DNA from: a virus | Direction: 5' to 3' (one strand) | IMG/VR virus record: IMGVR_UViG_3300035183_000733 | Span: 26,496-90,495 of that record | Length of the DNA: 64,000 bases | Notes under the pieces: model-generated | What the model was told of the DNA's origin: nothing | Databases searched by the model: none | What the model saw: the letters and a program-made list of their open reading frames with translations, nothing else | Shown: positions 1 to 64,000 of the stretch, piece by piece | Numbering within the stretch: the first letter of the stretch is position 1 | How the letters are laid out: every line of letters begins with the position of its first letter | Made by a program: the position numbers and the translations under genes

Positions 1-489
1 TCCAAGAACACACCACGCGCCATCGCCGAATTCACGGCGCTCGTTCTGCGCAAGTCGGTTAACACTGCCGACGTTGCCATGACCGCTGCCGGTGACAACT
101 CGGACATCGCGTCCGCGTTCCTTGAGTTGGTGGATTCGGATAAGAACTACGAGGCGATATTCATCATCTCGGACGGATACGAGAACAGCTATGACGGATT
201 GCTCAACGAGGTGATCAAGGCCTGGAGGGACATGACCGAATCGGCAACGCCGATCTACCACATCTCCCCTGTTGTCGGGGCGGAACTCAATGCCAAAGTT
301 CGCTCTATGGGCAACCAAATCTCCACCATCGCGGTCAACAGGCCGGAGGCGCTCAACGCTCAGATAAGCGCGAAGCTACTCGAGCAGGACACTAAGCGCT
401 GGCTGGAGAACCAGTTCCGCATGCTGTCCGAGCAGGTGTCTAAGAGGGCATCTAAATTAAACGCAAACAAAGAAACAGAAACAAGATAA
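1..489 (+). CDS. hypothetical protein, 5' partial; weak vWA-like IISDG motif
   Basis: ORF 79..489 stays open in frame back to nt 1; next gene starts 4 nt downstream. Confidence 0.5.
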   Translation, partial: SKNTPRAIAEFTALVLRKSVNTADVAMTAAGDNSDIASAFLELVDSDKNYEAIFIISDGYENSYDGLLNEVIKAWRDMTESATPIYHISPVVGAELNAKVRSMGNQISTIAVNRPEALNAQISAKLLEQDTKRWLENQFRMLSEQVSKRASKLNANKETETR

Positions 490-492
490 GTC

Positions 493-1581
493 ATGGTAAA
501 TTTCAAAGACCTACTAAAGGGATGCAGGCTGCACAAAGATGCGGACGGCAACATAATCGTTCAGTCAATCCTGAACATGCAGCTGGTTTGTCTGACCACC
601 GACAGTGAGTTCAGCCACAACAAGTTCGCTAACCCTATGGACGTGCTTGGTTCTAACCAAAGATACGGGCACCTCAACCTTACCAACCCCGAGAACAAGG
701 ACATGATAGTCCCTGCTCAGATAGCCGTTCTCACCAAGCAGAGCGCGCAGAACCACGGGATGGTGAAGGCCGCGTACATCCCGTCGAAGTCGAGATCCGA
801 CTTCTACGACGCTGGGTGTGTGCAGGGATCGCAGCCCGGTTACATCCGCGCTAACAAGAACGACCAGGAGATCCGTTTCCTTCCGTTTGGTGTGCGCGAG
901 TACATCTGGAACAAGGTGAACAAGACCGGTAGCCACGATAACATCTACGCAGCCATCGACAAGGTTGGTCGCGATACTGGAGCTAACTCCGGAACGTATA
1001 TCGACCAGTACTTCAAGAAGTTCGATAAGGAGATAAACGAGTTCATCGCGCACTTCGAGCGCCCGAAGAACACCATCGGCACCATCGTGCTCATCGACGG
1101 TGAGATAATCGCCATCGACAAGTTCCCGAGCTTCGAGTACTGCGAGCAGGTGTGGGACGCGCTGATACGCGACTGCTACGGTGCCATTGCCATTACGCAG
1201 GAAAGGCAGGGCAAGAAGGCCCAGTCACTGTTCACCGAGAACATGTCTAAGCAGAAGCGCAAGGCAAACGAATCGCCGGCAGCGTACCTGAAGAGGATCA
1301 TGACTTCCACCAAGAAGTCTATCGAGGACAACGTGCGCGCTAAGCTTGAGGAAATTCTCGAGCTCAGCTTCAGCGAGAGGCAGGACACCGACCTCAATGG
1401 CCAGAACGGGTACACATCTAAGATCCTCACCGCGGAGGGCTACATAGGACAGAAGATTTCCGAGTCCAACTACCACCACCTGGTGTCTGTTGTGCGCAAG
1501 GAGTCGTTCGACCCGGAGCGTTTCCGCAAGGCAAACGAGATGCGCTCGAAAGCGAGCAAGCAGAGGGGATTCGAGATTTAA
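493..1581 (+). CDS. hypothetical protein (362 aa)
   Basis: long ORF tightly packed with neighbours; no recognisable motif. Confidence 0.6.
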   Translation: MVNFKDLLKGCRLHKDADGNIIVQSILNMQLVCLTTDSEFSHNKFANPMDVLGSNQRYGHLNLTNPENKDMIVPAQIAVLTKQSAQNHGMVKAAYIPSKSRSDFYDAGCVQGSQPGYIRANKNDQEIRFLPFGVREYIWNKVNKTGSHDNIYAAIDKVGRDTGANSGTYIDQYFKKFDKEINEFIAHFERPKNTIGTIVLIDGEIIAIDKFPSFEYCEQVWDALIRDCYGAIAITQERQGKKAQSLFTENMSKQKRKANESPAAYLKRIMTSTKKSIEDNVRAKLEEILELSFSERQDTDLNGQNGYTSKILTAEGYIGQKISESNYHHLVSVVRKESFDPERFRKANEMRSKASKQRGFEI

Positions 1582-1886
1582 GAATAGGGTTGTAAGTCCG
1601 CACACCCACCAGGTAGTCTCGCGGAGTAGCTTGAGTTCCAACTGCGGAACGTGAGGCGGATGGAGCCTGGTAGTACACAAGAAGGTAACCGTGATAAAGG
1701 CGCGTGGCCGATACACCAGTCACGCATCGTGGAACAAAAGCGGTGAAGATATTGTTAGGACATCGGAACCGGAAAAACCGCCGGTCTAACTGAACCATCA
1801 TGTAGTGCGGAGAAGGTATTGGAGGCGACAGGAAACTGTCGCCTTCTTCATTTACAAAATACTCATTTTTCACTTATCTTCGGTAC

Positions 1887-3719
1887 ATGATCGCCGATAA
1901 TGATAATACGCAGATGGAAGAGCAACGCGATGTTGCCGAGGGCGAACAGACCAGGACGGAGGCTGTTGACAACGTGAGGCGACAGCTCGAGGAAATGGTA
2001 ATGTATGAGCCCATAACCGCCACCAACGTTGCGGCGGCGATAGAACTGGCCAGGATTAGCGGCAGCGATACATCCGAACTACGCGCCTTACAAACAACAT
2101 CATCGGCAACCTCCGAGTGGGTCTCTATGGAATCGTACGGGGGCGGATACGAATCCGGCCTCGACGATTGGAACAACATTGGCACCGCGGAACCGCAGCC
2201 GGTGCGAGAGGATACCGAGGAGGAGAAAGCGGCCAAGTTCGCCGAGCGGCTCCGACTCGCCGAGGAACTGAAGATTAAAGTATTAAAAACAAAATCGAGG
2301 AAAATGTCAAGAACACGCACCGTAATACTGGAAGAGATAGCCACCAGCGTCATCAACAACGTAGACAGCGCGCTTGCATCCATAACCGAGCAATCGACCC
2401 ACGAAAATTTCGTGAGCTACTTGAGCTACTTGTCCGAGTATATGGACCGGTGCGACACGCACATAGATAACCAGATAAGCAAGGAACAGCTGAAGAAGAA
2501 GAAGCTTGCCGAGTCTATGCTTAGGAATAAGCCGGACATGCGGTCGAAACTGTTCTGTCCGATGGGGATAGAGTACACGTACCATCCAAAGATCAGAAGA
2601 CCAAAAATAAAAGAATCTGCTATAAGCGAGAATTCCAGACTAAACAACATAGCCTACGCGGGCGGTAATATAAAGTTCAGGACCTACACAATGACTTTGG
2701 ATTTAGATGGATCTCCAAGATTTACTCCTAATCAAATAGAATCCACGGAACAGACCACACCAGAGAACACGGAACGTCAAGAAATACCTGATGACTTATT
2801 GTCTGCGAAGCTTGCTACAGAGGATCCAGTCGCGGAGGAACAACCACAGGAGCCAGAGCCGGTGGCACCTAACCCCAATTACGAGCCATCTGTATTCTCC
2901 CGCGGGAATAGACGAGATACATTGGACAAAATAGTGACGAGGATATTGACGAGGATAAATGAAGTCAAGCGGGCCACCGGTCTCTATCCGGAGGCAAGGG
3001 TATACGCGGACAACGGCGTCGTAGAGGTGTGCTCTCCGGTGCACCGAGACTGGAAGTCCATGCGAGAATGGTACAGGTGGATGGTGAACGAGCTCGGCTC
3101 CTCTGTGACTGTCATAAACAAGAAGAAGGGTAGCGGTGGCGGACACATCAACTGCGCCATGCCAAAAAAACTGAAGGAGAAGTTCATGTACAACCTGCTC
3201 GTGGACATCGGCAACAGGCCGTACCTCAACTGGATATTCAATGACCCGAGCGATAACCACACAGCCAACTGCATGTGGGACTCTAAGGATATGCAGCGCA
3301 TCTACGAGCACGTACACAAAAACAAAGAGAAGTGGGACGCCGACGACAGCGACTTCATAAGTACCTTGGGCGAACTGATAACTCTCACCAACTCAAGAGG
3401 CTTCGCCATCAGAGTGAAATCTGAATACCACTTCGAGTTCAGGTGTTTCGACGCCATAAGAAACGAGCGGGACCTCGAGGACATTGTCATATTCGTTAGT
3501 GAGTACATGCGCAGCATATACTCCATGACAGTAGCGGGTAACATGTTTGACAGCATCGGTGGGACCACGGATGACCTCCCGAATTTTGCGGCCACTGCCC
3601 GGACAGATTTCAACAGGCTGCTGCGGAAAATTGGGCTCGATCCGGAAAATTACCGCAGGTTCATCGACCGCAATTTCGAGGTTCGGCGGAAAGTTTATGG
3701 AAAAAATAACCTCATTTGA
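1887..3719 (+). CDS. hypothetical protein (610 aa); C-terminal half weakly amidoligase / carboxylate-amine-ligase-like
   Basis: long ORF; motifs GVVEVCSPV and GGGHINCAM recall the GS-like amidoligase fold; speculative. Confidence 0.55.
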   Translation: MIADNDNTQMEEQRDVAEGEQTRTEAVDNVRRQLEEMVMYEPITATNVAAAIELARISGSDTSELRALQTTSSATSEWVSMESYGGGYESGLDDWNNIGTAEPQPVREDTEEEKAAKFAERLRLAEELKIKVLKTKSRKMSRTRTVILEEIATSVINNVDSALASITEQSTHENFVSYLSYLSEYMDRCDTHIDNQISKEQLKKKKLAESMLRNKPDMRSKLFCPMGIEYTYHPKIRRPKIKESAISENSRLNNIAYAGGNIKFRTYTMTLDLDGSPRFTPNQIESTEQTTPENTERQEIPDDLLSAKLATEDPVAEEQPQEPEPVAPNPNYEPSVFSRGNRRDTLDKIVTRILTRINEVKRATGLYPEARVYADNGVVEVCSPVHRDWKSMREWYRWMVNELGSSVTVINKKKGSGGGHINCAMPKKLKEKFMYNLLVDIGNRPYLNWIFNDPSDNHTANCMWDSKDMQRIYEHVHKNKEKWDADDSDFISTLGELITLTNSRGFAIRVKSEYHFEFRCFDAIRNERDLEDIVIFVSEYMRSIYSMTVAGNMFDSIGGTTDDLPNFAATARTDFNRLLRKIGLDPENYRRFIDRNFEVRRKVYGKNNLI

Positions 3720-3803
3720 GGGAAAAATTTTCACAATTATGTTCACGATTCAAAAAAAGCTCGTACATTTGTATCGTTAAATAATAAACAAAGTTCAGAA
3801 ACT

Positions 3804-3980
3804 ATGGCAAAAACAGCTAAAAAGTCGACAGCAAAAAAAGCTAAGGCTACTAAAAAAGCAAAGCCTGCGGCTAAGAAAGCTGCGGTAAAGAAAACTGCTA
3901 AACCTGCGAAGAAGAGCACGCCGAAGGCGAAGGCTACTCCGAAGGCTGAGCCAGCGAAGAAGGAAACTTCACCTCGCTAA
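3804..3980 (+). CDS. small Lys/Ala-rich basic protein (58 aa), histone H1 / Hc1-like
   Basis: ATG 3804 to TAA 3978-3980; translation is AKKA/PAKK repeats; below the 60-aa cut-off of the ORF track. Confidence 0.5.
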   Translation: MAKTAKKSTAKKAKATKKAKPAAKKAAVKKTAKPAKKSTPKAKATPKAEPAKKETSPR

Positions 3981-4155
3981 GCTCAAAAAGGTTGTGTGAC
4001 GTCGCTGAGGGAACCCAGTGGACACAGAGGATTATCGTTCCATTCCAGATTGACCATCCTCAAGCAACACTCTCCTGAAAACTGGCGTACGCCCGGAGCA
4101 ATCCGGGCCGCGGCCAAGCTGAGTCTCTTAGCCCCCTAAGGCTCAGCGGAACATT

Positions 4156-4285
4156 TGTCGAGTACAACTGGAGGTCAAGCGCTGATCAAAGGTGGTCCTG
4201 ACGGGAAGCAGCAGTCTAATTAACTGCTGGAGCCCGATCAAACTCAGCAAAGGAAGTGCGGGTTCGAATCCCGCCTCGACGGCAG
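4156..4285 (+). ncRNA. tRNA-like 3' element (T-arm GCGGG-TTCGAAT-CCCGC plus 7-bp acceptor) without canonical cloverleaf; possible tmRNA-like or insertion-bearing tRNA
   Basis: perfect T-arm at 4258-4274; 3' acceptor ctcgacg pairs with tgtcgag at 4156-4162 which is 127 nt away; internal 7-bp hairpin 4211-4231; 5' boundary uncertain. Confidence 0.25.
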
Positions 4286-4360
4286 TGCAAGAACTACGGT
4301 GAACATGGGTTCGTCCCTCCGCCGTAGTTTTTAAAAATGAATTAAAAACCGAAACAATTC

Positions 4361-4390
4361 GGGATATATAGAGTATAAAGATAAGATTGT
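4361..4390 (+). promoter_or_regulatory. candidate phage promoter, motif GGATATATAgAgTATAAAgATAAG
   Basis: near-identical 30-nt motif recurs at 16148 and 20038 and partly at 25728, each upstream of a short ORF, a terminator and a tRNA cluster. Confidence 0.45.
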
Positions 4391-4463
4391 TCTACCTTAT
4401 TCCCAACAAATGGCAGATATACAAACAGGGACTTGCCAGGTAAAATAGTCGAACTAAAAAGAC

Positions 4464-4550
4464 ATGAAGAAGTATAACGCATATCAGCAGTATAATCAAA
4501 ATCAGAATCAAAGTTCTGGGCTGAGCGTTATTTCCCCATTTGAAAAGTAG
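4464..4550 (+). CDS. short leader ORF (28 aa, MKKYNAYQQ..), TAG stop
   Basis: start ATGAAGAAG resembles the leader ORFs at 16171, 20063 and 25742; sits between promoter motif and terminator. Confidence 0.25.
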   Translation: MKKYNAYQQYNQNQNQSSGLSVISPFEK

Positions 4551-4574
4551 TAACACACTATACAACGCGTAAAA

Positions 4575-4600
4575 GGCCCAGGACAAAATCCTGGGTCTTT
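4575..4600 (+). terminator. rho-independent terminator
   Basis: GGCCCAGGA-caaaa-TCCTGGGTC followed by TTTTT. Confidence 0.6.
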
Positions 4601-4606
4601 TTACTT

Positions 4607-4695
4607 GGGTGGATTACCGTAGAGGCCGAACGGTCCAGACTGTTAATCTGGTGTGACGACGAGTCCCATCGCAGGTTCGAATCCTGCTCCGCCCG
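4607..4695 (+). tRNA. tRNA with long variable arm (type-II-like), anticodon GTT (Asn-type)
   Basis: acceptor gggtgga/tccgccc; anticodon arm ccaga-ctgttaa-tctgg; 19-nt variable arm with gac/gtc hairpin; T-arm gcagg-ttcgaat-cctgc. Confidence 0.5.
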
Positions 4696-4731
4696 CAAAA
4701 ATAGGTCCGACACGGGTAGATAGTAAATTAT

Positions 4732-4805
4732 GGACATGTAGCTCAGCAGGTCAGAGCAGCTCACTGTTAATGAGAAGGCCGGGGGTTCGAATCCCTCCTT
4801 GTCCG
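4732..4805 (+). tRNA. tRNA-Asn (GTT)
   Basis: 74-nt cloverleaf; D-stem gctc/gagc; anticodon loop ctgttaa; T-arm ggggg-ttcgaat-ccctc. Confidence 0.8.
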
Positions 4806-4810
4806 CAAAT

Positions 4811-4885
4811 TTCTTGGGTGAGTCGGCTGTTTATTACGCGCGCAGCTGACGGTTGGAAGAAGAGGTTCGAGTCCTCCCTAAGGAG
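4811..4885 (+). ncRNA. tRNA-like element, atypical core (acceptor + T-arm with one long internal hairpin)
   Basis: acceptor ttcttgg/ctaagga and T-loop ttcgagt are present but no D or anticodon arm can be drawn; an 8-bp hairpin spans 4822-4850. Confidence 0.3.
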
Positions 4886-4895
4886 CAACAAATAT

Positions 4896-4985
4896 GGGTG
4901 TACGGTCGCGACGGTGGAGCGACCCCAGTCTGTAAAACTGGGACATTTAAAGAAACGCCGGGGGTTCGAAATCCCTCTACACCCA
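4896..4985 (+). tRNA. tRNA-Tyr (GTA)-like copy with 8-nt T-loop and A-rich variable region
   Basis: acceptor gggtgta/tacaccc perfect; anticodon arm ccagt-ctgtaaa-actgg identical to the neighbouring tRNA-Tyr; T-loop ttcgaaat. Confidence 0.5.
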
Positions 4986-4990
4986 CACAT

Positions 4991-5072
4991 TGAGGAGCGC
5001 TAACGTTGGAGAGTTAGACCAGTCTGTAAAACTGGTGCTTCGGCTGAGTGGGTTCGAATCCCATCTCCTCAA
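4991..5072 (+). tRNA. tRNA-Tyr (GTA)
   Basis: acceptor tgaggag/ctcctca; anticodon loop ctgtaaa; variable arm closed by a gc-ttcg-gc tetraloop. Confidence 0.8.
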
Positions 5073-5079
5073 CTTAAAT

Positions 5080-5163
5080 TGTCCGATCGCCTAATGGCAT
5101 GGCGCCGGGTTTTGGCCCCGGTGGGAAGTAATTCCTGTGTAGGTTCGACCCCTGCTCGGACAA
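5080..5163 (+). tRNA. tRNA with long variable arm, anticodon TTG (Gln-type)
   Basis: acceptor tgtccga/tcggaca; anticodon arm ccggg-ttttggc-cccgg is the same loop as tRNA-Gln(TTG) at 5282; 17-nt variable arm ggaa-gtaa-ttcc. Confidence 0.5.
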
Positions 5164-5281
5164 CAAGACATCGACAGAGGTACTCGTCCGCAGACGTGTG
5201 GAAAAGTGTGTGCTTGCGACCATTAAAGTCTCTGTGTATCCCAATAGGTAGGAAGTAATTACTCTGAATGATTGGGAATAC

Positions 5282-5354
5282 TGTCCTGTAGTGTAACTGG
5301 CAACACGTCGGGTTTTGGCCCCGAAGATTCCAGGTTCGAACCCTGGTGGGACAA
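5282..5354 (+). tRNA. tRNA-Gln (TTG)
   Basis: 73-nt cloverleaf; anticodon arm tcggg-ttttggc-cccga; T-arm ccagg-ttcgaac-cctgg. Confidence 0.8.
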
Positions 5355-5392
5355 CAAAACGAAATTTATTTCGTATCTTTGAAGTATTATAT

Positions 5393-5465
5393 TGTCCTGT
5401 AGTTCAACTGGCAGAGCGCCTGATTCTGGATCAGGATGTTGGAGGTTCGAACCCTCCCGGGACAA
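5393..5465 (+). tRNA. tRNA-Gln (CTG)
   Basis: 73-nt cloverleaf; anticodon arm cctga-ttctgga-tcagg; T-arm ggagg-ttcgaac-cctcc. Confidence 0.8.
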
Positions 5466-5529
5466 CATGGGAATTAAGAACAACAATTAGTAGATAGATG
5501 CTGTAATCCTAAATACACACAAAAGACTG

Positions 5530-7092
5530 GTGGCGGATATATTTGGAAATATGAGCATAATAACTAAAAAAGATTCGGGGAGGGTACGCGTACGTTTCGC
5601 GCCCTCCCCTACGGGACCCCTGCACTTAGGAGGGATCAGGACCGCATTATACAACTACCTGTTTGCTAAGAAGCACGGCGGCGATTTCATACTTCGCATC
5701 GAAGATACCGATGCGATGAGGTTCGTGCCAGGCGCCGAAGAGTATATCATCGAAGCGCTGAAGTGGTGCGGTATATCGCCCAACGAAGGCGTTGGATTTG
5801 GCGATGGTCCGCATGCACCATACAGGCAGTCGGAGAGAAAATCCATTTACAAGGAATACGCTATTAAGCTCGTGGAGCTCGGCCATGCATACTATGCGTT
5901 TGATACTGGGGTATCGCTCGAAGAGAGACGCGCTGTCAACAAGAATTTTATGTATAACGGGGTGACTCGCGAGTCGCTGAGAAATAGTTTGACGTTGTCT
6001 TCTGATGAGGTGAAATCGCTATTAGACTCGGAGACGCCGTACGTTATTCGGTTTAAGATACCGCGCAACACCGAGGTCGTGGTTAACGACATAGTTCGTG
6101 GTGCAATAAGGGTCAACACGAACACGCTCGACGACAAGGTATTGTTCAAGAGTGACGGCATGCCTACTTACCACCTGGCGAACATTGTGGATGACCATCT
6201 CATGGGGATCACCCATGTAATCCGAGGTGAGGAGTGGTTGCCGTCTGCCCCGCTGCACGTTCTTTTGTACGAGGCTCTCGAGTGGGACGCCCCAGAGTTC
6301 TGCCACCTTGCGTTGATACTTGGGCCTAACGGCAAGATGAGCAAGCGCGACATGGATTCTCTCGGGTTCCCAGTGTACCCGCTTGATTGGACAGATCCCA
6401 ACACGGGGGAAAAGGCATCCGGATACCGTGAGATGGGATTCCTACCGGAAGCGTTCATCAACATGCTTGCGTTCATCGGATGGAACCCCGGCAACGGCAA
6501 GGAGATAATGGGTCTCGACGAGATGGCAGAGGTGTTCGACCTCAGGAAGGTTCAGAGAGCTGGTGCCAAGTTCGACCCAAAGAAGGCGGAGTGGTACAGC
6601 AAGGAGTACATGAGGGTCGCTGACGACGCCGTGCTCGTCGAGAAGTGGATACCGGATCTGTGGGATAACGTTGATAAAAGCATTCCGCTTTCTCGCGTTT
6701 CTTCCGAGTACCGCACGAAGGTCGTCCACTTACTGAAGGAGAAGGTGGCATATCTCGGAAAGTTTTGGGAGAACGGCAGTTACTTCTTTATTGATCCAAC
6801 CGATATGTCGGTGCTCGATGAGTTGGCCGCGTCTAATGATAAGGTAACTCCGTTTATATTAAGCATGATGTCTAAGCTGATCGCCGATGATGTATTCGAT
6901 ATGACTACCACTAAGGCTTGCTTTGATTCTGCCATAGCAGAATCCGGCATTGAGCCGCGCGAGGCCGGTAAGGCATTGCGTGCTGCAGTTTGCGGCAACA
7001 AAGTGGGGCCGCCGATGTTCGACATATTGGTGGTGCTCGGAAAGAACACCACGTTGTCTCGTCTTAAGAACTGCGCAACTGCACGAAGCTAA
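5530..7092 (+). CDS. gltX: glutamyl-tRNA synthetase (class I, bacterial GltX type)
   Basis: PSPTGPLHLGG (HIGH), KMSKRD (KMSKS), LAFIGWNPG, YRQSER motifs; 520 aa. Confidence 0.9.
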   Translation: MADIFGNMSIITKKDSGRVRVRFAPSPTGPLHLGGIRTALYNYLFAKKHGGDFILRIEDTDAMRFVPGAEEYIIEALKWCGISPNEGVGFGDGPHAPYRQSERKSIYKEYAIKLVELGHAYYAFDTGVSLEERRAVNKNFMYNGVTRESLRNSLTLSSDEVKSLLDSETPYVIRFKIPRNTEVVVNDIVRGAIRVNTNTLDDKVLFKSDGMPTYHLANIVDDHLMGITHVIRGEEWLPSAPLHVLLYEALEWDAPEFCHLALILGPNGKMSKRDMDSLGFPVYPLDWTDPNTGEKASGYREMGFLPEAFINMLAFIGWNPGNGKEIMGLDEMAEVFDLRKVQRAGAKFDPKKAEWYSKEYMRVADDAVLVEKWIPDLWDNVDKSIPLSRVSSEYRTKVVHLLKEKVAYLGKFWENGSYFFIDPTDMSVLDELAASNDKVTPFILSMMSKLIADDVFDMTTTKACFDSAIAESGIEPREAGKALRAAVCGNKVGPPMFDILVVLGKNTTLSRLKNCATARS

Positions 7093-7110
7093 TGAGTACT
7101 ATGCCGTATA

Positions 7111-7776
7111 TCAAGCCGCGCTATTCTTGATTCTTCGAGTCCACTTCTTTCTGACCTTCTTTATGTTCAGTAAAAGATTTCTCTCTTTTTTAATCATGTT
7201 GTCGACCTTGCTTATTGTGGTACCCAGTTCCTTCGCGATGTCTTTCATTATCACGTCACCCCGATGCTTAAGTATTATGTTTAACGCCGGGTATTTGTTC
7301 GGACATTTACGTAGCACATGCTTGGCCTTGTCGAGCTTGTCGAGCTGTACATCGTACTTTTTTCGGACCATCTCCTTTACCTGAAAGTGTATGTTTGAGT
7401 CTATGCCGGCATACCTCCTATACACGGACATGGTCTCGTTGCCCGAGAGGTGTAACTTGACATCCTCACATCTGTCGTACTTTGAATCTTGTTTGATCCA
7501 TTGCAAGCACTCCATGTATGCTATATGATGCAGCCAAGTGGTGAATTTAGACTTGGTCTTGTCAAATTTTTTATGATACTGTAACAACCGCAAGAATGTC
7601 TGCGACACTATATCGTCAGCAACTATAGGCCCCACTTTATTTGCTGCAAAATGCCGAATTTTCGACCCGAACACCTCGAACGCCATACCGACGAGCTCGG
7701 GGTCCTCGGCAATGCCATCTTGTATTATCCTTACCTTGTCTTTGTCCATAAGCATTATATCGCGACCATGACGCAT
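7111..7776 (-). CDS. RNA polymerase sigma factor, sigma-70 / ECF-like
   Basis: region 2 DDIVSQTFLRLLQY..FTTWLHHIAYMECLQWIKQ and region 4 HTH DIAKELGTTISKVDNMIKKER. Confidence 0.7.
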   Translation of the reverse strand: MRHGRDIMLMDKDKVRIIQDGIAEDPELVGMAFEVFGSKIRHFAANKVGPIVADDIVSQTFLRLLQYHKKFDKTKSKFTTWLHHIAYMECLQWIKQDSKYDRCEDVKLHLSGNETMSVYRRYAGIDSNIHFQVKEMVRKKYDVQLDKLDKAKHVLRKCPNKYPALNIILKHRGDVIMKDIAKELGTTISKVDNMIKKERNLLLNIKKVRKKWTRRIKNSAA

Positions 7777-7845
7777 GTTTCGCGTATGAATATTGGTTAT
7801 ATTGGTAGATAAATATAGGGCGCTGATAAATTAAATACAAACAAC

Positions 7846-8160
7846 ATGGCAAAAGAGATTACAGATTCAAACTTCGCAGAGATTATAGGCCAGGACAAAT
7901 TGGTCGTGGTTGACTTCTGGGCGGAATGGTGCGGCCCCTGCCGCATAGTTGGGCCGGTAGTAGAGGACCTCGCCAACGATTACGAGGGACGGGCGGTGAT
8001 AGGCAAGGTTGACGTCGATACAAACCCGGAGACGTCTTTGAAGTATGGAATACGTAACATCCCTACGATCCTCTTCATCAAAGACGGACAGGTTGTCGAC
8101 AAACAAGTAGGCGTGGCTCCGAAGTCGGTGCTCGAAGAAAAAATAAAGCGGCACCTGTGA
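7846..8160 (+). CDS. trxA: thioredoxin
   Basis: WCGPC active site in a 104-aa thioredoxin fold. Confidence 0.9.
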   Translation: MAKEITDSNFAEIIGQDKLVVVDFWAEWCGPCRIVGPVVEDLANDYEGRAVIGKVDVDTNPETSLKYGIRNIPTILFIKDGQVVDKQVGVAPKSVLEEKIKRHL

Positions 8161-8400
8161 TGGTCTGGACTGAAGATAAGAAGGAGAAGGCTTAGCCGAA
8201 CTCATTAAGTACTTCGAGAAGCACGGCATCGGTGAGTGCATACAGCAGAGCGACTCTGCCATAATAGAGGCGCCCGATGTTCTAAGCCACATAGCCGATC
8301 GGATTCCCTCTCCCTCTTTCAGAATAAATTATCAGGAAACCGAGGAATATAAAGTCATAGAATCGTGTCGGTACGACCGAGTGCGCGCACGATGACATTA

Positions 8401-8428
8401 AAAAGCCCCAGATTGCTCTGGGCTTTTT
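8401..8428. terminator. rho-independent terminator (bidirectional)
   Basis: AAAAAGCCCCAGA-ttgc-TCTGGGCTTTTT between convergent genes. Confidence 0.6.
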
Positions 8429-8429
8429 G

Positions 8430-9314
8430 TTATTTAGTATCCTTGTTAAAATTCTCGAACATCTTCAGGTGCCTCATCTCGTACCTGTGTCCCTCGTGCG
8501 CGACCGGCTCCTTGAAATTTATCACACCGGCCTTCAGTAGGTCAGACCAGGATCCCGCGCTGTCTTCCGCGTCGTCGGTCTGAGGCATCACGCTCCGGTC
8601 TGGTGCGTCCTTAACCGGCTGAGAGGTCTTTTGCATGTTGCTTACGTTGCCCCAGATGTAATCGGCGGACTCGTCTTTGCCGCCATGCTCTATCTTTTTG
8701 TTGTCGTTCAGCACTTGCACCGTGGTGTCCGATATTTTTGAAATGACGTAAGTCTTGAGCTTGCGCTCGCTTATCTTTAGCAGGTTATCGCCCTCCACCC
8801 TTGCCACTGGGAGATCCTTTAATTTGGCGACTATCGCCATCTGCACGGCCTTCAATACGGTCAGCGGATCCTCGTCAATAGTCATGTTCAGCGCGATCAT
8901 AGTCGCATGGTCGTTCATGACGTAAACCCGTGACCACCTGTGGTGACCGTCTATGATATACTTGCCATTCAGTGTTATTATCGGAGCCTTGATGACTATC
9001 TCTTTGCCCTTGAGTATCTCTCCGAGCTGACCCGGGAATTTGCCCTCGAGCTGGAATTTGAGGGACTTGTCCACATCTATCTCGTTCTGCGTGGGGTGCA
9101 GTTTCCTCACCGGTATCTCTATCTTCGTGAACGATACCCTCTCGTCGCCGAGCTTCCCGTCGCGCCTCCCGGCCCTTATGGCGGCAACGATCTTATCGTC
9201 GTCGGCCATCTCGCCGAGCTCCTTTACGAACTCCTCGTAGCTGAGGTTTAGGAGGTTCTTAAGTTTGTGGAGCGCCTCCGGCTTGGCGGTGGCACCTGGT
9301 CCTTTTTCTGCCAT
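8430..9314 (-). CDS. ParB-like nuclease domain protein
   Basis: IIDGHHRW motif; start reset to internal Met 36 (MAEKGPG, ATG at 9314) next to an AT-rich divergent promoter region. Confidence 0.65.
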   Translation of the reverse strand: MAEKGPGATAKPEALHKLKNLLNLSYEEFVKELGEMADDDKIVAAIRAGRRDGKLGDERVSFTKIEIPVRKLHPTQNEIDVDKSLKFQLEGKFPGQLGEILKGKEIVIKAPIITLNGKYIIDGHHRWSRVYVMNDHATMIALNMTIDEDPLTVLKAVQMAIVAKLKDLPVARVEGDNLLKISERKLKTYVISKISDTTVQVLNDNKKIEHGGKDESADYIWGNVSNMQKTSQPVKDAPDRSVMPQTDDAEDSAGSWSDLLKAGVINFKEPVAHEGHRYEMRHLKMFENFNKDTK

Positions 9315-9376
9315 GTTTAACTGGTTCAATTTTATTATATATCCAGCGATATATACATAAATTAACTCAAGCAGAG

Positions 9377-9607
9377 ATGAAGAAACTTGGACAATTACTC
9401 GAGAATTTCGACCAGACAAGGGTGCTCGAACTCATAGCCCAGATAGAGGCTGCACAGCAGGCAATGCAAGGAGCAGTGGCTTCCGTGAAGCTCGTGGAGG
9501 AAGAGCTCAGGGCAAACGGTCTCGGGTCGGTGGCAGAGAAGCTATCCGCGCTCGACTGGAACACCATCGACAGCATCAAGGAAGAGCTGCGCAATCAAGT
9601 CGCTTAA
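9377..9607 (+). CDS. hypothetical small coiled-coil protein
   Basis: ORF diverging from the ParB-like gene. Confidence 0.4.
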   Translation: MKKLGQLLENFDQTRVLELIAQIEAAQQAMQGAVASVKLVEEELRANGLGSVAEKLSALDWNTIDSIKEELRNQVA

Positions 9608-9610
9608 ACC

Positions 9611-9934
9611 ATGAAGAACCTCAAGAAATACGAGGGCTTTGCCGGAGAGGATGACAACCTCAGCCACGGCAAGAACTACATGCTCATATCCAACCTCAAG
9701 AAGATTAAGAGGATGGCATCGTACCTGCTCGACCGTGTTGATGATGAAGCTGACGTGGACGAGTGGGCGAAGGACCACATAGCCACATCGGCGGACGACA
9801 TCGAGGAGGTGTACAATTTCATAAAGGGTAAGGAGGACGAGCCTGATGAACTGGTATCCGATTCGGAGAAACTGGATGACATTCCGGCCAGCATACCCGT
9901 GTCGAGCAGGCGAGGGAGACCGCGTATAAACTAA
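9611..9934 (+). CDS. hypothetical acidic protein with C-terminal RGRP (AT-hook-like) motif
   Basis: ORF begins 4 nt after the previous stop. Confidence 0.45.
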   Translation: MKNLKKYEGFAGEDDNLSHGKNYMLISNLKKIKRMASYLLDRVDDEADVDEWAKDHIATSADDIEEVYNFIKGKEDEPDELVSDSEKLDDIPASIPVSSRRGRPRIN

Positions 9935-10071
9935 TGGAAGTTGCAAACCATCCGTACAAGGGAACAAATGAAGCACCTAAAGGCACTCCGCGCACGTAGA
10001 CGAGATGGCGATGATTACCAAGAAAGGTAAGAACGTCTACGTCGATAGCAGGCTGATAAAGGGACTCCAAC

Positions 10072-10356
10072 GTGAAGGAGCTCGAGGACAACGTCGCTCT
10101 GTATCACGAGAAGACCGGTAATTGGATGGTGTCCAAGGGCAAGTTCTGGCTTTGGTTTGTCGACACAACAGAGTGGATAGAGAAGCTCAAGGCCGGGGAG
10201 TACGACATGCTCATGTTCCCGTGGCGCAGACGGTTCGACTTTACGGCGGCGCCGATAACTGACGTTTGGAAGAAGAGTATGCAGAAGAATACGAGAGGTG
10301 CTGAGCATGTGATAGGACTCGTGGAAGGATTCGCTGACGAGGATAAGACGAAGTGA
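10072..10356 (+). CDS. hypothetical protein
   Basis: ORF followed by a terminator. Confidence 0.45.
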   Translation: MKELEDNVALYHEKTGNWMVSKGKFWLWFVDTTEWIEKLKAGEYDMLMFPWRRRFDFTAAPITDVWKKSMQKNTRGAEHVIGLVEGFADEDKTK

Positions 10357-10368
10357 CCGATGGAAATA

Positions 10369-10398
10369 AGGAAGCCTGACAAAACGTCAGGCTTTTTC
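10369..10398 (+). terminator. rho-independent terminator
   Basis: AAGCCTGAC-aaaac-GTCAGGCTTTTTC. Confidence 0.6.
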
Positions 10399-10455
10399 AT
10401 TTGGCGCAGTTTGTGTATCTTGGTATAAAACTTTTAAAATAAAACTTTTACACAG

Positions 10456-10857
10456 ATGTTCGACGACAAATTTTTCGATGAGGTGTTTGCCAGTTTCGGC
10501 AAAACCATGAAGTCTATAGAAGACGAGGCCAGCAAGTTCCGGAAGAGAATGGAAGAGCGCATGAAGGAGGTCATGGACCTCCCGCAGATGTTCGGCAAGC
10601 CGTACAACTACAAGGTTGAGACCGGCGAGGACGCCAACAGCACCTGGAAGCAGGAGACCTGGACGGACAAGTCGGGCATGTTCAAGTACAGCCGCAAGAC
10701 GGTGACGGCCAAGACCGGCTCGAAGATGACCAAGGAGGACGAGGTGAAGGCGCCGACCGTCGACGAGCTTAAGGCCAAGATGGAGGAGCACGCGAAGAAC
10801 CACGAGTATGAGAAGGCGGCCGAGCTGAGGGACATCATAAAGGAGATGTCAAAATAA
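10456..10857 (+). CDS. UVR-domain-containing protein
   Basis: C-terminal EYEKAAELRDIIKEM matches the UvrB/UvrC UVR motif. Confidence 0.5.
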   Translation: MFDDKFFDEVFASFGKTMKSIEDEASKFRKRMEERMKEVMDLPQMFGKPYNYKVETGEDANSTWKQETWTDKSGMFKYSRKTVTAKTGSKMTKEDEVKAPTVDELKAKMEEHAKNHEYEKAAELRDIIKEMSK

Positions 10858-10860
10858 ATT

Positions 10861-10884
10861 AAGGGGCTTAACGCCCCTTTATTA
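10861..10884 (+). terminator. rho-independent terminator
   Basis: AAGGGGC-ttaa-CGCCCCTTTATT. Confidence 0.6.
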
Positions 10885-11228
10885 TTCTATAAGTATCTTG
10901 TATCATCCCGGATTCGTCCAACCCGAATGCGAGCATCATGGGGTTCTCCAGGTCCTGTGATTTTATCACCACGAGGTAATCCCCTGTGCGTTTGTATATT
11001 TCGGCCCCCCGCTTATCAGTATGACGTGATGGTGCAGCTTAGGCTTCAGGACAGTGAAGTCGCCGGTGCCGATGGCTTGGATTAGGCGCACGGAGTTGGA
11101 ATTTGGTGGTGTCCTCGGTCCCCGATTTGGCGACCATGGGGGGCAGCGCGAGTGCCAGTATAATGAACAATTTCTTCATCCCTTTTAATATATATATCGA
11201 AAGCATTTTAAAATAACCCAACCATGAG

Positions 11229-11375
11229 ATGGCAAAGAAGTCGTTAAGCGCGCCGGTGAGGACACACCTGGCAAAGCCTAAAAAGAAAAGGGCAGGAGTC
11301 CACGCCAAGAGCAAGAGCTCCAAGATTAAGCGCTCGAAAAACTACAAGAAGCCGTACAAGGGACAGGGTAGATAA
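11229..11375 (+). CDS. small basic protein (48 aa), ribosomal-protein-like composition
   Basis: ATG 11229; MAKKSLSAPVRTHLAKPKKKRAGVHAKSKSSKIKRSKNYKKPYKGQGR; stop 6 nt before the next gene; the listed minus ORF 11039..11323 is treated as its shadow. Confidence 0.35.
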   Translation: MAKKSLSAPVRTHLAKPKKKRAGVHAKSKSSKIKRSKNYKKPYKGQGR

Positions 11376-11381
11376 TACACC

Positions 11382-12491
11382 ATGAATAGGATTAAGAGAT
11401 ACAAGGACTTCGGTCAAGTGGATGAGAAGATGGGCGTGCCATCGGCCATAATGCCGATGGCCGACAAAGTTACTGAGGTGCTGCTCGACAAGTTACTCGC
11501 TCAGGTCAGGGGGATAGAGGACCTCGGCAATACGTTCGAGACAGAGGTCGAAATCGCAGGCAACGAGATAGGACACGCAACGTTCCCCGTGGACAAGATG
11601 AAGTTTTACGCGAGACTGGTACCACATCCAGGTGTCCTGAATTTTGACAGCACAGGTGCGTTCGATAATGAATCATTTAAGGTCAAAGATGGCAAGGCGA
11701 GCTTTGATATTTTGGTTAATATCGTAGTCAACATGCTTACGTTTTTCTTGCAACTCGACAACCCTAAGCTCTACAAGATAATGAGGGACAAGATGCACTC
11801 CACCATATCGCACGAGCTAACGCATGCGTATGAGTCGTACAAAAGGCAAACGTCGAAGAAGAAGGCGCCGAAGTTATCTGACACCAAGCAGTTCATTTAC
11901 GACATGGTTTCCAACCTTATCATGAACAAAGGACCTTTGCCGGAGGACATAAGCAACTTACTGTTCTTGATATACTGCTCCGCCTCATACGAGGTTAACG
12001 CGAGGATACCGCAGATGTGGTCGGAGATCAGAAACATAAAGGACCCACACGATAGGCTCGACGCAATAAAAGAATCATCTATATGGACCATGGCCAACAA
12101 GCTGGCGACGTTCGATGCCGATGAAACGTACGAGCGCATGCTCGGAAATGTTGTGGGAGATGATGGGGAAGCTGTATCAAGGGAAGAATCTATTAAGAGA
12201 CTCAATAATTTATTCGCGTCTCTCGAGGAACAATTCATCGTAGGAAACGAGCAGCACATAAAAGACGTGATGTCGAACATATTGTCTGACATCGGCATAT
12301 TCCCCGGCAACAGAGAAAACGAGGAGCTGATAAAAACTCTCAAAGCGCACGACAACGAATACAAGAAGGTCTCTAAACTCAGCGCCTACAGGTTCCTGAA
12401 ATTCTGGGAGAAGCGATTCAATAAGATAGGGCGCACGTTCAAGCACAAGCTCAGCAAACTAACCACCTATGAGGAATCGCCGGAAGAATAA
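11382..12491 (+). CDS. HExxH (HELTH) motif protein, putative metallopeptidase
   Basis: 369-aa ORF with HELTHAYE motif. Confidence 0.55.
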   Translation: MNRIKRYKDFGQVDEKMGVPSAIMPMADKVTEVLLDKLLAQVRGIEDLGNTFETEVEIAGNEIGHATFPVDKMKFYARLVPHPGVLNFDSTGAFDNESFKVKDGKASFDILVNIVVNMLTFFLQLDNPKLYKIMRDKMHSTISHELTHAYESYKRQTSKKKAPKLSDTKQFIYDMVSNLIMNKGPLPEDISNLLFLIYCSASYEVNARIPQMWSEIRNIKDPHDRLDAIKESSIWTMANKLATFDADETYERMLGNVVGDDGEAVSREESIKRLNNLFASLEEQFIVGNEQHIKDVMSNILSDIGIFPGNRENEELIKTLKAHDNEYKKVSKLSAYRFLKFWEKRFNKIGRTFKHKLSKLTTYEESPEE

Positions 12492-12706
12492 AGAGGAGAA
12501 CGCGCTCGACCTGCACGGGATAAGGCATAGGGACGTAGATCTCATGGGTGGAGAACCATGTGTTTCTGTCTAAACTTCCGGTCACCATAATCACCGGTCA
12601 CTCAGAGGAGATGAAGCGAATAGTTCGCGGAGTTCTCGATCGTAACAACTTCAAGTACATCGACGGACTGTCACACAATCACGGCTGCATAGTGGTATTA
12701 GAATAA
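12469..12706 (+). pseudogene. Smr-domain (MutS2 C-terminal-like) small protein interrupted by a +1 frameshift
   Basis: frame 1 reads MRNRRKNKEENALDLHGIRHRDVDLMGGEPCVSV*; the +1 frame continues VFLSKLPVTIITGHSEEMKRIVRGVLDRNNFKYIDGLSHNHGCIVVLE*; together they match Smr LDLHG and ...GhG...LL-V-IE motifs. Confidence 0.4.
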
Positions 12707-12840
12707 TGACTATATTTAAAGACAGTGACAGATCGCTTTGCGTGGTACGAAACTGAAACTTATTCCGGTCAATCGAAGTCTGACGTTAAAGACGGAGAGA
12801 TACGTTCGGATCATTCAGCTGTCAATTTTAAATTTAGAAT

Positions 12841-13185
12841 ATGAAAACAGTAATAACATTTGACTTCGACGGGACAATCGGTCACGTTGCATATATTCAA
12901 AAACTGGCGAAGTGCTTGGTTATAGACCAGGCTAACGAAGTCCACATAGTCACCAGGCGTTACAACTACATCCATCCGGAGCACGGCGATGAGATGACTC
13001 AAGTGTACCAGGTAGCTAAAGCAGTCGGCATAAAGATGGAGAACGTGCACTTCACAAACAGGGAGTACAAGCTCCTCAAGCTACAGGAACTGAATGCTGA
13101 CATACACTACGACGACGACCAAATGGAGATCGCGCTCATTCGCCAGCACTTTCCTAAGTGCAAGGGGTTCGTAATATTTATGTAA
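12841..13185 (+). CDS. HAD-like hydrolase, small
   Basis: ITFDFDGTI (DxDGT) motif I. Confidence 0.5.
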   Translation: MKTVITFDFDGTIGHVAYIQKLAKCLVIDQANEVHIVTRRYNYIHPEHGDEMTQVYQVAKAVGIKMENVHFTNREYKLLKLQELNADIHYDDDQMEIALIRQHFPKCKGFVIFM

Positions 13186-13268
13186 CTTATTGATAATCAA
13201 TATATTATCATATTATTTTCCAATTTGATAAAAACTTCGTATCTTTACATTGTTAATCAAAGTGGAAT

Positions 13269-14786
13269 ATGCAACCATCTTCGTTTCAGAGTAACATCTA
13301 CAGTGCCATCACGGACACTGACAATAACATTCTCATAAATGCCAAGGCCGGTTCGGGCAAGACGACCACTATCGTGAATGCGCTCTCGCTCATACCGTCA
13401 ACGGAGTCAGTTATTTTTCTCGCGTTCAACCGATCCATTGTCAAGGAGCTCCAGGCGAGAGTGCCAAAGCACGTTATCGTGCGTACTCTGCACGGGAACG
13501 GCGCTAACGAATTACGTTATCACTACGGCCGCGACATAGTTGTAGACGAGGCAAAAATATCCAAGATAATCAAGAAGGTCTGCACCACGTGGGACATAGC
13601 CGAGGAGGAGCTTGAGTCGTACTGTGGTCGCGTCGAGAAGCTGGTCGACATTCGCCGCTTCGCGCTGCCGCAATCCCTTCCGGAGCTGCTCGACTTGACC
13701 ATGAAGCACGGTGTTGAGATTATGGGCGAAGAGATAGAACACTCGCGACAAGTGCTGCAGCTCGCTATGAAGGACAAGAAGACTTTCGATTTCACGGACA
13801 TGATATTCGTACCGGCCACATTCGACAAGCGCGTGCGCAAGTTCAAGTACGTGTTCGTGGACGAGTCTCAGGACTTGAACAGGGCTCAGCAGACTATGCT
13901 GCGCAAGATAGTTGATTTCGAGAATGGCGGCCGCTTTATTGCGGTGGGAGATCCAGGTCAGGCCATCTATGGTTTCGCCGGCGCAGACATCGATGCGTTT
14001 GCTAACCTGAAAAAATTATTGCCCAACACGATAGAGCTGCCTCTCAGCGTATGCTACCGTTGCGGGTCTAACATCATATCGCACGCCCAAGGAGTGGTGC
14101 CAGAGATTCAGGCGAGAGAAGGTGCGCACGGCGGAGAAGTGAGGTCCGGTTCTTACAAGGAGATTGCGCCCGGGGACTATGTTCTGTGCCGCAACACTCG
14201 CCCGCTCGTTTCGCTATGCTTACAGTTTATTGCAGGCGGAAAGAAGGCAACCATCAAGGGCAGAGACATTGGGAAGAACCTCATCAACATGATTAAAAAG
14301 ACGAAGGCCAAGTCGCAGGACGTGCTTTTCACTAAGCTTGGTGTGGAGTACAAAAAATTGGTCGACAAGGCCAAAGCCACGTTCCCGTTCAAAGACCCAG
14401 AGAAGGTTTCGTTCGTAGTTAATTTCGGCGATAAAATCGAGGCACTGCGTGCGATAGGGATGGAGTGTAGGAACGGCCATACTGACGAGATGATTTCCAC
14501 TATTGAGAAGATATTCACAGACAACGTTGAGGGGATTGTGCTAAGCACCATGCACAAGTCGAAGGGCCTTGAGACGGATAACGTGTTCATAATCGAGCGC
14601 CAGTTGTTACCTGCGTCATACGCTACGCAGGAATGGGAGCGCATCCAGGAGAGCAATCTGGATTACGTTGCGCGCACGAGAGCTAAGAACAAACTTATTT
14701 ACGTAAACGACTGGGCCGTGGATTTCGACGATCTTCCGAGAGTAAGAGCGACCGTGAACGAATTATTGATGGAGGTAACAGCATGA
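13269..14786 (+). CDS. UvrD/Rep-family SF1 DNA helicase
   Basis: AKAGSGKTTT, FVDESQD, GDPGQAIYGFAGAD, CYRCGSN, TMHKSKGLETDNVFI helicase motifs. Confidence 0.8.
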   Translation: MQPSSFQSNIYSAITDTDNNILINAKAGSGKTTTIVNALSLIPSTESVIFLAFNRSIVKELQARVPKHVIVRTLHGNGANELRYHYGRDIVVDEAKISKIIKKVCTTWDIAEEELESYCGRVEKLVDIRRFALPQSLPELLDLTMKHGVEIMGEEIEHSRQVLQLAMKDKKTFDFTDMIFVPATFDKRVRKFKYVFVDESQDLNRAQQTMLRKIVDFENGGRFIAVGDPGQAIYGFAGADIDAFANLKKLLPNTIELPLSVCYRCGSNIISHAQGVVPEIQAREGAHGGEVRSGSYKEIAPGDYVLCRNTRPLVSLCLQFIAGGKKATIKGRDIGKNLINMIKKTKAKSQDVLFTKLGVEYKKLVDKAKATFPFKDPEKVSFVVNFGDKIEALRAIGMECRNGHTDEMISTIEKIFTDNVEGIVLSTMHKSKGLETDNVFIIERQLLPASYATQEWERIQESNLDYVARTRAKNKLIYVNDWAVDFDDLPRVRATVNELLMEVTA

Positions 14787-15097
14787 TGGTAAAAAATACA
14801 ATAGTAGAGATTACAAGAGCAGACGGCAAGCGCGTGGTCTATATCGCAATGCTTCGTAGACCCGAGATGTTGGCACCGATTCAACATAAGTTGAGGGTGA
14901 AGTCTGTAATTTACGGATGTGTGGTATCCACGTATTGCCCCGGTATGTGCTTCAATAAGTCTATCGAAGCCGGAGGCACTATGACTGTGGATAACAGGGC
15001 CGGATACGTGCATGACGTTAAAATAGTGCCGGTATACTCAAAAAAGGAAAAGAAAGATAAACGCTGCATGATGTGCGGTCAACCAATTAAAAAATGA
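14783..15097 (+). CDS. hypothetical Cys-rich protein
   Basis: ATGA overlap with the helicase stop; CPGMC..CMMCGQ. Confidence 0.45.
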   Translation: MMVKNTIVEITRADGKRVVYIAMLRRPEMLAPIQHKLRVKSVIYGCVVSTYCPGMCFNKSIEAGGTMTVDNRAGYVHDVKIVPVYSKKEKKDKRCMMCGQPIKK

Positions 15098-15149
15098 CCA
15101 AAGGTAAAAGACACTTAACAAATGGAATATTTCATCAAAAATAAATCAA

Positions 15150-15581
15150 ATGAACAAACAAAGTAACAGAATCATCGTACTTGAATATAGAATTGAGCGC
15201 GATCATACCGAAATTGATCTTGACCTACTTGAGAAGCAGTTTCCAGGATATAGTGACGACGACAAGAACTATCCACAGATAGTTCGCAAGAATAACAACA
15301 AAATGTCGTGGTCCGGTGAATGTGAGGTTATTGAGATTGGACATGTTGAGAAATTCATTGCCGATGCAAAAGCCAAGGGCTGCACACACATGGAAGTGAT
15401 GCACCATTCTGATCACAACGGATATTACTTTTACGGTGTGCATGTGTCGAGCGCGGATAAAAATGGAGCGAAGGAAATTAACGAGGAAATTAAAAATAAG
15501 CACGATGCCTTGTTGAGGAAGAAAAAGGCGGAGCTGGAGGCGGAACTAAAACAGGTAGAGGCGGAACTCGGTAAAAAATAA
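15150..15581 (+). CDS. hypothetical protein with coiled-coil C-terminus
   Basis: ORF ending just upstream of the tRNA pair. Confidence 0.5.
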   Translation: MNKQSNRIIVLEYRIERDHTEIDLDLLEKQFPGYSDDDKNYPQIVRKNNNKMSWSGECEVIEIGHVEKFIADAKAKGCTHMEVMHHSDHNGYYFYGVHVSSADKNGAKEINEEIKNKHDALLRKKKAELEAELKQVEAELGKK

Positions 15582-15604
15582 TAATTATATTTGTCGTATT
15601 GAAT

Positions 15605-15689
15605 GCCCAGGTGGTGGAATTGGTAGACACGCTACTTTGAGGGGGTAGTGTCGCAAGATGCACGAGTTCGAGTCTCGTCCTGGGTACCA
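15605..15689 (+). tRNA. tRNA-Leu (GAG), type II, CCA encoded
   Basis: GCCCAGG-TG-GTGGAATTGGTAGACAC..; anticodon arm ctact-ttgaggg-ggtag; T-arm acgag-ttcgagt-ctcgt; discriminator A then CCA. Confidence 0.8.
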
Positions 15690-15691
15690 TC

Positions 15692-15762
15692 GACCCTGTA
15701 GCTCAAGGGTAGAGCGCTGGTCTCTAAAACCGGGGTTGCGGGTTCGAATCCCGTCAGGGTCT
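15692..15762 (+). tRNA. suppressor tRNA, anticodon CTA (reads UAG amber)
   Basis: clean 71-nt cloverleaf: GACCCTG-TA-GCTC-AAGGGTA-GAGC-G-CTGGT-CTCTAAA-ACCGG-GGTT-GCGGG-TTCGAAT-CCCGT-CAGGGTC-T. Confidence 0.85.
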
Positions 15763-15788
15763 CATAAATAAAGTGAAGGAATAAGAAT

Positions 15789-16112
15789 ATGAATAAGAGT
15801 GATTTGACTGAGATCCAACTTAAGTGCCTCGGGTTTAGTAAGGGCATGAGTCGTTGGACCGGCAAGGAGGAGTGGCAGTGGGGGACGCAGACCATAATAG
15901 TGTCCGGCCAAACCGTATACGAACCGATACTCACGTACAACGATGAGACAGGGGTTTTGCGCGGCGACATAACGCACGAGTTTGGCACGATGAGCATGAA
16001 CAAGAAGGTGACTAACGCCAGACACCTGGAGCTCGCGATGGAGCTCGCCTCGGTGGTGATGTCAGGGATAGGACTGGAAAAATATCGCCCAGTATTGCCA
16101 GGATCAAAATAA
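15789..16112 (+). CDS. hypothetical protein
   Basis: ORF downstream of the tRNA pair. Confidence 0.45.
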   Translation: MNKSDLTEIQLKCLGFSKGMSRWTGKEEWQWGTQTIIVSGQTVYEPILTYNDETGVLRGDITHEFGTMSMNKKVTNARHLELAMELASVVMSGIGLEKYRPVLPGSK

Positions 16113-16147
16113 TCCCTATATTTATAGAACAATTCCGAAACAAAAAA

Positions 16148-16170
16148 GGATATATAGAATATAAGTTATA
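16148..16170 (+). promoter_or_regulatory. candidate promoter, GGATATATAGAATATAAGTTATA
   Basis: same motif as at 4361 and 20038; sits immediately before a leader ORF. Confidence 0.45.
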
Positions 16171-16248
16171 ATGAAGAAGATGATCAACATAGTGCTCGTG
16201 TTCCCAGTGTTCGTGTCGTTTAGCGGCTCCGGGCGTGTTCTTCGATGA
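16171..16248 (+). CDS. short leader ORF (25 aa, MKKMINIVLVF..)
   Basis: paralogous to the leader ORF at 25742 (MKQMINIV..); followed by a terminator then tRNAs. Confidence 0.3.
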   Translation: MKKMINIVLVFPVFVSFSGSGRVLR

Positions 16249-16282
16249 CTTCTAAGTAAAACATTCGAAAACATTATGAAAC

Positions 16283-16312
16283 GCCCGGACCGAAAGTTCG
16301 GGCGTTTTTTAT
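16283..16312 (+). terminator. rho-independent terminator / processing hairpin before the tRNA cluster
   Basis: AAACGCCCGGAC-cgaaa-GTTCGGGCGTTTTTTATTTTTT. Confidence 0.65.
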
Positions 16313-16317
16313 TTTTT

Positions 16318-16392
16318 GGGGCTTTAGCACAGATGGTCAGTTTGCGCTCGCCTGAAGAGCGAGATATTCGGGTTCGAGTCCCGAAGGTCCCA
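16318..16392 (+). tRNA. tRNA-Phe (GAA)
   Basis: anticodon arm ctcgc-ctgaaga-gcgag; T-arm tcggg-ttcgagt-cccga; acceptor ggggctt/aggtccc. Confidence 0.8.
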
Positions 16393-16505
16393 CGAGTGGT
16401 TTAAGCTGTTTTGTTTGCCTCGCAAATCAAAAATCGGCTATCCCGACCAAGTAGTTTATCGAGCCATGAAATGGTCTACTTAAAAAAAACATTGGAATGG
16501 CGCCA

Positions 16506-16579
16506 CGGGGTGTGGGAAAGTTGGTAATCCGCCTGGTTTGGGACCAGGAGTAGCGCAGGTTCGAGCCCTGTCACCCCGA
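16506..16579 (+). tRNA. tRNA-Pro (TGG)
   Basis: anticodon arm cctgg-tttggga-ccagg; T-arm gcagg-ttcgagc-cctgt; acceptor cggggtg/caccccg. Confidence 0.8.
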
Positions 16580-16592
16580 CAATAAGATTTAT

Positions 16593-16679
16593 GGTCCGAT
16601 AGCTCAGTTGGTTCAGAGCGCCTGTCTTACAAGCAGGAGGCGAAAGGTTCCGCAGGTTCGAATCCTGCTCGGACTACCA
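16593..16679 (+). tRNA. tRNA-Val (TAC) with enlarged 14-nt variable region, CCA encoded
   Basis: acceptor ggtccga/tcggact; anticodon arm cctgt-cttacaa-gcagg; T-arm gcagg-ttcgaat-cctgc; ACCA at 3' end. Confidence 0.6.
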
Positions 16680-16886
16680 AATTGTCCTTTGGATTCTTAC
16701 GAAGAACGTCGGCGCATTTTCTAAGGATGCTGTCCATCGCGGCGACTTATGCGGCTTGCAGGAGAACTTTACCGACACGGAGCACTTGGTAAAAAAACGT
16801 CCGTTTTGATAATCAAAATTTTCGAAGTGAACATTTTTTCTTAATCTTTGAACTAAATTGATCGTAGATGAAAATCCAGATCGGGA

Positions 16887-16963
16887 GTCCTCGTAGCTCA
16901 GTTGGTTAGAGTACCACCTTGACATGGTGGGGGTCACTGGTTCGAATCCAGTCGGGGGCACCA
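16887..16963 (+). tRNA. tRNA-Val (GAC), CCA encoded
   Basis: anticodon arm ccacc-ttgacat-ggtgg; T-arm actgg-ttcgaat-ccagt; ends GGGGGCACCA. Confidence 0.8.
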
Positions 16964-17096
16964 ACAAGTTTAACTAAATTTTTATAGCGTTATGAAGAAG
17001 TTCCTGTTATGGGTATTGGCGAAGCTATCTTCGCTGCTCGCCGGGAAGGACGTAGACCACTACGATCCCGGCAAAGACATAGGTATTTGATAATCG

Positions 17097-17648
17097 TCAG
17101 GAATTCACCTGAGCCGGCGACGCCGGCATCAGTACGGCTTTCGCTTGGTTTAAATATTTCCTTCGGTCCTCGAGGCCGTTCGTTCCACCGTTAATCCTCT
17201 TAGTCACTTTGATGAAATCGTCGGCATCTGCGGCGATGTTCAGCTTGCGCTTGTTCCAGAACCAGCCTGCTGATATTATCCCCCACTTCCTGCTCGCGAG
17301 CAGAGGAGGGTTGGCAACGAAGTCGACGCCGAGGTCCTTGGATATGGATGCGTAGTTTGCGCGCCCTGTTATCTGGATAGCACCTCGACCTTTGAACTTC
17401 ACACCGTCCCCTGGTTGGGTATTGCCGAGATCCGCACGTCCCTCGTACGCCTTACCGGATGCTATTTCCTCAAAATACTTGAACCTACCGGACTCGTGCA
17501 GAATCTGCGCAAGGAAGTGACATACCCTTATCGGGGTGTTTATCTCGTATTTAGCCATGCACTCGTTCAACCCCGATAGTATCTCGGATAGGAGTGTTGG
17601 GTTGTTCAGCTTAGTTATGTCGGTCAGTTGTTGGAGATTCAGTTCCAT
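17097..17648 (-). CDS. endolysin, glycoside hydrolase family 19 (chitinase-like lysozyme)
   Basis: FLAQILHESGRFKYFEE ... KFKGRGAIQITGRANY motifs; start reset to internal Met 49 (MELNLQQ) because the listed N-terminus has no protein-like sequence. Confidence 0.75.
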   Translation of the reverse strand: MELNLQQLTDITKLNNPTLLSEILSGLNECMAKYEINTPIRVCHFLAQILHESGRFKYFEEIASGKAYEGRADLGNTQPGDGVKFKGRGAIQITGRANYASISKDLGVDFVANPPLLASRKWGIISAGWFWNKRKLNIAADADDFIKVTKRINGGTNGLEDRRKYLNQAKAVLMPASPAQVNS

Positions 17649-17790
17649 ATAAGTTGGGTCGTGTTTTCTTTTTTTTATATATTCGTTCGTGTAGAAACCG
17701 ATTAAGATATTTGAGATACAGCCGCAGCAACTGACCGCCGACATAATACGGGGCAGCCTATCGAGCCGCGAGCTCCAGGCCTGTGCCGAC

Positions 17791-18009
17791 ATGCAGCGAT
17801 ACTACTGCATAGATGGTGAGGCCGAGGCCGCCAAACTCGCGATGCTGAGGAACACGGCCAGGTTCCACCAGTACGAGACATGGGTCGACATAGACGCTGG
17901 TTGTGGGGTCAACGTGATACTGCACTACGGAGCTCCTTCGGTGTGCTATCCGCTCGAGCTCAGGTACAGGGACATATTTGAGTTCGAGATGACGGCGGCA
18001 GTTACATAA
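17791..18009 (+). CDS. hypothetical protein
   Basis: ORF only. Confidence 0.3.
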   Translation: MQRYYCIDGEAEAAKLAMLRNTARFHQYETWVDIDAGCGVNVILHYGAPSVCYPLELRYRDIFEFEMTAAVT

Positions 18010-18389
18010 ACGTCAACTATACGGGCGGTTCCCAATAACGCAGTTCGAGTGGAGCGACCACCCGTACAAGAACCACAGGCCCCTGTGCGGCGCAAGGCTG
18101 ACCGGATCATTCCTTCTCGAGCGAGACGAGTTCGAGTTCGGCAAGTTCTTCCACGGATGGTACGACGAGCGCGACCCGGTCCGACTGGTACTGCCCGATA
18201 AAGCTGTGGGACCCTGTGGCTGATGCCGTTAGGGTGGAAAGAATTTGCGGGAACGATACCTTCATTTCTGAATTTGGGTATATTTGTAACATAAAGATGT
18301 ACGAGCTGATAACTGGCGAGGAATACACGCGCTGGAGATTAACAGCTACGGATTTTAAGTAGTAATTATAAACATAAAAATAGAAAACC

Positions 18390-18713
18390 ATGTCAAAAAT
18401 GCACATTCCTACATTCGACGCAGCTATGGAAGCGTTCGAAAATGGCGGTGATAAGGCCGCAAAACGTGACGAGGCAAAACTCGCGAAATTCAACCAACTG
18501 CAGACCCGCAAGAGCGACCTTGAGATCAAGGTGTTGAAGCAGGGACAGAAGCTGCAGAAATCATACTACGACCCGTCAATCGACAGCGTTCAGGTTCTTC
18601 TGGACCTGCATGTTCTGGAGAAGGAGCTTGAGGCCTGCAAGGTGCTCATGGAGGCGCTGTTCCCTAACGGGATCACCTTCAACAACACGCCCAAGGTTGC
18701 CGAGAAGGCTTAA
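18390..18713 (+). CDS. hypothetical protein
   Basis: ORF followed by a terminator. Confidence 0.45.
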   Translation: MSKMHIPTFDAAMEAFENGGDKAAKRDEAKLAKFNQLQTRKSDLEIKVLKQGQKLQKSYYDPSIDSVQVLLDLHVLEKELEACKVLMEALFPNGITFNNTPKVAEKA

Positions 18714-18844
18714 GAAATTGCACTCGGTAAATAGGGAGTACATCCCGTTCCCGTGAGACGTGTCTGAGCTGTACACCGGTCCTAAATTGCGTAGAGAACA
18801 GTTATCTCGGCAGGCTCGATACCTGCAGTACGATACCAATTGTA

Positions 18845-18870
18845 AAAAAGGCCCCCAGCGGGCCTTTTTA
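18845..18870 (+). terminator. rho-independent terminator
   Basis: AAAAAAGGCCCCCAGCGGGCCTTTTTAC. Confidence 0.65.
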
Positions 18871-18873
18871 CTT

Positions 18874-18890
18874 GATATATAAGAAAAGAA
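18874..18890 (+). promoter_or_regulatory. candidate promoter, GATATATAAGAAAAG
   Basis: the GATATATAAGAAAA variant also occurs at 23661 and 23726; ATG of the next gene is 14-20 nt downstream. Confidence 0.4.
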
Positions 18891-18903
18891 AAACAAGGAT
18901 ACA

Positions 18904-19809
18904 ATGAAGCTCAAAAGGTTCAATACGCTAAACGAAGGCAGGATGAAGGAATTACTGTACGATGTTGTCGATCAGGTAGTTCCGAAGATAGACACCAAGG
19001 AATATCACAAGGCCAAGGACAAGGTCGCGTTCCTGAACAAGGAACTCGATAATGCCATGAGGGACATGGAGCCGAAGACCGCCGAGTACACCGACAAGTT
19101 CCGCGACGGCATAATGGGCGCCATCATGCACCAGATGGAGGAGGCGGTAGAATCCGCCAACGTGGAGGAGGCATTCGACCGCGACGACACGTTCAAGAGC
19201 GACGAGGATTACAAGGAGGCGAGGAAGAAGCTCGACGCTTATCAGGCTGCCGTTGACGCATGGATGAAGGCGAACAAGACAAACGGCATACCGGTTGAGG
19301 TGACCAAGGATTTTCCGCACGCTGCCGAGATAACAAACGACCTCAGAAGCAAGATCGAGAAGTTTGAGTTCCTCTCGGAGGAGCCTGTCAAGTATTTCGT
19401 GTACATCAGCGAGAAGAACAAGACTGCAACCACGTGGACCGGTCAGAAGCTCGGAGACGTGACGTTCGGCAGGGAGTTCCGCAGCAACATGGGCGACAAG
19501 AGAGTACCGGTCAGCGTCAAGGCGTTGAACGGACTAAACTACTACGGCACGTTCTTCAAGAGCGCAGGTGATTACGCTGTGATAAAGAAATCTAAGAAGC
19601 AGACGGTACAGCAGGCACCAGCACCGCTTGAGGCCACCAATGAGGATCAGAGATATTACAGCAACGGGGTGAAACACGCGGATGGCAACGCCGTCACGAA
19701 GAGTGCCGGCACCGGGAAGATAAAGAGGTTCGCCGATATGTCGAAGGATCAGAAGAACAAAGCCGACGACAAGAAGACGAAACCGTCAAGTCCAAGGACT
19801 ACCTCGTGA
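18904..19809 (+). CDS. hypothetical protein (301 aa), Lys-rich C-terminus
   Basis: ORF downstream of the promoter motif. Confidence 0.55.
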   Translation: MKLKRFNTLNEGRMKELLYDVVDQVVPKIDTKEYHKAKDKVAFLNKELDNAMRDMEPKTAEYTDKFRDGIMGAIMHQMEEAVESANVEEAFDRDDTFKSDEDYKEARKKLDAYQAAVDAWMKANKTNGIPVEVTKDFPHAAEITNDLRSKIEKFEFLSEEPVKYFVYISEKNKTATTWTGQKLGDVTFGREFRSNMGDKRVPVSVKALNGLNYYGTFFKSAGDYAVIKKSKKQTVQQAPAPLEATNEDQRYYSNGVKHADGNAVTKSAGTGKIKRFADMSKDQKNKADDKKTKPSSPRTTS

Positions 19810-20037
19810 AGGGTTACAAGATGGACGAAAAGCTGGACCTTGCACAAATATCTGACGACCTGAAGTCCAACTTCAGGTCGTGGGAGCAGGATCACGACAA
19901 CCTGAAAGGTATCTTGCCACCGTGATGTTAGGCGACGTGAACGTCAACGATTGGCTCGTGGAAAATAAGCTGGCGGAAAAAAAACGTATTGATTCGCGGC
20001 ACTTTGATAAAAAGTTTGTACATTTGTGAAACAATTC

Positions 20038-20062
20038 GGATATATAAGATATAAACGATAAC
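20038..20062 (+). promoter_or_regulatory. candidate promoter, CGGATATATAAGATATAAACGATAAC
   Basis: near-identical to the 4361 motif including the preceding aacaattcgg. Confidence 0.45.
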
Positions 20063-20131
20063 ATGAAAAACTTGATACACATACACCATATATGGCAGCT
20101 CTCACAGGGCCCGGCGGTGTATTCTGTATAA
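20063..20131 (+). CDS. short leader ORF (22 aa, MKNLIHIHH..)
   Basis: same promoter / ORF / terminator / tRNA arrangement as at 4464, 16171 and 25742. Confidence 0.25.
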   Translation: MKNLIHIHHIWQLSQGPAVYSV

Positions 20132-20160
20132 AGATCCATGGTTTGATTGATTATACGAAA

Positions 20161-20192
20161 ATCCCCGAGGCCAGAAGTCTCGGGGATTTTTC
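20161..20192 (+). terminator. rho-independent terminator / processing hairpin
   Basis: ATCCCCGAGG-ccagaagt-CTCGGGGATTTTTC. Confidence 0.65.
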
Positions 20193-20196
20193 ATTT

Positions 20197-20267
20197 ACGG
20201 GCGTAGTTCAATGGTAGAATAGCGGTCTCCAAAACCGTTGATGGGGGTTCGAATCCCTCCACCCGTG
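20197..20267 (+). tRNA. tRNA-Trp (CCA)
   Basis: anticodon arm gcggt-ctccaaa-accgt; T-arm ggggg-ttcgaat-ccctc; 4-nt variable loop. Confidence 0.8.
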
Positions 20268-20313
20268 GGAATATTTAAGCTGATACCTCCACGTGGTATA
20301 TTCTGGTAACCCT

Positions 20314-20700
20314 TTATGGGGCTAAATTCAGCTTAGTGATTAGGATATTTTTGATAATATCAAAATACTTAGCACAGTTACGTTCTTTGAAGTATTTTAA
20401 TGAGGAAGTGTCTATTATGACTAATTCTATTCCGCGCTCTAAACAGGCCTGGAATTTATGATGGTCATTGTTACGTATCTGTTCCAATTTAGCTGAACCA
20501 TGGATTAGTTCATAATGGTATATGCCGTTAAGTTCGAACGCGAGTTTCATCGATGGAATATAGATGTCGAGCTCGGCATTGTTGCCAAGTTCGTTCGCGC
20601 GATTGCGGGAGTGCTCTACTACAAAGTGGAAGTCGATGGCGGAGCGTACGAATTCCCGGTAGACATGAACGACAAGGAAGATGTCGGCACTGCTACGTTC
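20314..20700 (-). CDS. DUF559 / Vsr-like endonuclease-fold protein (homing-endonuclease-like); start uncertain
   Basis: LDIYIPSMKLAFELNGIYHYE...KFQACLERGIELVII matches the D-x-Y-x-P..KLAIE-DG..H signature; the listed N-terminus runs into tRNA sequence and is not coding. Confidence 0.4.
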   Translation of the reverse strand, partial: ERSSADIFLVVHVYREFVRSAIDFHFVVEHSRNRANELGNNAELDIYIPSMKLAFELNGIYHYELIHGSAKLEQIRNNDHHKFQACLERGIELVIIDTSSLKYFKERNCAKYFDIIKNILITKLNLAP

Positions 20701-20820
20701 GACGCAGAGATCAAGGCGATAACGTTGATGCGTTACATACGCAAGGCCGACGTAAACACGACTTGCCCCCGGTGTTCCCACCGTGCTGCGGGCAGTCCAA
20801 AGCACTAACGGTGGGACATG

Positions 20821-20905
20821 GGGATTGTAGTCGGTAAGGGATGCCGGCCGGTTTGTGGAGCCGGAATGACAAAGTCTAATGCGGGTTCGAATCCCGTCTT
20901 TCCCC
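20821..20905 (+). ncRNA. tRNA-like element, atypical (good T-arm, weak acceptor, 5-bp stem with 11-nt loop)
   Basis: T-arm gcggg-ttcgaat-cccgt; acceptor gggattg/ctttccc pairs 5 of 7; ccggc/gccgg stem with oversized loop. Confidence 0.3.
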
Positions 20906-20918
20906 CAGGTTTTTTTAT

Positions 20919-20993
20919 GGTAGACGTAGCTCAATTGGTTAGAGCGCCAGATTGTGGTTCTGGAGGTTGTGAGTTCGATCCTCATCGTTTACC
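20919..20993 (+). tRNA. tRNA-His (GTG) with G-1
   Basis: extra 5' G pairs with discriminator C; anticodon arm ccaga-ttgtggt-tctgg; T-arm gtgag-ttcgatc-ctcat. Confidence 0.8.
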
Positions 20994-21065
20994 CAACGTT
21001 CCTCGGGCTATCGCAGCTACCGCGCTGTGTGTGGTCGCACGTGAGATAGGTCAAGGCTCACAAAT

Positions 21066-21134
21066 AGGCGGATACCGTTGGTTGGTAAGTTGCGATTGCA
21101 TCAAACGTGGGTTCGAGCCCCACTCCGCCTACCA
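21066..21134 (+). ncRNA. truncated tRNA-like element (66 nt + CCA): acceptor and T-arm present, no D or anticodon arms
   Basis: acceptor aggcgga/tccgcct perfect; T-arm gtggg-ttcgagc-cccac; ends ACCA. Confidence 0.35.
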
Positions 21135-21520
21135 TTTTTCCGTTTTATAAATTTGCATCATGCAAGAACGGATTGCCGAGATACGAGAACTGCTCTGGAT
21201 ATAGGTGCAGACTCGGTCGGCGCCTCGTCCGCGGCCGGCAGTTGCCATATACCGGTGACCGGGAATATTCGGACAGAATTGGTACCGTACCAGGAGTTTC
21301 TATTCAGGAGCTGCGCGGGTGGACGCCGAGCGTGCAAGCGCCGAACTGTCGTGGCCGATGGAAACATTGAATATCTCGGGACATATTTTTCAAGGCGTGG
21401 ATAACCAACTGGCTCCGTGACTTCGACAATTTCCTCCGTAGGAAGAGAATGTGCGAAATAACGTCTATCTTCGAGAAACGATTGTGGACGCGAACAGCGT
21501 GGAGAACGCGCAAGATATAA

Positions 21521-21590
21521 GGGCCCGTAGCTCAGTTGGTTAGGTTCAACGAGGACTGGAACGCGTTTAAGCCTCGAGTCATCCGGCCCC
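21521..21590 (+). ncRNA. degenerate tRNA-like element (canonical 5' half GGGCCCGTAGCTCAGTTGGTTAG, non-canonical 3' half)
   Basis: 5' acceptor gggcccg pairs with ccggccc at 21583-21589 in 6 of 7 positions; no standard T-loop. Confidence 0.3.
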
Positions 21591-21635
21591 AACCGTGGTG
21601 AGGCGCACGATGGATAGGTCAAGGCCATCAAATTT

Positions 21636-21726
21636 CGGCAGGTACCGTTGGTGTCTTATACACACTATACACGTAGCTGGTATGTTGAGATCACATCAAA
21701 CGTGGGTTCGAGTCCCACCCTGCCGA
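21636..21726 (+). ncRNA. tRNA-like element paralogous to 21066..21134 with a ~25-nt internal insertion
   Basis: acceptor cggcagg/cctgccg perfect; shares TACCGTTGGT...ATCAAACGTGGGTTCGAG(T/C)CCCA with 21066..21134. Confidence 0.35.
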
Positions 21727-22177
21727 CTTTTCTAATTCGTTCTTTTTATTTAATTTTGCCATTATGTGCAGGCTCGAAGAAATCAGATCATCGCTAATGG
21801 CTGAGGCCAGGGCCCAGGTGGACCGCATGCGTATAAACGTGAGCGTTCCTACGATGGACGGAAGGCCGACGAGCATGTCACGCAGCTGTGTATCGCGAAC
21901 GAGAAGAAGTACAAGCTGAACCAGACATTCGACTCCATAGCGCTTCCGAAGCTGACGGTGGACTCGGTTGTTAACCCGTTCGCAGAGGAGGCCAAGCAGA
22001 TAAATAATGCAGCAGGAGGGCGAGTTCTTCAAGGCGTGGATACACAGCTGGCTGCGGTTTCCTTACGCGAGTCAGGAATATCCGTGCAAAAATGAAGTGG
22101 TGGATATATTGGCGATCTTTTGCCCTAACACAAAATGGACAGAAGCAAAAAATAAAACGCGCAGATGATTATTTACC

Positions 22178-22252
22178 GGTCCCTTAGCTCAGGTGGTTTA
22201 GAGCAAATCACTCATAATGATAAGGTCGGGGGTTCAAGTCCCTCAGGGACCA
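22178..22252 (+). tRNA. tRNA-Met (CAT) (elongator Met or Ile-lysidine type)
   Basis: anticodon loop ctcataa; T-arm ggggg-ttcaagt-ccctc; acceptor ggtccct/agggacc. Confidence 0.75.
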
Positions 22253-22271
22253 CAATTAGAAAAGCAAAAGC

Positions 22272-22577
22272 ATGTCAGATTTTAAAGTAGAGCGGACTTA
22301 CAAAGAAGTCGGCGTCATTAAGAAGCAGGGCACAGACCTAACACACCTCGTAACAAAGTTCAATGGTCCCCTCGATGGTCTTAAAACAATGACCGTCAAA
22401 CCGGGCGTGGGCGAGTACTCGTGGGTGCAGAGCCTGATAGTCCCGCTCAAGAGCAACGAGACTATATACATTCACCCGGACCAGACCGGCGTCGGCGTCG
22501 GATTCGTCCGCATAATTCATTCCCATTTAAAGGCTATCGCCGTATTCCACAAGTCACATTTCGATACCATATTATGA
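22272..22577 (+). CDS. hypothetical protein
   Basis: stop overlaps the SET gene start (ATGA). Confidence 0.45.
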   Translation: MSDFKVERTYKEVGVIKKQGTDLTHLVTKFNGPLDGLKTMTVKPGVGEYSWVQSLIVPLKSNETIYIHPDQTGVGVGFVRIIHSHLKAIAVFHKSHFDTIL

Positions 22578-23092
22578 AGTGCGTGAGAGTCGGCAAGTCG
22601 GCGATTGTGGGCAAGGGACTGTTCGCGTGCGAGCCCATAAGACCAGGAGACGAAATCGCGGAATACGTCGGCCGCAAGCTAACCAACAAAGAATTCGACA
22701 TCTTGTTCTCCGCGGGCATGTGGCTCTATGCAGTTTCCGTGCCGAACGGCGTTATCGACGCCGCGGGGGCGGAGTGGGACGGTTATCCTGCAAAGTTCAG
22801 CAACGACGCCATGGGGCTAACAAGAACCGGCGCAAGGAACAACGCGACATTCAGGTACTCCGGCAAGAGGGGCAACTACCGGGTGCACATCGTGGCGACC
22901 AGGTACATAAAATCCGGCGACGAGATATTCACTTCATACGGCCGGAGCTATTGGAGCAATTTTAAAAATGAGCAAGAACTAAATAGAGCAGCCTGCATTA
23001 CTACGGTCTCGGTGAGGACCGGGAGAAGGATCCCCTCGACGACCCCCACTTCTACGACAGGATGCGGAGCATCGGATACACCAAGCGTGTGA
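22574..23092 (+). CDS. SET-domain protein lysine methyltransferase
   Basis: GKGLFACEPIRPGDEIAEYVG, FSNDAMG..NATF (NHSC-like), YIKSGDEIFTSYGRSYW; aligns along the viral vSET / SET core; start reset to ATG 22574. Confidence 0.8.
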   Translation: MKCVRVGKSAIVGKGLFACEPIRPGDEIAEYVGRKLTNKEFDILFSAGMWLYAVSVPNGVIDAAGAEWDGYPAKFSNDAMGLTRTGARNNATFRYSGKRGNYRVHIVATRYIKSGDEIFTSYGRSYWSNFKNEQELNRAACITTVSVRTGRRIPSTTPTSTTGCGASDTPSV

Positions 23093-23660
23093 TACCGTTG
23101 CCGATGAGGTGCGTCTGTATGTATATTACGAGCGACAAACCGGTTCGTCCATTGATGAATTGAAACCGGTATCCGGCCCGCGCAAGCATGAAATGAACGT
23201 GTATACTGCTCTCGAGTATGTGTTCACCAAGAAGGTGCTTAATCACGAGGAGCTTCGCATATCCATAAAAGAATGATAGGAGATATTTGTTTTTGGACGA
23301 CCAGAGACAGCCGGATGAAGTTGTAGGTTACGAAGGCATAGAATGGAGTCGTAAAAAAACGGTCACGAATTCGAAGATTACCTGAACCAGAACGGTATCC
23401 CCGACGTCATATCGTTTGACCACGACCACGACGACGAACATTACGACATAGACTGGGAGAAGGTATACTTCTTCGGGGAGCTATATTCGTACAAGGAGGA
23501 CACCGGTTTGGACTGCCTTAAGAAGCTCATCCGCAGGCTCACAATGAAGGAACCGCATCCGGACAACTGGCCGAGGTGCACGTCGCATTCACTCAATTCG
23601 GTAGGCCGGGCCGAAATAAACAAACTCCTCGAAACTTGGTCGTTTCCTCAATTTGGCCAG

Positions 23661-23735
23661 GATATATAAGAAAACAACGCCGGAATTCAAGTCAACGCCG
23701 GAAGCACTTTCTCCTATCCGGACAGGATATATAAG
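23661..23735 (+). promoter_or_regulatory. two tandem copies of candidate promoter motif GATATATAAGAAAA, 65 nt apart
   Basis: copies at 23661-23674 and 23726-23739; gene ATG at 23756. Confidence 0.4.
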
Positions 23736-23755
23736 AAAAATATCAATCCTTAAAA

Positions 23756-24235
23756 ATGAAAATATTCAGGTTCGAAGAGTTCTCGGTCAACGAGAAACTA
23801 ACCGACGCTGGTCAGGACTATGTGTCGAAAAAGATCGCGAAGCTCCGCGGTGAGGGTAAGGGCCCAAAGCAGGCGGCGGCCATAGCGTACAGCTACGCAA
23901 GGCGCAAGGGATACAAGGTACCCGCGAAGAAAAACGAGTCGGACAACCCGCTCAACGACGATAACTCTACGCTCGACATCAAGACGATGACGTCGCTCCA
24001 GTTCTACAAACTGATAGACCTGCTCGAGGCGGACATCACCGCATACGGGCAGGAGGATCTCCAGTACTACGAGGAGATGACTGGGCTCGACACAGGGACC
24101 CTGCTCGACCTCTACACAACATACGGTTACAACCTGCATAAATACGCAGAGACCGAGAAGCTCAAGAGGGCGTATATGAGTCACGCGGGTAAGACCTGGG
24201 AGCAAATTAAAAAAGAAGCCGAAGAGGCCGAGTAA
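23756..24235 (+). CDS. hypothetical protein
   Basis: ORF. Confidence 0.5.
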   Translation: MKIFRFEEFSVNEKLTDAGQDYVSKKIAKLRGEGKGPKQAAAIAYSYARRKGYKVPAKKNESDNPLNDDNSTLDIKTMTSLQFYKLIDLLEADITAYGQEDLQYYEEMTGLDTGTLLDLYTTYGYNLHKYAETEKLKRAYMSHAGKTWEQIKKEAEEAE

Positions 24236-24237
24236 TC

Positions 24238-25038
24238 ATGGCAACAAGAAAAGCATTCCAAGGGGAGAACTACAAGAGGTCCGGCGAGTACGTAGGCAAC
24301 TACAACGGCGGCAGATCCGAGGTTCAGGAAATGACGAGCACCCTCAAGAGAAGGAACGTAAGGTCCATGGCGGGCAACAGCTCATACATCGGCAAGCGCG
24401 TCCTGCTCATACACAACAACGACCTCGAGAAGGCGGTCAAGGTGCTGAAGGAGTTCTACCCGAAGCACTACGCCACAGAGCTCGCGGCAAATCTTAAGAG
24501 GGATGTTGATACAGACAAGAAGATGGGTGTGTTCGAGAGTGGGATGAAGAACCTCATGACCTTTGAGAATTACTCACATAAAAAGGCAGTATTCGGTGAT
24601 TTTTCCAAGAAGGACCAAGAGCAGATCGACTACTTTATAGAGAAGTTTGCGACCAAGATGGGTGGCACCACGAGACAATCAGCCGCATGGTGGGTCGATG
24701 GCATAACAGAGATCAGCGACGATATCAAGCGTGCGGTATGGGCCGGGATACAGGAGTACATACCCAAGAGGCCGTTCCCTCTTAATAAGGCAGACTTACC
24801 TGAGTGGACAAATGAGTCCGAGCTTAAGGATGACAAGGCAGACGAGACTCACATCTCATTGACCGAGGATGACTTCCGTGCACTCGTTGCCGGCGAAATA
24901 ATTACTCCTGAGGACTTCCCGCCGCACCTGGACAAGCTAAAGCTCGCGCTGCAGGACATCGGCCAGGATAACATGATCCGTATAATAACGGACGAGATGT
25001 ACAAGGCGCGCAAAGCCGGAGATAAAAATATGAACTAA
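24238..25038 (+). CDS. hypothetical protein
   Basis: ORF 3 nt after the previous stop. Confidence 0.55.
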   Translation: MATRKAFQGENYKRSGEYVGNYNGGRSEVQEMTSTLKRRNVRSMAGNSSYIGKRVLLIHNNDLEKAVKVLKEFYPKHYATELAANLKRDVDTDKKMGVFESGMKNLMTFENYSHKKAVFGDFSKKDQEQIDYFIEKFATKMGGTTRQSAAWWVDGITEISDDIKRAVWAGIQEYIPKRPFPLNKADLPEWTNESELKDDKADETHISLTEDDFRALVAGEIITPEDFPPHLDKLKLALQDIGQDNMIRIITDEMYKARKAGDKNMN

Positions 25039-25111
25039 CCGGGAATCCTGAACCACTCTCACGGCAGAACACGGATGGAAGCACAGGAGCTACTCATAAA
25101 ATAATCATTAC

Positions 25112-25360
25112 ATGAATAAGATAAAGGACGCGCTATACTGGATGACGCACACGAAGCTCGGGTGGCTTTTAATATCGTTCGTGTGGTTCGCCGTGTTCAT
25201 GGCCATAGACAATAACGTGGAAGGATCCTGGGCTTTCTGGACAGCGATGCCCGCCCTCGCATACATAACGGGGCTGACACTCGTGATGATTGCGTACGCC
25301 TGGGTGATAAACCCCATAAGAGAGCACAAGGAAAACAAGAGGCTGCGGGAGGGAAAATAG
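25112..25360 (+). CDS. small membrane protein (2 TM), TAG stop
   Basis: hydrophobic stretches; stop codon TAG at 25358. Confidence 0.5.
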   Translation: MNKIKDALYWMTHTKLGWLLISFVWFAVFMAIDNNVEGSWAFWTAMPALAYITGLTLVMIAYAWVINPIREHKENKRLREGK

Positions 25361-25433
25361 TTTTCTGACGGTAGCGTACGGTTAGAATAATTGTGTTATC
25401 TTTGTATCTGTAACTAATAAAACTGTAAGTAAA

Positions 25434-25682
25434 ATGAAAAACATCTTCGTAAGCAGCTTGCCTTTCAAGCTGACTGAGAGCGAGCTTCAGGCCGCTTTCG
25501 AAAAGCATGGTGAGGTAACCTCTGCCAAAATTATCAAGGACCGCGAAACCAACCGTAGCAAGGGATATGGGTTCGTAGAGATGTCTGACGATGAAGCCGC
25601 AACAAAGGCTATCGCAGCTCTTAACGGTTCTGAGTTTGGTGGTCGTTCCATCATCGTTAATGAGGCACGCCCGAAAGCATAA
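25434..25682 (+). CDS. RRM-type RNA-binding protein
   Basis: RNP-2 IFVSSLP and RNP-1 KGYGFVEM; overall like cyanobacterial Rbp proteins. Confidence 0.85.
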   Translation: MKNIFVSSLPFKLTESELQAAFEKHGEVTSAKIIKDRETNRSKGYGFVEMSDDEAATKAIAALNGSEFGGRSIIVNEARPKA

Positions 25683-25727
25683 TAAAGAAAAAACAAAGTA
25701 ATTGCAGCCGAAACAAAACGCGCCGCA

Positions 25728-25741
25728 GATATATAATGTAC
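25728..25741 (+). promoter_or_regulatory. candidate promoter, GATATATAATGTAC
   Basis: truncated version of the GATATATA motif ahead of a leader ORF. Confidence 0.35.
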
Positions 25742-25822
25742 GATGAAGCAAATGATTAACATAGTTCGAATTAGCAGAAGGCGCTCAGACGTCCTGTCCG
25801 GATTATGTCCAATCGTAAGCTG
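25742..25822 (+). CDS. short leader ORF (26 aa, MKQMINIVRIS..)
   Basis: nucleotide-level similarity to the 16171 leader (ATGAAGCAAATGATTAACATAGT vs ATGAAGAAGATGATCAACATAGT). Confidence 0.3.
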
Positions 25823-25844
25823 ATAACATCGCTTTTCTTTTGGG

Positions 25845-25880
25845 ACAAGAAACCCGGACCTAATCGTCCGGGTTTTTTAT
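25845..25880 (+). terminator. rho-independent terminator / processing hairpin
   Basis: AAACCCGGAC-ctaatc-GTCCGGGTTTTTTATTTT. Confidence 0.65.
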
Positions 25881-25887
25881 TTTACAC

Positions 25888-25961
25888 TGGTGTGTGACCA
25901 AGCTGGTTAAGGCACCTCCCTGATACGGAGGAAATCGTGGGTTCGACTCCCACCGCACCAA
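25888..25961 (+). tRNA. tRNA-Ile (GAT)
   Basis: anticodon arm cctcc-ctgatac-ggagg; T-arm gtggg-ttcgact-cccac. Confidence 0.75.
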
Positions 25962-25966
25962 CAAAT

Positions 25967-26019
25967 AGTCGCTTAGCTCAGTTGGTTGGTCCCCAGTTCG
26001 AGTCTGGAAGCGACTACCA
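25967..26019 (+). ncRNA. tRNA minihelix-like element (acceptor + D-region + T-arm + CCA, no anticodon arm)
   Basis: AGTCGCT-TA-GCTCAGTTGGTTGGT-CCCAG-TTCGAGT-CTGGA-AGCGACT-A-CCA; perfect 7-bp acceptor. Confidence 0.35.
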
Positions 26020-26085
26020 AGCCAGTCAATATGCGGGATGGCTTGCATTGTTACCGGACATTAAACCACCCGGGCGTTAGAGAAT

Positions 26086-26159
26086 GCACGCGTAGATCAA
26101 CTGGATAGATCACCTGACTACGGATCAGGAGGCTGGGGGTTCGAATCCTTTCGCGTGTA
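26086..26159 (+). tRNA. tRNA-Arg (ACG)
   Basis: D-stem gatc/gatc; anticodon arm cctga-ctacgga-tcagg; acceptor gcacgcg/cgcgtgt. Confidence 0.75.
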
Positions 26160-26221
26160 CAAAATGCCTCAGTAGTCCCGTCGGCTTCGGAACCGATAGG
26201 GCAGAATATGAATTAAGATAC

Positions 26222-26294
26222 GGTCCCGTAGCTCAGCGGATAGAGCATTTGCCTTCTAAGCAAAGGGTCACTGGTTCGAATCCAGTCGGGATCA
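26222..26294 (+). tRNA. tRNA-Arg (TCT)
   Basis: anticodon arm tttgc-cttctaa-gcaaa; T-arm actgg-ttcgaat-ccagt. Confidence 0.8.
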
Positions 26295-26369
26295 CAAAAA
26301 GTAAAGTTATGAAACTGAACATCAAAAAAAGTAAAACAGATCCCTAAGGAAGTCAATTCCAAGTTCGGA

Positions 26370-26714
26370 GTGTGCATATTCGGGGAACCGGATGCTGAGG
26401 TGTCCACATGGATTGCAGCGCACGGTTTCGAGGTAGAAAAAGTTGGTCCTTATACGAATGTGTACATCGACAAGGACATCGATGAGGTGTTCGAGCCGGC
26501 GGGGAAGTTCCAGTACATGGACGGGTTCAGCCCGAACATGAACAAGCACCTGCACGTTGGCCATCTGTCCAACCTGGTGCTCGCAAAGGCGTTCCTCGGC
26601 ATGGGTGTCACCAATGGCACGGTGGCCATACTTGGCGACACTCTCGAGGGCGATGTTTCCAAGGACGAGGCGCTCGATAAGTTCAAGTTGTACGAATGGT
26701 CGTCAACCGTGTAG
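26370..26714 (+). pseudogene. arginyl-tRNA synthetase remnant (part of N-terminal domain plus HIGH region only)
   Basis: YMDGFSPNMNKHLHVGHLSNLVLAKAF matches the ArgRS D-Y/F-S-A/S-P-N-x-A-K-E-M-HVGHLRS catalytic-core start; only 114 aa, no rest of the enzyme. Confidence 0.6.
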
Positions 26715-27157
26715 GTCACCCTCGTGCCGAATTGTATGCGCTTGGCGGCCCACTCTTTAAACAGTATCACCGAGTACACTATAGCTGCGGCAACTATGGC
26801 TCCGACAAACAGAGCTACCGTAACGGCTATCAGTCCGGGAAACCCGAGCGCCCAAGCGAACAACAGCTTGTCCCACCAACCAGCAAATGATGGTTCGGCA
26901 AAGAACACATCCCAGATGCAGACACCGGTGGCGCAAGCTATCGGCATGGCGAATATGGACAGCAGCAGTGGGAACGGCTTGCTCATTTCGTCTCTCCGGC
27001 TTTTCATGGTCAGGAAGTTTACGAGAACGCCGATCCACGATATTGGCAGTATTATCACGGCCGTTATACAGGCCATCACATACCAGAAGAGCGTTTCGGG
27101 TTTAACGCCGAACGTCGCCTGGACGAACAGCGGCCAAAATTTTGATTCTATTTTCAT
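26450..27157 (-). CDS. hypothetical membrane protein (about 4 TM); 3' end overlaps the ArgRS remnant so the true stop is uncertain
   Basis: N-terminal 150 aa strongly hydrophobic; the C-terminal Ser-rich tail is probably antisense shadow. Confidence 0.45.
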   Translation of the reverse strand: MKIESKFWPLFVQATFGVKPETLFWYVMACITAVIILPISWIGVLVNFLTMKSRRDEMSKPFPLLLSIFAMPIACATGVCIWDVFFAEPSFAGWWDKLLFAWALGFPGLIAVTVALFVGAIVAAAIVYSVILFKEWAAKRIQFGTRVTYTVDDHSYNLNLSSASSLETSPSRVSPSMATVPLVTPMPRNAFASTRLDRWPTCRCLFMFGLNPSMYWNFPAGSNTSSMSLSMYTFV

Positions 27158-27167
27158 TGTATTGTCA

Positions 27168-28595
27168 TTATGCGTACATCTCTTTCAAAGTTATGAATCG
27201 CCTGTGGTCGCCACAGGCGACGAGCAGGTCCTCCTTCTTGAACTCGGAAGGGTGGTGGTACCCGCAAGCGTTGGACATCTCGTGGATCTCTTTGCGCAGC
27301 TGCTTGATGTAGTTAGCTGCGCGGACGGATTTGAGCGTCGGGTCTATGCCGTTCTGCAGCCACTTGTTCTGTGTGGCCACGCCAGACGGACACCTGTTCG
27401 TGTGACAAACCTGTGCCTGGATACAACCGATGGACATCAGCGCTTCCCTACCGACGTTAACCATATCACAGCCGAGCGCAAATGCCTTTATGGCATTGGC
27501 TGGAAGCCCGAGCTTGCCAGACCCGATGAACACTACGTTGTCGAGCGCCGGGTAAACTCTGAATATTTTTATGATGCTGTGTATTGCCTCGTTGAACGGC
27601 AGAGACAGGTGGTCTGTGAATGATGGTGGTGCTGCACCAGTGCCGCCCTCGCCGCCGTCTATTGTGATGAAATCCGGGCCGAAACCGGACATGGCCATTT
27701 GCGTGGCGAGCTCCTCCCAGTCTTTTACGCTTCCAATCGCCGCCTTTATACCGACAGGCAGACCGGTTGCGTTTGCTATCTCTTCGATAAAGTTTATCAT
27801 GCTTGTCACGTCCTTGAACGCGCTGTGAGTGCTTGGCGACACGGCGGCCTTGCCCATTTCGATGCCCCTGGCGTCTGCGATCTCCTGTGTCATCTTCGCG
27901 GCCGGCAGAATTCCTCCCTTGCCGGGCTTCGCGCCCTGGGACAGCTTTATCTCGATTGCCTTTATGCAGGGATTATCTTGCACGAGTTTCTTCAGCTTCT
28001 CGAGCGAGAACTTACCCTTCTCGTCGCACACTCCGAAGTATCCAGTTCCGAACTGGAACACCACGTCAGCCCCTTGCTTGTGATACACTGACAATCCGCC
28101 CTCCCCAGTGTTGTGGTAACAACCAGCGAGCTTAGCTCCGCCGTTAAGTGACTCTACAGCCTTTGCCGATAACGCGCCGAAGCTCATGCCAGATATGTTC
28201 ACTATAGAGTTTGGTGTGTATGGTTTTGCACGCTTGCCTTTGCCGAGCTGTTTCTTGCATGGCAGGTGACCGATGTTGTCGGAGTGCACCGGCATCATCT
28301 TGTGCTTTATGATTATGTGACCGGGTTCGTTGAAGTCCATGTCTGTACCGAACCCTGTGAGGTTGTTCTCATCCTTCGCCGAGGCATATATCCAAGCTCT
28401 GTGTCGCCTCGAGAATGGAAGCTCCTCTCTATTGTTGGCGATGAAGTACTGCCGGATTTCTGGACCTATCTTCTCGAACAGATAACGGATGTGTCCTATC
28501 ACCGGGAAGTTGTGGGTTATTGCGTGTCTGTTTTGCATTATGTCGCGTATGGCAACTACGGCCAGGAAAGCGACGAACAATAATAAATATAACAT
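27168..28595 (-). CDS. glutamate-synthase (GltB) FMN-domain-like protein with N-terminal TM anchor
   Basis: ISGMSFGALS, KLSQGAKPGKGGILP, IDGGEGGTGAAP, FIGSGKLGLP motifs typical of GltS domain-2 family proteins. Confidence 0.8.
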   Translation of the reverse strand: MLYLLLFVAFLAVVAIRDIMQNRHAITHNFPVIGHIRYLFEKIGPEIRQYFIANNREELPFSRRHRAWIYASAKDENNLTGFGTDMDFNEPGHIIIKHKMMPVHSDNIGHLPCKKQLGKGKRAKPYTPNSIVNISGMSFGALSAKAVESLNGGAKLAGCYHNTGEGGLSVYHKQGADVVFQFGTGYFGVCDEKGKFSLEKLKKLVQDNPCIKAIEIKLSQGAKPGKGGILPAAKMTQEIADARGIEMGKAAVSPSTHSAFKDVTSMINFIEEIANATGLPVGIKAAIGSVKDWEELATQMAMSGFGPDFITIDGGEGGTGAAPPSFTDHLSLPFNEAIHSIIKIFRVYPALDNVVFIGSGKLGLPANAIKAFALGCDMVNVGREALMSIGCIQAQVCHTNRCPSGVATQNKWLQNGIDPTLKSVRAANYIKQLRKEIHEMSNACGYHHPSEFKKEDLLVACGDHRRFITLKEMYA

Positions 28596-28648
28596 AGGAC
28601 GAAACCTTATCTCATTTTAGAATACAAATATAATCAAAATACGTATCG

Positions 28649-29287
28649 ATGAAGTACTCGTTTGGAGTTCCCCCAAAGTGGGATGTGTCGGAAAATGAGC
28701 TCGAGTGCACGGTCAACTCGCGTGATCTCGACCTGCCGACACAGAATCTCCACGTGCCGTTCTGCAAGAAACAGTACCTCCGACAAGCGGTTGTGAGCGC
28801 CGGTCCGAAGGAGATGGGCAAGATAGCCGAGAAGATAGCCGAGAAGAAGTACGATCTCGACCCGGTCGAGTCCGACGAGTTCGACTACTACATGGACGGC
28901 ATCAGGCTGGAAGTTAAGAGCTCTCGGGCTTTCGTCAAGGACAAGAGAAAAGTTCTCGTAAACGCGAAGGACCTCCCGTTCGAGCGCACGTACAACTGCA
29001 ACATCCAGCAGATAAAGCGCGGCCTGTTCGACGAACTGATGTACATGATATTCGCGCACGACAAGATCCAGGTGTTCATAATAAAGTCTGACGACATAGA
29101 ATCCGCGGACATAGGATACTCGAACAAGCAGCACAGGAACAACGAGGGCGAGGGTCAGTTCCACATACACTCCGGGAATTACTCGATGCACATAGACATG
29201 CTGATAGGCGAACTCGACTACGCCGAGTGCTACGAGATGCTATCCACGGACAAGGAATCCATGGAATTGCTCGCGAGATTTAATTAG
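28649..29287 (+). CDS. hypothetical protein, possible PD-(D/E)xK nuclease fold; TAG stop
   Basis: D..E.K arrangement in DYYMDGIRLEVKSSR; weak. Confidence 0.4.
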   Translation: MKYSFGVPPKWDVSENELECTVNSRDLDLPTQNLHVPFCKKQYLRQAVVSAGPKEMGKIAEKIAEKKYDLDPVESDEFDYYMDGIRLEVKSSRAFVKDKRKVLVNAKDLPFERTYNCNIQQIKRGLFDELMYMIFAHDKIQVFIIKSDDIESADIGYSNKQHRNNEGEGQFHIHSGNYSMHIDMLIGELDYAECYEMLSTDKESMELLARFN

Positions 29288-29687
29288 ACCTCACCAGACC
29301 GCCGCTAACGATGTCCCTCACGAAGTAATCCTTGTACTTTGGACCGACCTCGAACGCGTCGCCGGCATCGCTCATGAACGCGTACGATCCCATGTTTGGC
29401 TTGGTCTCGTTTTCGAACCTCGCGTCCATCTCGTAAAGCACATAAAGCTCCATGTTCATCTCACTTGCTATCTCGCGCAAAGCGACCTCGTCCTTCGTGA
29501 TGTCAAGATCCCCATACCACACCTTCTCGAACTCCTTGAGTCCGCGCAGTGTCATAACGACGTTTGCGTTGAATATGACTGCGTTCTTTGGGTTCCTCTC
29601 CCTGTAACCTGATTTAGACATCGATATGATGCGCCCGGAGGCTCCGAGCTTCTCGATGAATAGGCTTCTGATTTTACCCTCGTCCAT
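29280..29687 (-). CDS. hypothetical protein (135 aa)
   Basis: start reset to internal Met 94 (MDEGKIRS) directly after the upstream NTase stop; the listed Arg-rich N-terminus is antisense shadow. Confidence 0.45.
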   Translation of the reverse strand: MDEGKIRSLFIEKLGASGRIISMSKSGYRERNPKNAVIFNANVVMTLRGLKEFEKVWYGDLDITKDEVALREIASEMNMELYVLYEMDARFENETKPNMGSYAFMSDAGDAFEVGPKYKDYFVRDIVSGGLVRSN

Positions 29688-29689
29688 TA

Positions 29690-31180
29690 TTATCTGTGTA
29701 TTGATAGACCAGCAATATAATTGTTTACGGCGAATACGGTATCGTTGTACAGCTCGGCAACCTTGTCGGAATCCGGCTCGTCCATCAGGTCGGCCTGCTC
29801 GAACGCGGTGCCGAGGTCCTTCAACTTCTGTGCTGCGTCGTCCATGAGCTTGTTCAGCTCCACCTTGCCGTACCGTATACTCTTCAGGTACTCGGCCTCC
29901 GGCCTCCTCACTATAATGCCGCGGCCGGCGGCGATGTCCTCGCTCATGTATATGAGGCGCATGCAATGCAGCATGTTCTTGCCGTCGATCTTCTGGTTGT
30001 GTCCCTCAACGTCGATCCACCTCGCCTCGTTACGCTCGCGCCTCCAGGTCATGTACCGGTTGTACAACTTGCAGTGGGACATGAAACCGTCCTTGTTGTA
30101 ACTCATGTAGCACATTGGTACTGCATCCTTAGGCGTCTTGCTTAGACGGATAGTATCCGAGTCGTCGAGCACGATGCCCTTGTACCCGAGCATCTTCAAT
30201 CCGTGTGATTTGACCCATTCAAGGGTCCGCTCCGGATCATCGGCGAAGTACGCACTGAACATGCCTCCGTTTAATTCCCCGAGATACCCACGGACTACAT
30301 CGTTGTCCTTTATATCTGTCGCAGGTCGAGCCCCCTCTATTATCTCTTTCAGGTACACGATGGTATGTGCGAGTCGGTCGTAATATACGCCATACATGTC
30401 GCGCATGTGCTCCACAGCGTTCAGCGCGCAGAACCTCTGTTCCATGCCTCTTTCGGAGAGCCACTGCTCTATGGGAACACTACCCTGACCAACGAACGTG
30501 TAGCAGAAGTCGAGTGGACCCTTGCGTTCCATCTTCTCCTTCTCCCAGTTGTTCAGCTTGTCCTGACCGTCGGCCTTGCGTATCTGACTCTCCCCGTAAC
30601 CGAGGAACGCCTTGTAACAAAGCTTCGACAGAAACACTTCCGGGCGTTTGAGCAATATGTCCATCTCTGGGTGTTTGTAAACGAGGCAGTCGTCCGGTAT
30701 GTCGAAAACCTCGAGCATGTTTGGGTTGTTCACCGCGAGCAGCGATATGAACTTGCGCATCGAGTAGTAAGTGGTCTCCTCGTTGGTTTCCATGTTCTTC
30801 TCCTTTATTTCCTCCCAGTCGGGGTTGAAATCGAACATGGAGTAGTACGAATCCGGGAATATGAACACGGCCTTGTAGTCGGTGTCGGACGTCGGCACGT
30901 TGGTGCCGTATGCCCTGCTGCCGGTTATGTACTTTAGCACGATGTACTGCTCGATGTCCTTTGACGTGAGGGCCTTCCGGAAGTTGTGCCTCGCGTGCCC
31001 GTACTCGAATCTGTACTTGTCGCCAAGGTAATCGACGTAGACGAACCCATCGAGTATGTCGGTAATGGGGAACGCGTAGTCCTTCTTCTCGAACACCCTC
31101 GTGCTGTCGTCGGTCACGCACAGTGCGGACATCTTATTCTCCACCTTGTAGAACTCTCCTATTTTGAGATTTATTAGCAT
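29690..31180 (-). CDS. nucleotidyltransferase (Pol-beta superfamily, GS...SDxD type), 496 aa
   Basis: YITGSRAYGTNVPTSDTDYKAVFIF is the minimal NTase signature (hGS-x9-13-SDhDh). Confidence 0.6.
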   Translation of the reverse strand: MLINLKIGEFYKVENKMSALCVTDDSTRVFEKKDYAFPITDILDGFVYVDYLGDKYRFEYGHARHNFRKALTSKDIEQYIVLKYITGSRAYGTNVPTSDTDYKAVFIFPDSYYSMFDFNPDWEEIKEKNMETNEETTYYSMRKFISLLAVNNPNMLEVFDIPDDCLVYKHPEMDILLKRPEVFLSKLCYKAFLGYGESQIRKADGQDKLNNWEKEKMERKGPLDFCYTFVGQGSVPIEQWLSERGMEQRFCALNAVEHMRDMYGVYYDRLAHTIVYLKEIIEGARPATDIKDNDVVRGYLGELNGGMFSAYFADDPERTLEWVKSHGLKMLGYKGIVLDDSDTIRLSKTPKDAVPMCYMSYNKDGFMSHCKLYNRYMTWRRERNEARWIDVEGHNQKIDGKNMLHCMRLIYMSEDIAAGRGIIVRRPEAEYLKSIRYGKVELNKLMDDAAQKLKDLGTAFEQADLMDEPDSDKVAELYNDTVFAVNNYIAGLSIHR

Positions 31181-31257
31181 ACGCGAATATATGAATAAAA
31201 AAAGAAACCCGCGGCCCTTTACGAACCACAGGTTTCCTCCGACTTAGTTGATGGTGA

Positions 31258-31446
31258 TTACTTTTTCTTTATGGTTATCTGGACCTTCTTGTTGGGGTCC
31301 GAAATGTCTTGCGCGATGAACACGATGTGCTCATCCTTGCTATCATTGGCGAATATCCTGCACTCCGACAGTTCCGCCTTGAAGTTTCCGAAGTCTATTA
31401 CTACTTCGGCAGTCGCGTCCTTATGGACTTTAAGTTGTTCTGACAT
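31258..31446 (-). CDS. hypothetical small protein
   Basis: ORF only. Confidence 0.35.
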   Translation of the reverse strand: MSEQLKVHKDATAEVVIDFGNFKAELSECRIFANDSKDEHIVFIAQDISDPNKKVQITIKKK

Positions 31447-31682
31447 TTGTTCTTTATTTTGTGTGCTGTCGTCTTTATGTGGCCGCCGACTGCCGCGACA
31501 GGATTAGTTCGGGAGAAGTAGAAATACAGACCAAAGAATAGCGCTGCCACAAAGTAGAATATTCCAGTAGTCACCCAATAGCTCCCAGTCAAGTCCAAAA
31601 TCATTTTGAACAAGACGTCGAAGCCCAGCGGGTTGAAGAACATCCCGAGCATTAAGCAAATTATGGCGATTCTGTTTCTCAC
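31401..31682 (-). CDS. hypothetical small membrane protein
   Basis: two hydrophobic helices. Confidence 0.35.
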   Translation of the reverse strand: MRNRIAIICLMLGMFFNPLGFDVLFKMILDLTGSYWVTTGIFYFVAALFFGLYFYFSRTNPVAAVGGHIKTTAHKIKNKCQNNLKSIRTRLPK

Positions 31683-31725
31683 CCTTTATACTGTCATCTT
31701 CCATTTTCATAAAACACCCAGGTGG

Positions 31726-31959
31726 TCACGCTACGTTTTTGAACACAATGTGATCCATCGGAATACCGCTCCTCACCAGCTCCACATAGTTAACGTCGTA
31801 GAACAACAGGATCTTGGCGAATCCGCTGTCCGGCAGGTAATCAACTATCTTGCCGATTTCCCCCCCCGATCCGTTTGCCGAGTACACCGGACCGCCGTTG
31901 ACTATGTTCCTATCCAGGCCAGTTCCGACCTGCAGATAGTATTGGTTTACCCTGAACAT
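31726..31959 (-). CDS. hypothetical protein
   Basis: ORF only. Confidence 0.35.
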   Translation of the reverse strand: MFRVNQYYLQVGTGLDRNIVNGGPVYSANGSGGEIGKIVDYLPDSGFAKILLFYDVNYVELVRSGIPMDHIVFKNVA

Positions 31960-31979
31960 TCTTATTATATATTCAGGAC

Positions 31980-32699
31980 TTACTGAGCAACAGCGTTAGA
32001 AACGAGATTGCTCAGCGTGTTCGAGAACTCGGTGCATAAATCCATGGTAGCAACAACGTCGCCCTCGCAGTATTTCTTTATGCCCTCGTGGTCTCCGGCA
32101 TAGTAGCTAAGGTGCACGCGGTTGGCCTGCATCTCAGCCTTAGGCGATGCGATGCCGAACACGGCCGACATTGTGTCGAGCGATGTGAAGCTCTCCTGCC
32201 ATGCGCCTCCGCTCCAGAACTTGGCGATGTCCATGAACTTTAGGTCCCAAGGCTTCTTGTCGTACACGGTGATTATGCCGGACGGCTTGATCTTGTTTAT
32301 GAGCATGCGCTTCCAAAGGAACGGAACGTCAAACCTCTCTATGGTGTGCCCACCGAGGGTGTGCCCGGTTGCGTAAGCGTTGTTTAATACGATGTTGGTC
32401 TTTTTGAGAATGTCGAGCTCGTCGCCCCCGTAGAACGAGTTGATCTTGTACTCGCCGGACGAATCCCACTGGCCGAACGTTACGCACACAACACGACCGA
32501 ACTCGGGATGCAACCCGGACTTCAACTTCCACATCTCGTCGACCCCGAGATCTTTGTTCTCGGGGTATCTTTCCCTCAGCCAATCTGTTCTTTTGTGCCA
32601 GAGCTCGGCGAGGCGGGGATGAGCGACCGTCAGGTCGTCGTAGGTAGAGACGATACCTGCTGTCTCAATATCTACAATTACGAGTTTCTTTAAATCCAT
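31980..32699 (-). CDS. DnaQ-like 3'-5' exonuclease (DEDDy)
   Basis: Exo I VIVDIETAG, Exo II HTIERFDVPFL, Exo III YCEGDVVATMDL. Confidence 0.75.
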   Translation of the reverse strand: MDLKKLVIVDIETAGIVSTYDDLTVAHPRLAELWHKRTDWLRERYPENKDLGVDEMWKLKSGLHPEFGRVVCVTFGQWDSSGEYKINSFYGGDELDILKKTNIVLNNAYATGHTLGGHTIERFDVPFLWKRMLINKIKPSGIITVYDKKPWDLKFMDIAKFWSGGAWQESFTSLDTMSAVFGIASPKAEMQANRVHLSYYAGDHEGIKKYCEGDVVATMDLCTEFSNTLSNLVSNAVAQ

Positions 32700-32716
32700 G
32701 CCCTTTATACGGCATG

Positions 32717-33004
32717 TCAGAAGAGAGGTCGCGCTTTTATTTCCTTGATGTCGCTGTGAATGTCGACGTAGAACTTGGACTTCTCCGTGTACACCTTAAC
32801 GTTCTTGAGTTTGGCACCCGGCGCAAGGCGCAGGAACTTCTTGGACTGGTTGTACCCGTCTATCACATAGAGCTGGTACTTATTGTGGTCGTCGCCGTTC
32901 ATGTTCTTGAATACGAGCCGACGGTACACGTTGCCGCGCACGCGCTCGGGCTTGCCGACCGTAACGAGCTCGGCACATATAATACCCATCTGCTGTTTCA
33001 TCAA
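32717..33004 (-). CDS. hypothetical protein
   Basis: ORF only. Confidence 0.4.
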   Translation of the reverse strand: MMKQQMGIICAELVTVGKPERVRGNVYRRLVFKNMNGDDHNKYQLYVIDGYNQSKKFLRLAPGAKLKNVKVYTEKSKFYVDIHSDIKEIKARPLF

Positions 33005-33083
33005 AACAAATATAAGATAAATAAAGTAATGGAAACGCGTATCGGCATATTCGTTTTCTTTTTGTAAATTTACCCATTAAGTT

Positions 33084-33311
33084 ATGTCAATGAAACAACT
33101 CATGAAGCGATTTACGCAAGGCAAAAAATCACCGGCTGTGTTGCCGACTAAGGCCATAGAGAAGGCCAAGGCCGTGATACGTAGCTGCGAGACATCACTG
33201 CAACTGAGCTCGGCACAGAACTACATCGAACTCGTAAACAAAAAAATAGGGTCTAAATGTAACGAACTGGAGGTACTGTACCAGGACCAGCTCCAAAATT
33301 TAAAAGGATGA
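33084..33311 (+). CDS. hypothetical protein
   Basis: ATGA overlap with the next ORF. Confidence 0.4.
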   Translation: MSMKQLMKRFTQGKKSPAVLPTKAIEKAKAVIRSCETSLQLSSAQNYIELVNKKIGSKCNELEVLYQDQLQNLKG

Positions 33312-33730
33312 AAATAATAAACGGGAAATCTTATATTGAGGTTATCGCCATGGAGTCGAAGCTCGGGAAGGTGAGCACGAACGAGGCGACCATGACGCAG
33401 TGGATGGCGCTCGGCCAGGTAAAAAAATGTGTGGACAAATCGGAGGCGAAGCTACTCGCTAAGCTCGACGAGAAGTGGAAGAAGCTGTCAGAATCTAAGG
33501 TAGTCATGTACTATTGCGAGGCGGATCGGACGTCCATCAGCGCGCTCGACATAGATTACTCGTATATGGTTGACAGTGCGCCGACGACTGCGTACGAACT
33601 CATCATGATGGCGCAGCGCAAGGTTGACCGCGAGATATTCGACACCAAGCTGGCTGCTCGGGCCCTCGCACAGAAAGGGTATTCTATATCGACCAACCCC
33701 ACACCAACAAAAAAGTACAGCCTACGATGA
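33308..33730 (+). CDS. hypothetical protein
   Basis: ORF. Confidence 0.45.
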   Translation: MKIINGKSYIEVIAMESKLGKVSTNEATMTQWMALGQVKKCVDKSEAKLLAKLDEKWKKLSESKVVMYYCEADRTSISALDIDYSYMVDSAPTTAYELIMMAQRKVDREIFDTKLAARALAQKGYSISTNPTPTKKYSLR

Positions 33731-33845
33731 ACATCATAATTTCGGACCTCTGGGTTCCGGTAAGGGCACACAGGCCAAGCGCATAGCCGCTCTGGGATTC
33801 AACCATATCTGCAGGGCGACGTGCTGGATGGAACAAACCCAATAG
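33727..33845 (+). pseudogene. adenylate kinase N-terminal remnant, frameshifted and truncated
   Basis: ATG 33727 gives MNIII.. then the other frame gives GPLGSGKGTQAKRIAALGFNHI (Adk P-loop start); one T missing in ATTT(T)CGG would fuse them; ORF ends after about 40 aa. Confidence 0.4.
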
Positions 33846-33873
33846 AAATAATATTCAAAAAAAATAAAACAGT

Positions 33874-34500
33874 ATGTCGATAACAAAAAGTAGAAGTTAC
33901 AGCAAAGAGCGCGAATCCCTAACGGAAGCTGCGATGAAGAGCATCGTGTTTAATAAAGAATACAGGTGCTTCAAAAAGGGAGAGCGATATGAGTTCAAGC
34001 CCGGACTGAACCTGCTCGTCGGAGACCAAGGGTGCGGCAAGAGCACGATAATATCCTGCATGCGCGATGACAAGAACGACCAGTGGACTATAGACGTAGA
34101 CCCGGTGGAGTTCAGGTTCCTCGACACCGAGAAGATGAACCCGCGCACGGTCGGAAACCTCAATTACGCGAGAGACGTTGGCTACACAATAGCTTCCAAC
34201 TTCATGTCGCACGGACAGATTCTTCTACCGATGGTCGGGGCGTGCAAGGACATGAAGGGATACATCCTGTTTCTCGACGAGCCAGAGGCGGCGTTGTCTA
34301 TCCGCAGTCAGATCAAGGTCGCGGACGCTATTGCCGAGTGCGCCAAGCACAACCAGGTGTTCGCGTGCACGCACAACCCATACATAATCCGCAAGGCCAA
34401 GGAAGTGCTCGACCTCGAGCGCAAGATGTGGACCGACGCGGAGGAATTCATAAAGCACCAAGAGAGTAGAAACCCAAGAAAGAAAAAAGTAAACAGGTAA
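33874..34500 (+). CDS. minimal ABC-type / AAA_21-like ATPase (208 aa)
   Basis: Walker A GDQGCGKST, signature-like MSHGQ, Walker B ILFLDEPEAALS. Confidence 0.6.
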   Translation: MSITKSRSYSKERESLTEAAMKSIVFNKEYRCFKKGERYEFKPGLNLLVGDQGCGKSTIISCMRDDKNDQWTIDVDPVEFRFLDTEKMNPRTVGNLNYARDVGYTIASNFMSHGQILLPMVGACKDMKGYILFLDEPEAALSIRSQIKVADAIAECAKHNQVFACTHNPYIIRKAKEVLDLERKMWTDAEEFIKHQESRNPRKKKVNR

Positions 34501-34641
34501 TCGTAATGCGGGCGTAATCGTCCGGATTGCCGTGCGCGCTGATACTCGACGCAGGACTCACAGAATTCGATAAGCCTACGTATACCTGCCATGTCGGTCG
34601 GTCCAGGATGGTCCGACGAAGTAGACGCCGTCACGGGCGGT

Positions 34642-35004
34642 TTATCTCTGCTTTAATGCCGGCGCGTTATCTATTATTCGCTGTATCCGCTCGAGCTGAA
34701 TGAGATTGTATTTGTTAAACCAGGTGTGCAGCAACTCCATCTTCATCTCGTCCTCGAGCGTTGGGATCGGAACAGAGTACTTCAAAACACCATCATCGTA
34801 ATCGGCATTCTCCTCGAGTTCTTCCGCTTCGTCCTTTATGGTCGTGATGTTGTCTTCAATCTCTTCAAGCTTGTCGAGCGCTTCGTCCATGAAGTCGTCT
34901 ATCTCGCCTTCCTCGTCCTCTCCGGTGAAGTTGTCTTTCAGATCGGTAACAAGTTCGCGCAGGTCTCTTACCGCGTCTTTGATGTCTTCGATTTCGTCTT
35001 CCAT
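34642..35004 (-). CDS. highly acidic hypothetical protein (120 aa)
   Basis: N-terminal 80 aa are mostly D/E; start codon abuts the downstream gene. Confidence 0.5.
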   Translation of the reverse strand: MEDEIEDIKDAVRDLRELVTDLKDNFTGEDEEGEIDDFMDEALDKLEEIEDNITTIKDEAEELEENADYDDGVLKYSVPIPTLEDEMKMELLHTWFNKYNLIQLERIQRIIDNAPALKQR

Positions 35005-35603
35005 TACTGCATATTTTGGAAATCGTCCAGGTGCATCTTAGGTATCATTATCTTAGAGACCGGACTCAGGTTGTAGAATCCAACGTTCTTGTTCGCGAGG
35101 GCCCTGTGCAGCTGCACGTACTCGTTGCTTATGGTCCCCGCCTTCTTAGACAGCGGGTGGTCACCAGTCTTCGCGAAGAAGTGGTTCGGCGTGAAATCAA
35201 CGCCGAGAAGCCCAATATTCTTTGCGCCCATCTTGTACGCGAGTATGACCGCTATGTATGGCGAATTGCTCGTGTAGTCGATAGCTGGTTTGTCGAGTTC
35301 ACACGCCCCGTACCTGCCGAGAGTTATCACGCACTTCCGGGCGTCGTCAACTTTCATGCCACGTAGGTGCGTGAATATGACCTGTGCTTGAGTGCTCTCT
35401 ATGAAAGACCACCTCTGCTGGCTGAAGCTCACCTTGTCGTTGACGACCACGAGGTAGTTCGGCGAAAATAATCGTTGAATATCATTAACACCAATAGTTA
35501 TATTTCTATGTGGTTCAACTAACAAAGTAGCGCTTTCACCACATCCACAAACTATTATGTTTGATCCTTTATGTTTGTTTAATATGCTACCTAACTCTAT
35601 CAT
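35004..35603 (-). CDS. hypothetical protein, possible Rossmann-like fold (GCGES)
   Basis: ORF; IIVCGCGESATLL motif. Confidence 0.5.
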   Translation of the reverse strand: MIELGSILNKHKGSNIIVCGCGESATLLVEPHRNITIGVNDIQRLFSPNYLVVVNDKVSFSQQRWSFIESTQAQVIFTHLRGMKVDDARKCVITLGRYGACELDKPAIDYTSNSPYIAVILAYKMGAKNIGLLGVDFTPNHFFAKTGDHPLSKKAGTISNEYVQLHRALANKNVGFYNLSPVSKIMIPKMHLDDFQNMQ

Positions 35604-35904
35604 TCAAATAGTTTATCATATTTTGAAGCATATTGCAGGAGTCACATAGTAATCCTCACCGCGCCTGTCATCCTCACACGTTGAACAAATCTTTTCATGG
35701 TTGCGGATCCAGAATTTCTACCTCCGTGAATGCAGCCAAATGGAGCACATGTTTTTTGTCCTTGTCCAGAACGAGTACATCCCGTCGATATGGTCGAAGA
35801 ATATAATCTCGCCGACCTTATCGGCGCGCATCCTACCGGTACGTGCACGTCTTCAAGCACTTTGATAGGTCTCCCTTGGTACGTCGTAAAGTTTCATGTG
35901 TATT

Positions 35905-37104
35905 TTATTTGAATCCTATGCCCTTCGTTGGTTTTGAGTCCCCAAGTAGTACAGTGTCGTCCTCGTCCTGCCTCAGCGAGAATATGTCGGCCAGACTCAT
36001 AGGCCCGGTTGCCGTATGCTTGATCTCATACTTGTCTATCACCCTCTGAGCATCCTCTTTAGACAGCTTGTTGAACTCCTTTATGGAGAGCATGCGCTGT
36101 TTTCTGAGTATCGCTTCGTCTATCATCTTTATGTCGGAGTTGAATGTGGCAAGCACCTGAATGTTCAGGAAGTCGTTGAGTATGCCATCGGACGAGTTGA
36201 GTATGTTGGACACGCCGTCTCCGCCGTACTGGTTTATGTCCCTCTTGATGAGCACGCGCTCGGCGTCCTCTATCACGAGCAGTATGCCTGGCTTCTTCTT
36301 GCCGCCCTCTTCGTCTATCCTGTCATCAGCCCAGTCGAGCAGGAAGTTGTTGAACACCGGGGTTCCTATCATGTCGACCATGTTGTTCGGCATGTACAGG
36401 ATATTCTTCTTCGTTTTCGCCAGGTCTCTTATCAGCCTGCGTATGTAGTACGACTTGCCAGTTCCTGGCGTGCCGTACAGGAGTATGATGCCCTTGTTCT
36501 TCTCGCTTATCCTCTTCAGGTTAAGCTCGTGGAACTTGGAAAACCCGTCTCCGTAGTGAATGTCGAGGTCGAACTTCAGGTCCGCGCTTATCATCGGCAG
36601 CTCCTTGGTGTACAATCCGGACTCTGAGTCCTGGCACAACAAGTGAATCCTGTTTATCTCGTCCGACGTCTCGAGCTTTATCTTGTGCAGCGCCTCGACA
36701 AGCTCATCGGGGACACCCACATACTGATTGTACATGATGTCAACCTCCTGACACACGAGCGTGCCGTGTTCCTTGTCCTTGAACTTCTTCTGCGCCGGCT
36801 TTATCTTGTAGTGATCGTCGTCGGCAGAGTGAGACCTCCTGTTGCGAACGTACACGATGCTGTCCTTGTACTTTATGCGCATGAGGACCTGCTGGTACTC
36901 GTCGTCCTGGTACTTCCAGTCCAGGCTGCAGTCCTCCTTGTAGATGTCCTGTATAACAGATATGAACTGGTTAAACAAGAACGGCCCGTTGATCCGCATC
37001 CATGACGGTACGACCGAGTTGTCCTTTACGAAGAAGTTTAGCGCGTCAGATTCCTCCTCGTGTATCCTGTGCCCGAGCTTGTCTATCTTTAGTTTATCCA
37101 TCAT
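35905..37104 (-). CDS. AAA+ ATPase (classic clade) with unknown N-terminal domain
   Basis: Walker A LYGTPGTGKS, Walker B LLVIEDAE, sensor-2-like region ATFNSDIKMIDEAILRKQR. Confidence 0.75.
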   Translation of the reverse strand: MMDKLKIDKLGHRIHEEESDALNFFVKDNSVVPSWMRINGPFLFNQFISVIQDIYKEDCSLDWKYQDDEYQQVLMRIKYKDSIVYVRNRRSHSADDDHYKIKPAQKKFKDKEHGTLVCQEVDIMYNQYVGVPDELVEALHKIKLETSDEINRIHLLCQDSESGLYTKELPMISADLKFDLDIHYGDGFSKFHELNLKRISEKNKGIILLYGTPGTGKSYYIRRLIRDLAKTKKNILYMPNNMVDMIGTPVFNNFLLDWADDRIDEEGGKKKPGILLVIEDAERVLIKRDINQYGGDGVSNILNSSDGILNDFLNIQVLATFNSDIKMIDEAILRKQRMLSIKEFNKLSKEDAQRVIDKYEIKHTATGPMSLADIFSLRQDEDDTVLLGDSKPTKGIGFK

Positions 37105-37164
37105 GTTGTTTTTATTTGATTTATCTGCAATGTTGCGCCTCCCTGTTTTATATATCGGAAAAAA

Positions 37165-37200
37165 TTAGGGGGCTTTTGTCGCCCCCCCTAATAAACTGGT
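37165..37200 (-). terminator. rho-independent terminator for minus-strand genes
   Basis: on minus strand: AGGGGGGGCGAC-aaaa-GCCCCCTAATTTTTTCC. Confidence 0.55.
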
Positions 37201-37201
37201 T

Positions 37202-37831
37202 TTAAATAGTGTAACCGCCACAGCGGATCTTCTTACCGCGGTGCGTGAAATCTGGAGCCGGCGCTTCATCGTACAGCACCACGAAATTCTGGTCTATGTA
37301 CCTCCTGAAGTCTTCGGGCGTTATCAGGTTGATGTTATCGTAAGTGTTCAGCCCGAGCAGGTTGACGTAGAACTGCGCGAACTCACTGCAGATGAACCGG
37401 TCGGACTTGCCGAGACCGGTAAGGTCTATTCCGGTCTTCTTTATTAAAGCGATGCGCAGCAGCAACGTGTTGTCGTACTTGACCTCCTTGCCGCCCCAAT
37501 AAGAGAGAATCTCCTTTATGGCAGCCTCCATCTTTGCCTCGCCAACGCGAGGACGCATGATGCAGAAGTCGCTGTACCCGTCCATCCTCCTTGACAGCGG
37601 GACGCAAACGAGACCTCCTGACCACATGTCCAGCGTGAGCACGCGGTCCATGTCATCAGCCTTCCAAACAACCCCTATGTGGTTGTAGTATGCGCGGTCG
37701 AAATACTGGATGGACCTCGATAGGAAGCTGCTTCCCCTATACAACACAAGGTCTCCAGTCTCAAAACTGTCCCTGTATTTTTTGTACTTCTCAGGTACGT
37801 CTTGGTTCTTGGAACCGATAAGCATTTGCAT
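37202..37831 (-). CDS. permuted papain-fold (YiiX-like) peptidase / amidase
   Basis: GDLVLYRGSSFLSRSIQYF.. and C-terminal Cys in RFICSEF. Confidence 0.5.
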   Translation of the reverse strand: MQMLIGSKNQDVPEKYKKYRDSFETGDLVLYRGSSFLSRSIQYFDRAYYNHIGVVWKADDMDRVLTLDMWSGGLVCVPLSRRMDGYSDFCIMRPRVGEAKMEAAIKEILSYWGGKEVKYDNTLLLRIALIKKTGIDLTGLGKSDRFICSEFAQFYVNLLGLNTYDNINLITPEDFRRYIDQNFVVLYDEAPAPDFTHRGKKIRCGGYTI

Positions 37832-37851
37832 TATTTCTTAGTTTTTATTTT

Positions 37852-38502
37852 TTATCTAAAACGCATCTCGTTGTCCACGTTCTCGTAATTACCGTTTACA
37901 AATATGTCGAGCAGCTCGTACATAAGCGAAGTGGTGTATCCGGGCATCTGAGCGAACCCGTTATTCGTGTAATTTATACCGAGCACTGGGTACGAACCGT
38001 TCTGCAGCCACAGGATAATGTGAGGAAGATTCGCATAGTAATAGTCATAGCACATCTCTTTGGTGACCATGTATATCATGGCCACATACGCCTCCGGAAG
38101 ACGGAATGATATTTTTTGGAACGCTGCGAATAGTCGCGATAGGCGAACCTCCCTTGTCCTCGCCGTTAGTATGTTCCAGTTGCGCTCATGCTCAGCTGGT
38201 GTGAAATAGGTGTCCCACTCACCCTGACTTATGTCTGCGGGGTAGCGGTAGTGTTGCACGCATTTCTTACGATCTTCATACATGAGAGCGCCCCAGTCGG
38301 TAACAAGTATGTCGCGCAACGAATCTCTGAACACGCCATAGTCAAACTTCCTACCGTTCGTCATCGTCAGCAGCGTATCCACCGATGTTACATCGTCTTC
38401 ATCCTGGGAAAAGACATGATTATTTGGAACCGTGTAATAGTAGTTCAAAATTCCTTGACTCGTGTCCTGGTGCGGTGTTGTTTTTAGTTTGGCTATCCTC
38501 AT
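37852..38502 (-). CDS. tail-fibre-cluster protein sharing its N-terminal module with 38520..39950
   Basis: MRIAKLKT..YYTVPNNH vs MRIAVLDS..YYIVPDNY; start reset to Met 12. Confidence 0.5.
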   Translation of the reverse strand: MRIAKLKTTPHQDTSQGILNYYYTVPNNHVFSQDEDDVTSVDTLLTMTNGRKFDYGVFRDSLRDILVTDWGALMYEDRKKCVQHYRYPADISQGEWDTYFTPAEHERNWNILTARTREVRLSRLFAAFQKISFRLPEAYVAMIYMVTKEMCYDYYYANLPHIILWLQNGSYPVLGINYTNNGFAQMPGYTTSLMYELLDIFVNGNYENVDNEMRFR

Positions 38503-38519
38503 TTTAATAACTCTATGAT

Positions 38520-39950
38520 TTATTGTGCTTCCCACATATACACCTGCGCTGTTGTCGTTCCAGTTTCAGTCCATGCAATATCGAATGATGTTGATGTGAC
38601 GTTCTGAATGACTCCCGAAATATAACTTCCCCCGCCTGTTGCTAAAAGTATTGCAAAGGTGGTTGAAGATAAACCCGCTTGAGTTGCGGTAATTGTTGCT
38701 CCGAATCGTTGATATACACACCTGTTTCCGCTTGAGTTCCATATACCAATAGATGATGTGGTTGCGGTTGCAGAGCTGTTTGCGGTAAATGTACCATAAC
38801 CATAAATTCTTATGATAGCTGGAACCTTTCCGAGACCATGTGTGATTGTTGTTGTTTGGGTAGCAGCTGGAGAAGTACCAACACCTGCTGTTGATAACGG
38901 GGCTCCAGAGTAACCAGAAACCCCAGATACTCCGCTGAACCCACTTCGACCGCTGAACCCAGATATTCCGGATGAGCCACTCGTACCGGAGAATCCTGAA
39001 GTACCTGCTGCACCGTTTGTTCCCGAGAATCCTGAAGTCCCGCTATAACCAGAAAACCCAGAGACCCCTGAGTAACCCGACATGCCGCTGAATCCAAAGA
39101 TCCCTGAGTAACCCGACAGCCCAGAAAAACCAGATGCGCCAGAGTATCCGGAGAACCCGCTTCGGCCGCTGGTACCAGAAACTCCGGAGTATCCGGAGAA
39201 CCCTGAGGAACCATTTGTACCGTCAGTACCACTGAATCCAGATACTCCAGAATAACCGGAGAAACCACTAATGCCGGAGAAACCGGACACGCCCGACACG
39301 CCCGAAAAACCTTGGGTCCCGCTGAAACCAGAAGTACCAGAAATACCGATATTTCCCGAATAACCCGACACGCCACTGAATCCGCTCACTCCAGAGACCC
39401 CCGACACGCCAGATGATCCACTCGTGCCGCTTATACCAGAATAACCGGATAAGCCGAGTCCTGAATAACCAGAGACCCCGCTAAATCCAGAAGCAGCTTG
39501 TGCATCCGCCAAATTTTGCGTTGTTATTAACTTTCCAGATGTACCAAGATCTGGTAGCTCTATCAGTACCGTCTGAGTCAAAGATCTTGGGTCGAATGAT
39601 ATTACGTCTGGACGCCATACAAGATCCTGCATGAACTCGTATATCTCGGCCCTTGTAAAGTAGTCGAGAATATTCTCAGAGTTCGGCATAACAAAATGCC
39701 TTCTGTACTCGTATTTCATCTCAGCGGAAACGCCAGACCAATTCGGAATAACGTGCGAATTTGCCGAGTCCTTCCAGTCAAAATACTCCATGCGCTTAAC
39801 TGAAAAGAACAAGTACAACGTCTCAGGCGAAGTGACGTCCGTGGCGCCATTGGTGGCAAAGTTATAGTTGTCCGGCACTATGTAATAGTTGCTCAACTGT
39901 CCGTCGACCGTAGATTGAATGCCGTTGCTATCTAATACTGCTATCCTCAT
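38520..39950 (-). CDS. collagen-like (Gly-X-Ser)n repeat fibre protein
   Basis: about 60 uninterrupted SG[FYVTIL] triplets; start reset to MRIAVLD so that it abuts the upstream stop. Confidence 0.7.
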   Translation of the reverse strand: MRIAVLDSNGIQSTVDGQLSNYYIVPDNYNFATNGATDVTSPETLYLFFSVKRMEYFDWKDSANSHVIPNWSGVSAEMKYEYRRHFVMPNSENILDYFTRAEIYEFMQDLVWRPDVISFDPRSLTQTVLIELPDLGTSGKLITTQNLADAQAASGFSGVSGYSGLGLSGYSGISGTSGSSGVSGVSGVSGFSGVSGYSGNIGISGTSGFSGTQGFSGVSGVSGFSGISGFSGYSGVSGFSGTDGTNGSSGFSGYSGVSGTSGRSGFSGYSGASGFSGLSGYSGIFGFSGMSGYSGVSGFSGYSGTSGFSGTNGAAGTSGFSGTSGSSGISGFSGRSGFSGVSGVSGYSGAPLSTAGVGTSPAATQTTTITHGLGKVPAIIRIYGYGTFTANSSATATTSSIGIWNSSGNRCVYQRFGATITATQAGLSSTTFAILLATGGGSYISGVIQNVTSTSFDIAWTETGTTTAQVYMWEAQ

Positions 39951-39952
39951 TT

Positions 39953-42046
39953 TTATATCCTTGTCATTGTAAAGTTCATGTACGATATAGTTATGTCCGC
40001 GGCGGATGTTATATTCTGCACCCACAACTCTACGTAATCGTTAGTTGCAAGAGATACCAAGCAATTGACTCCAGCTGCGTATTGATCAGTAGAAGTCCTG
40101 AAGAATGAATTTATCTGCGACTTTGTAACTCGCGCGCCGTTCTTGTAAACAAAGAAACTGAACGTCTCGTTGGCGGATGCAGATACAGACGACACGGACA
40201 CGTTTATTAAAAATTCTCTCGTTGCCGCACCAGTATAAGTCAGTCTTCCATTGGAATGCGTCACGTCTGCCGTAAGATCTCCGGCTGTAGTAGTTCCAGC
40301 CACTTTCAATGGAGTGGATGTTGCCGCGATTGCCGTTGCCGTTGCGTTGCCGTTTAAGTACATTTCTCCGTATGTCGATGCTGGCGAATTTCCAGAAAAA
40401 CCGCTCGTGCCAGAGTAACCAGAATATCCGCTAACTCCAGAATAGCCAGAAACGCCAGAGAACCCAGATACACCACTAAAACCACTCACTCCAGAGCGGC
40501 CAGAAACGCCAGAGAACCCAGATACACCACTAAAACCACTCACTCCAGAGTAACCTGAGGTTCCTGAGGTTCCGGAGTAACCCGAAAATCCCGACGTGCC
40601 GGAGTAACCCGAAAATCCCGACGTGCCGGAGTAACCCGAAAATCCCGACGTGCCGGAGTAACCCGATACGCCGGAGAATCCGCTCGTCCCAGAGTAACCA
40701 GATATGCCGGAGGTTCCTGAGTATCCGCTTGTTCCTGAGTATCCGCTGAATCCGCTTGTTCCTGAGTATCCAGAAACGCCCGAGTATCCGCTCACACCGG
40801 AGTATCCAGAAACGCCAGAGTATCCGCTCACACCGGAGTATCCAGAAACGCCCGAGAATCCTGATGTACCGCTGTAACCCGAAAATCCGGAAGTGCCGCT
40901 GTAACCCGAAAATCCGGAAGTGCCGGAGCCCGAAAATCCGGAGGTGCCAGAGTAACCCGAAGTACCAGAAAAACCAGACACGCCTGAGTAGCCCGATAAA
41001 CCTATGCCAGAGTAACCGGAGATTCCAGACTCACCCTGCACGCCCTGCACGCCGTCAAGATTGACGGTCCACGAAGAATAAGTTCCCGAACCCTCCTCTG
41101 TTATGACGAGGACTACGAGTTCTCCAGTGCCTGAGTTGTACGACTGCACCTCTCCTATGAAAAGATTTGTAGCGTTGTACGCGACGACAACTCCTTGTCC
41201 TACGGAATACGATAATCCCGACTCAACAAAAATTATTTGTATATTAGGAGACCCAACTGGTATTGTGAGCGAATCAGTTGATGATGTTAAATATCTGTCC
41301 GCTTTGCCAGAGAATCCCGAAAGCCCCGAGTAACCCGAGTAACCCGAGTAACCACTTACCCCAGAGTAGCCGGAGACCCCTGATACCCCGCTTGTACCTG
41401 AGTAACCAGACTCACCAGAAGTGCCAGAAATTCCAGAAATGCCAGAGTATCCACTGAAACCTGATATGCCCGAATAACCAGACTCGCCTGATGTGCCGCT
41501 CGTTCCAGAGTAACCGCTGAATCCCGAGGTTCCGGAGTATCCGGAGACTCCAGAGTAACCCGAATAGCCCGAGACTCCAGAGTAACCCGAGAACCCGCTC
41601 ACGCCAGAGGTTCCACTCGTTCCAGAGTAACCGCTAAAACCGCTCACTCCAGAGTGGCCAGAAACGCCAGAGTAACCCGAGAACCCACTAACGCCAGAGT
41701 AACCCGAGAACCCACTAACGCCAGAGTAACCCGAGATGCCAGAAAATCCAGATATTCCCGAGTGACCACTAACGCCAGAAAACCCACTAAAGCCCGACAC
41801 ACCTGTTACGAAATTGTAGAAATCGTCAGCTGAAGTAACAGAATATCCATTATAGTTGCCGGTCAATTTACCGTCATCTATAGCTGTTATTAGATCGCGT
41901 GAATTCTGTAATTCCGACAGCGAGTACTCCTCCAGCAGATCATGGTCGACGACTGGATGATAAAAAGTACGTTCACCGAGGTCATAAAGAACCACGATGT
42001 CCGGACTTCCAACTCCTGTTGTCGTTATTTTTAAAAATGGCACCAT
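39953..42046 (-). CDS. collagen-like (Gly-X-Ser)n repeat fibre protein, 697 aa
   Basis: two long GXS tracts flanking a globular segment. Confidence 0.7.
40380..41000. repeat. in-frame tandem nucleotide repeats encoding the GXS tracts (e.g. perfect 27-nt x3 at 40572-40652)
   Basis: ccggagtaacccgaaaatcccgacgtg repeated three times exactly; additional 36-nt and about 50-nt repeat units nearby. Confidence 0.8.
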
Positions 42047-42051
42047 TTATA

Positions 42052-43137
42052 TTACCTTCTCTTTATTACTATTGTTCCCTTCGGTCTGTCTATGGATGCC
42101 CCAGTCATATACAGTTGAAGTAAATCGCCGGCGTTCACATCCACGTTGTATGTATCTGAGTAATTGCTCGTTTGTGCACCAGTTAAATTTATCACAGCTC
42201 CGGTAAGAGTACCGTTGTTCCGCACCTCTATGCTCCACGCGTTGCCGTTAACCGAGTTGCATGATGCGGACATTGCCACTATAGTGCCATTGTAAGGCAT
42301 TACGACCGGCGCCAGGTTCATGGGCACACCGTCCTCGTCCCTTAGGTATTGATTCGTTGTGTTTGCCGAGTTGCGAGATGCGCTAATGGTAAGCAAGCCG
42401 TAGCTCGGATCACCACTGAGGCCTGAGAATCCGCTCACTCCCGAATAACCGGAAACTCCACTGAATCCAGATACTCCCGATCCGCTCACTCCCGAATAAC
42501 CACTTACGCCAGAAAACCCCGAAACTCCACTGAATCCGGATACTCCAGAAAAACCGGACACGCCACTGAATCCAGATACTCCCAAGTATCCGCTGAACCC
42601 TGAGGTTCCTGAGAATCCGATCACTCCTGAGAATCCACTCACTCCTGAGTATCCAGATATGCCAGAAGTTCCGCTAAATCCACTAACCCCGCTTGTACCG
42701 GAGTAGCCGGAGAACCCCGATGTGCCTGAATAACCGGAGAACCCCGATATACCTGTAACTTTTTTCTCGCCAAGAGTGGTGAGTACCATCCATCCAGCAC
42801 CGTCGTTGAATACGAGCTGCTCGTCCGGTTTAAGTATCACGCTTATCAATGTTCTGCTCGTACCCGTGTTGTAGAGCTCGACTGTTATCACCCTGTTGAC
42901 CGTGTCGTTGTTGAACACGTTCACGTATTTTATGTTCCTGTATATGGATGCAGCAGGAGGTGCCACAGCCGTTACCGGTGTGTTGCCAGTGAGCACACCG
43001 TCATTGCCACCGGGCGTCATAACTGGTGTTGTCGACTCTATGTCATCGTACGCCGTTACAAATATCGGCTCGCTCGTCGTCGCCGCAGCGTCCGAGTATA
43101 TCCTGAGAGATTTGTTTATGGTATCTAATCTTATCAT
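42052..43137 (-). CDS. collagen-like repeat fibre protein with conserved MIRLDT N-terminal module
   Basis: N-terminus MIRLDTINKSLRIYSDAAATTSEPIFVTAYDDI is paralogous to that of 45406..46173. Confidence 0.7.
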   Translation of the reverse strand: MIRLDTINKSLRIYSDAAATTSEPIFVTAYDDIESTTPVMTPGGNDGVLTGNTPVTAVAPPAASIYRNIKYVNVFNNDTVNRVITVELYNTGTSRTLISVILKPDEQLVFNDGAGWMVLTTLGEKKVTGISGFSGYSGTSGFSGYSGTSGVSGFSGTSGISGYSGVSGFSGVIGFSGTSGFSGYLGVSGFSGVSGFSGVSGFSGVSGFSGVSGYSGVSGSGVSGFSGVSGYSGVSGFSGLSGDPSYGLLTISASRNSANTTNQYLRDEDGVPMNLAPVVMPYNGTIVAMSASCNSVNGNAWSIEVRNNGTLTGAVINLTGAQTSNYSDTYNVDVNAGDLLQLYMTGASIDRPKGTIVIKRR

Positions 43138-43283
43138 CAGCCTACCTGTATTGTAACTATTTCGGCCACTTGGGTGAACGTGTACGCAGAGCCGTCGAGG
43201 CTTATGCCGACAATAGTGCCGGGGGTCGTGTCTGCGACCTCGAGCACAAATTCTGACGGATCAAAAACTATGTCGTTGATCAT
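43137..43283 (-). CDS. small ORF (48 aa) between fibre genes
   Basis: ATG at 43283; its TGA overlaps the ATG of the next gene; below the ORF-track cut-off. Confidence 0.25.
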   Translation of the reverse strand: MINDIVFDPSEFVLEVADTTPGTIVGISLDGSAYTFTQVAEIVTIQVG

Positions 43284-43289
43284 GTTCTA

Positions 43290-45404
43290 TTACGCCTGCG
43301 TAAGCAGCGCCCTCACTTTAATTGAACCCGGCAGCGACGTAGCGACGTAACGGATGTAGTTGCCCACGACATCTGCCGAAGAGCTCCATGCGTTCCATAC
43401 GTTGCCGTCGGTCGAGTACTGCCACGTTCCGAAGGCGGAAGCCGTCACTGTGTCGTCGACTATCGGCACGCCCGATACCGCGTTGTACAGCCTTATCCTC
43501 AGGTCAGGTATTGTGCCGCCCCATAGGGACGATTGCCTGTACCCGAAGGTGTTAGATGTCACGCTTGACTTGGCCACTGACGGCGTGTAATGAGAATCAG
43601 TTGTGTCGTCCTCGTAAACCACCGTAAGTCCCATTATCCTCGCGGGTATGCACGACTCGCCAAGCACTCTAAATTCGAACTTAAACTGTATAGACGTTGA
43701 CGGCGATATTGATGTTAGCGTGCCACTATCGTCAAGTAGAGTCCACGTACCAGAGTTATCAGATATTCCGGCAGTCCTGACGTAAGTCTTGAACGGCTCC
43801 GGATTCTTAACGAGATAATCATTACCCATCTTCTTAATCTCGTTCACGTAAACCCTATACAGCTTGGTGGCGTTCGACGTGTCCATGGCAGGTGTTATTA
43901 GGACCTGGTTAGTGGTTGACGTGTATGTCCAGTGTGCCTCTATCGGTATGGTGTATATCTGATTGGCCGTTGCTGCCGTACTGTGACGTGCCATATACAG
44001 TATTCCCCCCTCCGACCAAATAGAAAAAGTGGAAGCCTGTATTGAAGGGTGTGGTACTATAGTGGAATCCGCCGTAGACTGGTCGAGCTGTCTGTCGTCT
44101 GCGAGGAATATCAACTCGAACTGCGACGATATTGTGTTATATGTGGTGACGTAGCTGCGGGTACTTGTAGCACCAGTTGTCATTATCACGAGTCTGTCTA
44201 TCAAGCTCGAGATCTCTACAGAAGACAACGCGGATGTCGCTGCGAATGTTGCAGTCCCGCCCGGCGGGACCTCGACCATTACGTCCGAGGTCCAGGTTGT
44301 GCTACCGTTGGTTATGTTAGTCAACGCACACCTGTAAACCCTTGTGGTGGTTACAAAATATAAGCTCTCAACCCCACTTCCAGGACCGTGAGATAACGTA
44401 CCAATCCTGCCGTTATTGATCTGCGACATGGTTCCTGTCAGAACTTGGTTACCAGTCTTAATAATGTTAGTAGTAGTATCCTTGCCCGCGGCAAGCGTTA
44501 GCGCCATTCTTATGTTATACACGAAGCAGATAGATCCTGTCGCATTCAGTACGTATACATACTGAGATGTCCAAGAAGTCCTCTGTCCTATGGCGGATCC
44601 TGCAGCTGTAGTATTAGTGACCACCGCCGCGTCGGCGAGCCAGTACACAGCCCTTATATTATCGACTGTGGTCGCGGCCGGTATCGTGGTACCGGACGTC
44701 GTAAAATTTTCTATTCTCAATCCCTTTGTGACGAACAGACCACCATTGGTCGCAGTCGCATTAGTCGTAGACGTCACACACATCAAGTCTTGTATTACGT
44801 ATGCAGTTCCACCTGGTATAGTTCCCGCAGAGGTCGTTAACGTTATGGAAGTATCGCCGCCGATGGCCGAGATTTCGTACCACGTGGTTATCGCAGTCGG
44901 ATCGGTGGACCCGAATCCAATTCGGCATCCTACGCTCATCCTATCAGTTAGCCAGGCAGATCCGCTTCCGGTCACGGCCGTGCCTGATACAGATACTGTA
45001 CCAGTTGTATACGACTCGCATATCATCCTGAACCCCCTTATGGTATGCGCGGTCGCGGTTGGATATGTCAGAGTTATGAAACCCCTCCAGTTGAACATTG
45101 ACGTGACCTTGTTGTACTCATACATAATTATCCTTCTCGTTGCAGCGGCAGCGGCGTTATCGGCAAGGAACACGTAATCGGTATTCGTGTCACAGTTTAT
45201 TACGTGCGGGAACATCCCCGGTATCGCCGTGGATTGTTCCATTGGTCTTGCCACACCTATTATCGATGGACCTGCAAACTTGTCGGTAGGGTTGGATCCC
45301 GTGTATTGCCTGATCTGCGTACCAACGTTGGTCTTGGTGGAGTCGTACGACGTTATAGGCGTCGTGGCTCCGGTGAATAAATGTTCTACTGCTTTCTTTG
45401 ACAT
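43290..45404 (-). CDS. Thr/Ser-rich tail-fibre / receptor-binding-like protein, 704 aa
   Basis: long ORF, low-complexity beta-rich composition typical of fibre shafts. Confidence 0.6.
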   Translation of the reverse strand: MSKKAVEHLFTGATTPITSYDSTKTNVGTQIRQYTGSNPTDKFAGPSIIGVARPMEQSTAIPGMFPHVINCDTNTDYVFLADNAAAAATRRIIMYEYNKVTSMFNWRGFITLTYPTATAHTIRGFRMICESYTTGTVSVSGTAVTGSGSAWLTDRMSVGCRIGFGSTDPTAITTWYEISAIGGDTSITLTTSAGTIPGGTAYVIQDLMCVTSTTNATATNGGLFVTKGLRIENFTTSGTTIPAATTVDNIRAVYWLADAAVVTNTTAAGSAIGQRTSWTSQYVYVLNATGSICFVYNIRMALTLAAGKDTTTNIIKTGNQVLTGTMSQINNGRIGTLSHGPGSGVESLYFVTTTRVYRCALTNITNGSTTWTSDVMVEVPPGGTATFAATSALSSVEISSLIDRLVIMTTGATSTRSYVTTYNTISSQFELIFLADDRQLDQSTADSTIVPHPSIQASTFSIWSEGGILYMARHSTAATANQIYTIPIEAHWTYTSTTNQVLITPAMDTSNATKLYRVYVNEIKKMGNDYLVKNPEPFKTYVRTAGISDNSGTWTLLDDSGTLTSISPSTSIQFKFEFRVLGESCIPARIMGLTVVYEDDTTDSHYTPSVAKSSVTSNTFGYRQSSLWGGTIPDLRIRLYNAVSGVPIVDDTVTASAFGTWQYSTDGNVWNAWSSSADVVGNYIRYVATSLPGSIKVRALLTQA

Positions 45405-45405
45405 C

Positions 45406-46173
45406 TTAGTCTTTCATTATTTTGAGGTGCACAGTAACTCTCGTTATAGTTGATACTGAGTCGATGTTAAAGGCGAATATGTCGCCGGCATTGACCGTAG
45501 TATCCGTCCACCCCGTTAGGTTCGTGTTCCTGTTCTTTATCTGCGATACGAGGCGAGGCTTATCGCTGCCCGGTATAGAATCGGCGACAGTCGGCGGATA
45601 GTTGTCGTACGTGTCCTTCCACACGTCCACCTGGATGTCGCCTATTTGGTCGGCGAAAACTACCCACGCTACTATGGTACCAGAGAACGGCACGGTCACG
45701 TACGCTTTAGTTCCTATGGTCAGAGGGTTTGCTCCGTTGTCAAGACCGAACCCGATCGAACCGACCTTTATGTTCTGCCCAGATTCCCCGGTAACTCGTA
45801 TCTCACCAAGAGAGTTCATTACCATCCATCCGGCGGCGTCGCTGAACACGAGCTCTTCCCCTATCTCGAGGTAAACCTTCATCAGCGTACGTTGGTCGAC
45901 TCCATTGAGGAGCTCAATAGTTACCGTATGCGGTGCCGTATCGACATTAGCTACACTTATGTACTTTATGTTCCTGTAGAACGGCGACACAGGCGACGAA
46001 ACTGCAGTAACAGGCGTTGTACCATTCAACGATCCGTCCTGACTCCCTGGAGTGAACGCCGGATTGACCACGCGTATATCGTCATACGACGTTACGAATA
46101 CAGGCTCGCTCGTCGTCGCCGTAGCGTCCGAGTATATCCTAATGCTCTTCGAGGTCGTATCTAAACGGATCAT
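45406..46173 (-). CDS. fibre-cluster protein carrying the MIRLDT N-terminal module
   Basis: MIRLDTTSKSIRIYSDATATTSEPVFVTSYDDI. Confidence 0.55.
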   Translation of the reverse strand: MIRLDTTSKSIRIYSDATATTSEPVFVTSYDDIRVVNPAFTPGSQDGSLNGTTPVTAVSSPVSPFYRNIKYISVANVDTAPHTVTIELLNGVDQRTLMKVYLEIGEELVFSDAAGWMVMNSLGEIRVTGESGQNIKVGSIGFGLDNGANPLTIGTKAYVTVPFSGTIVAWVVFADQIGDIQVDVWKDTYDNYPPTVADSIPGSDKPRLVSQIKNRNTNLTGWTDTTVNAGDIFAFNIDSVSTITRVTVHLKIMKD

Positions 46174-46188
46174 ATTTTATATATTTTC

Positions 46189-47727
46189 TTATAGTCCGAG
46201 GCTGTTTATTATCATAGCGAGTATACCAGCATCAAATCCGCTGAAACCAGAGGCGCCGGAGAACCCGCTCACGCCGGAGAACCCGCTCACGCCGGAGAAC
46301 CCTGAGGCGCCGAAGTATCCGCTGAAACCAGAGGTGCCCGATAAACCGCTCGTCCCACTCTCTCCCGAGAAACCGCTCGTCCCACTCTCTCCCGAGAATC
46401 CTGAGGCTCCGCTGAATCCTGAGACTCCTGAGTAACCGCTCAAACCAGAGGTGCCCGAGAAACCAGAGGCGCCCGAGAAACCGCTCACCCCGCTGAAACC
46501 CGAAAATCCAGAGGCTCCAACGAAAGACACCGGCGAGTGAACGTGTGTAGCGTTTGTAAACCCTTCAACGTATAGACTCACCGTTATATTAGACACAGAA
46601 GTGGTCTTAGCATAATACTTGACGAGTATCCTATCCGTGAGGTCGAGGTCGAACTCGCCCTGTAATATCTCTTTAGAATAGAGTGCTACGACCGCGCCGT
46701 TTATCTCGGCAGTCTCAGCACTGAATAAAGGTGTCTCCGTTCCGACGAAATCCCTCTTGTACACGCGTATAACTATTCGCGTGTCTCCAACTGGGTTGTC
46801 GACCGAAGAGTAAGTATCGAATATCCACGAACCACCAGATATGTAAAGCTGGTCTGGGTTAGACGGTAAGGTCAAGAATTGCTGGATAAGAACCTCGCCT
46901 GTCGTATTATTACACACCGCGGTGAATGAACTCTCTGGATCTATAGAATCGGGATTGATATTCAATTGCCTGAAACCAACTATATCAGAGGCATCGTTCC
47001 TCAGGTAGTATAATGCACCACCGGCTACACCATTGACGCCGGAAAATCCGGAAGCGCCGTCAACACCAGAAAATCCAGAAAATCCAGAGACTCCGGACAT
47101 ACCATCCTGTCCATAGTAACCTGATGAACCTGATATTCCGCTGAACCCGGACGTCCCGCTCGCTCCGCTCACACCCGATATGCCACTTGCGCCGGACTCA
47201 CCAGAGAAACCCGACGTACCGGAGAATCCTGATACTCCGCTGAATCCGCTCACACCACTGAACCCTGATACGCCCGATGATCCACTCGTGCCGCTTAGAC
47301 CAGATGTGCCGGAAAACCCACTCGTTCCGGAAGTACCGCTGAATCCAGACGTGCCGGAGAATCCTGATACTCCGCTGAATCCGCTCACACCGCTGAACCC
47401 TGATACGCCCGAGAAACCACTCACGCCCGAAGTACCACTCAATCCGGACGTTCCGGAAATACCGGAAGTGCCGGAGAACCCGGAGGTTCCACTGAATCCT
47501 GAAGTTCCACTCGCGCCGACAAAACTGCCGCTATCGAGCCACTTGACCCCGTCGCCAGTGGTCATAAGTATTTGGCCGGATATACCGGACGAGCCGTCGC
47601 CGTCGACGAGCGTCGAATTAAGCGCCAGAGGTCCGGACATTGCATCACCCGCCTTGTTCAACTTTGAATCAAGATCGGCCTGCAGTCCATCTATCTGTCG
47701 AATGGGTATTTGACTTTTTGGTGTCAT
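46189..47727 (-). CDS. tail-fibre protein with collagen-like GXS tracts
   Basis: N-terminus ..[16 protein letters not shown].. then two GXS tracts around a globular domain. Confidence 0.7.
47180..47440. repeat. about 135-nt in-frame tandem duplication inside the fibre gene
   Basis: gtgccggagaatcctgatactccgctgaatccgctcacacc.ctgaaccctgatacgcccga occurs at 47213 and 47348. Confidence 0.7.
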
Positions 47728-47827
47728 TAAAATATCGTTGCATTCGAAACCTTTCGGCTCTTTTTATATATCTAAAACATAACGCTTCAGACAGGCGATA
47801 TATACTAAAACCAATAATCAGGAACGC

Positions 47828-48541
47828 ATGCTGAAAGTTCTCACACCTACGTGGTTTTTGAAACCTCCATTCGACTTCGAACACAAGCAATACGTCCTGC
47901 TCGCCTACATACGGGACGCCAATAAGGCATTCGAGACCAACAAGCTCGAACCGTACTTCGACGACGTAAGGGCGCAGCTAAAGAATATGGAGTGCTACAG
48001 CTCGATCCGAGGACTCCTGAAAAGGGAGGGCGACGAGTTCACCGAGGAGGATCTGAAGACCATAGATTACGTGTCCATGCTGCCGGATAACCACCCAGAT
48101 CGGATGGAGGTCGACAAGATAGTAAAGTGGTCGGTGCTGCAACTAAAGGACCTGCAGAGGCACGGATCAGACGTCTGGAAGCACATAGAGAACTGCCTGG
48201 CGATGTCGTTCATCGGCAACAAACCAAAGAAGGTGAGGGGTGGGTACATGTTCATACGGTACCCCGGCTCCTGGATAGTGGAGACGTACAAGTTTTGGGT
48301 GGATAAGGACCAAGTGAAGTCGGAGCTCATAGGGTTCGACGAGAACGAGTCGCCCAAGTACTCAGACGTCATGGCTAAGTACTCAGGCGTGCACGAGGAC
48401 TACGCATACATATCGGTTGAGCCCACCAAACCATTTGACACAAAAGACGGGCTGCTACCTGTGGTACACCAGGTGATCAAGTCCAAAGTAATAACCAAGA
48501 CGTCTTCTTCAAAGGAGGACAGCGAGAAGTGGAGAATGTAA
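47828..48541 (+). CDS. hypothetical protein
   Basis: ORF followed by a bidirectional terminator. Confidence 0.55.
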   Translation: MLKVLTPTWFLKPPFDFEHKQYVLLAYIRDANKAFETNKLEPYFDDVRAQLKNMECYSSIRGLLKREGDEFTEEDLKTIDYVSMLPDNHPDRMEVDKIVKWSVLQLKDLQRHGSDVWKHIENCLAMSFIGNKPKKVRGGYMFIRYPGSWIVETYKFWVDKDQVKSELIGFDENESPKYSDVMAKYSGVHEDYAYISVEPTKPFDTKDGLLPVVHQVIKSKVITKTSSSKEDSEKWRM

Positions 48542-48542
48542 A

Positions 48543-48566
48543 AAGCCGGCTAAAAACCGGCTTTTA
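48543..48566. terminator. bidirectional rho-independent terminator
   Basis: AAAAGCCGGCT-aaaa-ACCGGCTTTTAAA between convergent genes. Confidence 0.65.
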
Positions 48567-48568
48567 AA

Positions 48569-49522
48569 TTATTCTTGCTCCAGACCCGCAGGGTTATCCT
48601 TGCCGTATTCGTCCTTCAGTCCCGACCAGTAGTCGTCCCACTTTCTCGTGTAGTAGTCGTCCTTGTCCTTCATGAAGTTGATGAACTCATCGTTCACGTA
48701 CTTTTCTTTTTCCTTCTTGAAATCGTCAATGGTGATCTCGAGGTCGTTGTTGTCTATGTACTCCTGTATCTCCTCATCAACCTCATCCGCATCTATATCG
48801 TTCTCGAGAAGCTCATCCTTTATGTAAGCGTCGAAGTTCTCATTGACCATGTCAAACACATTGGTGTAGAACTCTACGAAAGTGGCCGTGGCCGTGAGCT
48901 GTGGCTTGACGTCATCTATCAATTTAGCAACCTGAGAATCAAAGTTCAACTCGAACTCCTCCGCACGCCCGCTGCCGGATGACAGCGTGATCGAGTCGTA
49001 GTGACCGTTATTGTACCTGGCAGCATCGCTGCCGATGATGAGATCACCCTTCTCGAACTCGCCGCGTATGTAACCGGCGAAGTGCACCTCCCTGTAGTTA
49101 TTGAAACTTATATTGAACGTTACGTTGAGTACGAGCTCCGGTTGCGCTATGAACAGGTCGCCCAGTTTCTTCACGTCTTCTCTCGCCGCTTCTTCTATAC
49201 CGAGATCGTCGAACAGTCCACTGTAGTCCGAGACGGACCCTATAGGTATCTGCCTTATCTTATTCTCGAGCTTGTCCAGCTTGAGGTCGAGTCCGCTCTT
49301 GAGCATCCAGGTGCCGACTTCGTCCATGCCGTCGTCGTATCCCTCCGCGTCGAACGTGTCCGCCATCTCAATTTTCTTGCTGACCTCTGTGAGTCCTGAT
49401 GCGGACAGCTCGAGAATTAGATTGACGTCGACATCCGTCCTGAAGTCGATGCCCGCCCCTCCGCCCTCGTTGAGACGGTAACTCTCGTTTACAAATTCGT
49501 TGAATCCGAATATCCTTTTCAT
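48569..49522 (-). CDS. acidic hypothetical protein (318 aa)
   Basis: start reset to Met 74 (MKRIFGFNEF); the listed N-terminus overlaps the upstream gene. Confidence 0.5.
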   Translation of the reverse strand: MKRIFGFNEFVNESYRLNEGGGAGIDFRTDVDVNLILELSASGLTEVSKKIEMADTFDAEGYDDGMDEVGTWMLKSGLDLKLDKLENKIRQIPIGSVSDYSGLFDDLGIEEAAREDVKKLGDLFIAQPELVLNVTFNISFNNYREVHFAGYIRGEFEKGDLIIGSDAARYNNGHYDSITLSSGSGRAEEFELNFDSQVAKLIDDVKPQLTATATFVEFYTNVFDMVNENFDAYIKDELLENDIDADEVDEEIQEYIDNNDLEITIDDFKKEKEKYVNDEFINFMKDKDDYYTRKWDDYWSGLKDEYGKDNPAGLEQE

Positions 49523-49539
49523 TTTTTGTCTTGTTTTTT

Positions 49540-49992
49540 TTATCGGCCGATGCCCTTCTTTAATTTTTTGTAGTCTTGTAGTAGCTTGTACGATATTAGC
49601 GCTGGGGCGAATACGCCGAAAAATCCACCAGCCGCCCAAGTTATCCAATCGGACTTGTCGCCGGTTATGAACGAGCCGAGGCCTATTGCCGCATTTAGGA
49701 ACAGACCTATTAGGTATGACAACCTCATGTAAATAAGCCACGGCCAGAACTCGTATCCGCCGGTATAGTCCTTCTGAACATCCACTGCGTAATCAATCTC
49801 TTCCTTGGTCCTCTTCTTGAAATTCATGGCACTATTCTTTTTCTTCAGGAGCTTCTCGACGTACCGTACCGATTCGACTGGTCCTATTATAGCGTCGGCC
49901 TTCATTATCCAGTTCAGTGTAGACTTCGGCTCCTGTTTGTATCTCTCCTTCATCTCCTTGACGTCGGGTAGAATAATCTTGTTGAATCCCAT
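49540..49992 (-). CDS. hypothetical membrane protein
   Basis: C-terminal hydrophobic helices. Confidence 0.45.
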   Translation of the reverse strand: MGFNKIILPDVKEMKERYKQEPKSTLNWIMKADAIIGPVESVRYVEKLLKKKNSAMNFKKRTKEEIDYAVDVQKDYTGGYEFWPWLIYMRLSYLIGLFLNAAIGLGSFITGDKSDWITWAAGGFFGVFAPALISYKLLQDYKKLKKGIGR

Positions 49993-49995
49993 TCT

Positions 49996-51072
49996 TTATT
50001 TTTTGTAAACTGAGCTGGAGTCGTCCTTGATCTTCATCATTATCTCCGTGCACACGACCGTCATGGCGAGCGCCTCAATTAAAGTTAGTATCTCTTTGTT
50101 CATAGGCAAGAACTTGAGCACACCTTCGGACTTCAGGATCTGGTCCTTCATGTCGCCTGGTATCGTATTGTTCCTGTACTTAACAACCTCCTCCATTACT
50201 ATGGGGAGCATTGCGTATTTCTTCGTGGATGGCCCGCCTGCGTCGGCAGTGTACTTGATGTACGCCTCGGCGAATTTCTCTGGTGTGGTGCCGTCAAAAC
50301 TCCTGACAGCACTTATGGATTTAAACGGCTCGGCGTCCTTCAGCTGGTCGGTTATGTCGTCCATGAACGCCCACAGAGCCTGGTTGTCCTCATTAAGCTT
50401 CGTAGGACTGAACTTCATTAGGGAAGTGTGAATATCTGCCGAAACCTCAAGTGACTCCTTCATAATAGCCTTTGAGTAGTTTTGAAGCAGTGCCTTGGAC
50501 ACAAGTCCTGGAAATACTTTTAGCCAGAACATGCTGACCTCCTTAAGTGCGGCGAGTTCTGCCGCTATGTTGTCGTTGAGATCGGTTCCCTCCTTGCGTA
50601 GTTGCTTTATGCGAGCGAACGCATCGGTCTTGGCCGGGTCGAGCTTTGTCTTGTAGAATCCGAGCGCGCGATCCCACGCTCTGAGAACAAGATCTGCAAG
50701 GTATTTGGAGAATGCACTTGCACTCTTCATTACCTTCTCGAGTTTGTCGATAGTTTCCTCCTTCACCTCAACTCCGTCCTCCTTCAACTTAGGGAGTACT
50801 TCGCGCATCCGGGTGAGGATGCTCTCGTTCAGCGCTTTGTTGTCGAGGCCGGCGGCCTTCATTGCGCTGTATATTCCCTTCTTGTCCGCCTCACTAAAGT
50901 ACGACGACTCCATCACGCCTTTCCAGACGAGTTTCTTCATCTTATCTTCTAATTTATTCATGGTCTGGTTGTTCTCGTGCACGGTTCTCACGGGTTGTAC
51001 GGCGACAGGAGAAACCTCTTCCGGCTTCTTCCTGTCGTTATTGAAATCGTCAAATTTTAGGAGTCTACTCAT
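49996..51072 (-). CDS. hypothetical protein (358 aa)
   Basis: ORF. Confidence 0.55.
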   Translation of the reverse strand: MSRLLKFDDFNNDRKKPEEVSPVAVQPVRTVHENNQTMNKLEDKMKKLVWKGVMESSYFSEADKKGIYSAMKAAGLDNKALNESILTRMREVLPKLKEDGVEVKEETIDKLEKVMKSASAFSKYLADLVLRAWDRALGFYKTKLDPAKTDAFARIKQLRKEGTDLNDNIAAELAALKEVSMFWLKVFPGLVSKALLQNYSKAIMKESLEVSADIHTSLMKFSPTKLNEDNQALWAFMDDITDQLKDAEPFKSISAVRSFDGTTPEKFAEAYIKYTADAGGPSTKKYAMLPIVMEEVVKYRNNTIPGDMKDQILKSEGVLKFLPMNKEILTLIEALAMTVVCTEIMMKIKDDSSSVYKK

Positions 51073-51481
51073 TACTTCTCTGTTTCTTCGTCCTATCCTC
51101 AGGCTTCACCGACTCGTCGATGTCCGAACCAACGATAGTGGCCGTGTTAACTATAACTTCGTTTGGCGTAGCGCCCTTACCGAGACCCTTACCCTGTGTG
51201 ATGACCTCGACCCTGTTGTTCTTGGTCTGGTCGAACAGATGCACGCGGTTGGCGTTCATGCGGTCGTTAACGTTGGCTTCCTGCGCATTGTGCGGAATAC
51301 CAAAAGCCTTGTAGGGGTTAGCGTCATTCCTGACATAAGACCCCTCGGCCTTTATCTTGTGGGTTCCGGGGTGAGCGTCCTCGCCGTTCTTCAGCATGAC
51401 GGTTTTCCTCGCCTGGTCGTATGCTTCGACAAACTCGTCGAATGACCACACGTCCCTTTTCTTGATGTTCTTCTGATCCAT
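51065..51481 (-). CDS. hypothetical protein
   Basis: ORF. Confidence 0.45.
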   Translation of the reverse strand: MDQKNIKKRDVWSFDEFVEAYDQARKTVMLKNGEDAHPGTHKIKAEGSYVRNDANPYKAFGIPHNAQEANVNDRMNANRVHLFDQTKNNRVEVITQGKGLGKGATPNEVIVNTATIVGSDIDESVKPEDRTKKQRSNE

Positions 51482-51591
51482 TTACAAATGGGGTTCTTTT
51501 ACTTTTTATATATATCCAGTCATTTAGTTTCGTTCTGAGCTTTTATCCGAGGGGGCTTCCAAATGTCAAGTATTTTCGCTTTCTTTACAGC

Positions 51592-52167
51592 ATGAATGAA
51601 GCAAGTAAAATAATCATCGTGGAGGGGGCCAAAAACGTAGGAAAGACCTACCTAATGGAAACCTCGGGCATCCCGAGCTACAAATTTCCCTTCGCCGGTT
51701 ACTTCAACACGTTCCTCAAGGACAACACGGACAGCATGGGCACCGGGGACAAAACAACCTATCATTTCACCACATCGTTCGACGTGACAATCATGTCGAT
51801 GGCCAAGCAGGGTCTCATCTGGGGACCGAGACTGCTCGTGGACCGAGGGTTCCTGTCTAATATCGTGCTGGGTGTCGTCCAAAAAAGGATAACCGACGAG
51901 GATGCGTACGCATACATGGACTTCCTGCGCAGAGAGGGATATATTGGCAGCAACGTCAGAGTCTTGTACATCAAGCGTGGAAATTCACCTGGCGGGCGTG
52001 ATATGCCGAAAGACCAGTGGGAATACCTGACGTACGAGGACGTTCACAACAAATACTTGTTGTACATTGAATACCTGAGGGAGAAGTTTAGCTTTGATGT
52101 CGAGATATTCGAGAACACTTTTGACGGCGAGGCCGTCGTAAAATTCGCAGAGCTATGTCTAAAATAA
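51592..52167 (+). CDS. P-loop nucleotide kinase (dNMP / thymidylate-kinase-like)
   Basis: IIVEGAKNVGKTY Walker A and DRGFLSN motif. Confidence 0.5.
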   Translation: MNEASKIIIVEGAKNVGKTYLMETSGIPSYKFPFAGYFNTFLKDNTDSMGTGDKTTYHFTTSFDVTIMSMAKQGLIWGPRLLVDRGFLSNIVLGVVQKRITDEDAYAYMDFLRREGYIGSNVRVLYIKRGNSPGGRDMPKDQWEYLTYEDVHNKYLLYIEYLREKFSFDVEIFENTFDGEAVVKFAELCLK

Positions 52168-52196
52168 GAAAACCGGCTTCTGGCCGGTCTCCTCAC

Positions 52197-52505
52197 TCAC
52201 ACGAACGGGTTTCGCCCGTCCGCAATCTTGTACCAAGTCTTACCGCCGGATTCACGAGTCTTCTCAAAGGTCCCGTCCGACAGCATCTCGTTTATGTGCT
52301 TCTCGTGCTTGGTTCCCTTCCAGCTTGCAACGCCGGCAGCGTCACACCATATCCCGTTGAACGTCTGCTCTGAGAACTCTTGCGCCTTCATGTTCTTGAG
52401 AACATAGACGTAGAGTTCATACATCACATCCATCTTGGTCGGGTAACCCCGACGAGTCTTCCACATTCCGAGTAGGTACTTGAATGGTACTTTGTCAGTA
52501 TTCAT
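52197..52505 (-). CDS. hypothetical protein
   Basis: ORF abutting uvsX. Confidence 0.4.
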   Translation of the reverse strand: MNTDKVPFKYLLGMWKTRRGYPTKMDVMYELYVYVLKNMKAQEFSEQTFNGIWCDAAGVASWKGTKHEKHINEMLSDGTFEKTRESGGKTWYKIADGRNPFV

Positions 52506-53782
52506 TACTCAGTGTCGATTTGTTTGTCAAACTCCGTTAGGTCCTCACTGTCAACGTGGTCTGGGAACTTGAACTCGTTCTGAATTACGTTCTCGTCGAG
52601 CTGTTTGATCACCTCATGAGTGAATACGAGCTTGTTGAACAGCTGGCTACCGCTTGATAGCGATTTGCCGAGGTGCTTCACACACCAGCGCCCTGTGTCC
52701 TTTTGCACGAACACGAGCTCCTCCGTGATAGTCTTCTTGATCTCCCCGGTCTCCTTGTCTACGTCGTCGTACGTGTATGTGAACGGATGGCCGTTCTTTA
52801 CGCCTTCCTTCTCCGCCTCCTTCTTAGTGTAGATCTTGCCCCTGTCGATTCCGCACGCCTCCCAGTTCACGTACTCCTCAAGTCCAACATAAGGGTTCAT
52901 ACCGCCAACGAAACTGACGTGCATGCTTATGTTCTTCGGGATCACGTTCCTGCTCTTGCGCGGACGGACGTTAAGGATTACTCCGGTCTTAACCTTGTCC
53001 ACTCCCTCGGTCTCGAACTTCTTAGACATAAATAGGAGCGAAGACATTGCGAATATCGGACCATCGCCACCGGCAGACTCTTTAGTAGGGCCTGTGTAAG
53101 AACCGATACCACCTATGGTCGTGTGGTTGGTGCAAATCAATGGGATCTTGTTAGCGGCGAGGTCGAGCGTTATGGCGCGGAACATCGCGCGGAGCTGCTT
53201 GGCTTTGAGACCCATATCCATCGCGGTCTTGCCTTCGAGCGCGTCGTTAATCTCCTTCTCAGTGCTCAACATACCGAGAGAGTCGAGGAACAGCGCGATC
53301 TTCGGGTTGTGGCCGGCCTCGCGAGCCTCCTGTACACCCTTGATCACCTGCATGGTGAATATCTTGAACTCGTTAACGGTCTTGATAGGCTGGTACCTCA
53401 TGCGCATCGTGTCGATGCCGAACTTCTTAACAGTCACGCGATCAACAGCAGCCTCCGTCTCGCAGTAGATGCAATCGTAGTTTGCTTTCTGAAACTCACG
53501 AACGAAGTTCAAGCACAAGTAGGTCTTGCCCGTCTCGGGATCCCCAACAAGACCGAGACTCCTGCTGTTCGGTATACCGCCGAGCAGCGAGCCCGACAGA
53601 ACCGCATTGAGTAGGTAGTTGCCCGTGTTTATGTACTCAGAAACCTCCGAAAAGGTGTTGTGCTCTATGACCGAACCAAGCTCGAAACCTGGTATCTTAC
53701 TGAGCTTCTTGTCAAAATCGAGGAAAGAAAATCCTCCACCTGAATTTGCCGCCGAAGCAGCTTCTGTTTTCTTCTTAGCCAT
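52505..53782 (-). CDS. uvsX: UvsX-like RecA-family recombinase
   Basis: Walker A GDPETGKT; FLDSLGMLSTEKE closely matches T4 UvsX FIDSLGNLASKKE; ICTNHT. Confidence 0.85.
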   Translation of the reverse strand: MAKKKTEAASAANSGGGFSFLDFDKKLSKIPGFELGSVIEHNTFSEVSEYINTGNYLLNAVLSGSLLGGIPNSRSLGLVGDPETGKTYLCLNFVREFQKANYDCIYCETEAAVDRVTVKKFGIDTMRMRYQPIKTVNEFKIFTMQVIKGVQEAREAGHNPKIALFLDSLGMLSTEKEINDALEGKTAMDMGLKAKQLRAMFRAITLDLAANKIPLICTNHTTIGGIGSYTGPTKESAGGDGPIFAMSSLLFMSKKFETEGVDKVKTGVILNVRPRKSRNVIPKNISMHVSFVGGMNPYVGLEEYVNWEACGIDRGKIYTKKEAEKEGVKNGHPFTYTYDDVDKETGEIKKTITEELVFVQKDTGRWCVKHLGKSLSSGSQLFNKLVFTHEVIKQLDENVIQNEFKFPDHVDSEDLTEFDKQIDTE

Positions 53783-53801
53783 CTTTGATAAACTTTGATT
53801 C

Positions 53802-54413
53802 TTATTTATTTGTGCTTGGGTTGTCTTTCTTTATTATTACGTGTCCTTGCTGCTTTGTTTCGGCAGGTTTATCGCCTTTAAAATCAAGGAAGAACTCGAT
53901 AGATTGCGGGGCACTCATCGGCTGCACAGGCACGATGTCGAGCCCTATGGTTTGCGCCTGGACGCGCCTGGACGCGCCTGACCATTGCAGCTTCACCTTG
54001 CGTGGGAATACCTGGCGCCATGCCTTCATGAACCGCAACACGTACTTGTTGGTGTACCACGAGTTGTTAACGTGAAGAACGAACGCGCCCCAGTTTGTCT
54101 TCGGCACCGGAACGTACTCGGTGTTGGTGCTGAATATGCCCCACGAGCTGTCAAAAATCTTTACGACCATCCTCGTCCAAGTGCTGTCGTCCTGGTTCCA
54201 CCTGTAAATCCTCGCGGACTTGCACATTTCGACGAACACGTGTTCCCTGTACTTGTACTCCCAGCGCTTGCCGGTTTTAGTCACGTACACGAAGTTGTCA
54301 GAATCCGCGTCTGCGTCCAGTGTCATAGGATTACTCGTCATCGGGCAATACAGACCTGTCGGCAGTATTACTCTGCGGTGGAACTTTAGGTATTTCTCTG
54401 CGATGTTGCTCAT
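53802..54413 (-). CDS. hypothetical protein
   Basis: ORF; contains a short gacgcgcctg x2.5 tandem. Confidence 0.5.
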   Translation of the reverse strand: MSNIAEKYLKFHRRVILPTGLYCPMTSNPMTLDADADSDNFVYVTKTGKRWEYKYREHVFVEMCKSARIYRWNQDDSTWTRMVVKIFDSSWGIFSTNTEYVPVPKTNWGAFVLHVNNSWYTNKYVLRFMKAWRQVFPRKVKLQWSGASRRVQAQTIGLDIVPVQPMSAPQSIEFFLDFKGDKPAETKQQGHVIIKKDNPSTNK

Positions 54414-55714
54414 GCGAATGGGTCGTAATCATTTAGGTTGTCCTCCGACTTATCGTCATCCGACTTCTTCAAGTCGGTGACGTCCGTCAAACGCTGAAGT
54501 CCAACCGGTATCTCGGTGTGTCCCATGGCCACCATGATCCTATTTATCGGGTCAAGAATAGTTTTAGAGAACTGCTCGTCGTAATCTATGGCAGGCGCGA
54601 ACTCGTACGGATACATACCCGGTATGTAAGCGAACACGTTCTCCTCCGCGTTCTTGTGCTTGGTTTTTGCGTAGTAGAACTTGACCTTGTCGCCAGCCCT
54701 GATGAGCTGGTACTTAGACTTGTACTTGGACTGATTAAGGGTGAAGTTGTAGTAACCAGAAGCGCGGACGTGAATAGGTGTCTGCTTGCCAGTCTCGAAT
54801 GCAGTTGTGTCATTCAGGATGTACTTCCCGTAGTCGTTGATGCTCCGGCCCATCGAGATCTTCTCAGGGTCCGCCATCTTGAACTCCTCCTTTATTTTTC
54901 GGAGAATCGTCACCATCTCGTTCTTGTTCAAAGACTTCTTCTTAGTGAACACATATTTCACCAGCTCCTTGAGCTTCTCGCGAGCGAACGCCGGTGTCGA
55001 ACTCTGCGCCAACTCAACTCCCTTAAATATAATGTGAGACAGAGACTCCATGGCTATGCCGGACTCCCACACCTCGTTTATCAGGTATTTCTTCTTAGCG
55101 AGCCATATACCGGACTCGGAGATGTTTTCAAGCTCAAAGTCCATGTGGTTCTTGGTGTTCCACTTCTCAGCGTACTTATCGAAGCACTTGTTGAGATAGG
55201 AGGCGAGCCTGTGCTCGTTGATTTCGAGTATGAGTTGCTTTGGGTCCCCGGTCCAATTACACGACTCCACAACCTCCTCAAACGACACGTAGCAAGAATC
55301 CGTATCCGAATAGATGTTCACTGGGCGCTTCACCTGCCTAACCTCGTAGTCTATGCCAAGCTTCGCGTGAAGCTCCGTATCCTTATGCCAAAATTCGTTG
55401 AAGTACTGGTTGAGCCTCTCCTCAGCGTACTTGATGAGGTTTTGACCCTGCAACGTGATGGTCTCCGCAACCTCAGGGTTGAAGCACACCAGCCACTTGT
55501 TACCGAGCGCCCCGTATATGGAGTTGATGGTTAGCTTGATGGCCTGTTCCTCGTTTTTCCATTCGTTGGAGAGCTGCTTCATGCGCTCTATCTCCGCCTT
55601 GATTTCTTCTACGGTGGCGGTGGAAGGATCTATAGTAGTGTATGTAAACATCGAGAATATTTTGTTAATTTTATGGTGTTCAAATTGATTTGTTTCTCGT
55701 GGATTTCCAACCAA
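54410..55714 (-). CDS. family-B DNA polymerase, C-terminal portion only (motif B, motif C, thumb)
   Basis: KLTINSIYGALGNK (motif B) and IYSDTDSCYV (motif C); ORF opens with TTG 75 aa before motif B with TAA just upstream; no exonuclease or motif A. Confidence 0.8.
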   Translation of the reverse strand: MVGNPRETNQFEHHKINKIFSMFTYTTIDPSTATVEEIKAEIERMKQLSNEWKNEEQAIKLTINSIYGALGNKWLVCFNPEVAETITLQGQNLIKYAEERLNQYFNEFWHKDTELHAKLGIDYEVRQVKRPVNIYSDTDSCYVSFEEVVESCNWTGDPKQLILEINEHRLASYLNKCFDKYAEKWNTKNHMDFELENISESGIWLAKKKYLINEVWESGIAMESLSHIIFKGVELAQSSTPAFAREKLKELVKYVFTKKKSLNKNEMVTILRKIKEEFKMADPEKISMGRSINDYGKYILNDTTAFETGKQTPIHVRASGYYNFTLNQSKYKSKYQLIRAGDKVKFYYAKTKHKNAEENVFAYIPGMYPYEFAPAIDYDEQFSKTILDPINRIMVAMGHTEIPVGLQRLTDVTDLKKSDDDKSEDNLNDYDPFA

Positions 55715-56097
55715 CAGAAGATGAAAACTATCTTACGCACCGGATGACGTCAGGTCGCGTTGAGATAGGTGTGTACCGCGTAATTTTCGGGTACAGGGTC
55801 AGAGCCGGCTACGTCGGCTCAGGGTTTTACCACATAGACTACTGTTGCGGGGCAGACCAAGATTGGATTAGACGGGTGTATGCTGCCGTGCTTACCGTGC
55901 TTACTGCACGCGAAGAGCAAGATGCCTTCAAGGGGTTCCCGTCACAGACATACAAGCCAATGTCAGAGGATTATGTCTGTTTCGTAAGCCTGTGCCAAAT
56001 GATGAAGGGCGTCCCACCGGTGAAAGTCGAAATTAACGTCCCGCCTGTGGATAAGAACAAAATATTCAGCATTGAGTCGATGTTCAATGTTCAATGA
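55690..56097 (+). CDS. hypothetical ORF in the polymerase-proximal gap (low confidence)
   Basis: ORF only. Confidence 0.25.
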   Translation: MFLVDFQPTEDENYLTHRMTSGRVEIGVYRVIFGYRVRAGYVGSGFYHIDYCCGADQDWIRRVYAAVLTVLTAREEQDAFKGFPSQTYKPMSEDYVCFVSLCQMMKGVPPVKVEINVPPVDKNKIFSIESMFNVQ

Positions 56098-56354
56098 ATA
56101 AATCGGTGAAGATACAGATACTCGAGTATTTGGGGCATTTCATGTTGTGTTGTGGACACAGACTTGTCCGGTGGAGAAGAAGACACTAAATATAGTGAAA
56201 CAAAAGTTAGGTGTGTAAACGTATCAGACGAGCCTTAAGGTATCCTAAGTGAGGTGTCCGTTGGACTGCGGCTAAGCGTAGCTAAAATATCTTAGATTTC
56301 CGGGAATCTGAGACTATTTTCTTACGTTCGAAAATGGAAAATGTATAAATTAAG

Positions 56355-56380
56355 AAGCCGACAAATAAGTCGGCTTTTTC
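56355..56380. terminator. rho-independent terminator
   Basis: AAGCCGAC-aaataa-GTCGGCTTTTTC. Confidence 0.55.
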
Positions 56381-56381
56381 T

Positions 56382-57041
56382 TTAATGATGGTTGTCTATA
56401 GCAGTTGGGACCCGCTTGTCCATTATCTTCTTCAGTTCATCGAAGCTATACGGATAAAGATTGTTAGTATCAACTCCTACGTCCATGGTCCTTGCATTTG
56501 GTATCTCTGCAAGAGATCCGTGACTGTGTCCATAAAGGAACCACGAGCCCCTGTGTGACTGGTCCCACACCCTTGCCGAGTAGTGGAACATGCAGACCAT
56601 CTGCCCGTCTATTAGGACCTCCATGTACGAGTCGCACCTCTTGAAATATCTTCTGAGGTTCTCGTCCCTACGGATGTTGTGGTCATGATTACCGTATATC
56701 AGGTACACGTTCTTGCACACGAGCCTGTCCATAAATATCCCGACGTTCTCGCGTCCGCCGAACGCCACGTCGCCGAGAATGAACAGCACGTCCGTCTGTC
56801 TCACCGTCTCATTATACCTGCTCACGAGTGCCTCGTTCATGTCCTCGAGCGTCGCGAAATCTCTCAGTCCATTCTCTTTACAAAACGCGCTACGCGCATC
56901 TCTGTCAGTCCATTTGTTGTATGGTGTAGGCCAGTCCTCTGGCTTAATCCATGAACTAACCCCAGCCGTGATGTTTTTGTGTCCGTAATGACTATCGGCC
57001 GAGAAATATACTTGGCATTCGTCAGTTTGTTGTATTTTCAT
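56382..57041 (-). CDS. calcineurin-like metallophosphoesterase
   Basis: FSADSHYGH, ILGDVAFGG, GNHDHN, GHSHG motifs. Confidence 0.75.
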   Translation of the reverse strand: MKIQQTDECQVYFSADSHYGHKNITAGVSSWIKPEDWPTPYNKWTDRDARSAFCKENGLRDFATLEDMNEALVSRYNETVRQTDVLFILGDVAFGGRENVGIFMDRLVCKNVYLIYGNHDHNIRRDENLRRYFKRCDSYMEVLIDGQMVCMFHYSARVWDQSHRGSWFLYGHSHGSLAEIPNARTMDVGVDTNNLYPYSFDELKKIMDKRVPTAIDNHH

Positions 57042-57137
57042 TATTCAATTTTTTAATATTTACCGGCGCACAAGCCGGTGAAATTCCTAACAAAGATACT
57101 ATTTGTTTTTGTGTTAATCCTTGTTCGAAATATAATT

Positions 57138-57767
57138 TTAAATTAGCACTTTTTTACCCGGAGGCAGCTTGAGCGAGAACGATCTCCGGTGGTGCACCGT
57201 GTAACCGTAGTCCGCTATTGCTTGGAGATGGGCCTCCGTTCCATACCCCTTGTTATTTTCCCACAGATACTGGGGGAACTGTTCGCCGAGCTTCGTCATC
57301 AACCTGTCTCTGTACACCTTCGCAATAACCGAGGCTGCCGCTATGTGGAGATACTTGTCGTCGCCTTTGACCACAGTGACGTGAGGTATGTTTCCATACG
57401 GCTTGAACTGATTGCCATCCGACACGATGAGGCTCACGCTATCGTGCCACATAGATAGGCTGTCTATGGCAAGGTGCATCGCCTTTATAGAAGCGTTCAG
57501 GATGTTCATCTCGTCTATCTTGGACGGCGAAACGACCCCGATGCCATACCCAATCACCATGTCATTATCCTCGGCGGTCAAGAACTCGTACGCCTTGTCC
57601 CGCGCCTTCTCGGTCATCTTCTTGGAATCGCGGATGCCATCGTACTTGAAGTTATCGCCGAGTATGACGGCAGCGGCCACTACCGGACCTGCGCAGCATC
57701 CTCGCCCAACCTCATCGGTGCCTATCTCGGTGCCGGAATCGTATTTAAGTTTAAGTTCCATTTCCAT
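57138..57767 (-). CDS. rnhB: ribonuclease HII
   Basis: GTDEVGRG ... DSKKMT ... HHRRSF; aligns along the whole of E. coli RnhB; start reset to Met 78 because upstream residues are not protein-like. Confidence 0.85.
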   Translation of the reverse strand: MEMELKLKYDSGTEIGTDEVGRGCCAGPVVAAAVILGDNFKYDGIRDSKKMTEKARDKAYEFLTAEDNDMVIGYGIGVVSPSKIDEMNILNASIKAMHLAIDSLSMWHDSVSLIVSDGNQFKPYGNIPHVTVVKGDDKYLHIAAASVIAKVYRDRLMTKLGEQFPQYLWENNKGYGTEAHLQAIADYGYTVHHRRSFSLKLPPGKKVLI

Positions 57768-57834
57768 TAAATGAAAAAAGGCCCTAAGTATTTTACCCAA
57801 GCCTCTTGAATTATCAATACAAATATACACATTT

Positions 57835-58548
57835 TTAGAACGGCAGTTCCGGTTCTGCCTCAATAACGCGGAAATAAGAATTGTTATCCCAGTACACATC
57901 CTCTCCGGAATCGAGGTCAAAACTGTCCCTGGAAACACGCACATACACCTTTCCAAATCTGTGCACATCCGAATCTGACGTATCAGCAAACTGTTCAAGA
58001 TCCATCTTTAGAATCCTATCGAGCTTCTGCTCGAACTCGCGCATCAAGGTTGCCTTTAGGTCCGCAACCCTCAGGTCGCTTCTTTCCCACTTGCCCACCA
58101 TCACTCCTGCAGGCTCTATGATAGAGTCCCTGTCGAATCTCGCATCGGCAATGCGATCCAGCTCAATCTTAGTCAGTATCGTCCTCGTCAGTTTGAAGTT
58201 CACCTCGGACGTCGTAGGCGGCAGCAAATAAACACCATGGTTCATGTTCTGCATGTTCTCCTTGAACACCCCAGGTGTGAATGCGATGGAGTATATGCGT
58301 ACCTTACTTCTCGGCTTGAACATGTTGTTAAGCTGAACGGTCACGCACAGGTTACCGTCATCGACCGAACCGTAGACCGAATCGTAGAATGGACTGTCGA
58401 GCACTTCGATCTCGCATCCCGAGAAAAGAGGCATTCTCTCGAGCGCGTCAACAACCCCCCTCAGCTGGTCGCCCTGGTACGTGAATGTGTCGGCGATTGC
58501 CGGACGCATATCCTCATACAGCTTCTGTATTTCGTTATCCTTGAGCAT
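57835..58548 (-). CDS. hypothetical replication-module protein
   Basis: ORF. Confidence 0.45.
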   Translation of the reverse strand: MLKDNEIQKLYEDMRPAIADTFTYQGDQLRGVVDALERMPLFSGCEIEVLDSPFYDSVYGSVDDGNLCVTVQLNNMFKPRSKVRIYSIAFTPGVFKENMQNMNHGVYLLPPTTSEVNFKLTRTILTKIELDRIADARFDRDSIIEPAGVMVGKWERSDLRVADLKATLMREFEQKLDRILKMDLEQFADTSDSDVHRFGKVYVRVSRDSFDLDSGEDVYWDNNSYFRVIEAEPELPF

Positions 58549-59315
58549 CAGTCAACCCTCCCTATTACGATTAAAGTGTCAGACTCCTGTGACTTCACGA
58601 CGAGCTTCGAGTTACCTACCACAAAGGTCGAAATCTCTGGCTCCACCATAGAGAAGTGCTCGTTGAGGATAGCGAAATCTATGTTCGCGTCCTTTGGAAC
58701 ATTGCCGACCTCGTACTCGAACGACTTGCCCTTGAATACCACCTTGCCATCATTTATCTTGATGTTAAGAAAGTCCTTCACTGAGTCGATCTTACACAGT
58801 GAGTTGATCTTGGCGAAAGACTCCTTAGGAAACGGGAAATCAATGACCTTGTCGTCCATGGCAGCCTTCACGATGCGCTTAATCATCTCACTGCTAATGT
58901 ATGTCAACAGCGACAAGTCTGCGCACTCAACCCTGATCCTTAGTGAGTCTGTGTGGAATAGAATCTCAGTGCCAACGTACTCTTCGGATATTACCTCGTA
59001 CTTGATGTCGACGAAAATTTCGTCCGCCTCGGAGAAGTGGTTGAACACATTGATTATTTTGCCGATGTCGAACACCGCAACCTTCATTAGGTCAGCGGGC
59101 ACTTTGCCCTCCAAAACGTCACCTATCGCGAGCTTGGAGTACTTGACTATACACTTGTCGCCGGTGTACGACTTCGCCTGTATAGTATCCGGTGTTATCT
59201 CTATCAGCAGGTTCTTGTCAATGGTGGAGAACCTCTTGAGGAACGATATTAAGTTCGACGAGCTCTTGAGCTTGAACTTGGCGACGTTCGTCTTTGTTTT
59301 TGTAGCGGTAGCCAT
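58548..59315 (-). CDS. sliding-clamp-like protein (gp45-like), tentative
   Basis: size, position next to the topo/pol genes and N-terminal LKSSSNLISFLKRFSTI pattern reminiscent of T4 gp45. Confidence 0.4.
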   Translation of the reverse strand: MATATKTKTNVAKFKLKSSSNLISFLKRFSTIDKNLLIEITPDTIQAKSYTGDKCIVKYSKLAIGDVLEGKVPADLMKVAVFDIGKIINVFNHFSEADEIFVDIKYEVISEEYVGTEILFHTDSLRIRVECADLSLLTYISSEMIKRIVKAAMDDKVIDFPFPKESFAKINSLCKIDSVKDFLNIKINDGKVVFKGKSFEYEVGNVPKDANIDFAILNEHFSMVEPEISTFVVGNSKLVVKSQESDTLIVIGRVD

Positions 59316-59385
59316 GCCTTTCTTATTTGTCTTATTGTTTATACGGTAAACTGATTGTTTGTTTCATCGCGTGCGGCGGAAATTA

Positions 59386-60783
59386 TTAGTCCTCGTCCTC
59401 CTCGATTTCGTCCCCAGTCTCATCCTCGTCTTCACCGTTATACACCTCCACGCCGTCAATGCTCATAGGCTGGTCGTCGAAGAGCGGCACGGACTTCATG
59501 TTGATCTTACCCTTTGACACAAATGTCTTCTCGAGAGCCTTGCACTTCTTGAGCTGTTCCTCTATGGTTTTCTTCTGGTCGCGTATTTGCTTCTCGAGCT
59601 CCTTGATTTCCTCCTCCGTCTTCTTAACCGTCTCCGGTGACAGGGCGGTGAGCTTTATGTTATCGAGGCGTGCCGCTATTTTCTTGTTGTATTTTGATAT
59701 GAATACTTTGATCTCCTCGTTCTTGCGCTTCTTCTCCATCATGAACAACAAGAATTCCCTCTTGGCCCTCAAGTAGTCGAGCTCCTCATTGTACACGTGA
59801 AGGTCGTACACCATCCGGTTGTGTATGACGCGCTCCCTGTGCACCTTGAACTCGTCAAGGTAATCACTTATGCTCTCGTACTCTATGACGGAACCGTCCT
59901 TAACGAATATCAGACCCTCAACCACGACAAGCTTCGTCAGTTTCTCTATATCCTCGCACACCGCGGCAAACGTGGATTTATCCCTCCACCTGATGGTGAT
60001 GTCGACTTCCTTCTTGGAGTTGTTCTCTATCTTGATATAGTTGTCGCCGTGCTTCGCAAGCTTCTCGTGCATCCTTACTATGAACGAATCGTACTTCATG
60101 AGCGGCGGGAGATCACCAATGTGCATGGTCATCTTGGCGTCGTCTTTCTCGAACTGCCCCTCTATGAGCCAGGCCTTGTCGAGACCGTTGTGCTTCTTGA
60201 TGTTGCCCTTGAACCCAACGAAGTATGGTTTAAGCTGCTTGTTCTCGCCGTTCAAGTATTTTATTACGTCATCCATCTTACGAGGCAGGATGTTGGACCT
60301 GTACCCAACCGCGATACCGACGATGTGCGTGTACAACCCTATTGGCACATCGAGATTCAAGAACTCGAAATTACCTTCCATGTTCCTTACGTTTAACGGC
60401 GCGTACTTGTCCAGTATCTCTTTGATATGCGGGTCGCTCTTAACCTTTGTGTACCTGGTGGATGCCGGTCTCGGCCGCACCGGGCTTCCGAAGAATCCGT
60501 CACCTATTATCATGGAGCGCGAGCATCCGAATGGTCGAGCCAGTTTGTTTATAGCCTTCGACAAGCTCATATCGCCGTGGTGATACAGGCCCGTGGCCAT
60601 TACCGACCCAACGAGCGCGACTGTGGTCTGAAACCTCTCGGGCACGTGCAGCAGTATCAATCGCTGAACCGGAGTTATCGAATCGTAGAAGTTCGGGATG
60701 CCGCGACTCTGAATAACGTACATCGAGTACGTGCGGTAGTCCGTATTTATCTGCTCCTTAATTCCTATTGTAGTTATATCCAT
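59386..60783 (-). CDS. DNA topoisomerase II medium subunit (GyrA-like, T4 gp52-type)
   Basis: YSMYVIQSRGIPNFYDSITPVQRLIL matches the GyrA/ParC N-terminal signature with active-site Tyr region. Confidence 0.8.
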   Translation of the reverse strand: MDITTIGIKEQINTDYRTYSMYVIQSRGIPNFYDSITPVQRLILLHVPERFQTTVALVGSVMATGLYHHGDMSLSKAINKLARPFGCSRSMIIGDGFFGSPVRPRPASTRYTKVKSDPHIKEILDKYAPLNVRNMEGNFEFLNLDVPIGLYTHIVGIAVGYRSNILPRKMDDVIKYLNGENKQLKPYFVGFKGNIKKHNGLDKAWLIEGQFEKDDAKMTMHIGDLPPLMKYDSFIVRMHEKLAKHGDNYIKIENNSKKEVDITIRWRDKSTFAAVCEDIEKLTKLVVVEGLIFVKDGSVIEYESISDYLDEFKVHRERVIHNRMVYDLHVYNEELDYLRAKREFLLFMMEKKRKNEEIKVFISKYNKKIAARLDNIKLTALSPETVKKTEEEIKELEKQIRDQKKTIEEQLKKCKALEKTFVSKGKINMKSVPLFDDQPMSIDGVEVYNGEDEDETGDEIEEDED

Positions 60784-60853
60784 TTCTCTCTCTTATTACT
60801 TGTACAATTTGTTCGAAGAAGTACCTTCTTGACCTCCATCGATGTATTCCATG

Positions 60854-62662
60854 TTATTCAAATTCGTTTGACAACCATTTCTTTCTCGGTGCCGAGTCCA
60901 TACCGAATGCCATGTCCAGGAACTTCTTAGCATCCTCTCCACGCTGGATCTGTAACAATTGCTTGTTCGCCATTATGTGCTCCCAATCCTCCTCAGCAAG
61001 AGACCCGAGACCCTTGAGGAACCTAAGACCCTTGTACGATTTCTTCTTGCGCTGAAACTCCTCGAACTCTTTCTTGTCGAAGAAGTACTGCCTGCTTTTG
61101 CCCTCGTCTATAGACATGAGTGGAATCTTAAGCCTGTACAACTTGCCCTCGTCGATTATGTATGGGAACCACCTGTAGAACAAATTGACGAGCAGCGAGC
61201 AGATGTGCCCTCCGTCCTCGTCGGAATCGGACGCTATTATTATTCGCTTGTATGTGAAGTGGTTGCGCTTATTAGGGTCGAGGTCGAGGTCGAGTATCTG
61301 CATCAGTGCTACGATCTCCTCGTTGCCAGACAGGTCCGATACGGAGCGCACGTTGTTTATCTTACCCTTTAGCGAGTACACACCGTCAGTCTTCGTATCA
61401 CGCTTCTGCAGGATAGAACCCATAGCGGACTCGCCCTCGACTATGAACAGGTTCTCTATCCTCCCAGAGGGCGGGAAGTACTTGGAAGACTTCTTCATGT
61501 TTGTCTTCTTCTTAACGTTCCTGAGCTTGTTGACCTCGGTGGACATCTTACGGTCCTCAACCCTCTTCAGGATTTTCTGGAACAAGTCGGTTGTGTAGAA
61601 CTGCTGGAGCCCCCTTCTGAAGTTTTCTAATATGGTTCCCTCAACGTCGTCTCTCGTGGACGCGAGCCTGGTCTTGTTCTGGTCCTGGAACCTCACCAAT
61701 TTCGGCGGGAGGTTGAGCACGAAGAACGTCTCGTAGAAGTGGTGACCAAGCGTGTCGTCGAGCTCCTTGTTGATGTTCTCGTTTATGATCCTCTGATGTA
61801 TACCAGTACACATAGCAGAGTTCACGAACGACAAGGACCCAGACGAGTCATAGCTCTCGTACAGTATCAAGTGTCCGAGCTTTGATTTGTAGACAAATGC
61901 CGATGACGGGTAGAACGGCACGTCGAGCGCAAGCTTCTCGCCATCAAAGAACACCTCGAACTTAAGTGACGCAAGGAACTCGTCCTGCTTGAGGAGAAAA
62001 TTCTTGAATATCATCTGTGTCCTTATTATGTCCTTGTTCCATCTCGCCTTCTTGAATATATCCTTGCGCGGTATGAAACCAACCTTCGTGCCGGTAGTCA
62101 CCTGTATGCCCTTCGACACGGTTGTATTGTTGGACTTGAAGTTATTCCACTCCTTGTGAAAGTATGATTCTTTGTTACGCGTCTCAATGTAGAACTTGCT
62201 CGACAGCATGTTAACGAGCGCAGCACCAACTCCATTAGTACCTATAAGCGCGTCATTTATGTTGTCGTTGTTGAAGTTGGAACCGGCCCTCAGCTGGCTT
62301 ATCGCGGTCTCGATGTTGGTCAGGCCCGACTTCTTGTTTATCGCGGTCCCGTTATGGAATCCTTCTCCGCCGTCGATAATCTCCACGAGGTTGTTCGTCG
62401 AATCGATGGTAACCTTTATGGACTTCATCTTTCCCTTCAGTCGCTTTGCCTCGTCCACCGCGTTGTCGAGTATCTCGTGAAACAGCTTGTAAAAACCAAC
62501 TGATATGTCGTGTTGCTCCATGACTATCCTGCCATCGCGGACGATTGGTATCTTCTCCTCGGTTAGCTCCACTGCACCGACATACATAGTCGGTCTCTGT
62601 AATACGTGCTCGTGCTCGTCGAGTACTACTATTTCCTTATTATTAGACTGTTTGCTTGACAT
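60854..62662 (-). CDS. DNA topoisomerase II large subunit (GyrB-like, gp39+gp60 fused type)
   Basis: GHKL ATPase motifs (LHEILDNAVDE, DGGEGFH), GTKVGFIP, Toprim IIASDSDEDGGHI. Confidence 0.85.
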   Translation of the reverse strand: MSSKQSNNKEIVVLDEHEHVLQRPTMYVGAVELTEEKIPIVRDGRIVMEQHDISVGFYKLFHEILDNAVDEAKRLKGKMKSIKVTIDSTNNLVEIIDGGEGFHNGTAINKKSGLTNIETAISQLRAGSNFNNDNINDALIGTNGVGAALVNMLSSKFYIETRNKESYFHKEWNNFKSNNTTVSKGIQVTTGTKVGFIPRKDIFKKARWNKDIIRTQMIFKNFLLKQDEFLASLKFEVFFDGEKLALDVPFYPSSAFVYKSKLGHLILYESYDSSGSLSFVNSAMCTGIHQRIINENINKELDDTLGHHFYETFFVLNLPPKLVRFQDQNKTRLASTRDDVEGTILENFRRGLQQFYTTDLFQKILKRVEDRKMSTEVNKLRNVKKKTNMKKSSKYFPPSGRIENLFIVEGESAMGSILQKRDTKTDGVYSLKGKINNVRSVSDLSGNEEIVALMQILDLDLDPNKRNHFTYKRIIIASDSDEDGGHICSLLVNLFYRWFPYIIDEGKLYRLKIPLMSIDEGKSRQYFFDKKEFEEFQRKKKSYKGLRFLKGLGSLAEEDWEHIMANKQLLQIQRGEDAKKFLDMAFGMDSAPRKKWLSNEFE

Positions 62663-62975
62663 GATAAAATTCGAGTACGTTTTTGATTGTGTCCATCAGT
62701 ATATTGTTGTCGACCGACATCCCGGAATGTACCGCCTTACCATCGAAGAACAACGGCGACCTGTTACCGGAGGACATGCAGTAAAAATATGATTTTCTTT
62801 CGGAATTAGAAACTACGAGGTGGATCCTCTCGTCCAACCACTCACAATTGAATGTCGGGTAAATGACGTAATGATCCTTACCTGGCAAGTCGTTGCCAGG
62901 CGGGACGCGCCATAACTTATACGCAAGACCTTCAGATACAAGGTCCATGACGTTTTCAATGTGTATATCAACCAT
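62643..62975 (-). CDS. hypothetical protein
   Basis: ORF overlapping the topo gene start by 20 nt. Confidence 0.4.
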   Translation of the reverse strand: MVDIHIENVMDLVSEGLAYKLWRVPPGNDLPGKDHYVIYPTFNCEWLDERIHLVVSNSERKSYFYCMSSGNRSPLFFDGKAVHSGMSVDNNILMDTIKNVLEFYHVKQTV

Positions 62976-63005
62976 GGTAATTTTAGGTCAATATACGAAA
63001 AAGTT

Positions 63006-63392
63006 TCAGATTAAAATCCGCATGTGGCGCTTGAAGAAGCGTTTCCACTCTATAAAAGTTTCCTTGTGGTTCATCGTGCCACCAACGTATAGGTACTGAT
63101 ATTGGTGAACCATCTCGTGCGCAAGTGTGGATATGAAGAGCTCCCGGTTGTCGATTGTCTCGTTGATGCTTATCACTATCTCGTTACCATTGTCGCCCTC
63201 ACAGAGACCCCATGCGCCGCGTAAACGGCGGATCTTGAATACCGGCATTGGGAGCTTGTTCCTGAATGCGGCCCTGTTGATCACCCCAAACCAGTACACG
63301 ATGTGACGATCGGTGAACTGGAAGTCATTCCCGTTCTTGTATCGCGTCACGTGCGACTTAACCTTCTTCTTCGCTGCCGATGAGCTAAGCAT
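63006..63392 (-). CDS. SprT-like zinc metalloprotease domain protein
   Basis: LAHEMVHQYQ (HExxH) preceded by RRLRGAWGLC, typical of the SprT domain. Confidence 0.6.
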   Translation of the reverse strand: MLSSSAAKKKVKSHVTRYKNGNDFQFTDRHIVYWFGVINRAAFRNKLPMPVFKIRRLRGAWGLCEGDNGNEIVISINETIDNRELFISTLAHEMVHQYQYLYVGGTMNHKETFIEWKRFFKRHMRILI

Positions 63393-63457
63393 AGTTCCTT
63401 GAGATGGTTAGTTTTGCTGGGTTTGGGTCTTTATCCCATATCTTATATATCAAATAA

Positions 63458-63482
63458 AAAACCGGCCCTAAGCCGGTTTTCC
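63458..63482. terminator. rho-independent terminator
   Basis: AAAAAACCGGCCC-taa-GCCGGTTTTCC. Confidence 0.6.
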
Positions 63483-63525
63483 ATATTTTTACAAATTTTA
63501 TTTACTTAGTAACTTTAAGCCTTCT

Positions 63526-63849
63526 TTAATCCAGAAAACCATTTTTCAACCATCGGTGTAGCCATTTTCCGAGTCCGGGTATTTCGGATCCTGGGAAATT
63601 TTTCTCGCCGCTGTGCAACGAATACCTGGACCGGACGAGTACTGCGCACTGATGCTGCCGCAAAAGAGGTAAAACGTTTTTTTCGCAGCGCCAAAGAAAG
63701 AAATCTGCGCCACGGTTTTTGTCATCGTCTAAATGGACAATTCTTACCCACCCTATCCGTCCATTATCATAAACTTTCTGCTCTGCTTGTTCTTGATTTT
63801 CTGCTCCACATATACCATATTCGTGTATTAACCGTAGTGCCTTTTGCAA
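63526..63849 (-). CDS. hypothetical protein
   Basis: ORF. Confidence 0.35.
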   Translation of the reverse strand: MQKALRLIHEYGICGAENQEQAEQKVYDNGRIGWVRIVHLDDDKNRGADFFLWRCEKNVLPLLRQHQCAVLVRSRYSLHSGEKNFPGSEIPGLGKWLHRWLKNGFLD

Positions 63850-63852
63850 TTA

Positions 63853-64000
63853 CACTTATCAATTCATTTTGAAGTGCTTTTCCAGCGGCTCGTGCGGCTC
63901 AGGAGTAGCATCGTCGCTGCGACACCCTTCATTTTGAAGTGCTTTTCCTGGTTGTAGTTTATATGAAAAAGGCTGCGACACCCTTCATTTTGAAGTGCTT
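63853..64000 (+). repeat. three direct repeats with core TTCATTTTGAAGTGCTTTTCC running off the window edge
   Basis: cores at 63864, 63928 and 63984; copies 2 and 3 share a 32-nt unit gctgcgacacccttcattttgaagtgcttttcc. Confidence 0.6.

Follow-up and report, generated by a model that had tools for sequence, protein, structure and literature searches.

A putative virion fibre cluster with long Gly-X-Ser collagen-like tracts in an uncultured huge phage

BclA, F-BclA, and ExsFA are collagen-like glycoproteins of the exosporium and endospore appendages of the Bacillus cereus group; BclA carries Gly-Pro-Thr triplets with glycosylated Thr, and its tract length varies between strains. Known collagen-like phage tail proteins include PHROG families 6320, 5073, 1806, and 30509, proteins of E. 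coli O157 prophages (PMC3368898), and tail proteins with collagen-like repeats from Streptococcus thermophilus and lactococcal phages. Phage collagen-like repeats have been said to act as hot spots of recombination and to determine host range, and in Guarani virophage a host-range change went along with the loss of 81 nt from the 27-nt collagen-like repeats of ORF8 (PMC7242381). High contents of Pro and of KGD/KGE and Thr triplets are reported for collagen-like proteins of viruses (PMC11923368). A collagen stalk with a trimeric head is shared by C1q, collagens VIII and X, adiponectin, ectodysplasin A, and BclA.

The locus described here lies in a 64,000-nt stretch (the window) of an uncultured phage of ~374 kb. 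Seven closely packed minus-strand genes (A-G) occupy positions 37852-47727, and four of them (B, C, D, and G) carry long Gly-X-Ser tracts:
37852..38502, minus strand, A, 216 aa, without a tract; first ~105 aa paralogous to the B N-terminal module
38520..39950, minus strand, B, 476 aa
39456-39950, minus strand, B N-terminal module (aa 1-165)
38898-39455, minus strand, B tract (aa 166-351), 62 unbroken triplets
38523-38897, minus strand, B variable C-terminal head (aa 352-476)
39953..42046, minus strand, C, 697 aa
41804-42046, minus strand, C N-terminal module (aa 1-81)
41300-41803, minus strand, C tract 1 (aa 82-249), 56 triplets
41054-41299, minus strand, C central domain (82 aa)
40385-41053, minus strand, C tract 2 (aa 332-554), 6+8+59 triplets
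39956-40384, minus strand, C predicted TNF/C1q-like head (aa 555-697)
42052..43137, minus strand, D, 361 aa
42754-43137, minus strand, D N-terminal beta-sandwich module (aa 1-128), common to F
42406-42753, minus strand, D tract (aa 129-244), 31+7 triplets
42055-42405, minus strand, D C-terminal head (aa 245-361)
43137..43283, minus strand, ORF of 48 aa located between E and D, its stop sharing one base with the start codon of D
43290..45404, minus strand, E, 704 aa, Thr/Ser-rich, without a tract
45406..46173, minus strand, F, 255 aa, without a tract; D-type N-terminal module (aa 1-128) directly joined to a C-terminal domain (aa ~138-255)
46189..47727, minus strand, G, 512 aa
47518-47727, minus strand, G N-terminal module (aa 1-70)
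47014-47517, minus strand, G tract 1 (aa 71-238), 56 triplets
46519-47013, minus strand, G central domain (165 aa)
46231-46518, minus strand, G tract 2 (aa 404-499), 32 triplets
46192-46230, minus strand, G hydrophobic C-terminal tail (13 aa)

The region is probably a virion fibre cluster of a huge phage, encoding trimeric collagen-like fibres with adjustable length and exchangeable tips. B, C, D, and G would be modular fibres, in each of which a small N-terminal beta-domain may dock onto the virion or another fibre, followed by one or two long Gly-X-Ser tracts that globular beta-sandwich domains end or interrupt. The start of B at MRIAVL agrees with P0064, P0005, and the orthologues in L010/L013. 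As in collagen-like phage tail proteins, Gly-X-Y tracts lie between globular fibre domains in a modular architecture, and PHROG matches in the cluster were to tail-fibre and collagen-like minor tail families. In contrast to other viral collagen-like proteins, the Gly-X-Ser tracts are not rich in Pro, Thr, or KGD/KGE triplets. They also differ from BclA in having Ser at Y and aromatic or beta-branched residues at X and in lacking Pro, and they occur in a phage virion context, whereas BclA lies on the spore. Likenesses to BclA include a weak match of the D head to Pfam BclA_C (E 0.006, below the cut-off) and P0042, which carries BclA_C. Among GenBank phage records, no match was found to the cluster DNA, to gene C, or to the C head.

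B, C, D, and G together contain 317 Gly-X-Y triplets, with Ser at the Y position in ~90% of them (87-100% per tract). As the preliminary description had stated, the X position was mostly F (81), V (66), Y (55), T (51), or I (18), which together account for 85%. It had also given all four ORFs 40-70 unbroken triplets; all four do carry tracts, but D has only 31 (plus 7), and the longest runs elsewhere were 62 in B, 56 and 59 (plus 6 and 8) in C, and 56 and 32 in G. The longest unbroken run in an orthologue was 144 triplets (62 in the window), and Gly-every-third runs of such length are far above chance. All four proteins matched Pfam Collagen (PF01391) with 58-181 bits (cut-off 27.2 bits), and the register breaks (4/4) were of the single G-x-G type. 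Aromatic X residues were avoided in neighbouring triplets (0.21 versus 0.43 expected, z -6.8) and recurred at lag 2 (z +3.5), a spacing that suggests that the tracts are ordered rather than random. Ser at Y, previously called unusual, is so relative to characterised collagens but is common in metagenomes, where one search matched at least 1082 proteins, the best 120 of which had a median of 76% Ser at Y. No match to Ser-at-Y tracts was found in cultured phages, where the low-complexity filter masked a protein query made of tract alone, or in the literature; proline-free Gly-X-Ser is an unstudied kind of collagen-like repeat.

The most likely fold of the tracts would be a homotrimeric collagen-type triple helix, which, at the usual rise of 0.286 nm per residue, would form a stiff stalk of ~27 to 63 nm per tract. 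Their composition counts against a triple helix: the 951 tract residues include 2 Pro, 4 Lys/Arg, and 11 Asp/Glu, and all known triple-helix stabilisers are missing. Host-guest peptide work has assigned a low triple-helix propensity to aromatic residues at X and Ser at Y. No such tract was present among solved structures, in which PDB matches shared the Gly register only. In the AF2 monomer model of D, the N-terminal module reached a pLDDT of ~92 and the head ~50, and the tract was unstructured (30-45), a result that is neither for nor against a trimer. The scarcity of Pro and charge, the low pLDDT, and the missing structural analogue would also suit virion fibres whose tracts are flexible low-complexity Gly/Ser linkers with aromatic 'stickers', akin to [G/S]Y[G/S] low-complexity domains and acting as elastic or adhesive tethers between globular domains. 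Consistent with such linkers, known Pro-poor Thr-type repeats fold only when glycosylated (PMC11923368). Also counting against a triple helix, (Gly-Pro-Thr)10 stays a random coil when it is not glycosylated (PMC11923368), and a scan of genes surrounding the cluster revealed no glycosyltransferase. However, a disordered linker needs neither an unbroken Gly-every-third register over 56-144 triplets nor 9-nt-multiple duplications nor a single interruption type, and the avoidance of aromatic residues in adjacent triplets is not expected of it. In addition, a tract of C abuts the TNF/C1q-like head, whose characterised relatives are all trimers. We consider the linker explanation quite unlikely.

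The atypical composition might instead reflect another ordered glycine-rich fold, either a polyglycine-II bundle like those of T-even gp38 adhesins and the snow-flea antifreeze protein or a beta-solenoid; glycine-rich PGII sandwiches do occur in phage adhesins. Such a fold is highly improbable here: AF2 left the 116-residue D tract without compact fold-back, the length range among orthologues (up to 3.8-fold) fits a linear rod more readily than a closed bundle, and the Pfam Collagen matches are strong.

The AF2 model of the C head (pLDDT 97.7, pTM 0.90) showed a predicted TNF/C1q-like jelly roll, although sequence identity to C1q/TNF proteins was only 8-14% and no homology to Pfam BclA_C or C1q was detectable by sequence. 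C thus has the same order of stalk and head as C1q and its relatives, but belongs to another kingdom, with another function and an entirely different stalk composition, and both C and G have internal globular domains between two tracts. A trimeric head on C would keep the three chains in register and nucleate the helix. The best structural matches of this head include ExsFA, BclA, and F-BclA, as would suit collagen-like trimers that decorate the capsid or form a surface nap, comparable to BclA on the Bacillus exosporium or the collagen-like fibrils on giant viruses, and that are not receptor-recognising tail fibres. The cluster in the window does not adjoin baseplate, sheath, or tube genes, its flanks encoding non-structural proteins (an AAA ATPase, a UvsX-like protein, DNA polymerase B, and topoisomerase II), and seven fibre-like genes are many for one tail. 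However, the receptor-binding domains of cyanophage A4 and A-1(L) tail fibres and of mycobacteriophage TM4 gp23, and the receptor-binding protein of lactococcal phage 1358, matched the C head equally well. Moreover, the E orthologue in L008 adjoins sheath-like and tube-like tail ORFs (judged from ORF N-termini by inspection), P0137 has an F-type domain in fusion with a tail Collar domain, and tip replacement among close strains, as seen in B, is what receptor-binding proteins typically show. A capsid or nap location therefore appears doubtful; the fibres may be attached to the tail rather than to the head and may bind receptors. The locus had been called a host-range cluster, a name that overstates a role which is inferred.

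The sharing of N-terminal modules was confirmed for D and F (128 aa, 59% identity, E 6e-46) and for A and B (~105 aa, 33% identity, E 5e-11). The earlier picture of paralogous fibres with shuffled modules holds as regards the shuffling and the collagen-like nature, but paralogy is limited to these two modules and the tracts, the other globular domains being unrelated. The C N-terminal module also heads fibre-like proteins in LR745206 and LR756500. In L010 and L013, the D head was 63-66% and the G central domain 65-70% identical; the latter also occurs in 8 homologues and in the 642-735 kb phages LR756501-3, and the G tail was 92-100% identical in L010, L013, and P0136. The heads of B and D had no confident fold assignment. 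A showed 62% identity to its L010 orthologue and no Pfam or PHROG match. The 48-aa ORF is conserved (called as a gene in L003, L005, L010, L011, and L013; 50-57% identity to L010/L013), without a Pfam match. E had no match in Pfam, PHROG, or GenBank phages; its orthologues were 62-63% identical in L010 and L013 and 61-65% in contigs of huge phages (363 and 519 kb), and it is a conserved core protein of the cluster and probably a virion structural protein. The F C-terminal domain matched phrog_10330 ('virion structural protein'), phrog_35197, and cyanophage virion structural proteins; besides the Collar fusion, this type of domain is found elsewhere after ordinary collagen tracts.

At the DNA level, the tracts had been described as perfect in-frame tandem repeats. 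Three arrays bear on this:
40572-40666, minus strand, 27-nt tandem unit x3.5 in tract 2 of C, in-frame, encoding (GTSGFSGYS)n (TRF match 100%, score 190)
40764-40861, 36-nt tandem unit x2.7 (TRF match 95%)
47206-47448, 135-nt duplication, copies 82% identical
The first, originally given as three copies at 40572-40652, was recovered in full; the 36-nt units exist but are not perfect, and the duplication is not exact as had been claimed. All but two TRF periods were multiples of 9 nt. Perfect repetition was thus confined to patches, and most tract DNA was synonymously scrambled: exact repeated 27-mers covered 581/2853 tract bases (~20%) and exact 18-mers 1074/2853. Usage covered the full sets of six Ser and four Gly codons, roughly as outside the tracts, and Ser codons switched between TCN and AGY between strains while the protein register was kept, indicating that selection acts on the protein. 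This synonymous diversification lowers slippage, suggesting selection against it. The tracts may evolve by in-frame gain (duplication) and loss of 9-nt multiples, by which fibre length would be adjustable. ORF8 of Guarani and Sputnik likewise has viral 27-nt collagen-like tandem repeats, and its in-frame 81-nt deletion is the type of mechanism proposed here; however, the repeats number only five, are not Gly-X-Ser, and occur in a virophage of giant viruses.

We compared the window with L004, L010, L013, and L019, and also with L003, L005, L008, and L011. L010 and L013 have the same gene order, with tracts 1.1-3.8 times longer than those of the window; the triplet numbers (window/L010/L013) were 62/110/179 in B, 129/145/195 in C, 38/72/144 in D, and 88/147/177 in G. 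Copy number thus differed among relatives but not between near-identical assemblies: L010 and L011 were 99.98% identical over 8238 nt without an indel (72- and 145-triplet genes included), and L003 was 100% identical to the window. These comparisons leave rapid copy-number variation by slippage (VNTR) unproven. Turnover of tract sequence does occur between close strains, as L019, a 95%-identical strain, has a near-perfect 18-nt array directly upstream of the B head where the window is scrambled. This array, the exact in-frame units (27 nt and also 36 nt), and short-read contigs from several samples that break off inside tracts might indicate contingency loci, in which high-frequency slipped-strand mispairing within one phage population maintains a standing mix of fibre lengths. 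Against this stand the scrambled tract DNA and the two pairs without an indel across complete tracts, and assembler failure on repeats explains the contig breaks equally well, making contingency loci unlikely.

The cassette exchange proposed earlier was borne out by B. Of the five genomes compared, three (L004, L010, and L013) have an unrelated B head, and L019 has the same one as the window; the heads of the window, L004, L010, and L013 had no mutual similarity, and L004 is a strain 91-95% identical to the window. The other globular modules were kept (51-74% identity in L010 and L013), except for the N-terminal end of G. Together, adjustable length and a replaceable B tip would let the phage alter both its reach and its specificity; differences between related phages in stalk length and in one head are expected for host-recognition proteins. 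The B tip may have been replaced by recombination, the swapped segment running from a point within or upstream of the tract to the B stop codon. L019 was ~100% identical to the window from the last 2.5 triplets of the B tract onward.

The region at 37852-47727 probably encodes collagen-like phage fibres, with a TNF/C1q-like head in gene C and an uncharacterised Gly-X-Ser stalk chemistry. A preliminary description, read from the sequence alone, had claimed a set of Gly-X-Ser fibre paralogues; its observation was confirmed in part and its interpretation is partly supported. Seven abutting minus-strand genes and one 48-codon ORF occupy the region, and they are listed here together with the two genes that come after them.

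Features of the fibre cluster and adjoining genes
35905-37104, minus strand, AAA ATPase
37202-37831, minus strand, 209-aa protein (weak PHROG 1128 match, no Pfam match)
37852-38502, minus strand, gene A, 216 aa
38520-39950, minus strand, gene B, 476 aa
39953-42046, minus strand, gene C, 697 aa
42052-43137, minus strand, gene D, 361 aa
43137-43283, minus strand, 48-codon ORF between E and D, its stop overlapping the D start by one base
43290-45404, minus strand, gene E, 704 aa
45406-46173, minus strand, gene F, 255 aa
46189-47727, minus strand, gene G, 512 aa

All seven cluster genes end in TAA and abut under code 11, and no sign of stop-codon recoding was seen in the cluster. The 48-codon ORF was called as a gene and was conserved (50-57% identity) in every related locus; it had no family match. 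A non-coding repeat or CRISPR-like array was rejected, given that three genomes conserve these ORFs and that they are intact and tightly packed. The long ORFs on the plus strand over the tracts (e.g., 47180-47713, with 'PENP' repeats) were also rejected as genes, being antisense artefacts of the repeat. Such ORFs at 47180-47713, 46052-46435, and 40756-41064 carry Pro-Glu-Asn-Pro-like repeats antisense to the tracts and could be miscalled genes. The sharing of N-terminal modules between cluster genes, described earlier as shuffling, was borne out: a 128-aa stretch is 59% identical between D and F, and one of about 105 aa is 33% identical between A and B. Apart from these modules and the tracts, B, C, D, and G have globular parts that are unrelated to one another. 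Many PHROG tail-fibre families matched these four proteins, for the most part by way of the collagen tract.

The genes flanking the cluster in the window are non-structural. The 209-aa protein and the AAA ATPase come after the fibre genes in the window and in the related contigs L004, L010, and L019, and may be functionally linked to the cluster, for example in assembly. The window also encodes a UvrD-like helicase, a RecA/UvsX-like protein, a family B DNA polymerase, both type II topoisomerase subunits, a class I Glu/Gln-tRNA synthetase (5530-7092, plus strand; Pfam tRNA-synt_1c, E 1e-90), and a glutamate-synthase domain protein (27168-28595, minus strand; E 2e-76). Its 20 tRNA genes lie in three groups (4607-5466, 15605-16963, and 20196-26295) and include a tRNA with a CTA anticodon, of amber-suppressor type, at 15692-15763 (labelled tRNA-Pyl by ARAGORN), as well as several duplicated pairs, some 85-91 nt long. 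No reverse transcriptase of a diversity-generating retroelement was found by Pfam in the approximately 30 ORFs scanned. Because the same proteins occur on JGI contigs of 373,721 and 373,759 bp and the closest records in GenBank are those of uncultured huge phages (462-635 kb), the source is an uncultured huge phage.

Uninterrupted Gly-X-Y triplets number 62 in B, 56 and 59 in C (plus runs of 6 and 8), 31 in D (plus 7), and 56 and 32 in G. Ser fills 87-100% of the Y positions per tract, and F, V, Y, T, and I together account for 85% of X. B, C, D, and G all passed the gathering threshold of Pfam Collagen (PF01391; 58.5-181.1 bits against 27.2), a match that rests mainly on the Gly register. Ser at Y had been called unusual. 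This holds against characterised collagens but not against metagenomes, where it is commonplace: a word-indexed metagenome search with C returned, from 8000 candidates, at least 1082 proteins at E<=1e-5, and the best 120 of these 1082 had medians of 85 triplets, 76% Ser at Y, 39% aromatic residues at X, and 0.6% Pro. Many of the matches join tracts to the central domains of C or G or to other domains, including BclA_C, peptidase S74, and CBM5/12, and the N-terminal domain of some is taken to be the major-tropism-determinant domain Mtd_N (PF18454). In the literature searched, no paper was found that contains motif strings such as GYSGYSG or GFSGVSG, or that uses the term Gly-X-Ser, and no example of the class was found in a cultured phage. 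Among 50,697 GenBank phage records, neither the whole region (megablast) nor gene C (blastn, word 11) gave a match. E gave no match in tblastn; nor did the pure tract, a result that is uninformative because the low-complexity filter masks the query.

At the DNA level, the tracts had been described as perfect tandem repeats. This was true of individual arrays, such as a 27-nt unit present 3.5 times at 40572-40666 and an exact 18-nt unit present 2.7 times at 46254-46302 (100% match), one of several perfect 18-nt arrays found by TRF, but not of the tracts overall. A 36-nt unit was also recovered by TRF (2.7 copies), at a match of 95%, whereas the supposedly exact 135-nt duplication failed, its copies being only 82% identical. 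Exact repeated 27-mers hold 581 of the 2853 tract bases, and exact tandem repeats make up about 20-38% of tract DNA. The TRF periods are multiples of 9 nt in all but two cases, and those two sit where the Gly register slips by one residue. All six Ser codons and all four Gly codons occur, with much the same usage as beyond the tracts.

The globular head of C (39956-40384) has TNF/C1q jelly-roll topology and directly follows the tract. Its fold matches are given below.

Fold matches of the C head, with match scores
Ectodysplasin A and ExsFA: 15.2
F-BclA tip domain: 14.9
Tail fibre domains of cyanophages A4 and A-1(L): 14.7 and 14.2
BclA: 14.4-14.5
C1q: 13.5
Collagen VIII NC1: 12.9

Among these relatives are several trimeric heads that come directly after a collagen stalk, and, judging from their behaviour, the C head is likely to be a homotrimer. 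The fold also resembles the receptor-binding domains of cyanophages A4 and A-1(L), TM4, and phage 1358. At the sequence level, the head is a member of a large family that lacks annotation and comprises 3371 representative clusters at E<=0.001 (relatives P0183-P0332); of its 150 best members, only 2 have collagen tracts. It matched no Pfam family, and neither did 28 of its relatives; membership of C1q (PF00386), TNF (PF00229), or BclA_C (PF18573) was not found, and ten long relatives likewise had no Pfam match. The C head had no sequence relative in the PDB and was absent from the 50,697 GenBank phage records (tblastn, E 1e-5). The D head had no match in a word-indexed protein search and reached Pfam BclA_C at E 0.006 (16.9 bits, below the cut-off of 38). 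Neither the C head nor the D head found a match among PDB sequences in profile searches; one of the alignments (A3) was contaminated by the collagen tracts of its full-length rows. A MAFFT alignment of D with full-length F homologues was left out since the C-terminal domain of F was misaligned onto the tract. In an AF2 monomer model of D, the all-beta N-terminal module was modelled with confidence (pLDDT about 92), the tract came out unstructured (30-45), and the head was poorly defined (about 50); fold searches with this model returned generic beta-sandwich similarities only.

The tracts probably form a triple helix. This is favoured by a Gly register that is strict over 56-144 triplets, the longest in an orthologue, by the fact that all four register breaks are of one type (G-x-G), by duplications in multiples of 9 nt, and by the TNF-like head adjoining the C tract. 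The X positions are also ordered: aromatic residues avoid adjacent triplets (0.21 observed against 0.43 expected, z -6.8) and recur at lag 2 (z +3.5). The composition argues the other way, that such chains may not fold as collagen. The tracts are nearly devoid of Pro and charge (2 Pro, 4 Lys/Arg, and 11 Asp/Glu among 951 residues), and the known collagen stabilisers, namely Pro/Hyp, glycosylated Thr, and Lys-Gly-Asp/Glu salt-bridge triplets, are not what they carry, Y being Ser. Aromatic residues at X and Ser at Y have low helix propensity in host-guest peptides, which further disfavours a helix, as does the fact that the PDB matches to gene C share the Gly register only and include no solved chain of Gly-X-Ser composition. 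The tracts also depart from the pattern reported in a 2025 survey, where viral collagen-like proteins were rich in KGD/KGE and Thr triplets (PMC11923368); the same article recalls that (Gly-Pro-Thr)10 is unfolded unless glycosylated. If the triple helix is nevertheless correct, it might be stabilised by Ser hydroxyl/water networks, a regular aromatic ladder, or Ser O-glycosylation. Each tract could then expose 27-63 nm of Tyr/Phe and Ser/Thr as a multivalent glycan-binding or self-associating face, and a stalk with such a face would have a role in adsorption rather than serve as a passive spacer. That the tracts, in which aromatic and beta-branched residues alternate at X, represent a distinct, unstudied class of triple helix without Pro, Hyp, charge pairs, or Thr, with an adsorption-active stalk surface, seems to us unlikely.

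The comparison of repeat copy number among isolates, suggested in the preliminary description, gave a divided answer. Near-identical assemblies showed no indel: L010 and L011, which represent the same phage, were 99.98% identical over 8238 nt across complete tracts, and L003 was 100% identical to the window. The identity of L010 and L011 counts against rapid tract variation, and both pairs count against high-frequency slippage. In contrast, the tract was rearranged in the 95%-identical L019 (SRR14244080), which has the same B head as the window. L019 and the window are approximately 100% identical from the last 2.5 triplets of the B tract onward, whereas just upstream L019 switches abruptly to a near-perfect 18-nt (GFSGVS) tandem array, providing direct evidence of tract turnover by tandem duplication between close strains.

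Within the D orthologue, a C-to-A change between L011 (3452-4843) and L010 (13067-14458) creates a stop near the tract/head boundary, splitting the gene into ORFs of 336 and 111 aa. This stop could reflect a sequencing error or be a truncated form that occurs naturally. Almost every short-read contig ends within a tract; those of L003, L004, L005, L011, L012, L019, and L020 (at least 6 samples) stop there. Because the tracts break short-read assemblies, the fibre genes of such phages are probably under-recovered and systematically fragmented in metagenomes.

The gene order G, F, E, 48/49-aa ORF, D, C, B was kept in L010 (a 482-kb contig) and L013 (a 29.7-kb contig). B is followed by A, a 192-aa gene, and an AAA ATPase in L010, and by a different 112-aa gene in L013. 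Both contigs had globular modules 51-74% identical to their counterparts in the window, except for the B head and the N-terminal end of G. Among these species-level relatives, stalk length varied up to 3.8-fold.

Triplets per gene in the window and two related contigs
G: window 88, L010 147, L013 177
D: window 38, L010 72, L013 144
C: window 129, L010 145, L013 195
B: window 62, L010 110, L013 179

No similarity was detectable among the B heads of the window, L010, and L013, and the head was also unrelated in L004, which is 91-95% identical at the nucleotide level elsewhere. The B head therefore displays the hypervariability of a distal domain among close relatives that is a trait of receptor-binding proteins. 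In L004/L005 (SRR23592399; 87-95% identical to the window), B ends in a different head, and the tract before it retains about 85% protein identity but only about 70% DNA identity, with TCN/AGY serine switches. From the changed head and the diverged tract, the recombined segment includes the tract end as well as the head; downstream, it ends at the B stop codon. Huge phages that are more distantly related (L007, 519 kb; L008, 363 kb; LR745206; LR756500) possess E, the F-type C-terminal domain, and the C-type N-terminal module and are without Gly-X-Ser tracts. By eye, from N-termini, the E orthologue adjoins ORFs resembling tail sheath and tube in L008 and terminase-like and portal-like ORFs in L007. 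A metagenome-contig scan with E yielded no relatives beyond these distant ones.

We propose that the products would be trimeric fibres, with collagen-type rods linking their globular domains. With 0.286 nm for each residue, the predicted rods would measure approximately 53 nm in B, 48 and 63 nm in C, 33 nm in D, and 48 and 27 nm in G, and for the L013 orthologues the total would come to approximately 125-170 nm per protein. Reach would change through tandem duplication and loss inside the tracts, and recombination including the tract end would swap the B tip. A precedent comes from Guarani virophage, where an 81-nt in-frame deletion in 27-nt collagen-like repeats accompanied a host-range change (PMC7242381).

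Phage fibres, spore surfaces, and animal proteins already provide examples of a collagen-like stalk with a TNF/C1q-like head, so the overall architecture is not new. What is new is the stalk chemistry: in a long Gly-X-Ser chain, proline is essentially absent, charged residues are very few, and close to half of the X residues are aromatic. Judged by the current rules of collagen stability, such a stalk should fold poorly, yet it keeps its register and recurs in more than 1000 metagenomic proteins. If the triple helix is true, it would widen the sequence range for collagen folding and offer a recombinant, hydroxylation-free scaffold. The related genomes form a clear natural series in which anchoring and head domains stay constant, stalks vary, and a single tip is exchanged. 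In huge phages, about whose hosts and adsorption little is known, this makes it possible to test how fibre length and tip identity relate to host range.

The last 13 residues of G (46192-46230) are hydrophobic and directly follow the last Gly-X-Ser triplet. This tail is the most conserved piece of the cluster, with 92-100% identity in L010, L013, and P0136 (a protein of unrelated length) against 51-74% for other modules, and might serve in trimerisation/nucleation or in docking. Counterparts of the central 165-aa domain of G, at 29-30% identity, are present in the largest published huge-phage genomes (642-735 kb), at 414545-415045 in LR756501/LR756503 and at 127636-128112 in LR756502. At its end, this domain carries a conserved His-x-His motif, which reads THVHSP in G but THVHTP in the relatives.

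What the first reader, a model, noticed from the sequence alone, without database searches (positions are those of the whole stretch)
54410..56381. Family-B DNA polymerase present only as its C-terminal half; the N-terminal exonuclease/palm part is not adjacent
ORF 54410..55714 contains motif B (KxxxNSxYG) and motif C (YSDTDS) and a thumb. It opens with TTG only 75 aa upstream of motif B, with an in-frame TAA immediately before. Upstream on the same strand there is a 290-nt ORF-free structured-looking segment (56098..56381), then a phosphoesterase and RNase HII, but no exonuclease or motif-A sequence. Bipartite gp43 (43A/43B) is known in some T4-like Aeromonas phages. Here the partner is either elsewhere in the genome, or the gene is interrupted by a mobile element or intron-like segment, or the polymerase is truncated. 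A separate DnaQ-like proofreading exonuclease sits at 31980..32699.
Basis: partly seen in the sequence, partly recalled or inferred. Interest (0 to 1): 0.65.

Follow-up and report, generated by a model that had tools for sequence, protein, structure and literature searches.

The report
C-terminal subunit of split phage polymerase
This gene is the intact C-terminal subunit of a T4-type DNA polymerase that is naturally split in two at the tip of its "fingers"; the same split occurs in a very large group of big phages, so it is a normal member of a known kind and not a broken gene.

Summary
Window 54410-55651 (-) encodes only the C-terminal part of a family-B, T4 gp43-type DNA polymerase: second finger helix, motifs B and C, KKxY and thumb. 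No exonuclease or motif-A sequence was found in the window or in the recovered flanks.

It is neither a truncation, nor an intron or intein interruption, nor an assembly error. Over 1,600 protein clusters are stand-alone C-halves of about 380-415 aa. A matching family of about 1,500-1,800 clusters contains stand-alone N-halves of about 455-496 aa.

In 51 viral contigs both halves lie on one strand, a median of 4.3 kb apart. The usual order is N-half, ribonucleotide reductase, sliding clamp, C-half, UvsX. The break falls at the fingertip, around RB69 residues 503-522, where the known 43A/43B splits of T4-like Aeromonas and Acinetobacter phages lie.

Cultured phages PAU and MA9V-1 share the layout. 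In Lak and other megaphages the halves are over 100 kb apart on opposite strands.

The gap upstream holds a real opposite-strand gene and a terminator, not an intron. The partner N-half of this genome was not located. By synteny it should lie upstream of a DNA ligase gene, beyond the window end.

The parts
54410..55651 (-). Gene for the C-terminal subunit (413 aa) of a split T4 gp43-type family-B DNA polymerase: second finger helix, C-terminal palm, thumb and C-terminal tail
   Evidence: Pfam PF00136 positions 134-450/453. Aligns to Syn19 gp43 478-818 and to RB69 gp43 554-815. The start at M22 is conserved in relatives and in gene calls. 61 synonymous versus 4 non-synonymous codon differences against L015.
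55652..55714 (-). In-frame upstream extension to a TTG, 21 codons; probably not translated
   Evidence: No relative has residues aligned here. It overlaps the 5' end of the + strand gene. An in-frame TAA lies 7 codons further upstream.
55511..55537 (-). Motif B, KLTINSIYG; the lysine corresponds to RB69 K560
55295..55312 (-). Motif C, YSDTDS, carrying the catalytic aspartates
   Evidence: invariant D137-T138-D139-S140 (positions in the 434-aa ORF) in the family alignment
55082..55099 (-). AKKKYL, the KKxY primer-terminus contact motif of the palm
   Evidence: K207, K208 and Y210 are invariant
55690..56097 (+). Opposite-strand gene (135 aa, TTG start) of unknown function, divergent from the polymerase gene with a 38-nt spacer; a lineage-specific insertion
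   Evidence: 22 synonymous versus 5 non-synonymous codon differences against L015. 319 representative clusters at E<=1e-3, mostly about 130 aa, aligning from residue about 5. No Pfam, PHROG or PDB match. Absent at this position in L002, L102 and L018. GC skew flips sign here.
56098..56381 (.). Spacer between convergent gene ends, with a terminator hairpin at 56355-56376 just after the phosphoesterase stop; not an intron
   Evidence: Terminator scan. No Rfam family at gathering or permissive thresholds. Folding z-scores -1.8 (- strand) and -3.75 (+ strand). L015 has about 120 nt, holding most of a 58-aa ORF, where the window has about 59 nt.
58548..59315 (-). 255-aa protein, probable gp45-like sliding clamp. 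In most relatives its gene directly abuts the C-half gene and lies between the two polymerase halves.
   Evidence: Homologues lie immediately upstream of the C-half in most of the 37 loci that hold one. Family profile versus phage PAU gp109: hhalign probability 97%, E 6e-11. PAU gp109 was assigned as a T4 gp45-like clamp in PMC4889955. Direct PCNA hits are only E 0.35-0.62. The single-sequence structure model was unusable.
56382..57041 (-). Metallophosphoesterase gene, inserted between clamp and C-half in this sub-lineage
   Evidence: Pfam PF00149; phrog_547 phosphoesterase, E 5e-43
57138..57998 (-). RNase HII gene (likely true start near 57767, giving about 209 aa), inserted between clamp and C-half in this sub-lineage
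   Evidence: Pfam PF01351, E 2e-34, residues 92-275 of the 286-aa ORF; gene calls of 209-210 aa
53802..54413 (-). 203-aa gene of unknown function whose ATG overlaps the C-half TGA stop (ATGA), consistent with co-transcription or translational coupling
   Evidence: Sequence read directly; no family match
52505..53782 (-). UvsX/RecA-like recombinase. It follows the polymerase gene as in T4-like cyanophages, which shows the C-half sits at the ancestral gp43 locus.
   Evidence: PF00154 on the called gene; gp43-uvsX order in Syn19; C-half followed by UvsX in relatives
59386..62662 (-). Two type II topoisomerase subunit genes (465 aa DNA_topoisoIV; 602 aa Toprim). They are part of the backbone ligase - topoisomerase - clamp - C-half that is shared with lineages where the N-half lies upstream of the ligase.
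   Evidence: Pfam on called genes; synteny with L223-L230 and others

Best explanation
Window 54410-55651 (-) encodes the C-terminal subunit of a two-subunit, T4 gp43-type family-B replicative DNA polymerase.

The ancestral gene is broken at the tip of the fingers domain, at about RB69 residues 503-522. The C-subunit carries the second finger helix with motif B, the catalytic motif C, the KKxY motif, the thumb and the C-terminal tail. A separate subunit of about 460-470 aa, encoded elsewhere in the genome, carries the N-terminal domain, the 3'-5' exonuclease, motif A and the first finger helix.

The two polypeptides are inferred to assemble non-covalently into one active polymerase-exonuclease that works with the clamp encoded nearby.

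Shown here: the anatomy of the gene, its intactness and purifying selection, the clade-wide existence of matching stand-alone N- and C-halves on the same contigs, and the position of the break.

Inferred: that this genome has an N-half; that the N-half lies upstream of the DNA ligase gene, roughly 16-19 kb upstream of the C-half and beyond the window end; that the two subunits associate; and that the C-half is transcribed from its own promoter downstream of the terminator at 56355-56376.
For: 1. Anatomy. PF00136 is matched only from profile position 134. The ORF is collinear with Syn19 gp43 478-818. K60 of the ORF corresponds to RB69 K560. Motifs B, C and KKxY are intact and invariant in the family.

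2. Selection. 61 synonymous versus 4 non-synonymous codon differences against L015.

3. The split is clade-wide. 1,678 homologous clusters were found, and the top 120 are all 379-423 aa apart from three intein-bearing ones. N-half families comprise 1,477 and 1,835 clusters; nearly all of the 120 listed in each are complete proteins of 453-496 aa carrying PF03104 plus the N-terminal part of PF00136.

4. Both halves occur in one genome. In LR756500.1 they are 10.4 kb apart. In 51 loci (50 IMG/VR contigs plus LR756500.1) they are on the same strand, with a median gap of 4.3 kb. In lineages sharing the window's backbone the order is N-half, RNR, ligA, Toprim, TopoIV, clamp, C-half, UvsX, with 10.9-14.3 kb between the halves.

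5. Megaphages have exactly one N-half and one C-half, over 100 kb apart on opposite strands.

6. Cultured phages PAU (gp105/gp110) and MA9V-1 (_135/_138) have the same two genes with a clamp-like gene between them.

7. Position of the break. N-halves end at about RB69 residue 503. Against an unsplit 877-aa relative (L242), N-halves end at residues 476-481 and the window protein starts at about residue 486, which leaves no room for extra domains.

8. Precedent. Fingertip-split gp43 of T4-like phages gives active polymerase (PMC3061061, PMC2988022). The split PhiKZ polymerase forms a stable 1:1 complex (PMC13648687).
Against: The N-half of this particular genome was not found. It is absent from the window, from 10 kb beyond the window start (L101) and from 5.8 kb beyond its end (L016).

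The closest relatives with data (L015, L002, L102, L018) also show no N-half within 10-18 kb upstream.

Gene content upstream of SprT differs between the window's genome (L016) and its close relative L015, so the synteny-based position is uncertain.

No promoter for the C-half was identified: sigma-70-like hits are at chance level and the Bacteroidota-type motif is not enriched.

Subunit association and activity are untested for this clade.
Confidence: 0.88

Rival explanations
1. The ORF is a truncated, decaying remnant (pseudogene) of a polymerase gene.
For: Only the C-terminal half is present, with an in-frame stop upstream.
Against: 61 synonymous versus 4 non-synonymous codon differences against a relative, L015. 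All catalytic motifs are intact. More than 1,600 clusters share the same stand-alone architecture and the same start. The stop overlaps the next gene's start in an operon-like way.
Confidence: 0.02
2. One continuous gene is interrupted locally by an intron, intein or mobile element, so the N-terminal exon lies just upstream and is joined by splicing.
For: A 730-nt gap lies upstream (55652-56381), and part of it folds better than shuffled sequence on the + strand. Inteins and homing endonucleases do interrupt this gene in some relatives.
Against: No group I or II intron or any other RNA family matches. No N-terminal coding sequence occurs anywhere in 64 kb or the flanks. The gap holds a selected opposite-strand gene and a terminator. 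The next upstream genes are conserved, unrelated genes.
Confidence: 0.02
3. The two halves are joined covalently after translation by a split intein, as in Nanoarchaeum PolB.
For: The halves are encoded at distant loci, which is the setting where split inteins are used.
Against: Neither half has room for intein fragments. N-halves end, and the C-half begins, within about 5-9 residues of each other on an unsplit relative. Pfam finds only PF03104 and PF00136 in the halves; PF14890 appears only as internal cis-inteins in a few C-halves.
Confidence: 0.02
4. The C-half works without a canonical N-half, using the stand-alone exonuclease at 31980-32699 for proofreading.
For: That protein matches PF10108, 'exonuclease related to the exonuclease domain of PolB', and phrog_403, 'DNA polymerase exonuclease subunit'.
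Against: It cannot supply motif A, whose aspartate is one of the two catalytic metal ligands (established for family-B polymerases; PhiKZ D562 in PMC13648687). Its homologue in another huge phage (L236) sits in a genome that also has a canonical N-half. It has no detectable similarity to gp43 N-halves.
Confidence: 0.03

Closest known systems
Bicistronic gp43 (43A/43B) of T4-like Aeromonas phages 44RR, 31, 25, 65 and Acinetobacter phage 133 (Petrov et al. 2006, 2010, as described in PMC3061061 and PMC2988022)
   Same: The polymerase family is the same (T4 gp43 type) and the break is in the same place, the tip of the fingers domain. Two independently translated polypeptides result, and in those phages they co-purify and are active.
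   Different: There the cistrons are 2 bp to 3 kb apart and separated by an untranslated spacer, a homing endonuclease gene or an intron. Here at least 13.5 kb of ordinary replication genes intervene (topoisomerase, clamp, RNase HII and others), and the split is shared by a much larger and only distantly related clade (about 35% identity to cyanophage gp43).
Sphingomonas phage PAU gp105 / gp109 / gp110 and Chryseobacterium phage MA9V-1 _135 / _137 / _138 (GenBank annotation; clamp assignment in PMC4889955)
   Same: The two-gene polymerase breaks at the same point and has the same order: N-half, a few genes, clamp-like gene, C-half, then a roughly 420-460-aa gene at the position where UvsX follows the C-half in the window.
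   Different: Identity is only 24-30%. The halves are 2.2-2.4 kb apart there. In the window's lineage more genes have accumulated between them and the N-half is out of reach.
PhiKZ (chimallivirus) DNAP-N gp82 / DNAP-C gp50 (PMC13648687)
   Same: A family-B polymerase is encoded by two distant genes. Motif A is on the N subunit and motif C on the C subunit, and the two form a stable 1:1 complex with a clamp-related accessory protein.
   Different: The break is in a palm insertion, not the fingertip. The polymerase belongs to a very divergent clade with large insertions, and the accessory protein is an RNase H-clamp fusion.
Split PolB of Methanobacterium thermoautotrophicum and the engineered fingertip-split Pfu polymerase (PMC3061061)
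   Same: They show that family-B polymerases tolerate being made as two polypeptides, including from genes 85 kb apart (Mth) and when split at the fingertip (Pfu).
   Different: These are archaeal enzymes. The Mth split is in the palm, and the Pfu split is artificial.

Membership tests
Family-B DNA polymerase, T4 gp43 type (PF00136 + PF03104) | Motif B KxxxNSxYG in the second finger helix | tested here: met
   KLTINSIYG at 55511-55537; the lysine aligns with RB69 K560
Family-B DNA polymerase, T4 gp43 type (PF00136 + PF03104) | Motif C (Y/F)xDTDS with the catalytic aspartates | tested here: met
   YSDTDS at 55295-55312; invariant in the family alignment
Family-B DNA polymerase, T4 gp43 type (PF00136 + PF03104) | KKxY motif and thumb domain | tested here: met
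   AKKKYL at 55082-55099. HMMER aligns the ORF to RB69 through residue 815, and the family alignment continues to the C-terminus.
Family-B DNA polymerase, T4 gp43 type (PF00136 + PF03104) | Exo I-III and motif A (DxxSLYPS) in the same polypeptide | tested here: not met
   The Pfam match starts at profile position 134. Nothing was found in the window by regex, tblastn or HMM. The protein is therefore a subunit, not a complete polymerase.
Fingertip-split gp43 (43A/43B type) | [quoted passage not shown] | tested here: met
   N-halves end at about RB69 residue 503. The C-half M22 corresponds to about RB69 residue 522. On the unsplit L242 protein the two ends are about 5-9 residues apart.
Fingertip-split gp43 (43A/43B type) | A separate cistron for the N-terminal part exists in the same genome | not testable with these tools
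   It is absent from the window and the recoverable flanks, and the rest of the source genome could not be read. The feature is met in relatives: LR756500.1, 50 IMG/VR contigs, megaphages, PAU and MA9V-1.
Fingertip-split gp43 (43A/43B type) | The two cistrons are adjacent (2 bp to 3 kb apart) | tested here: not met
   No N-half within at least 13.5 kb upstream or 64 kb downstream. Relatives range from 1 kb to about 280 kb apart.
Fingertip-split gp43 (43A/43B type) | The two products associate and reconstitute polymerase activity | not testable with these tools
   Shown biochemically only for phage 25/44RR and PhiKZ in the literature.
Intron- or intein-interrupted gene | A group I/II intron RNA or an intein domain at the junction | tested here: not met
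   No Rfam hit at gathering score. Only weak, unrelated sRNA-like hits with permissive filters. Pfam finds only PF00136 in the protein.
gp45/PCNA-like sliding clamp (for the 255-aa neighbour at 58548-59315) | Homology to a recognised clamp, and clamp fold | tested here: inconclusive
   The family profile matches PAU gp109 with hhalign probability 97%, and PAU gp109 was assigned as a gp45-like clamp in PMC4889955. Direct profile hits to archaeal PCNA reach only E 0.35-0.62. The structure model had pLDDT 35.

The most novel reading that the evidence does not exclude
The fingertip split may be an ancient, clade-defining character of a very large assemblage of big phages: PAU-like jumbo phages, many aquatic T4-like phages, Lak and other megaphages. 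In that assemblage the replicase would be an obligate heterodimer whose two genes have been pulled progressively apart. The series runs from about 1-5 kb with ribonucleotide reductase and clamp genes between them, through 10-15 kb, to over 100 kb on opposite strands. One lineage (L242) has an unsplit gene, which is either the ancestral state or a re-fusion. I found no paper in the searchable library that describes this pattern.
Probability: 0.35. Interest if true: 0.45.

Novelty: new member of a known kind. Interest (0 to 1): 0.3.

Why it matters
For annotation, half-length polymerase genes in huge-phage genomes should be called subunits of a split replicase, not pseudogenes or fragments, and the partner gene should be sought genome-wide.

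For biology, the clade offers hundreds of natural examples of a family-B polymerase cut at the fingertip, next to the nucleotide-binding residues. An engineered cut at this position in Pfu polymerase altered substrate tolerance (PMC3061061).

It also offers a graded series for studying how two halves of an essential enzyme stay co-regulated as their genes drift apart. None of this changes what is known about how such polymerases work.

Tried and rejected
1. Searching the window for the N-half by regex, tblastn with two queries and an HMM found nothing.

2. Looking for introns with Rfam at gathering and permissive thresholds found nothing relevant.

3. Finding this genome's own N-half failed.
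- Walking out from both window ends gave only +5.8 kb and -10 kb, with no N-half.
- The source contig (0.2-1 Mb class) was never returned by the look-ups.
- Two N-half protein searches list only the top 120 hits, and neither list could be tied to this genome.
- Four look-ups of N-half candidates (P0345, P0366, P0302, P0332) hit other phages.
- A degenerate DNA pattern scan and two profile scans of IMG/VR did not return the 482-kb relative's N-half.

4. Nucleotide search of the region against 50,697 phage records gave no match.

5. Clamp fold of the 255-aa protein: the single-sequence AlphaFold model was unusable, pLDDT 35. tblastn against phages found only LR756500.1. PHROGs and Pfam gave nothing.

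6. Function of the + strand 135-aa gene: no hit in Pfam, PHROGs or PDB profiles.

7. Promoter for the C-half: sigma-70-like hits are at chance level, and TAnnTTTG is not enriched, 33 observed versus 29.7 expected.

8. TAG recoding, suggested by a CUA-anticodon tRNA: reading through TAG does not merge the recognisable genes in this window.

9. Identity with 'Jug' gut jumbo phages (PMC12880540) was considered because of contig sizes. It was not pursued, because that paper's split polymerase genes are attributed to endonuclease insertions.
Full report
**What is at the coordinates.**
The minus-strand ORF 54410..55714 matches Pfam DNA_pol_B only over profile positions 134-450 of 453. It is collinear with residues 478-818 of Synechococcus phage Syn19 gp43. 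HMMER aligns its K60 to K560 of RB69 gp43 and carries on through the palm into the thumb.

Motif B (KLTINSIYG, 55511-55537), motif C (YSDTDS, 55295-55312) and the KKxY motif (AKKKYL, 55082-55099) are intact. They are invariant in an alignment of relatives.

That alignment, and the gene calls on three public contigs, place the real start at ATG 55651, which is M22 of the ORF and 38 residues before the motif-B lysine. The 21 codons back to the TTG have no counterpart in any relative. An in-frame TAA lies seven codons beyond the TTG.

The stop overlaps the start of the next gene (ATGA at 54410-54413). A UvsX/RecA gene follows at 52505-53782, the same gp43-uvsX order as in T4-like cyanophages.

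**Is the N-terminal part really missing?**
Yes, within reach. Four tests found nothing: a motif regex; tblastn at E<=10 with Syn19 gp43 and with a megaphage N-half; and an HMM of 27 N-halves against every six-frame segment, where the best E-value was 1.1.

Public contigs that overlap the window extend it by 10 kb at the low end (L101) and 5.8 kb at the high end (L016). Neither carries the N-half.

The arrangement is not an assembly artefact. A second assembly is 100% identical across 55600-57100, and a third is 85-92% identical with the same layout.

**What lies in the gap.**
The stretch 55652-56381 is not an intron. Rfam finds only tRNAs in the window at gathering score. With permissive filters it finds only weak sRNA-like hits centred on a terminator hairpin.

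55690-56097 on the plus strand is a genuine gene. Against the relative L015 it shows 22 synonymous and 5 non-synonymous codon differences. It has 319 representative homologues at E<=1e-3, mostly about 130 aa, aligning from residue 5 onward. No function could be assigned. GC skew flips sign over it.

It is absent at this position in more distant relatives, where the C-half follows its upstream neighbour within 15-250 nt. It is therefore a recent insertion.

56098-56381 is the spacer between the convergent ends of this gene and the phosphoesterase gene, with a terminator-like hairpin at 56355-56376. The spacer folds no better than chance on the polymerase strand (z -1.8) and better than chance on the plus strand (z -3.75). 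In L015 the corresponding spacer holds a further 58-aa ORF that the window lacks.

**The gene is functional, and the split is a property of a clade.**
Against L015 the C-half has 61 synonymous and 4 non-synonymous codon differences. A search of 5.8 billion proteins found 1,678 homologous clusters. The best 120 are all 379-423 aa, except three of 564-573 aa that carry an intein, and they sit on contigs of up to 399 kb.

The closest records among 50,697 phage genomes are huge uncultivated phages and Prevotella Lak megaphages (39-53% identity), followed by cyanophage gp43 at 35%.

I read the 462-kb phage LR756500.1 in full. Its N-terminal half is a separate 472-aa ORF with Exo I and motif A. It lies 10.4 kb upstream of an intein-bearing C-half on the same strand.

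That protein and a second N-half retrieved 1,477 and 1,835 clusters respectively. Apart from two shorter entries, the 120 listed in each are 453-496 aa with PF03104 plus the N-terminal part of PF00136.

In 51 loci (50 IMG/VR contigs plus LR756500.1) both halves lie on one strand, 1.0-10.4 kb apart with a median of 4.3 kb. A typical order is N-half, nrdB, nrdA, a 250-aa gene, C-half, UvsX.

In megaphages there is exactly one N-half and one C-half, far apart and on opposite strands:
- LR756504.1: N-half at 255,869-257,323 (+), C-half at 538,028-539,173 (-).
- Lak-A2: N-half at 123,052-124,467 (-), C-half at 345,490-347,593 (+).

Cultured phages show the same thing in their GenBank annotation. 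Sphingomonas phage PAU has gp105 (487 aa) and gp110 (404 aa). Chryseobacterium phage MA9V-1 has genes _135 and _138. Both halves of PAU are collinear with the window's family from their first residues.

**Where the break is.**
N-halves end at about RB69 residue 503, and the window protein begins at about RB69 residue 522. This is the tip of the fingers domain.

One IMG/VR contig (L242) carries an unsplit 877-aa polymerase of this clade directly after the clamp gene. On it, N-halves end at residues 476-481, and the window's first residues (MFTYTTID) match residues 486-493 (TLTYSNIN).

Nothing is therefore lost at the junction, and there is no room for split-intein fragments.

Natural splits at this position are documented for gp43 of T4-like Aeromonas phages 44RR, 31, 25, 65 and Acinetobacter phage 133. 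There the cistrons are 2 bp to 3 kb apart and the products form an active enzyme (PMC3061061, PMC2988022). Pfu polymerase cut at the fingertip also remains fully active (PMC3061061). The distantly encoded halves of the PhiKZ polymerase form a stable 1:1 complex, with motif A on one subunit and motif C on the other (PMC13648687).

**The neighbour between the halves.**
The 255-aa protein at 58548-59315 has homologues that directly abut the C-half gene in most of the 37 loci that hold one. Its family profile matches PAU gp109 with hhalign probability 97%. [quoted passage not shown]

Direct evidence is weak. Only sub-significant PCNA hits were found, and the single-sequence structure model was unusable. 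I treat the clamp assignment as probable.

In the window's sub-lineage a 237-aa gene, RNase HII, a phosphoesterase and the plus-strand gene have been inserted between the clamp and the C-half.

**Where the partner should be.**
The window's own genome, extended by L016, reads: ligA, several small genes with an HNH endonuclease, SprT, Toprim subunit, TopoIV subunit, clamp, 237 aa, RNase HII, phosphoesterase, [plus-strand gene], C-half, 203 aa, UvsX.

At least ten other lineages share the backbone ligA, Toprim, TopoIV, clamp, C-half, UvsX at 36-51% identity. They place the N-half 2.9-5.5 kb upstream of ligA, usually followed by ribonucleotide reductase genes. This puts the two halves 10.9-14.3 kb apart.

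By that synteny the N-half of this genome should sit about 16-19 kb upstream of 55651, some 8-11 kb beyond the window end, on the minus strand.

This is an inference of moderate strength. Gene content upstream of SprT differs between L016 and its close relative L015. The closer relatives L002, L102 and L018 show no N-half within 10 kb. I could not read the source contig, and all attempts to pick out this genome's N-half failed.

**Rivals.**
- A pseudogene is excluded by selection, intact motifs and the size of the family.
- A local intron, intein or mobile-element interruption is excluded by the absence of any upstream exon and of any intron model, and by the coding content of the gap.
- Trans-splicing by a split intein is excluded by the lengths and ends of both halves.
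- The stand-alone PF10108 exonuclease at 31980-32699 cannot supply motif A. In another huge phage it co-occurs with a canonical N-half.

**Verdict.**
This is a new member of a known kind, a fingertip-split gp43-type polymerase, and it is ordinary for its clade.

The breadth of the clade, the clamp gene between the halves, and the progressive unlinking of the halves up to hundreds of kilobases are worth a note. I found no paper in the searchable library that describes them. They are, however, visible in existing annotations and do not change the mechanism.

Noticed in passing
window 15692-15763 (+): One of 20 tRNA genes has the anticodon CUA, making it an amber suppressor; ARAGORN labels it tRNA-Pyl. 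TAG is the rarest stop among long frames (9 of 81). Reading through TAG does not merge recognisable genes in this window, so there is no sign of TAG recoding here, though late genes elsewhere in the genome might use it.
   Followed up: partly
window 55690-56097 (+): A small gene (135 aa, TTG start) lies 38 nt from, and divergent to, the polymerase C-half gene. It is under purifying selection and belongs to a family of at least 319 representative clusters of about 130-aa proteins, with conserved G34, R36, C52, G54 and P90. No Pfam, PHROG or PDB match was found, so its function is unknown.
   Followed up: partly
window 58548-59315 (-): A 255-aa protein conserved next to the C-half across the clade is probably the phage's gp45-like sliding clamp, through a 97% hhalign match to phage PAU gp109. 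It is not recognised by Pfam or PHROGs.
   Followed up: partly
L242 10001-12634 (IMGVR_UViG_3300000563_000024): An unsplit 877-aa polymerase of the same clade is located after ligA, topoisomerase and clamp. Its N-part is 52% identical to a split N-half and its C-part 50% identical to the window's C-half. It is either the ancestral state or a re-fusion, and it rests on a single contig.
   Followed up: partly
LR756504.1, LR756502.1, LR745206.1, LR756501.1, Lak-A2 MK250019.1 (record coordinates): In megaphages of 540-735 kb the two polymerase halves are over 100 kb apart, up to about 280 kb, and on opposite strands. Each genome has exactly one copy of each half.
   Followed up: partly
window 54413-54500 (-), C-terminus of the C-half: Most relatives end with a short hydrophobic tail (...LF), like the clamp-binding tail of T4-type gp43. 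The window's sub-lineage (P0001, P0002, P0004) instead has an acidic extension of about 25 residues ending in DYDPFA.
   Followed up: no
window 63006-63392 and beyond (L015 versus L016): Two otherwise closely related phages (85-92% nucleotide identity in the aligned region upstream of the C-half; clamp 99% identical in protein) have completely different gene sets upstream of the SprT-like gene. One has ligA and an HNH endonuclease; the other has OmpA, an ABC transporter and a GIY-YIG endonuclease. This marks a mosaic breakpoint.
   Followed up: no
window 31980-32699 (-): A stand-alone 239-aa 3'-5' exonuclease (PF10108, phrog_25228), unrelated to the missing N-half. A 34%-identical homologue lies near an AAA ATPase in another huge phage (L236).
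   Followed up: partly
window 5530-7092 (+); 27168-28595 (-); 38520-47727 (-): A Glu/Gln-tRNA synthetase-like gene, a glutamate-synthase-domain gene, and a run of at least four collagen-repeat proteins of 361-697 aa. Together with the many tRNAs these fit a huge-phage genome.
   Followed up: no
L010 3783-7183 (LR756500.1); P0007, P0031, P0116: In some relatives the C-half gene is itself interrupted after motif C by an intein, with a large endonuclease-like ORF. Mobile elements therefore do target this gene, but at a different site from the clade-wide split.
   Followed up: no
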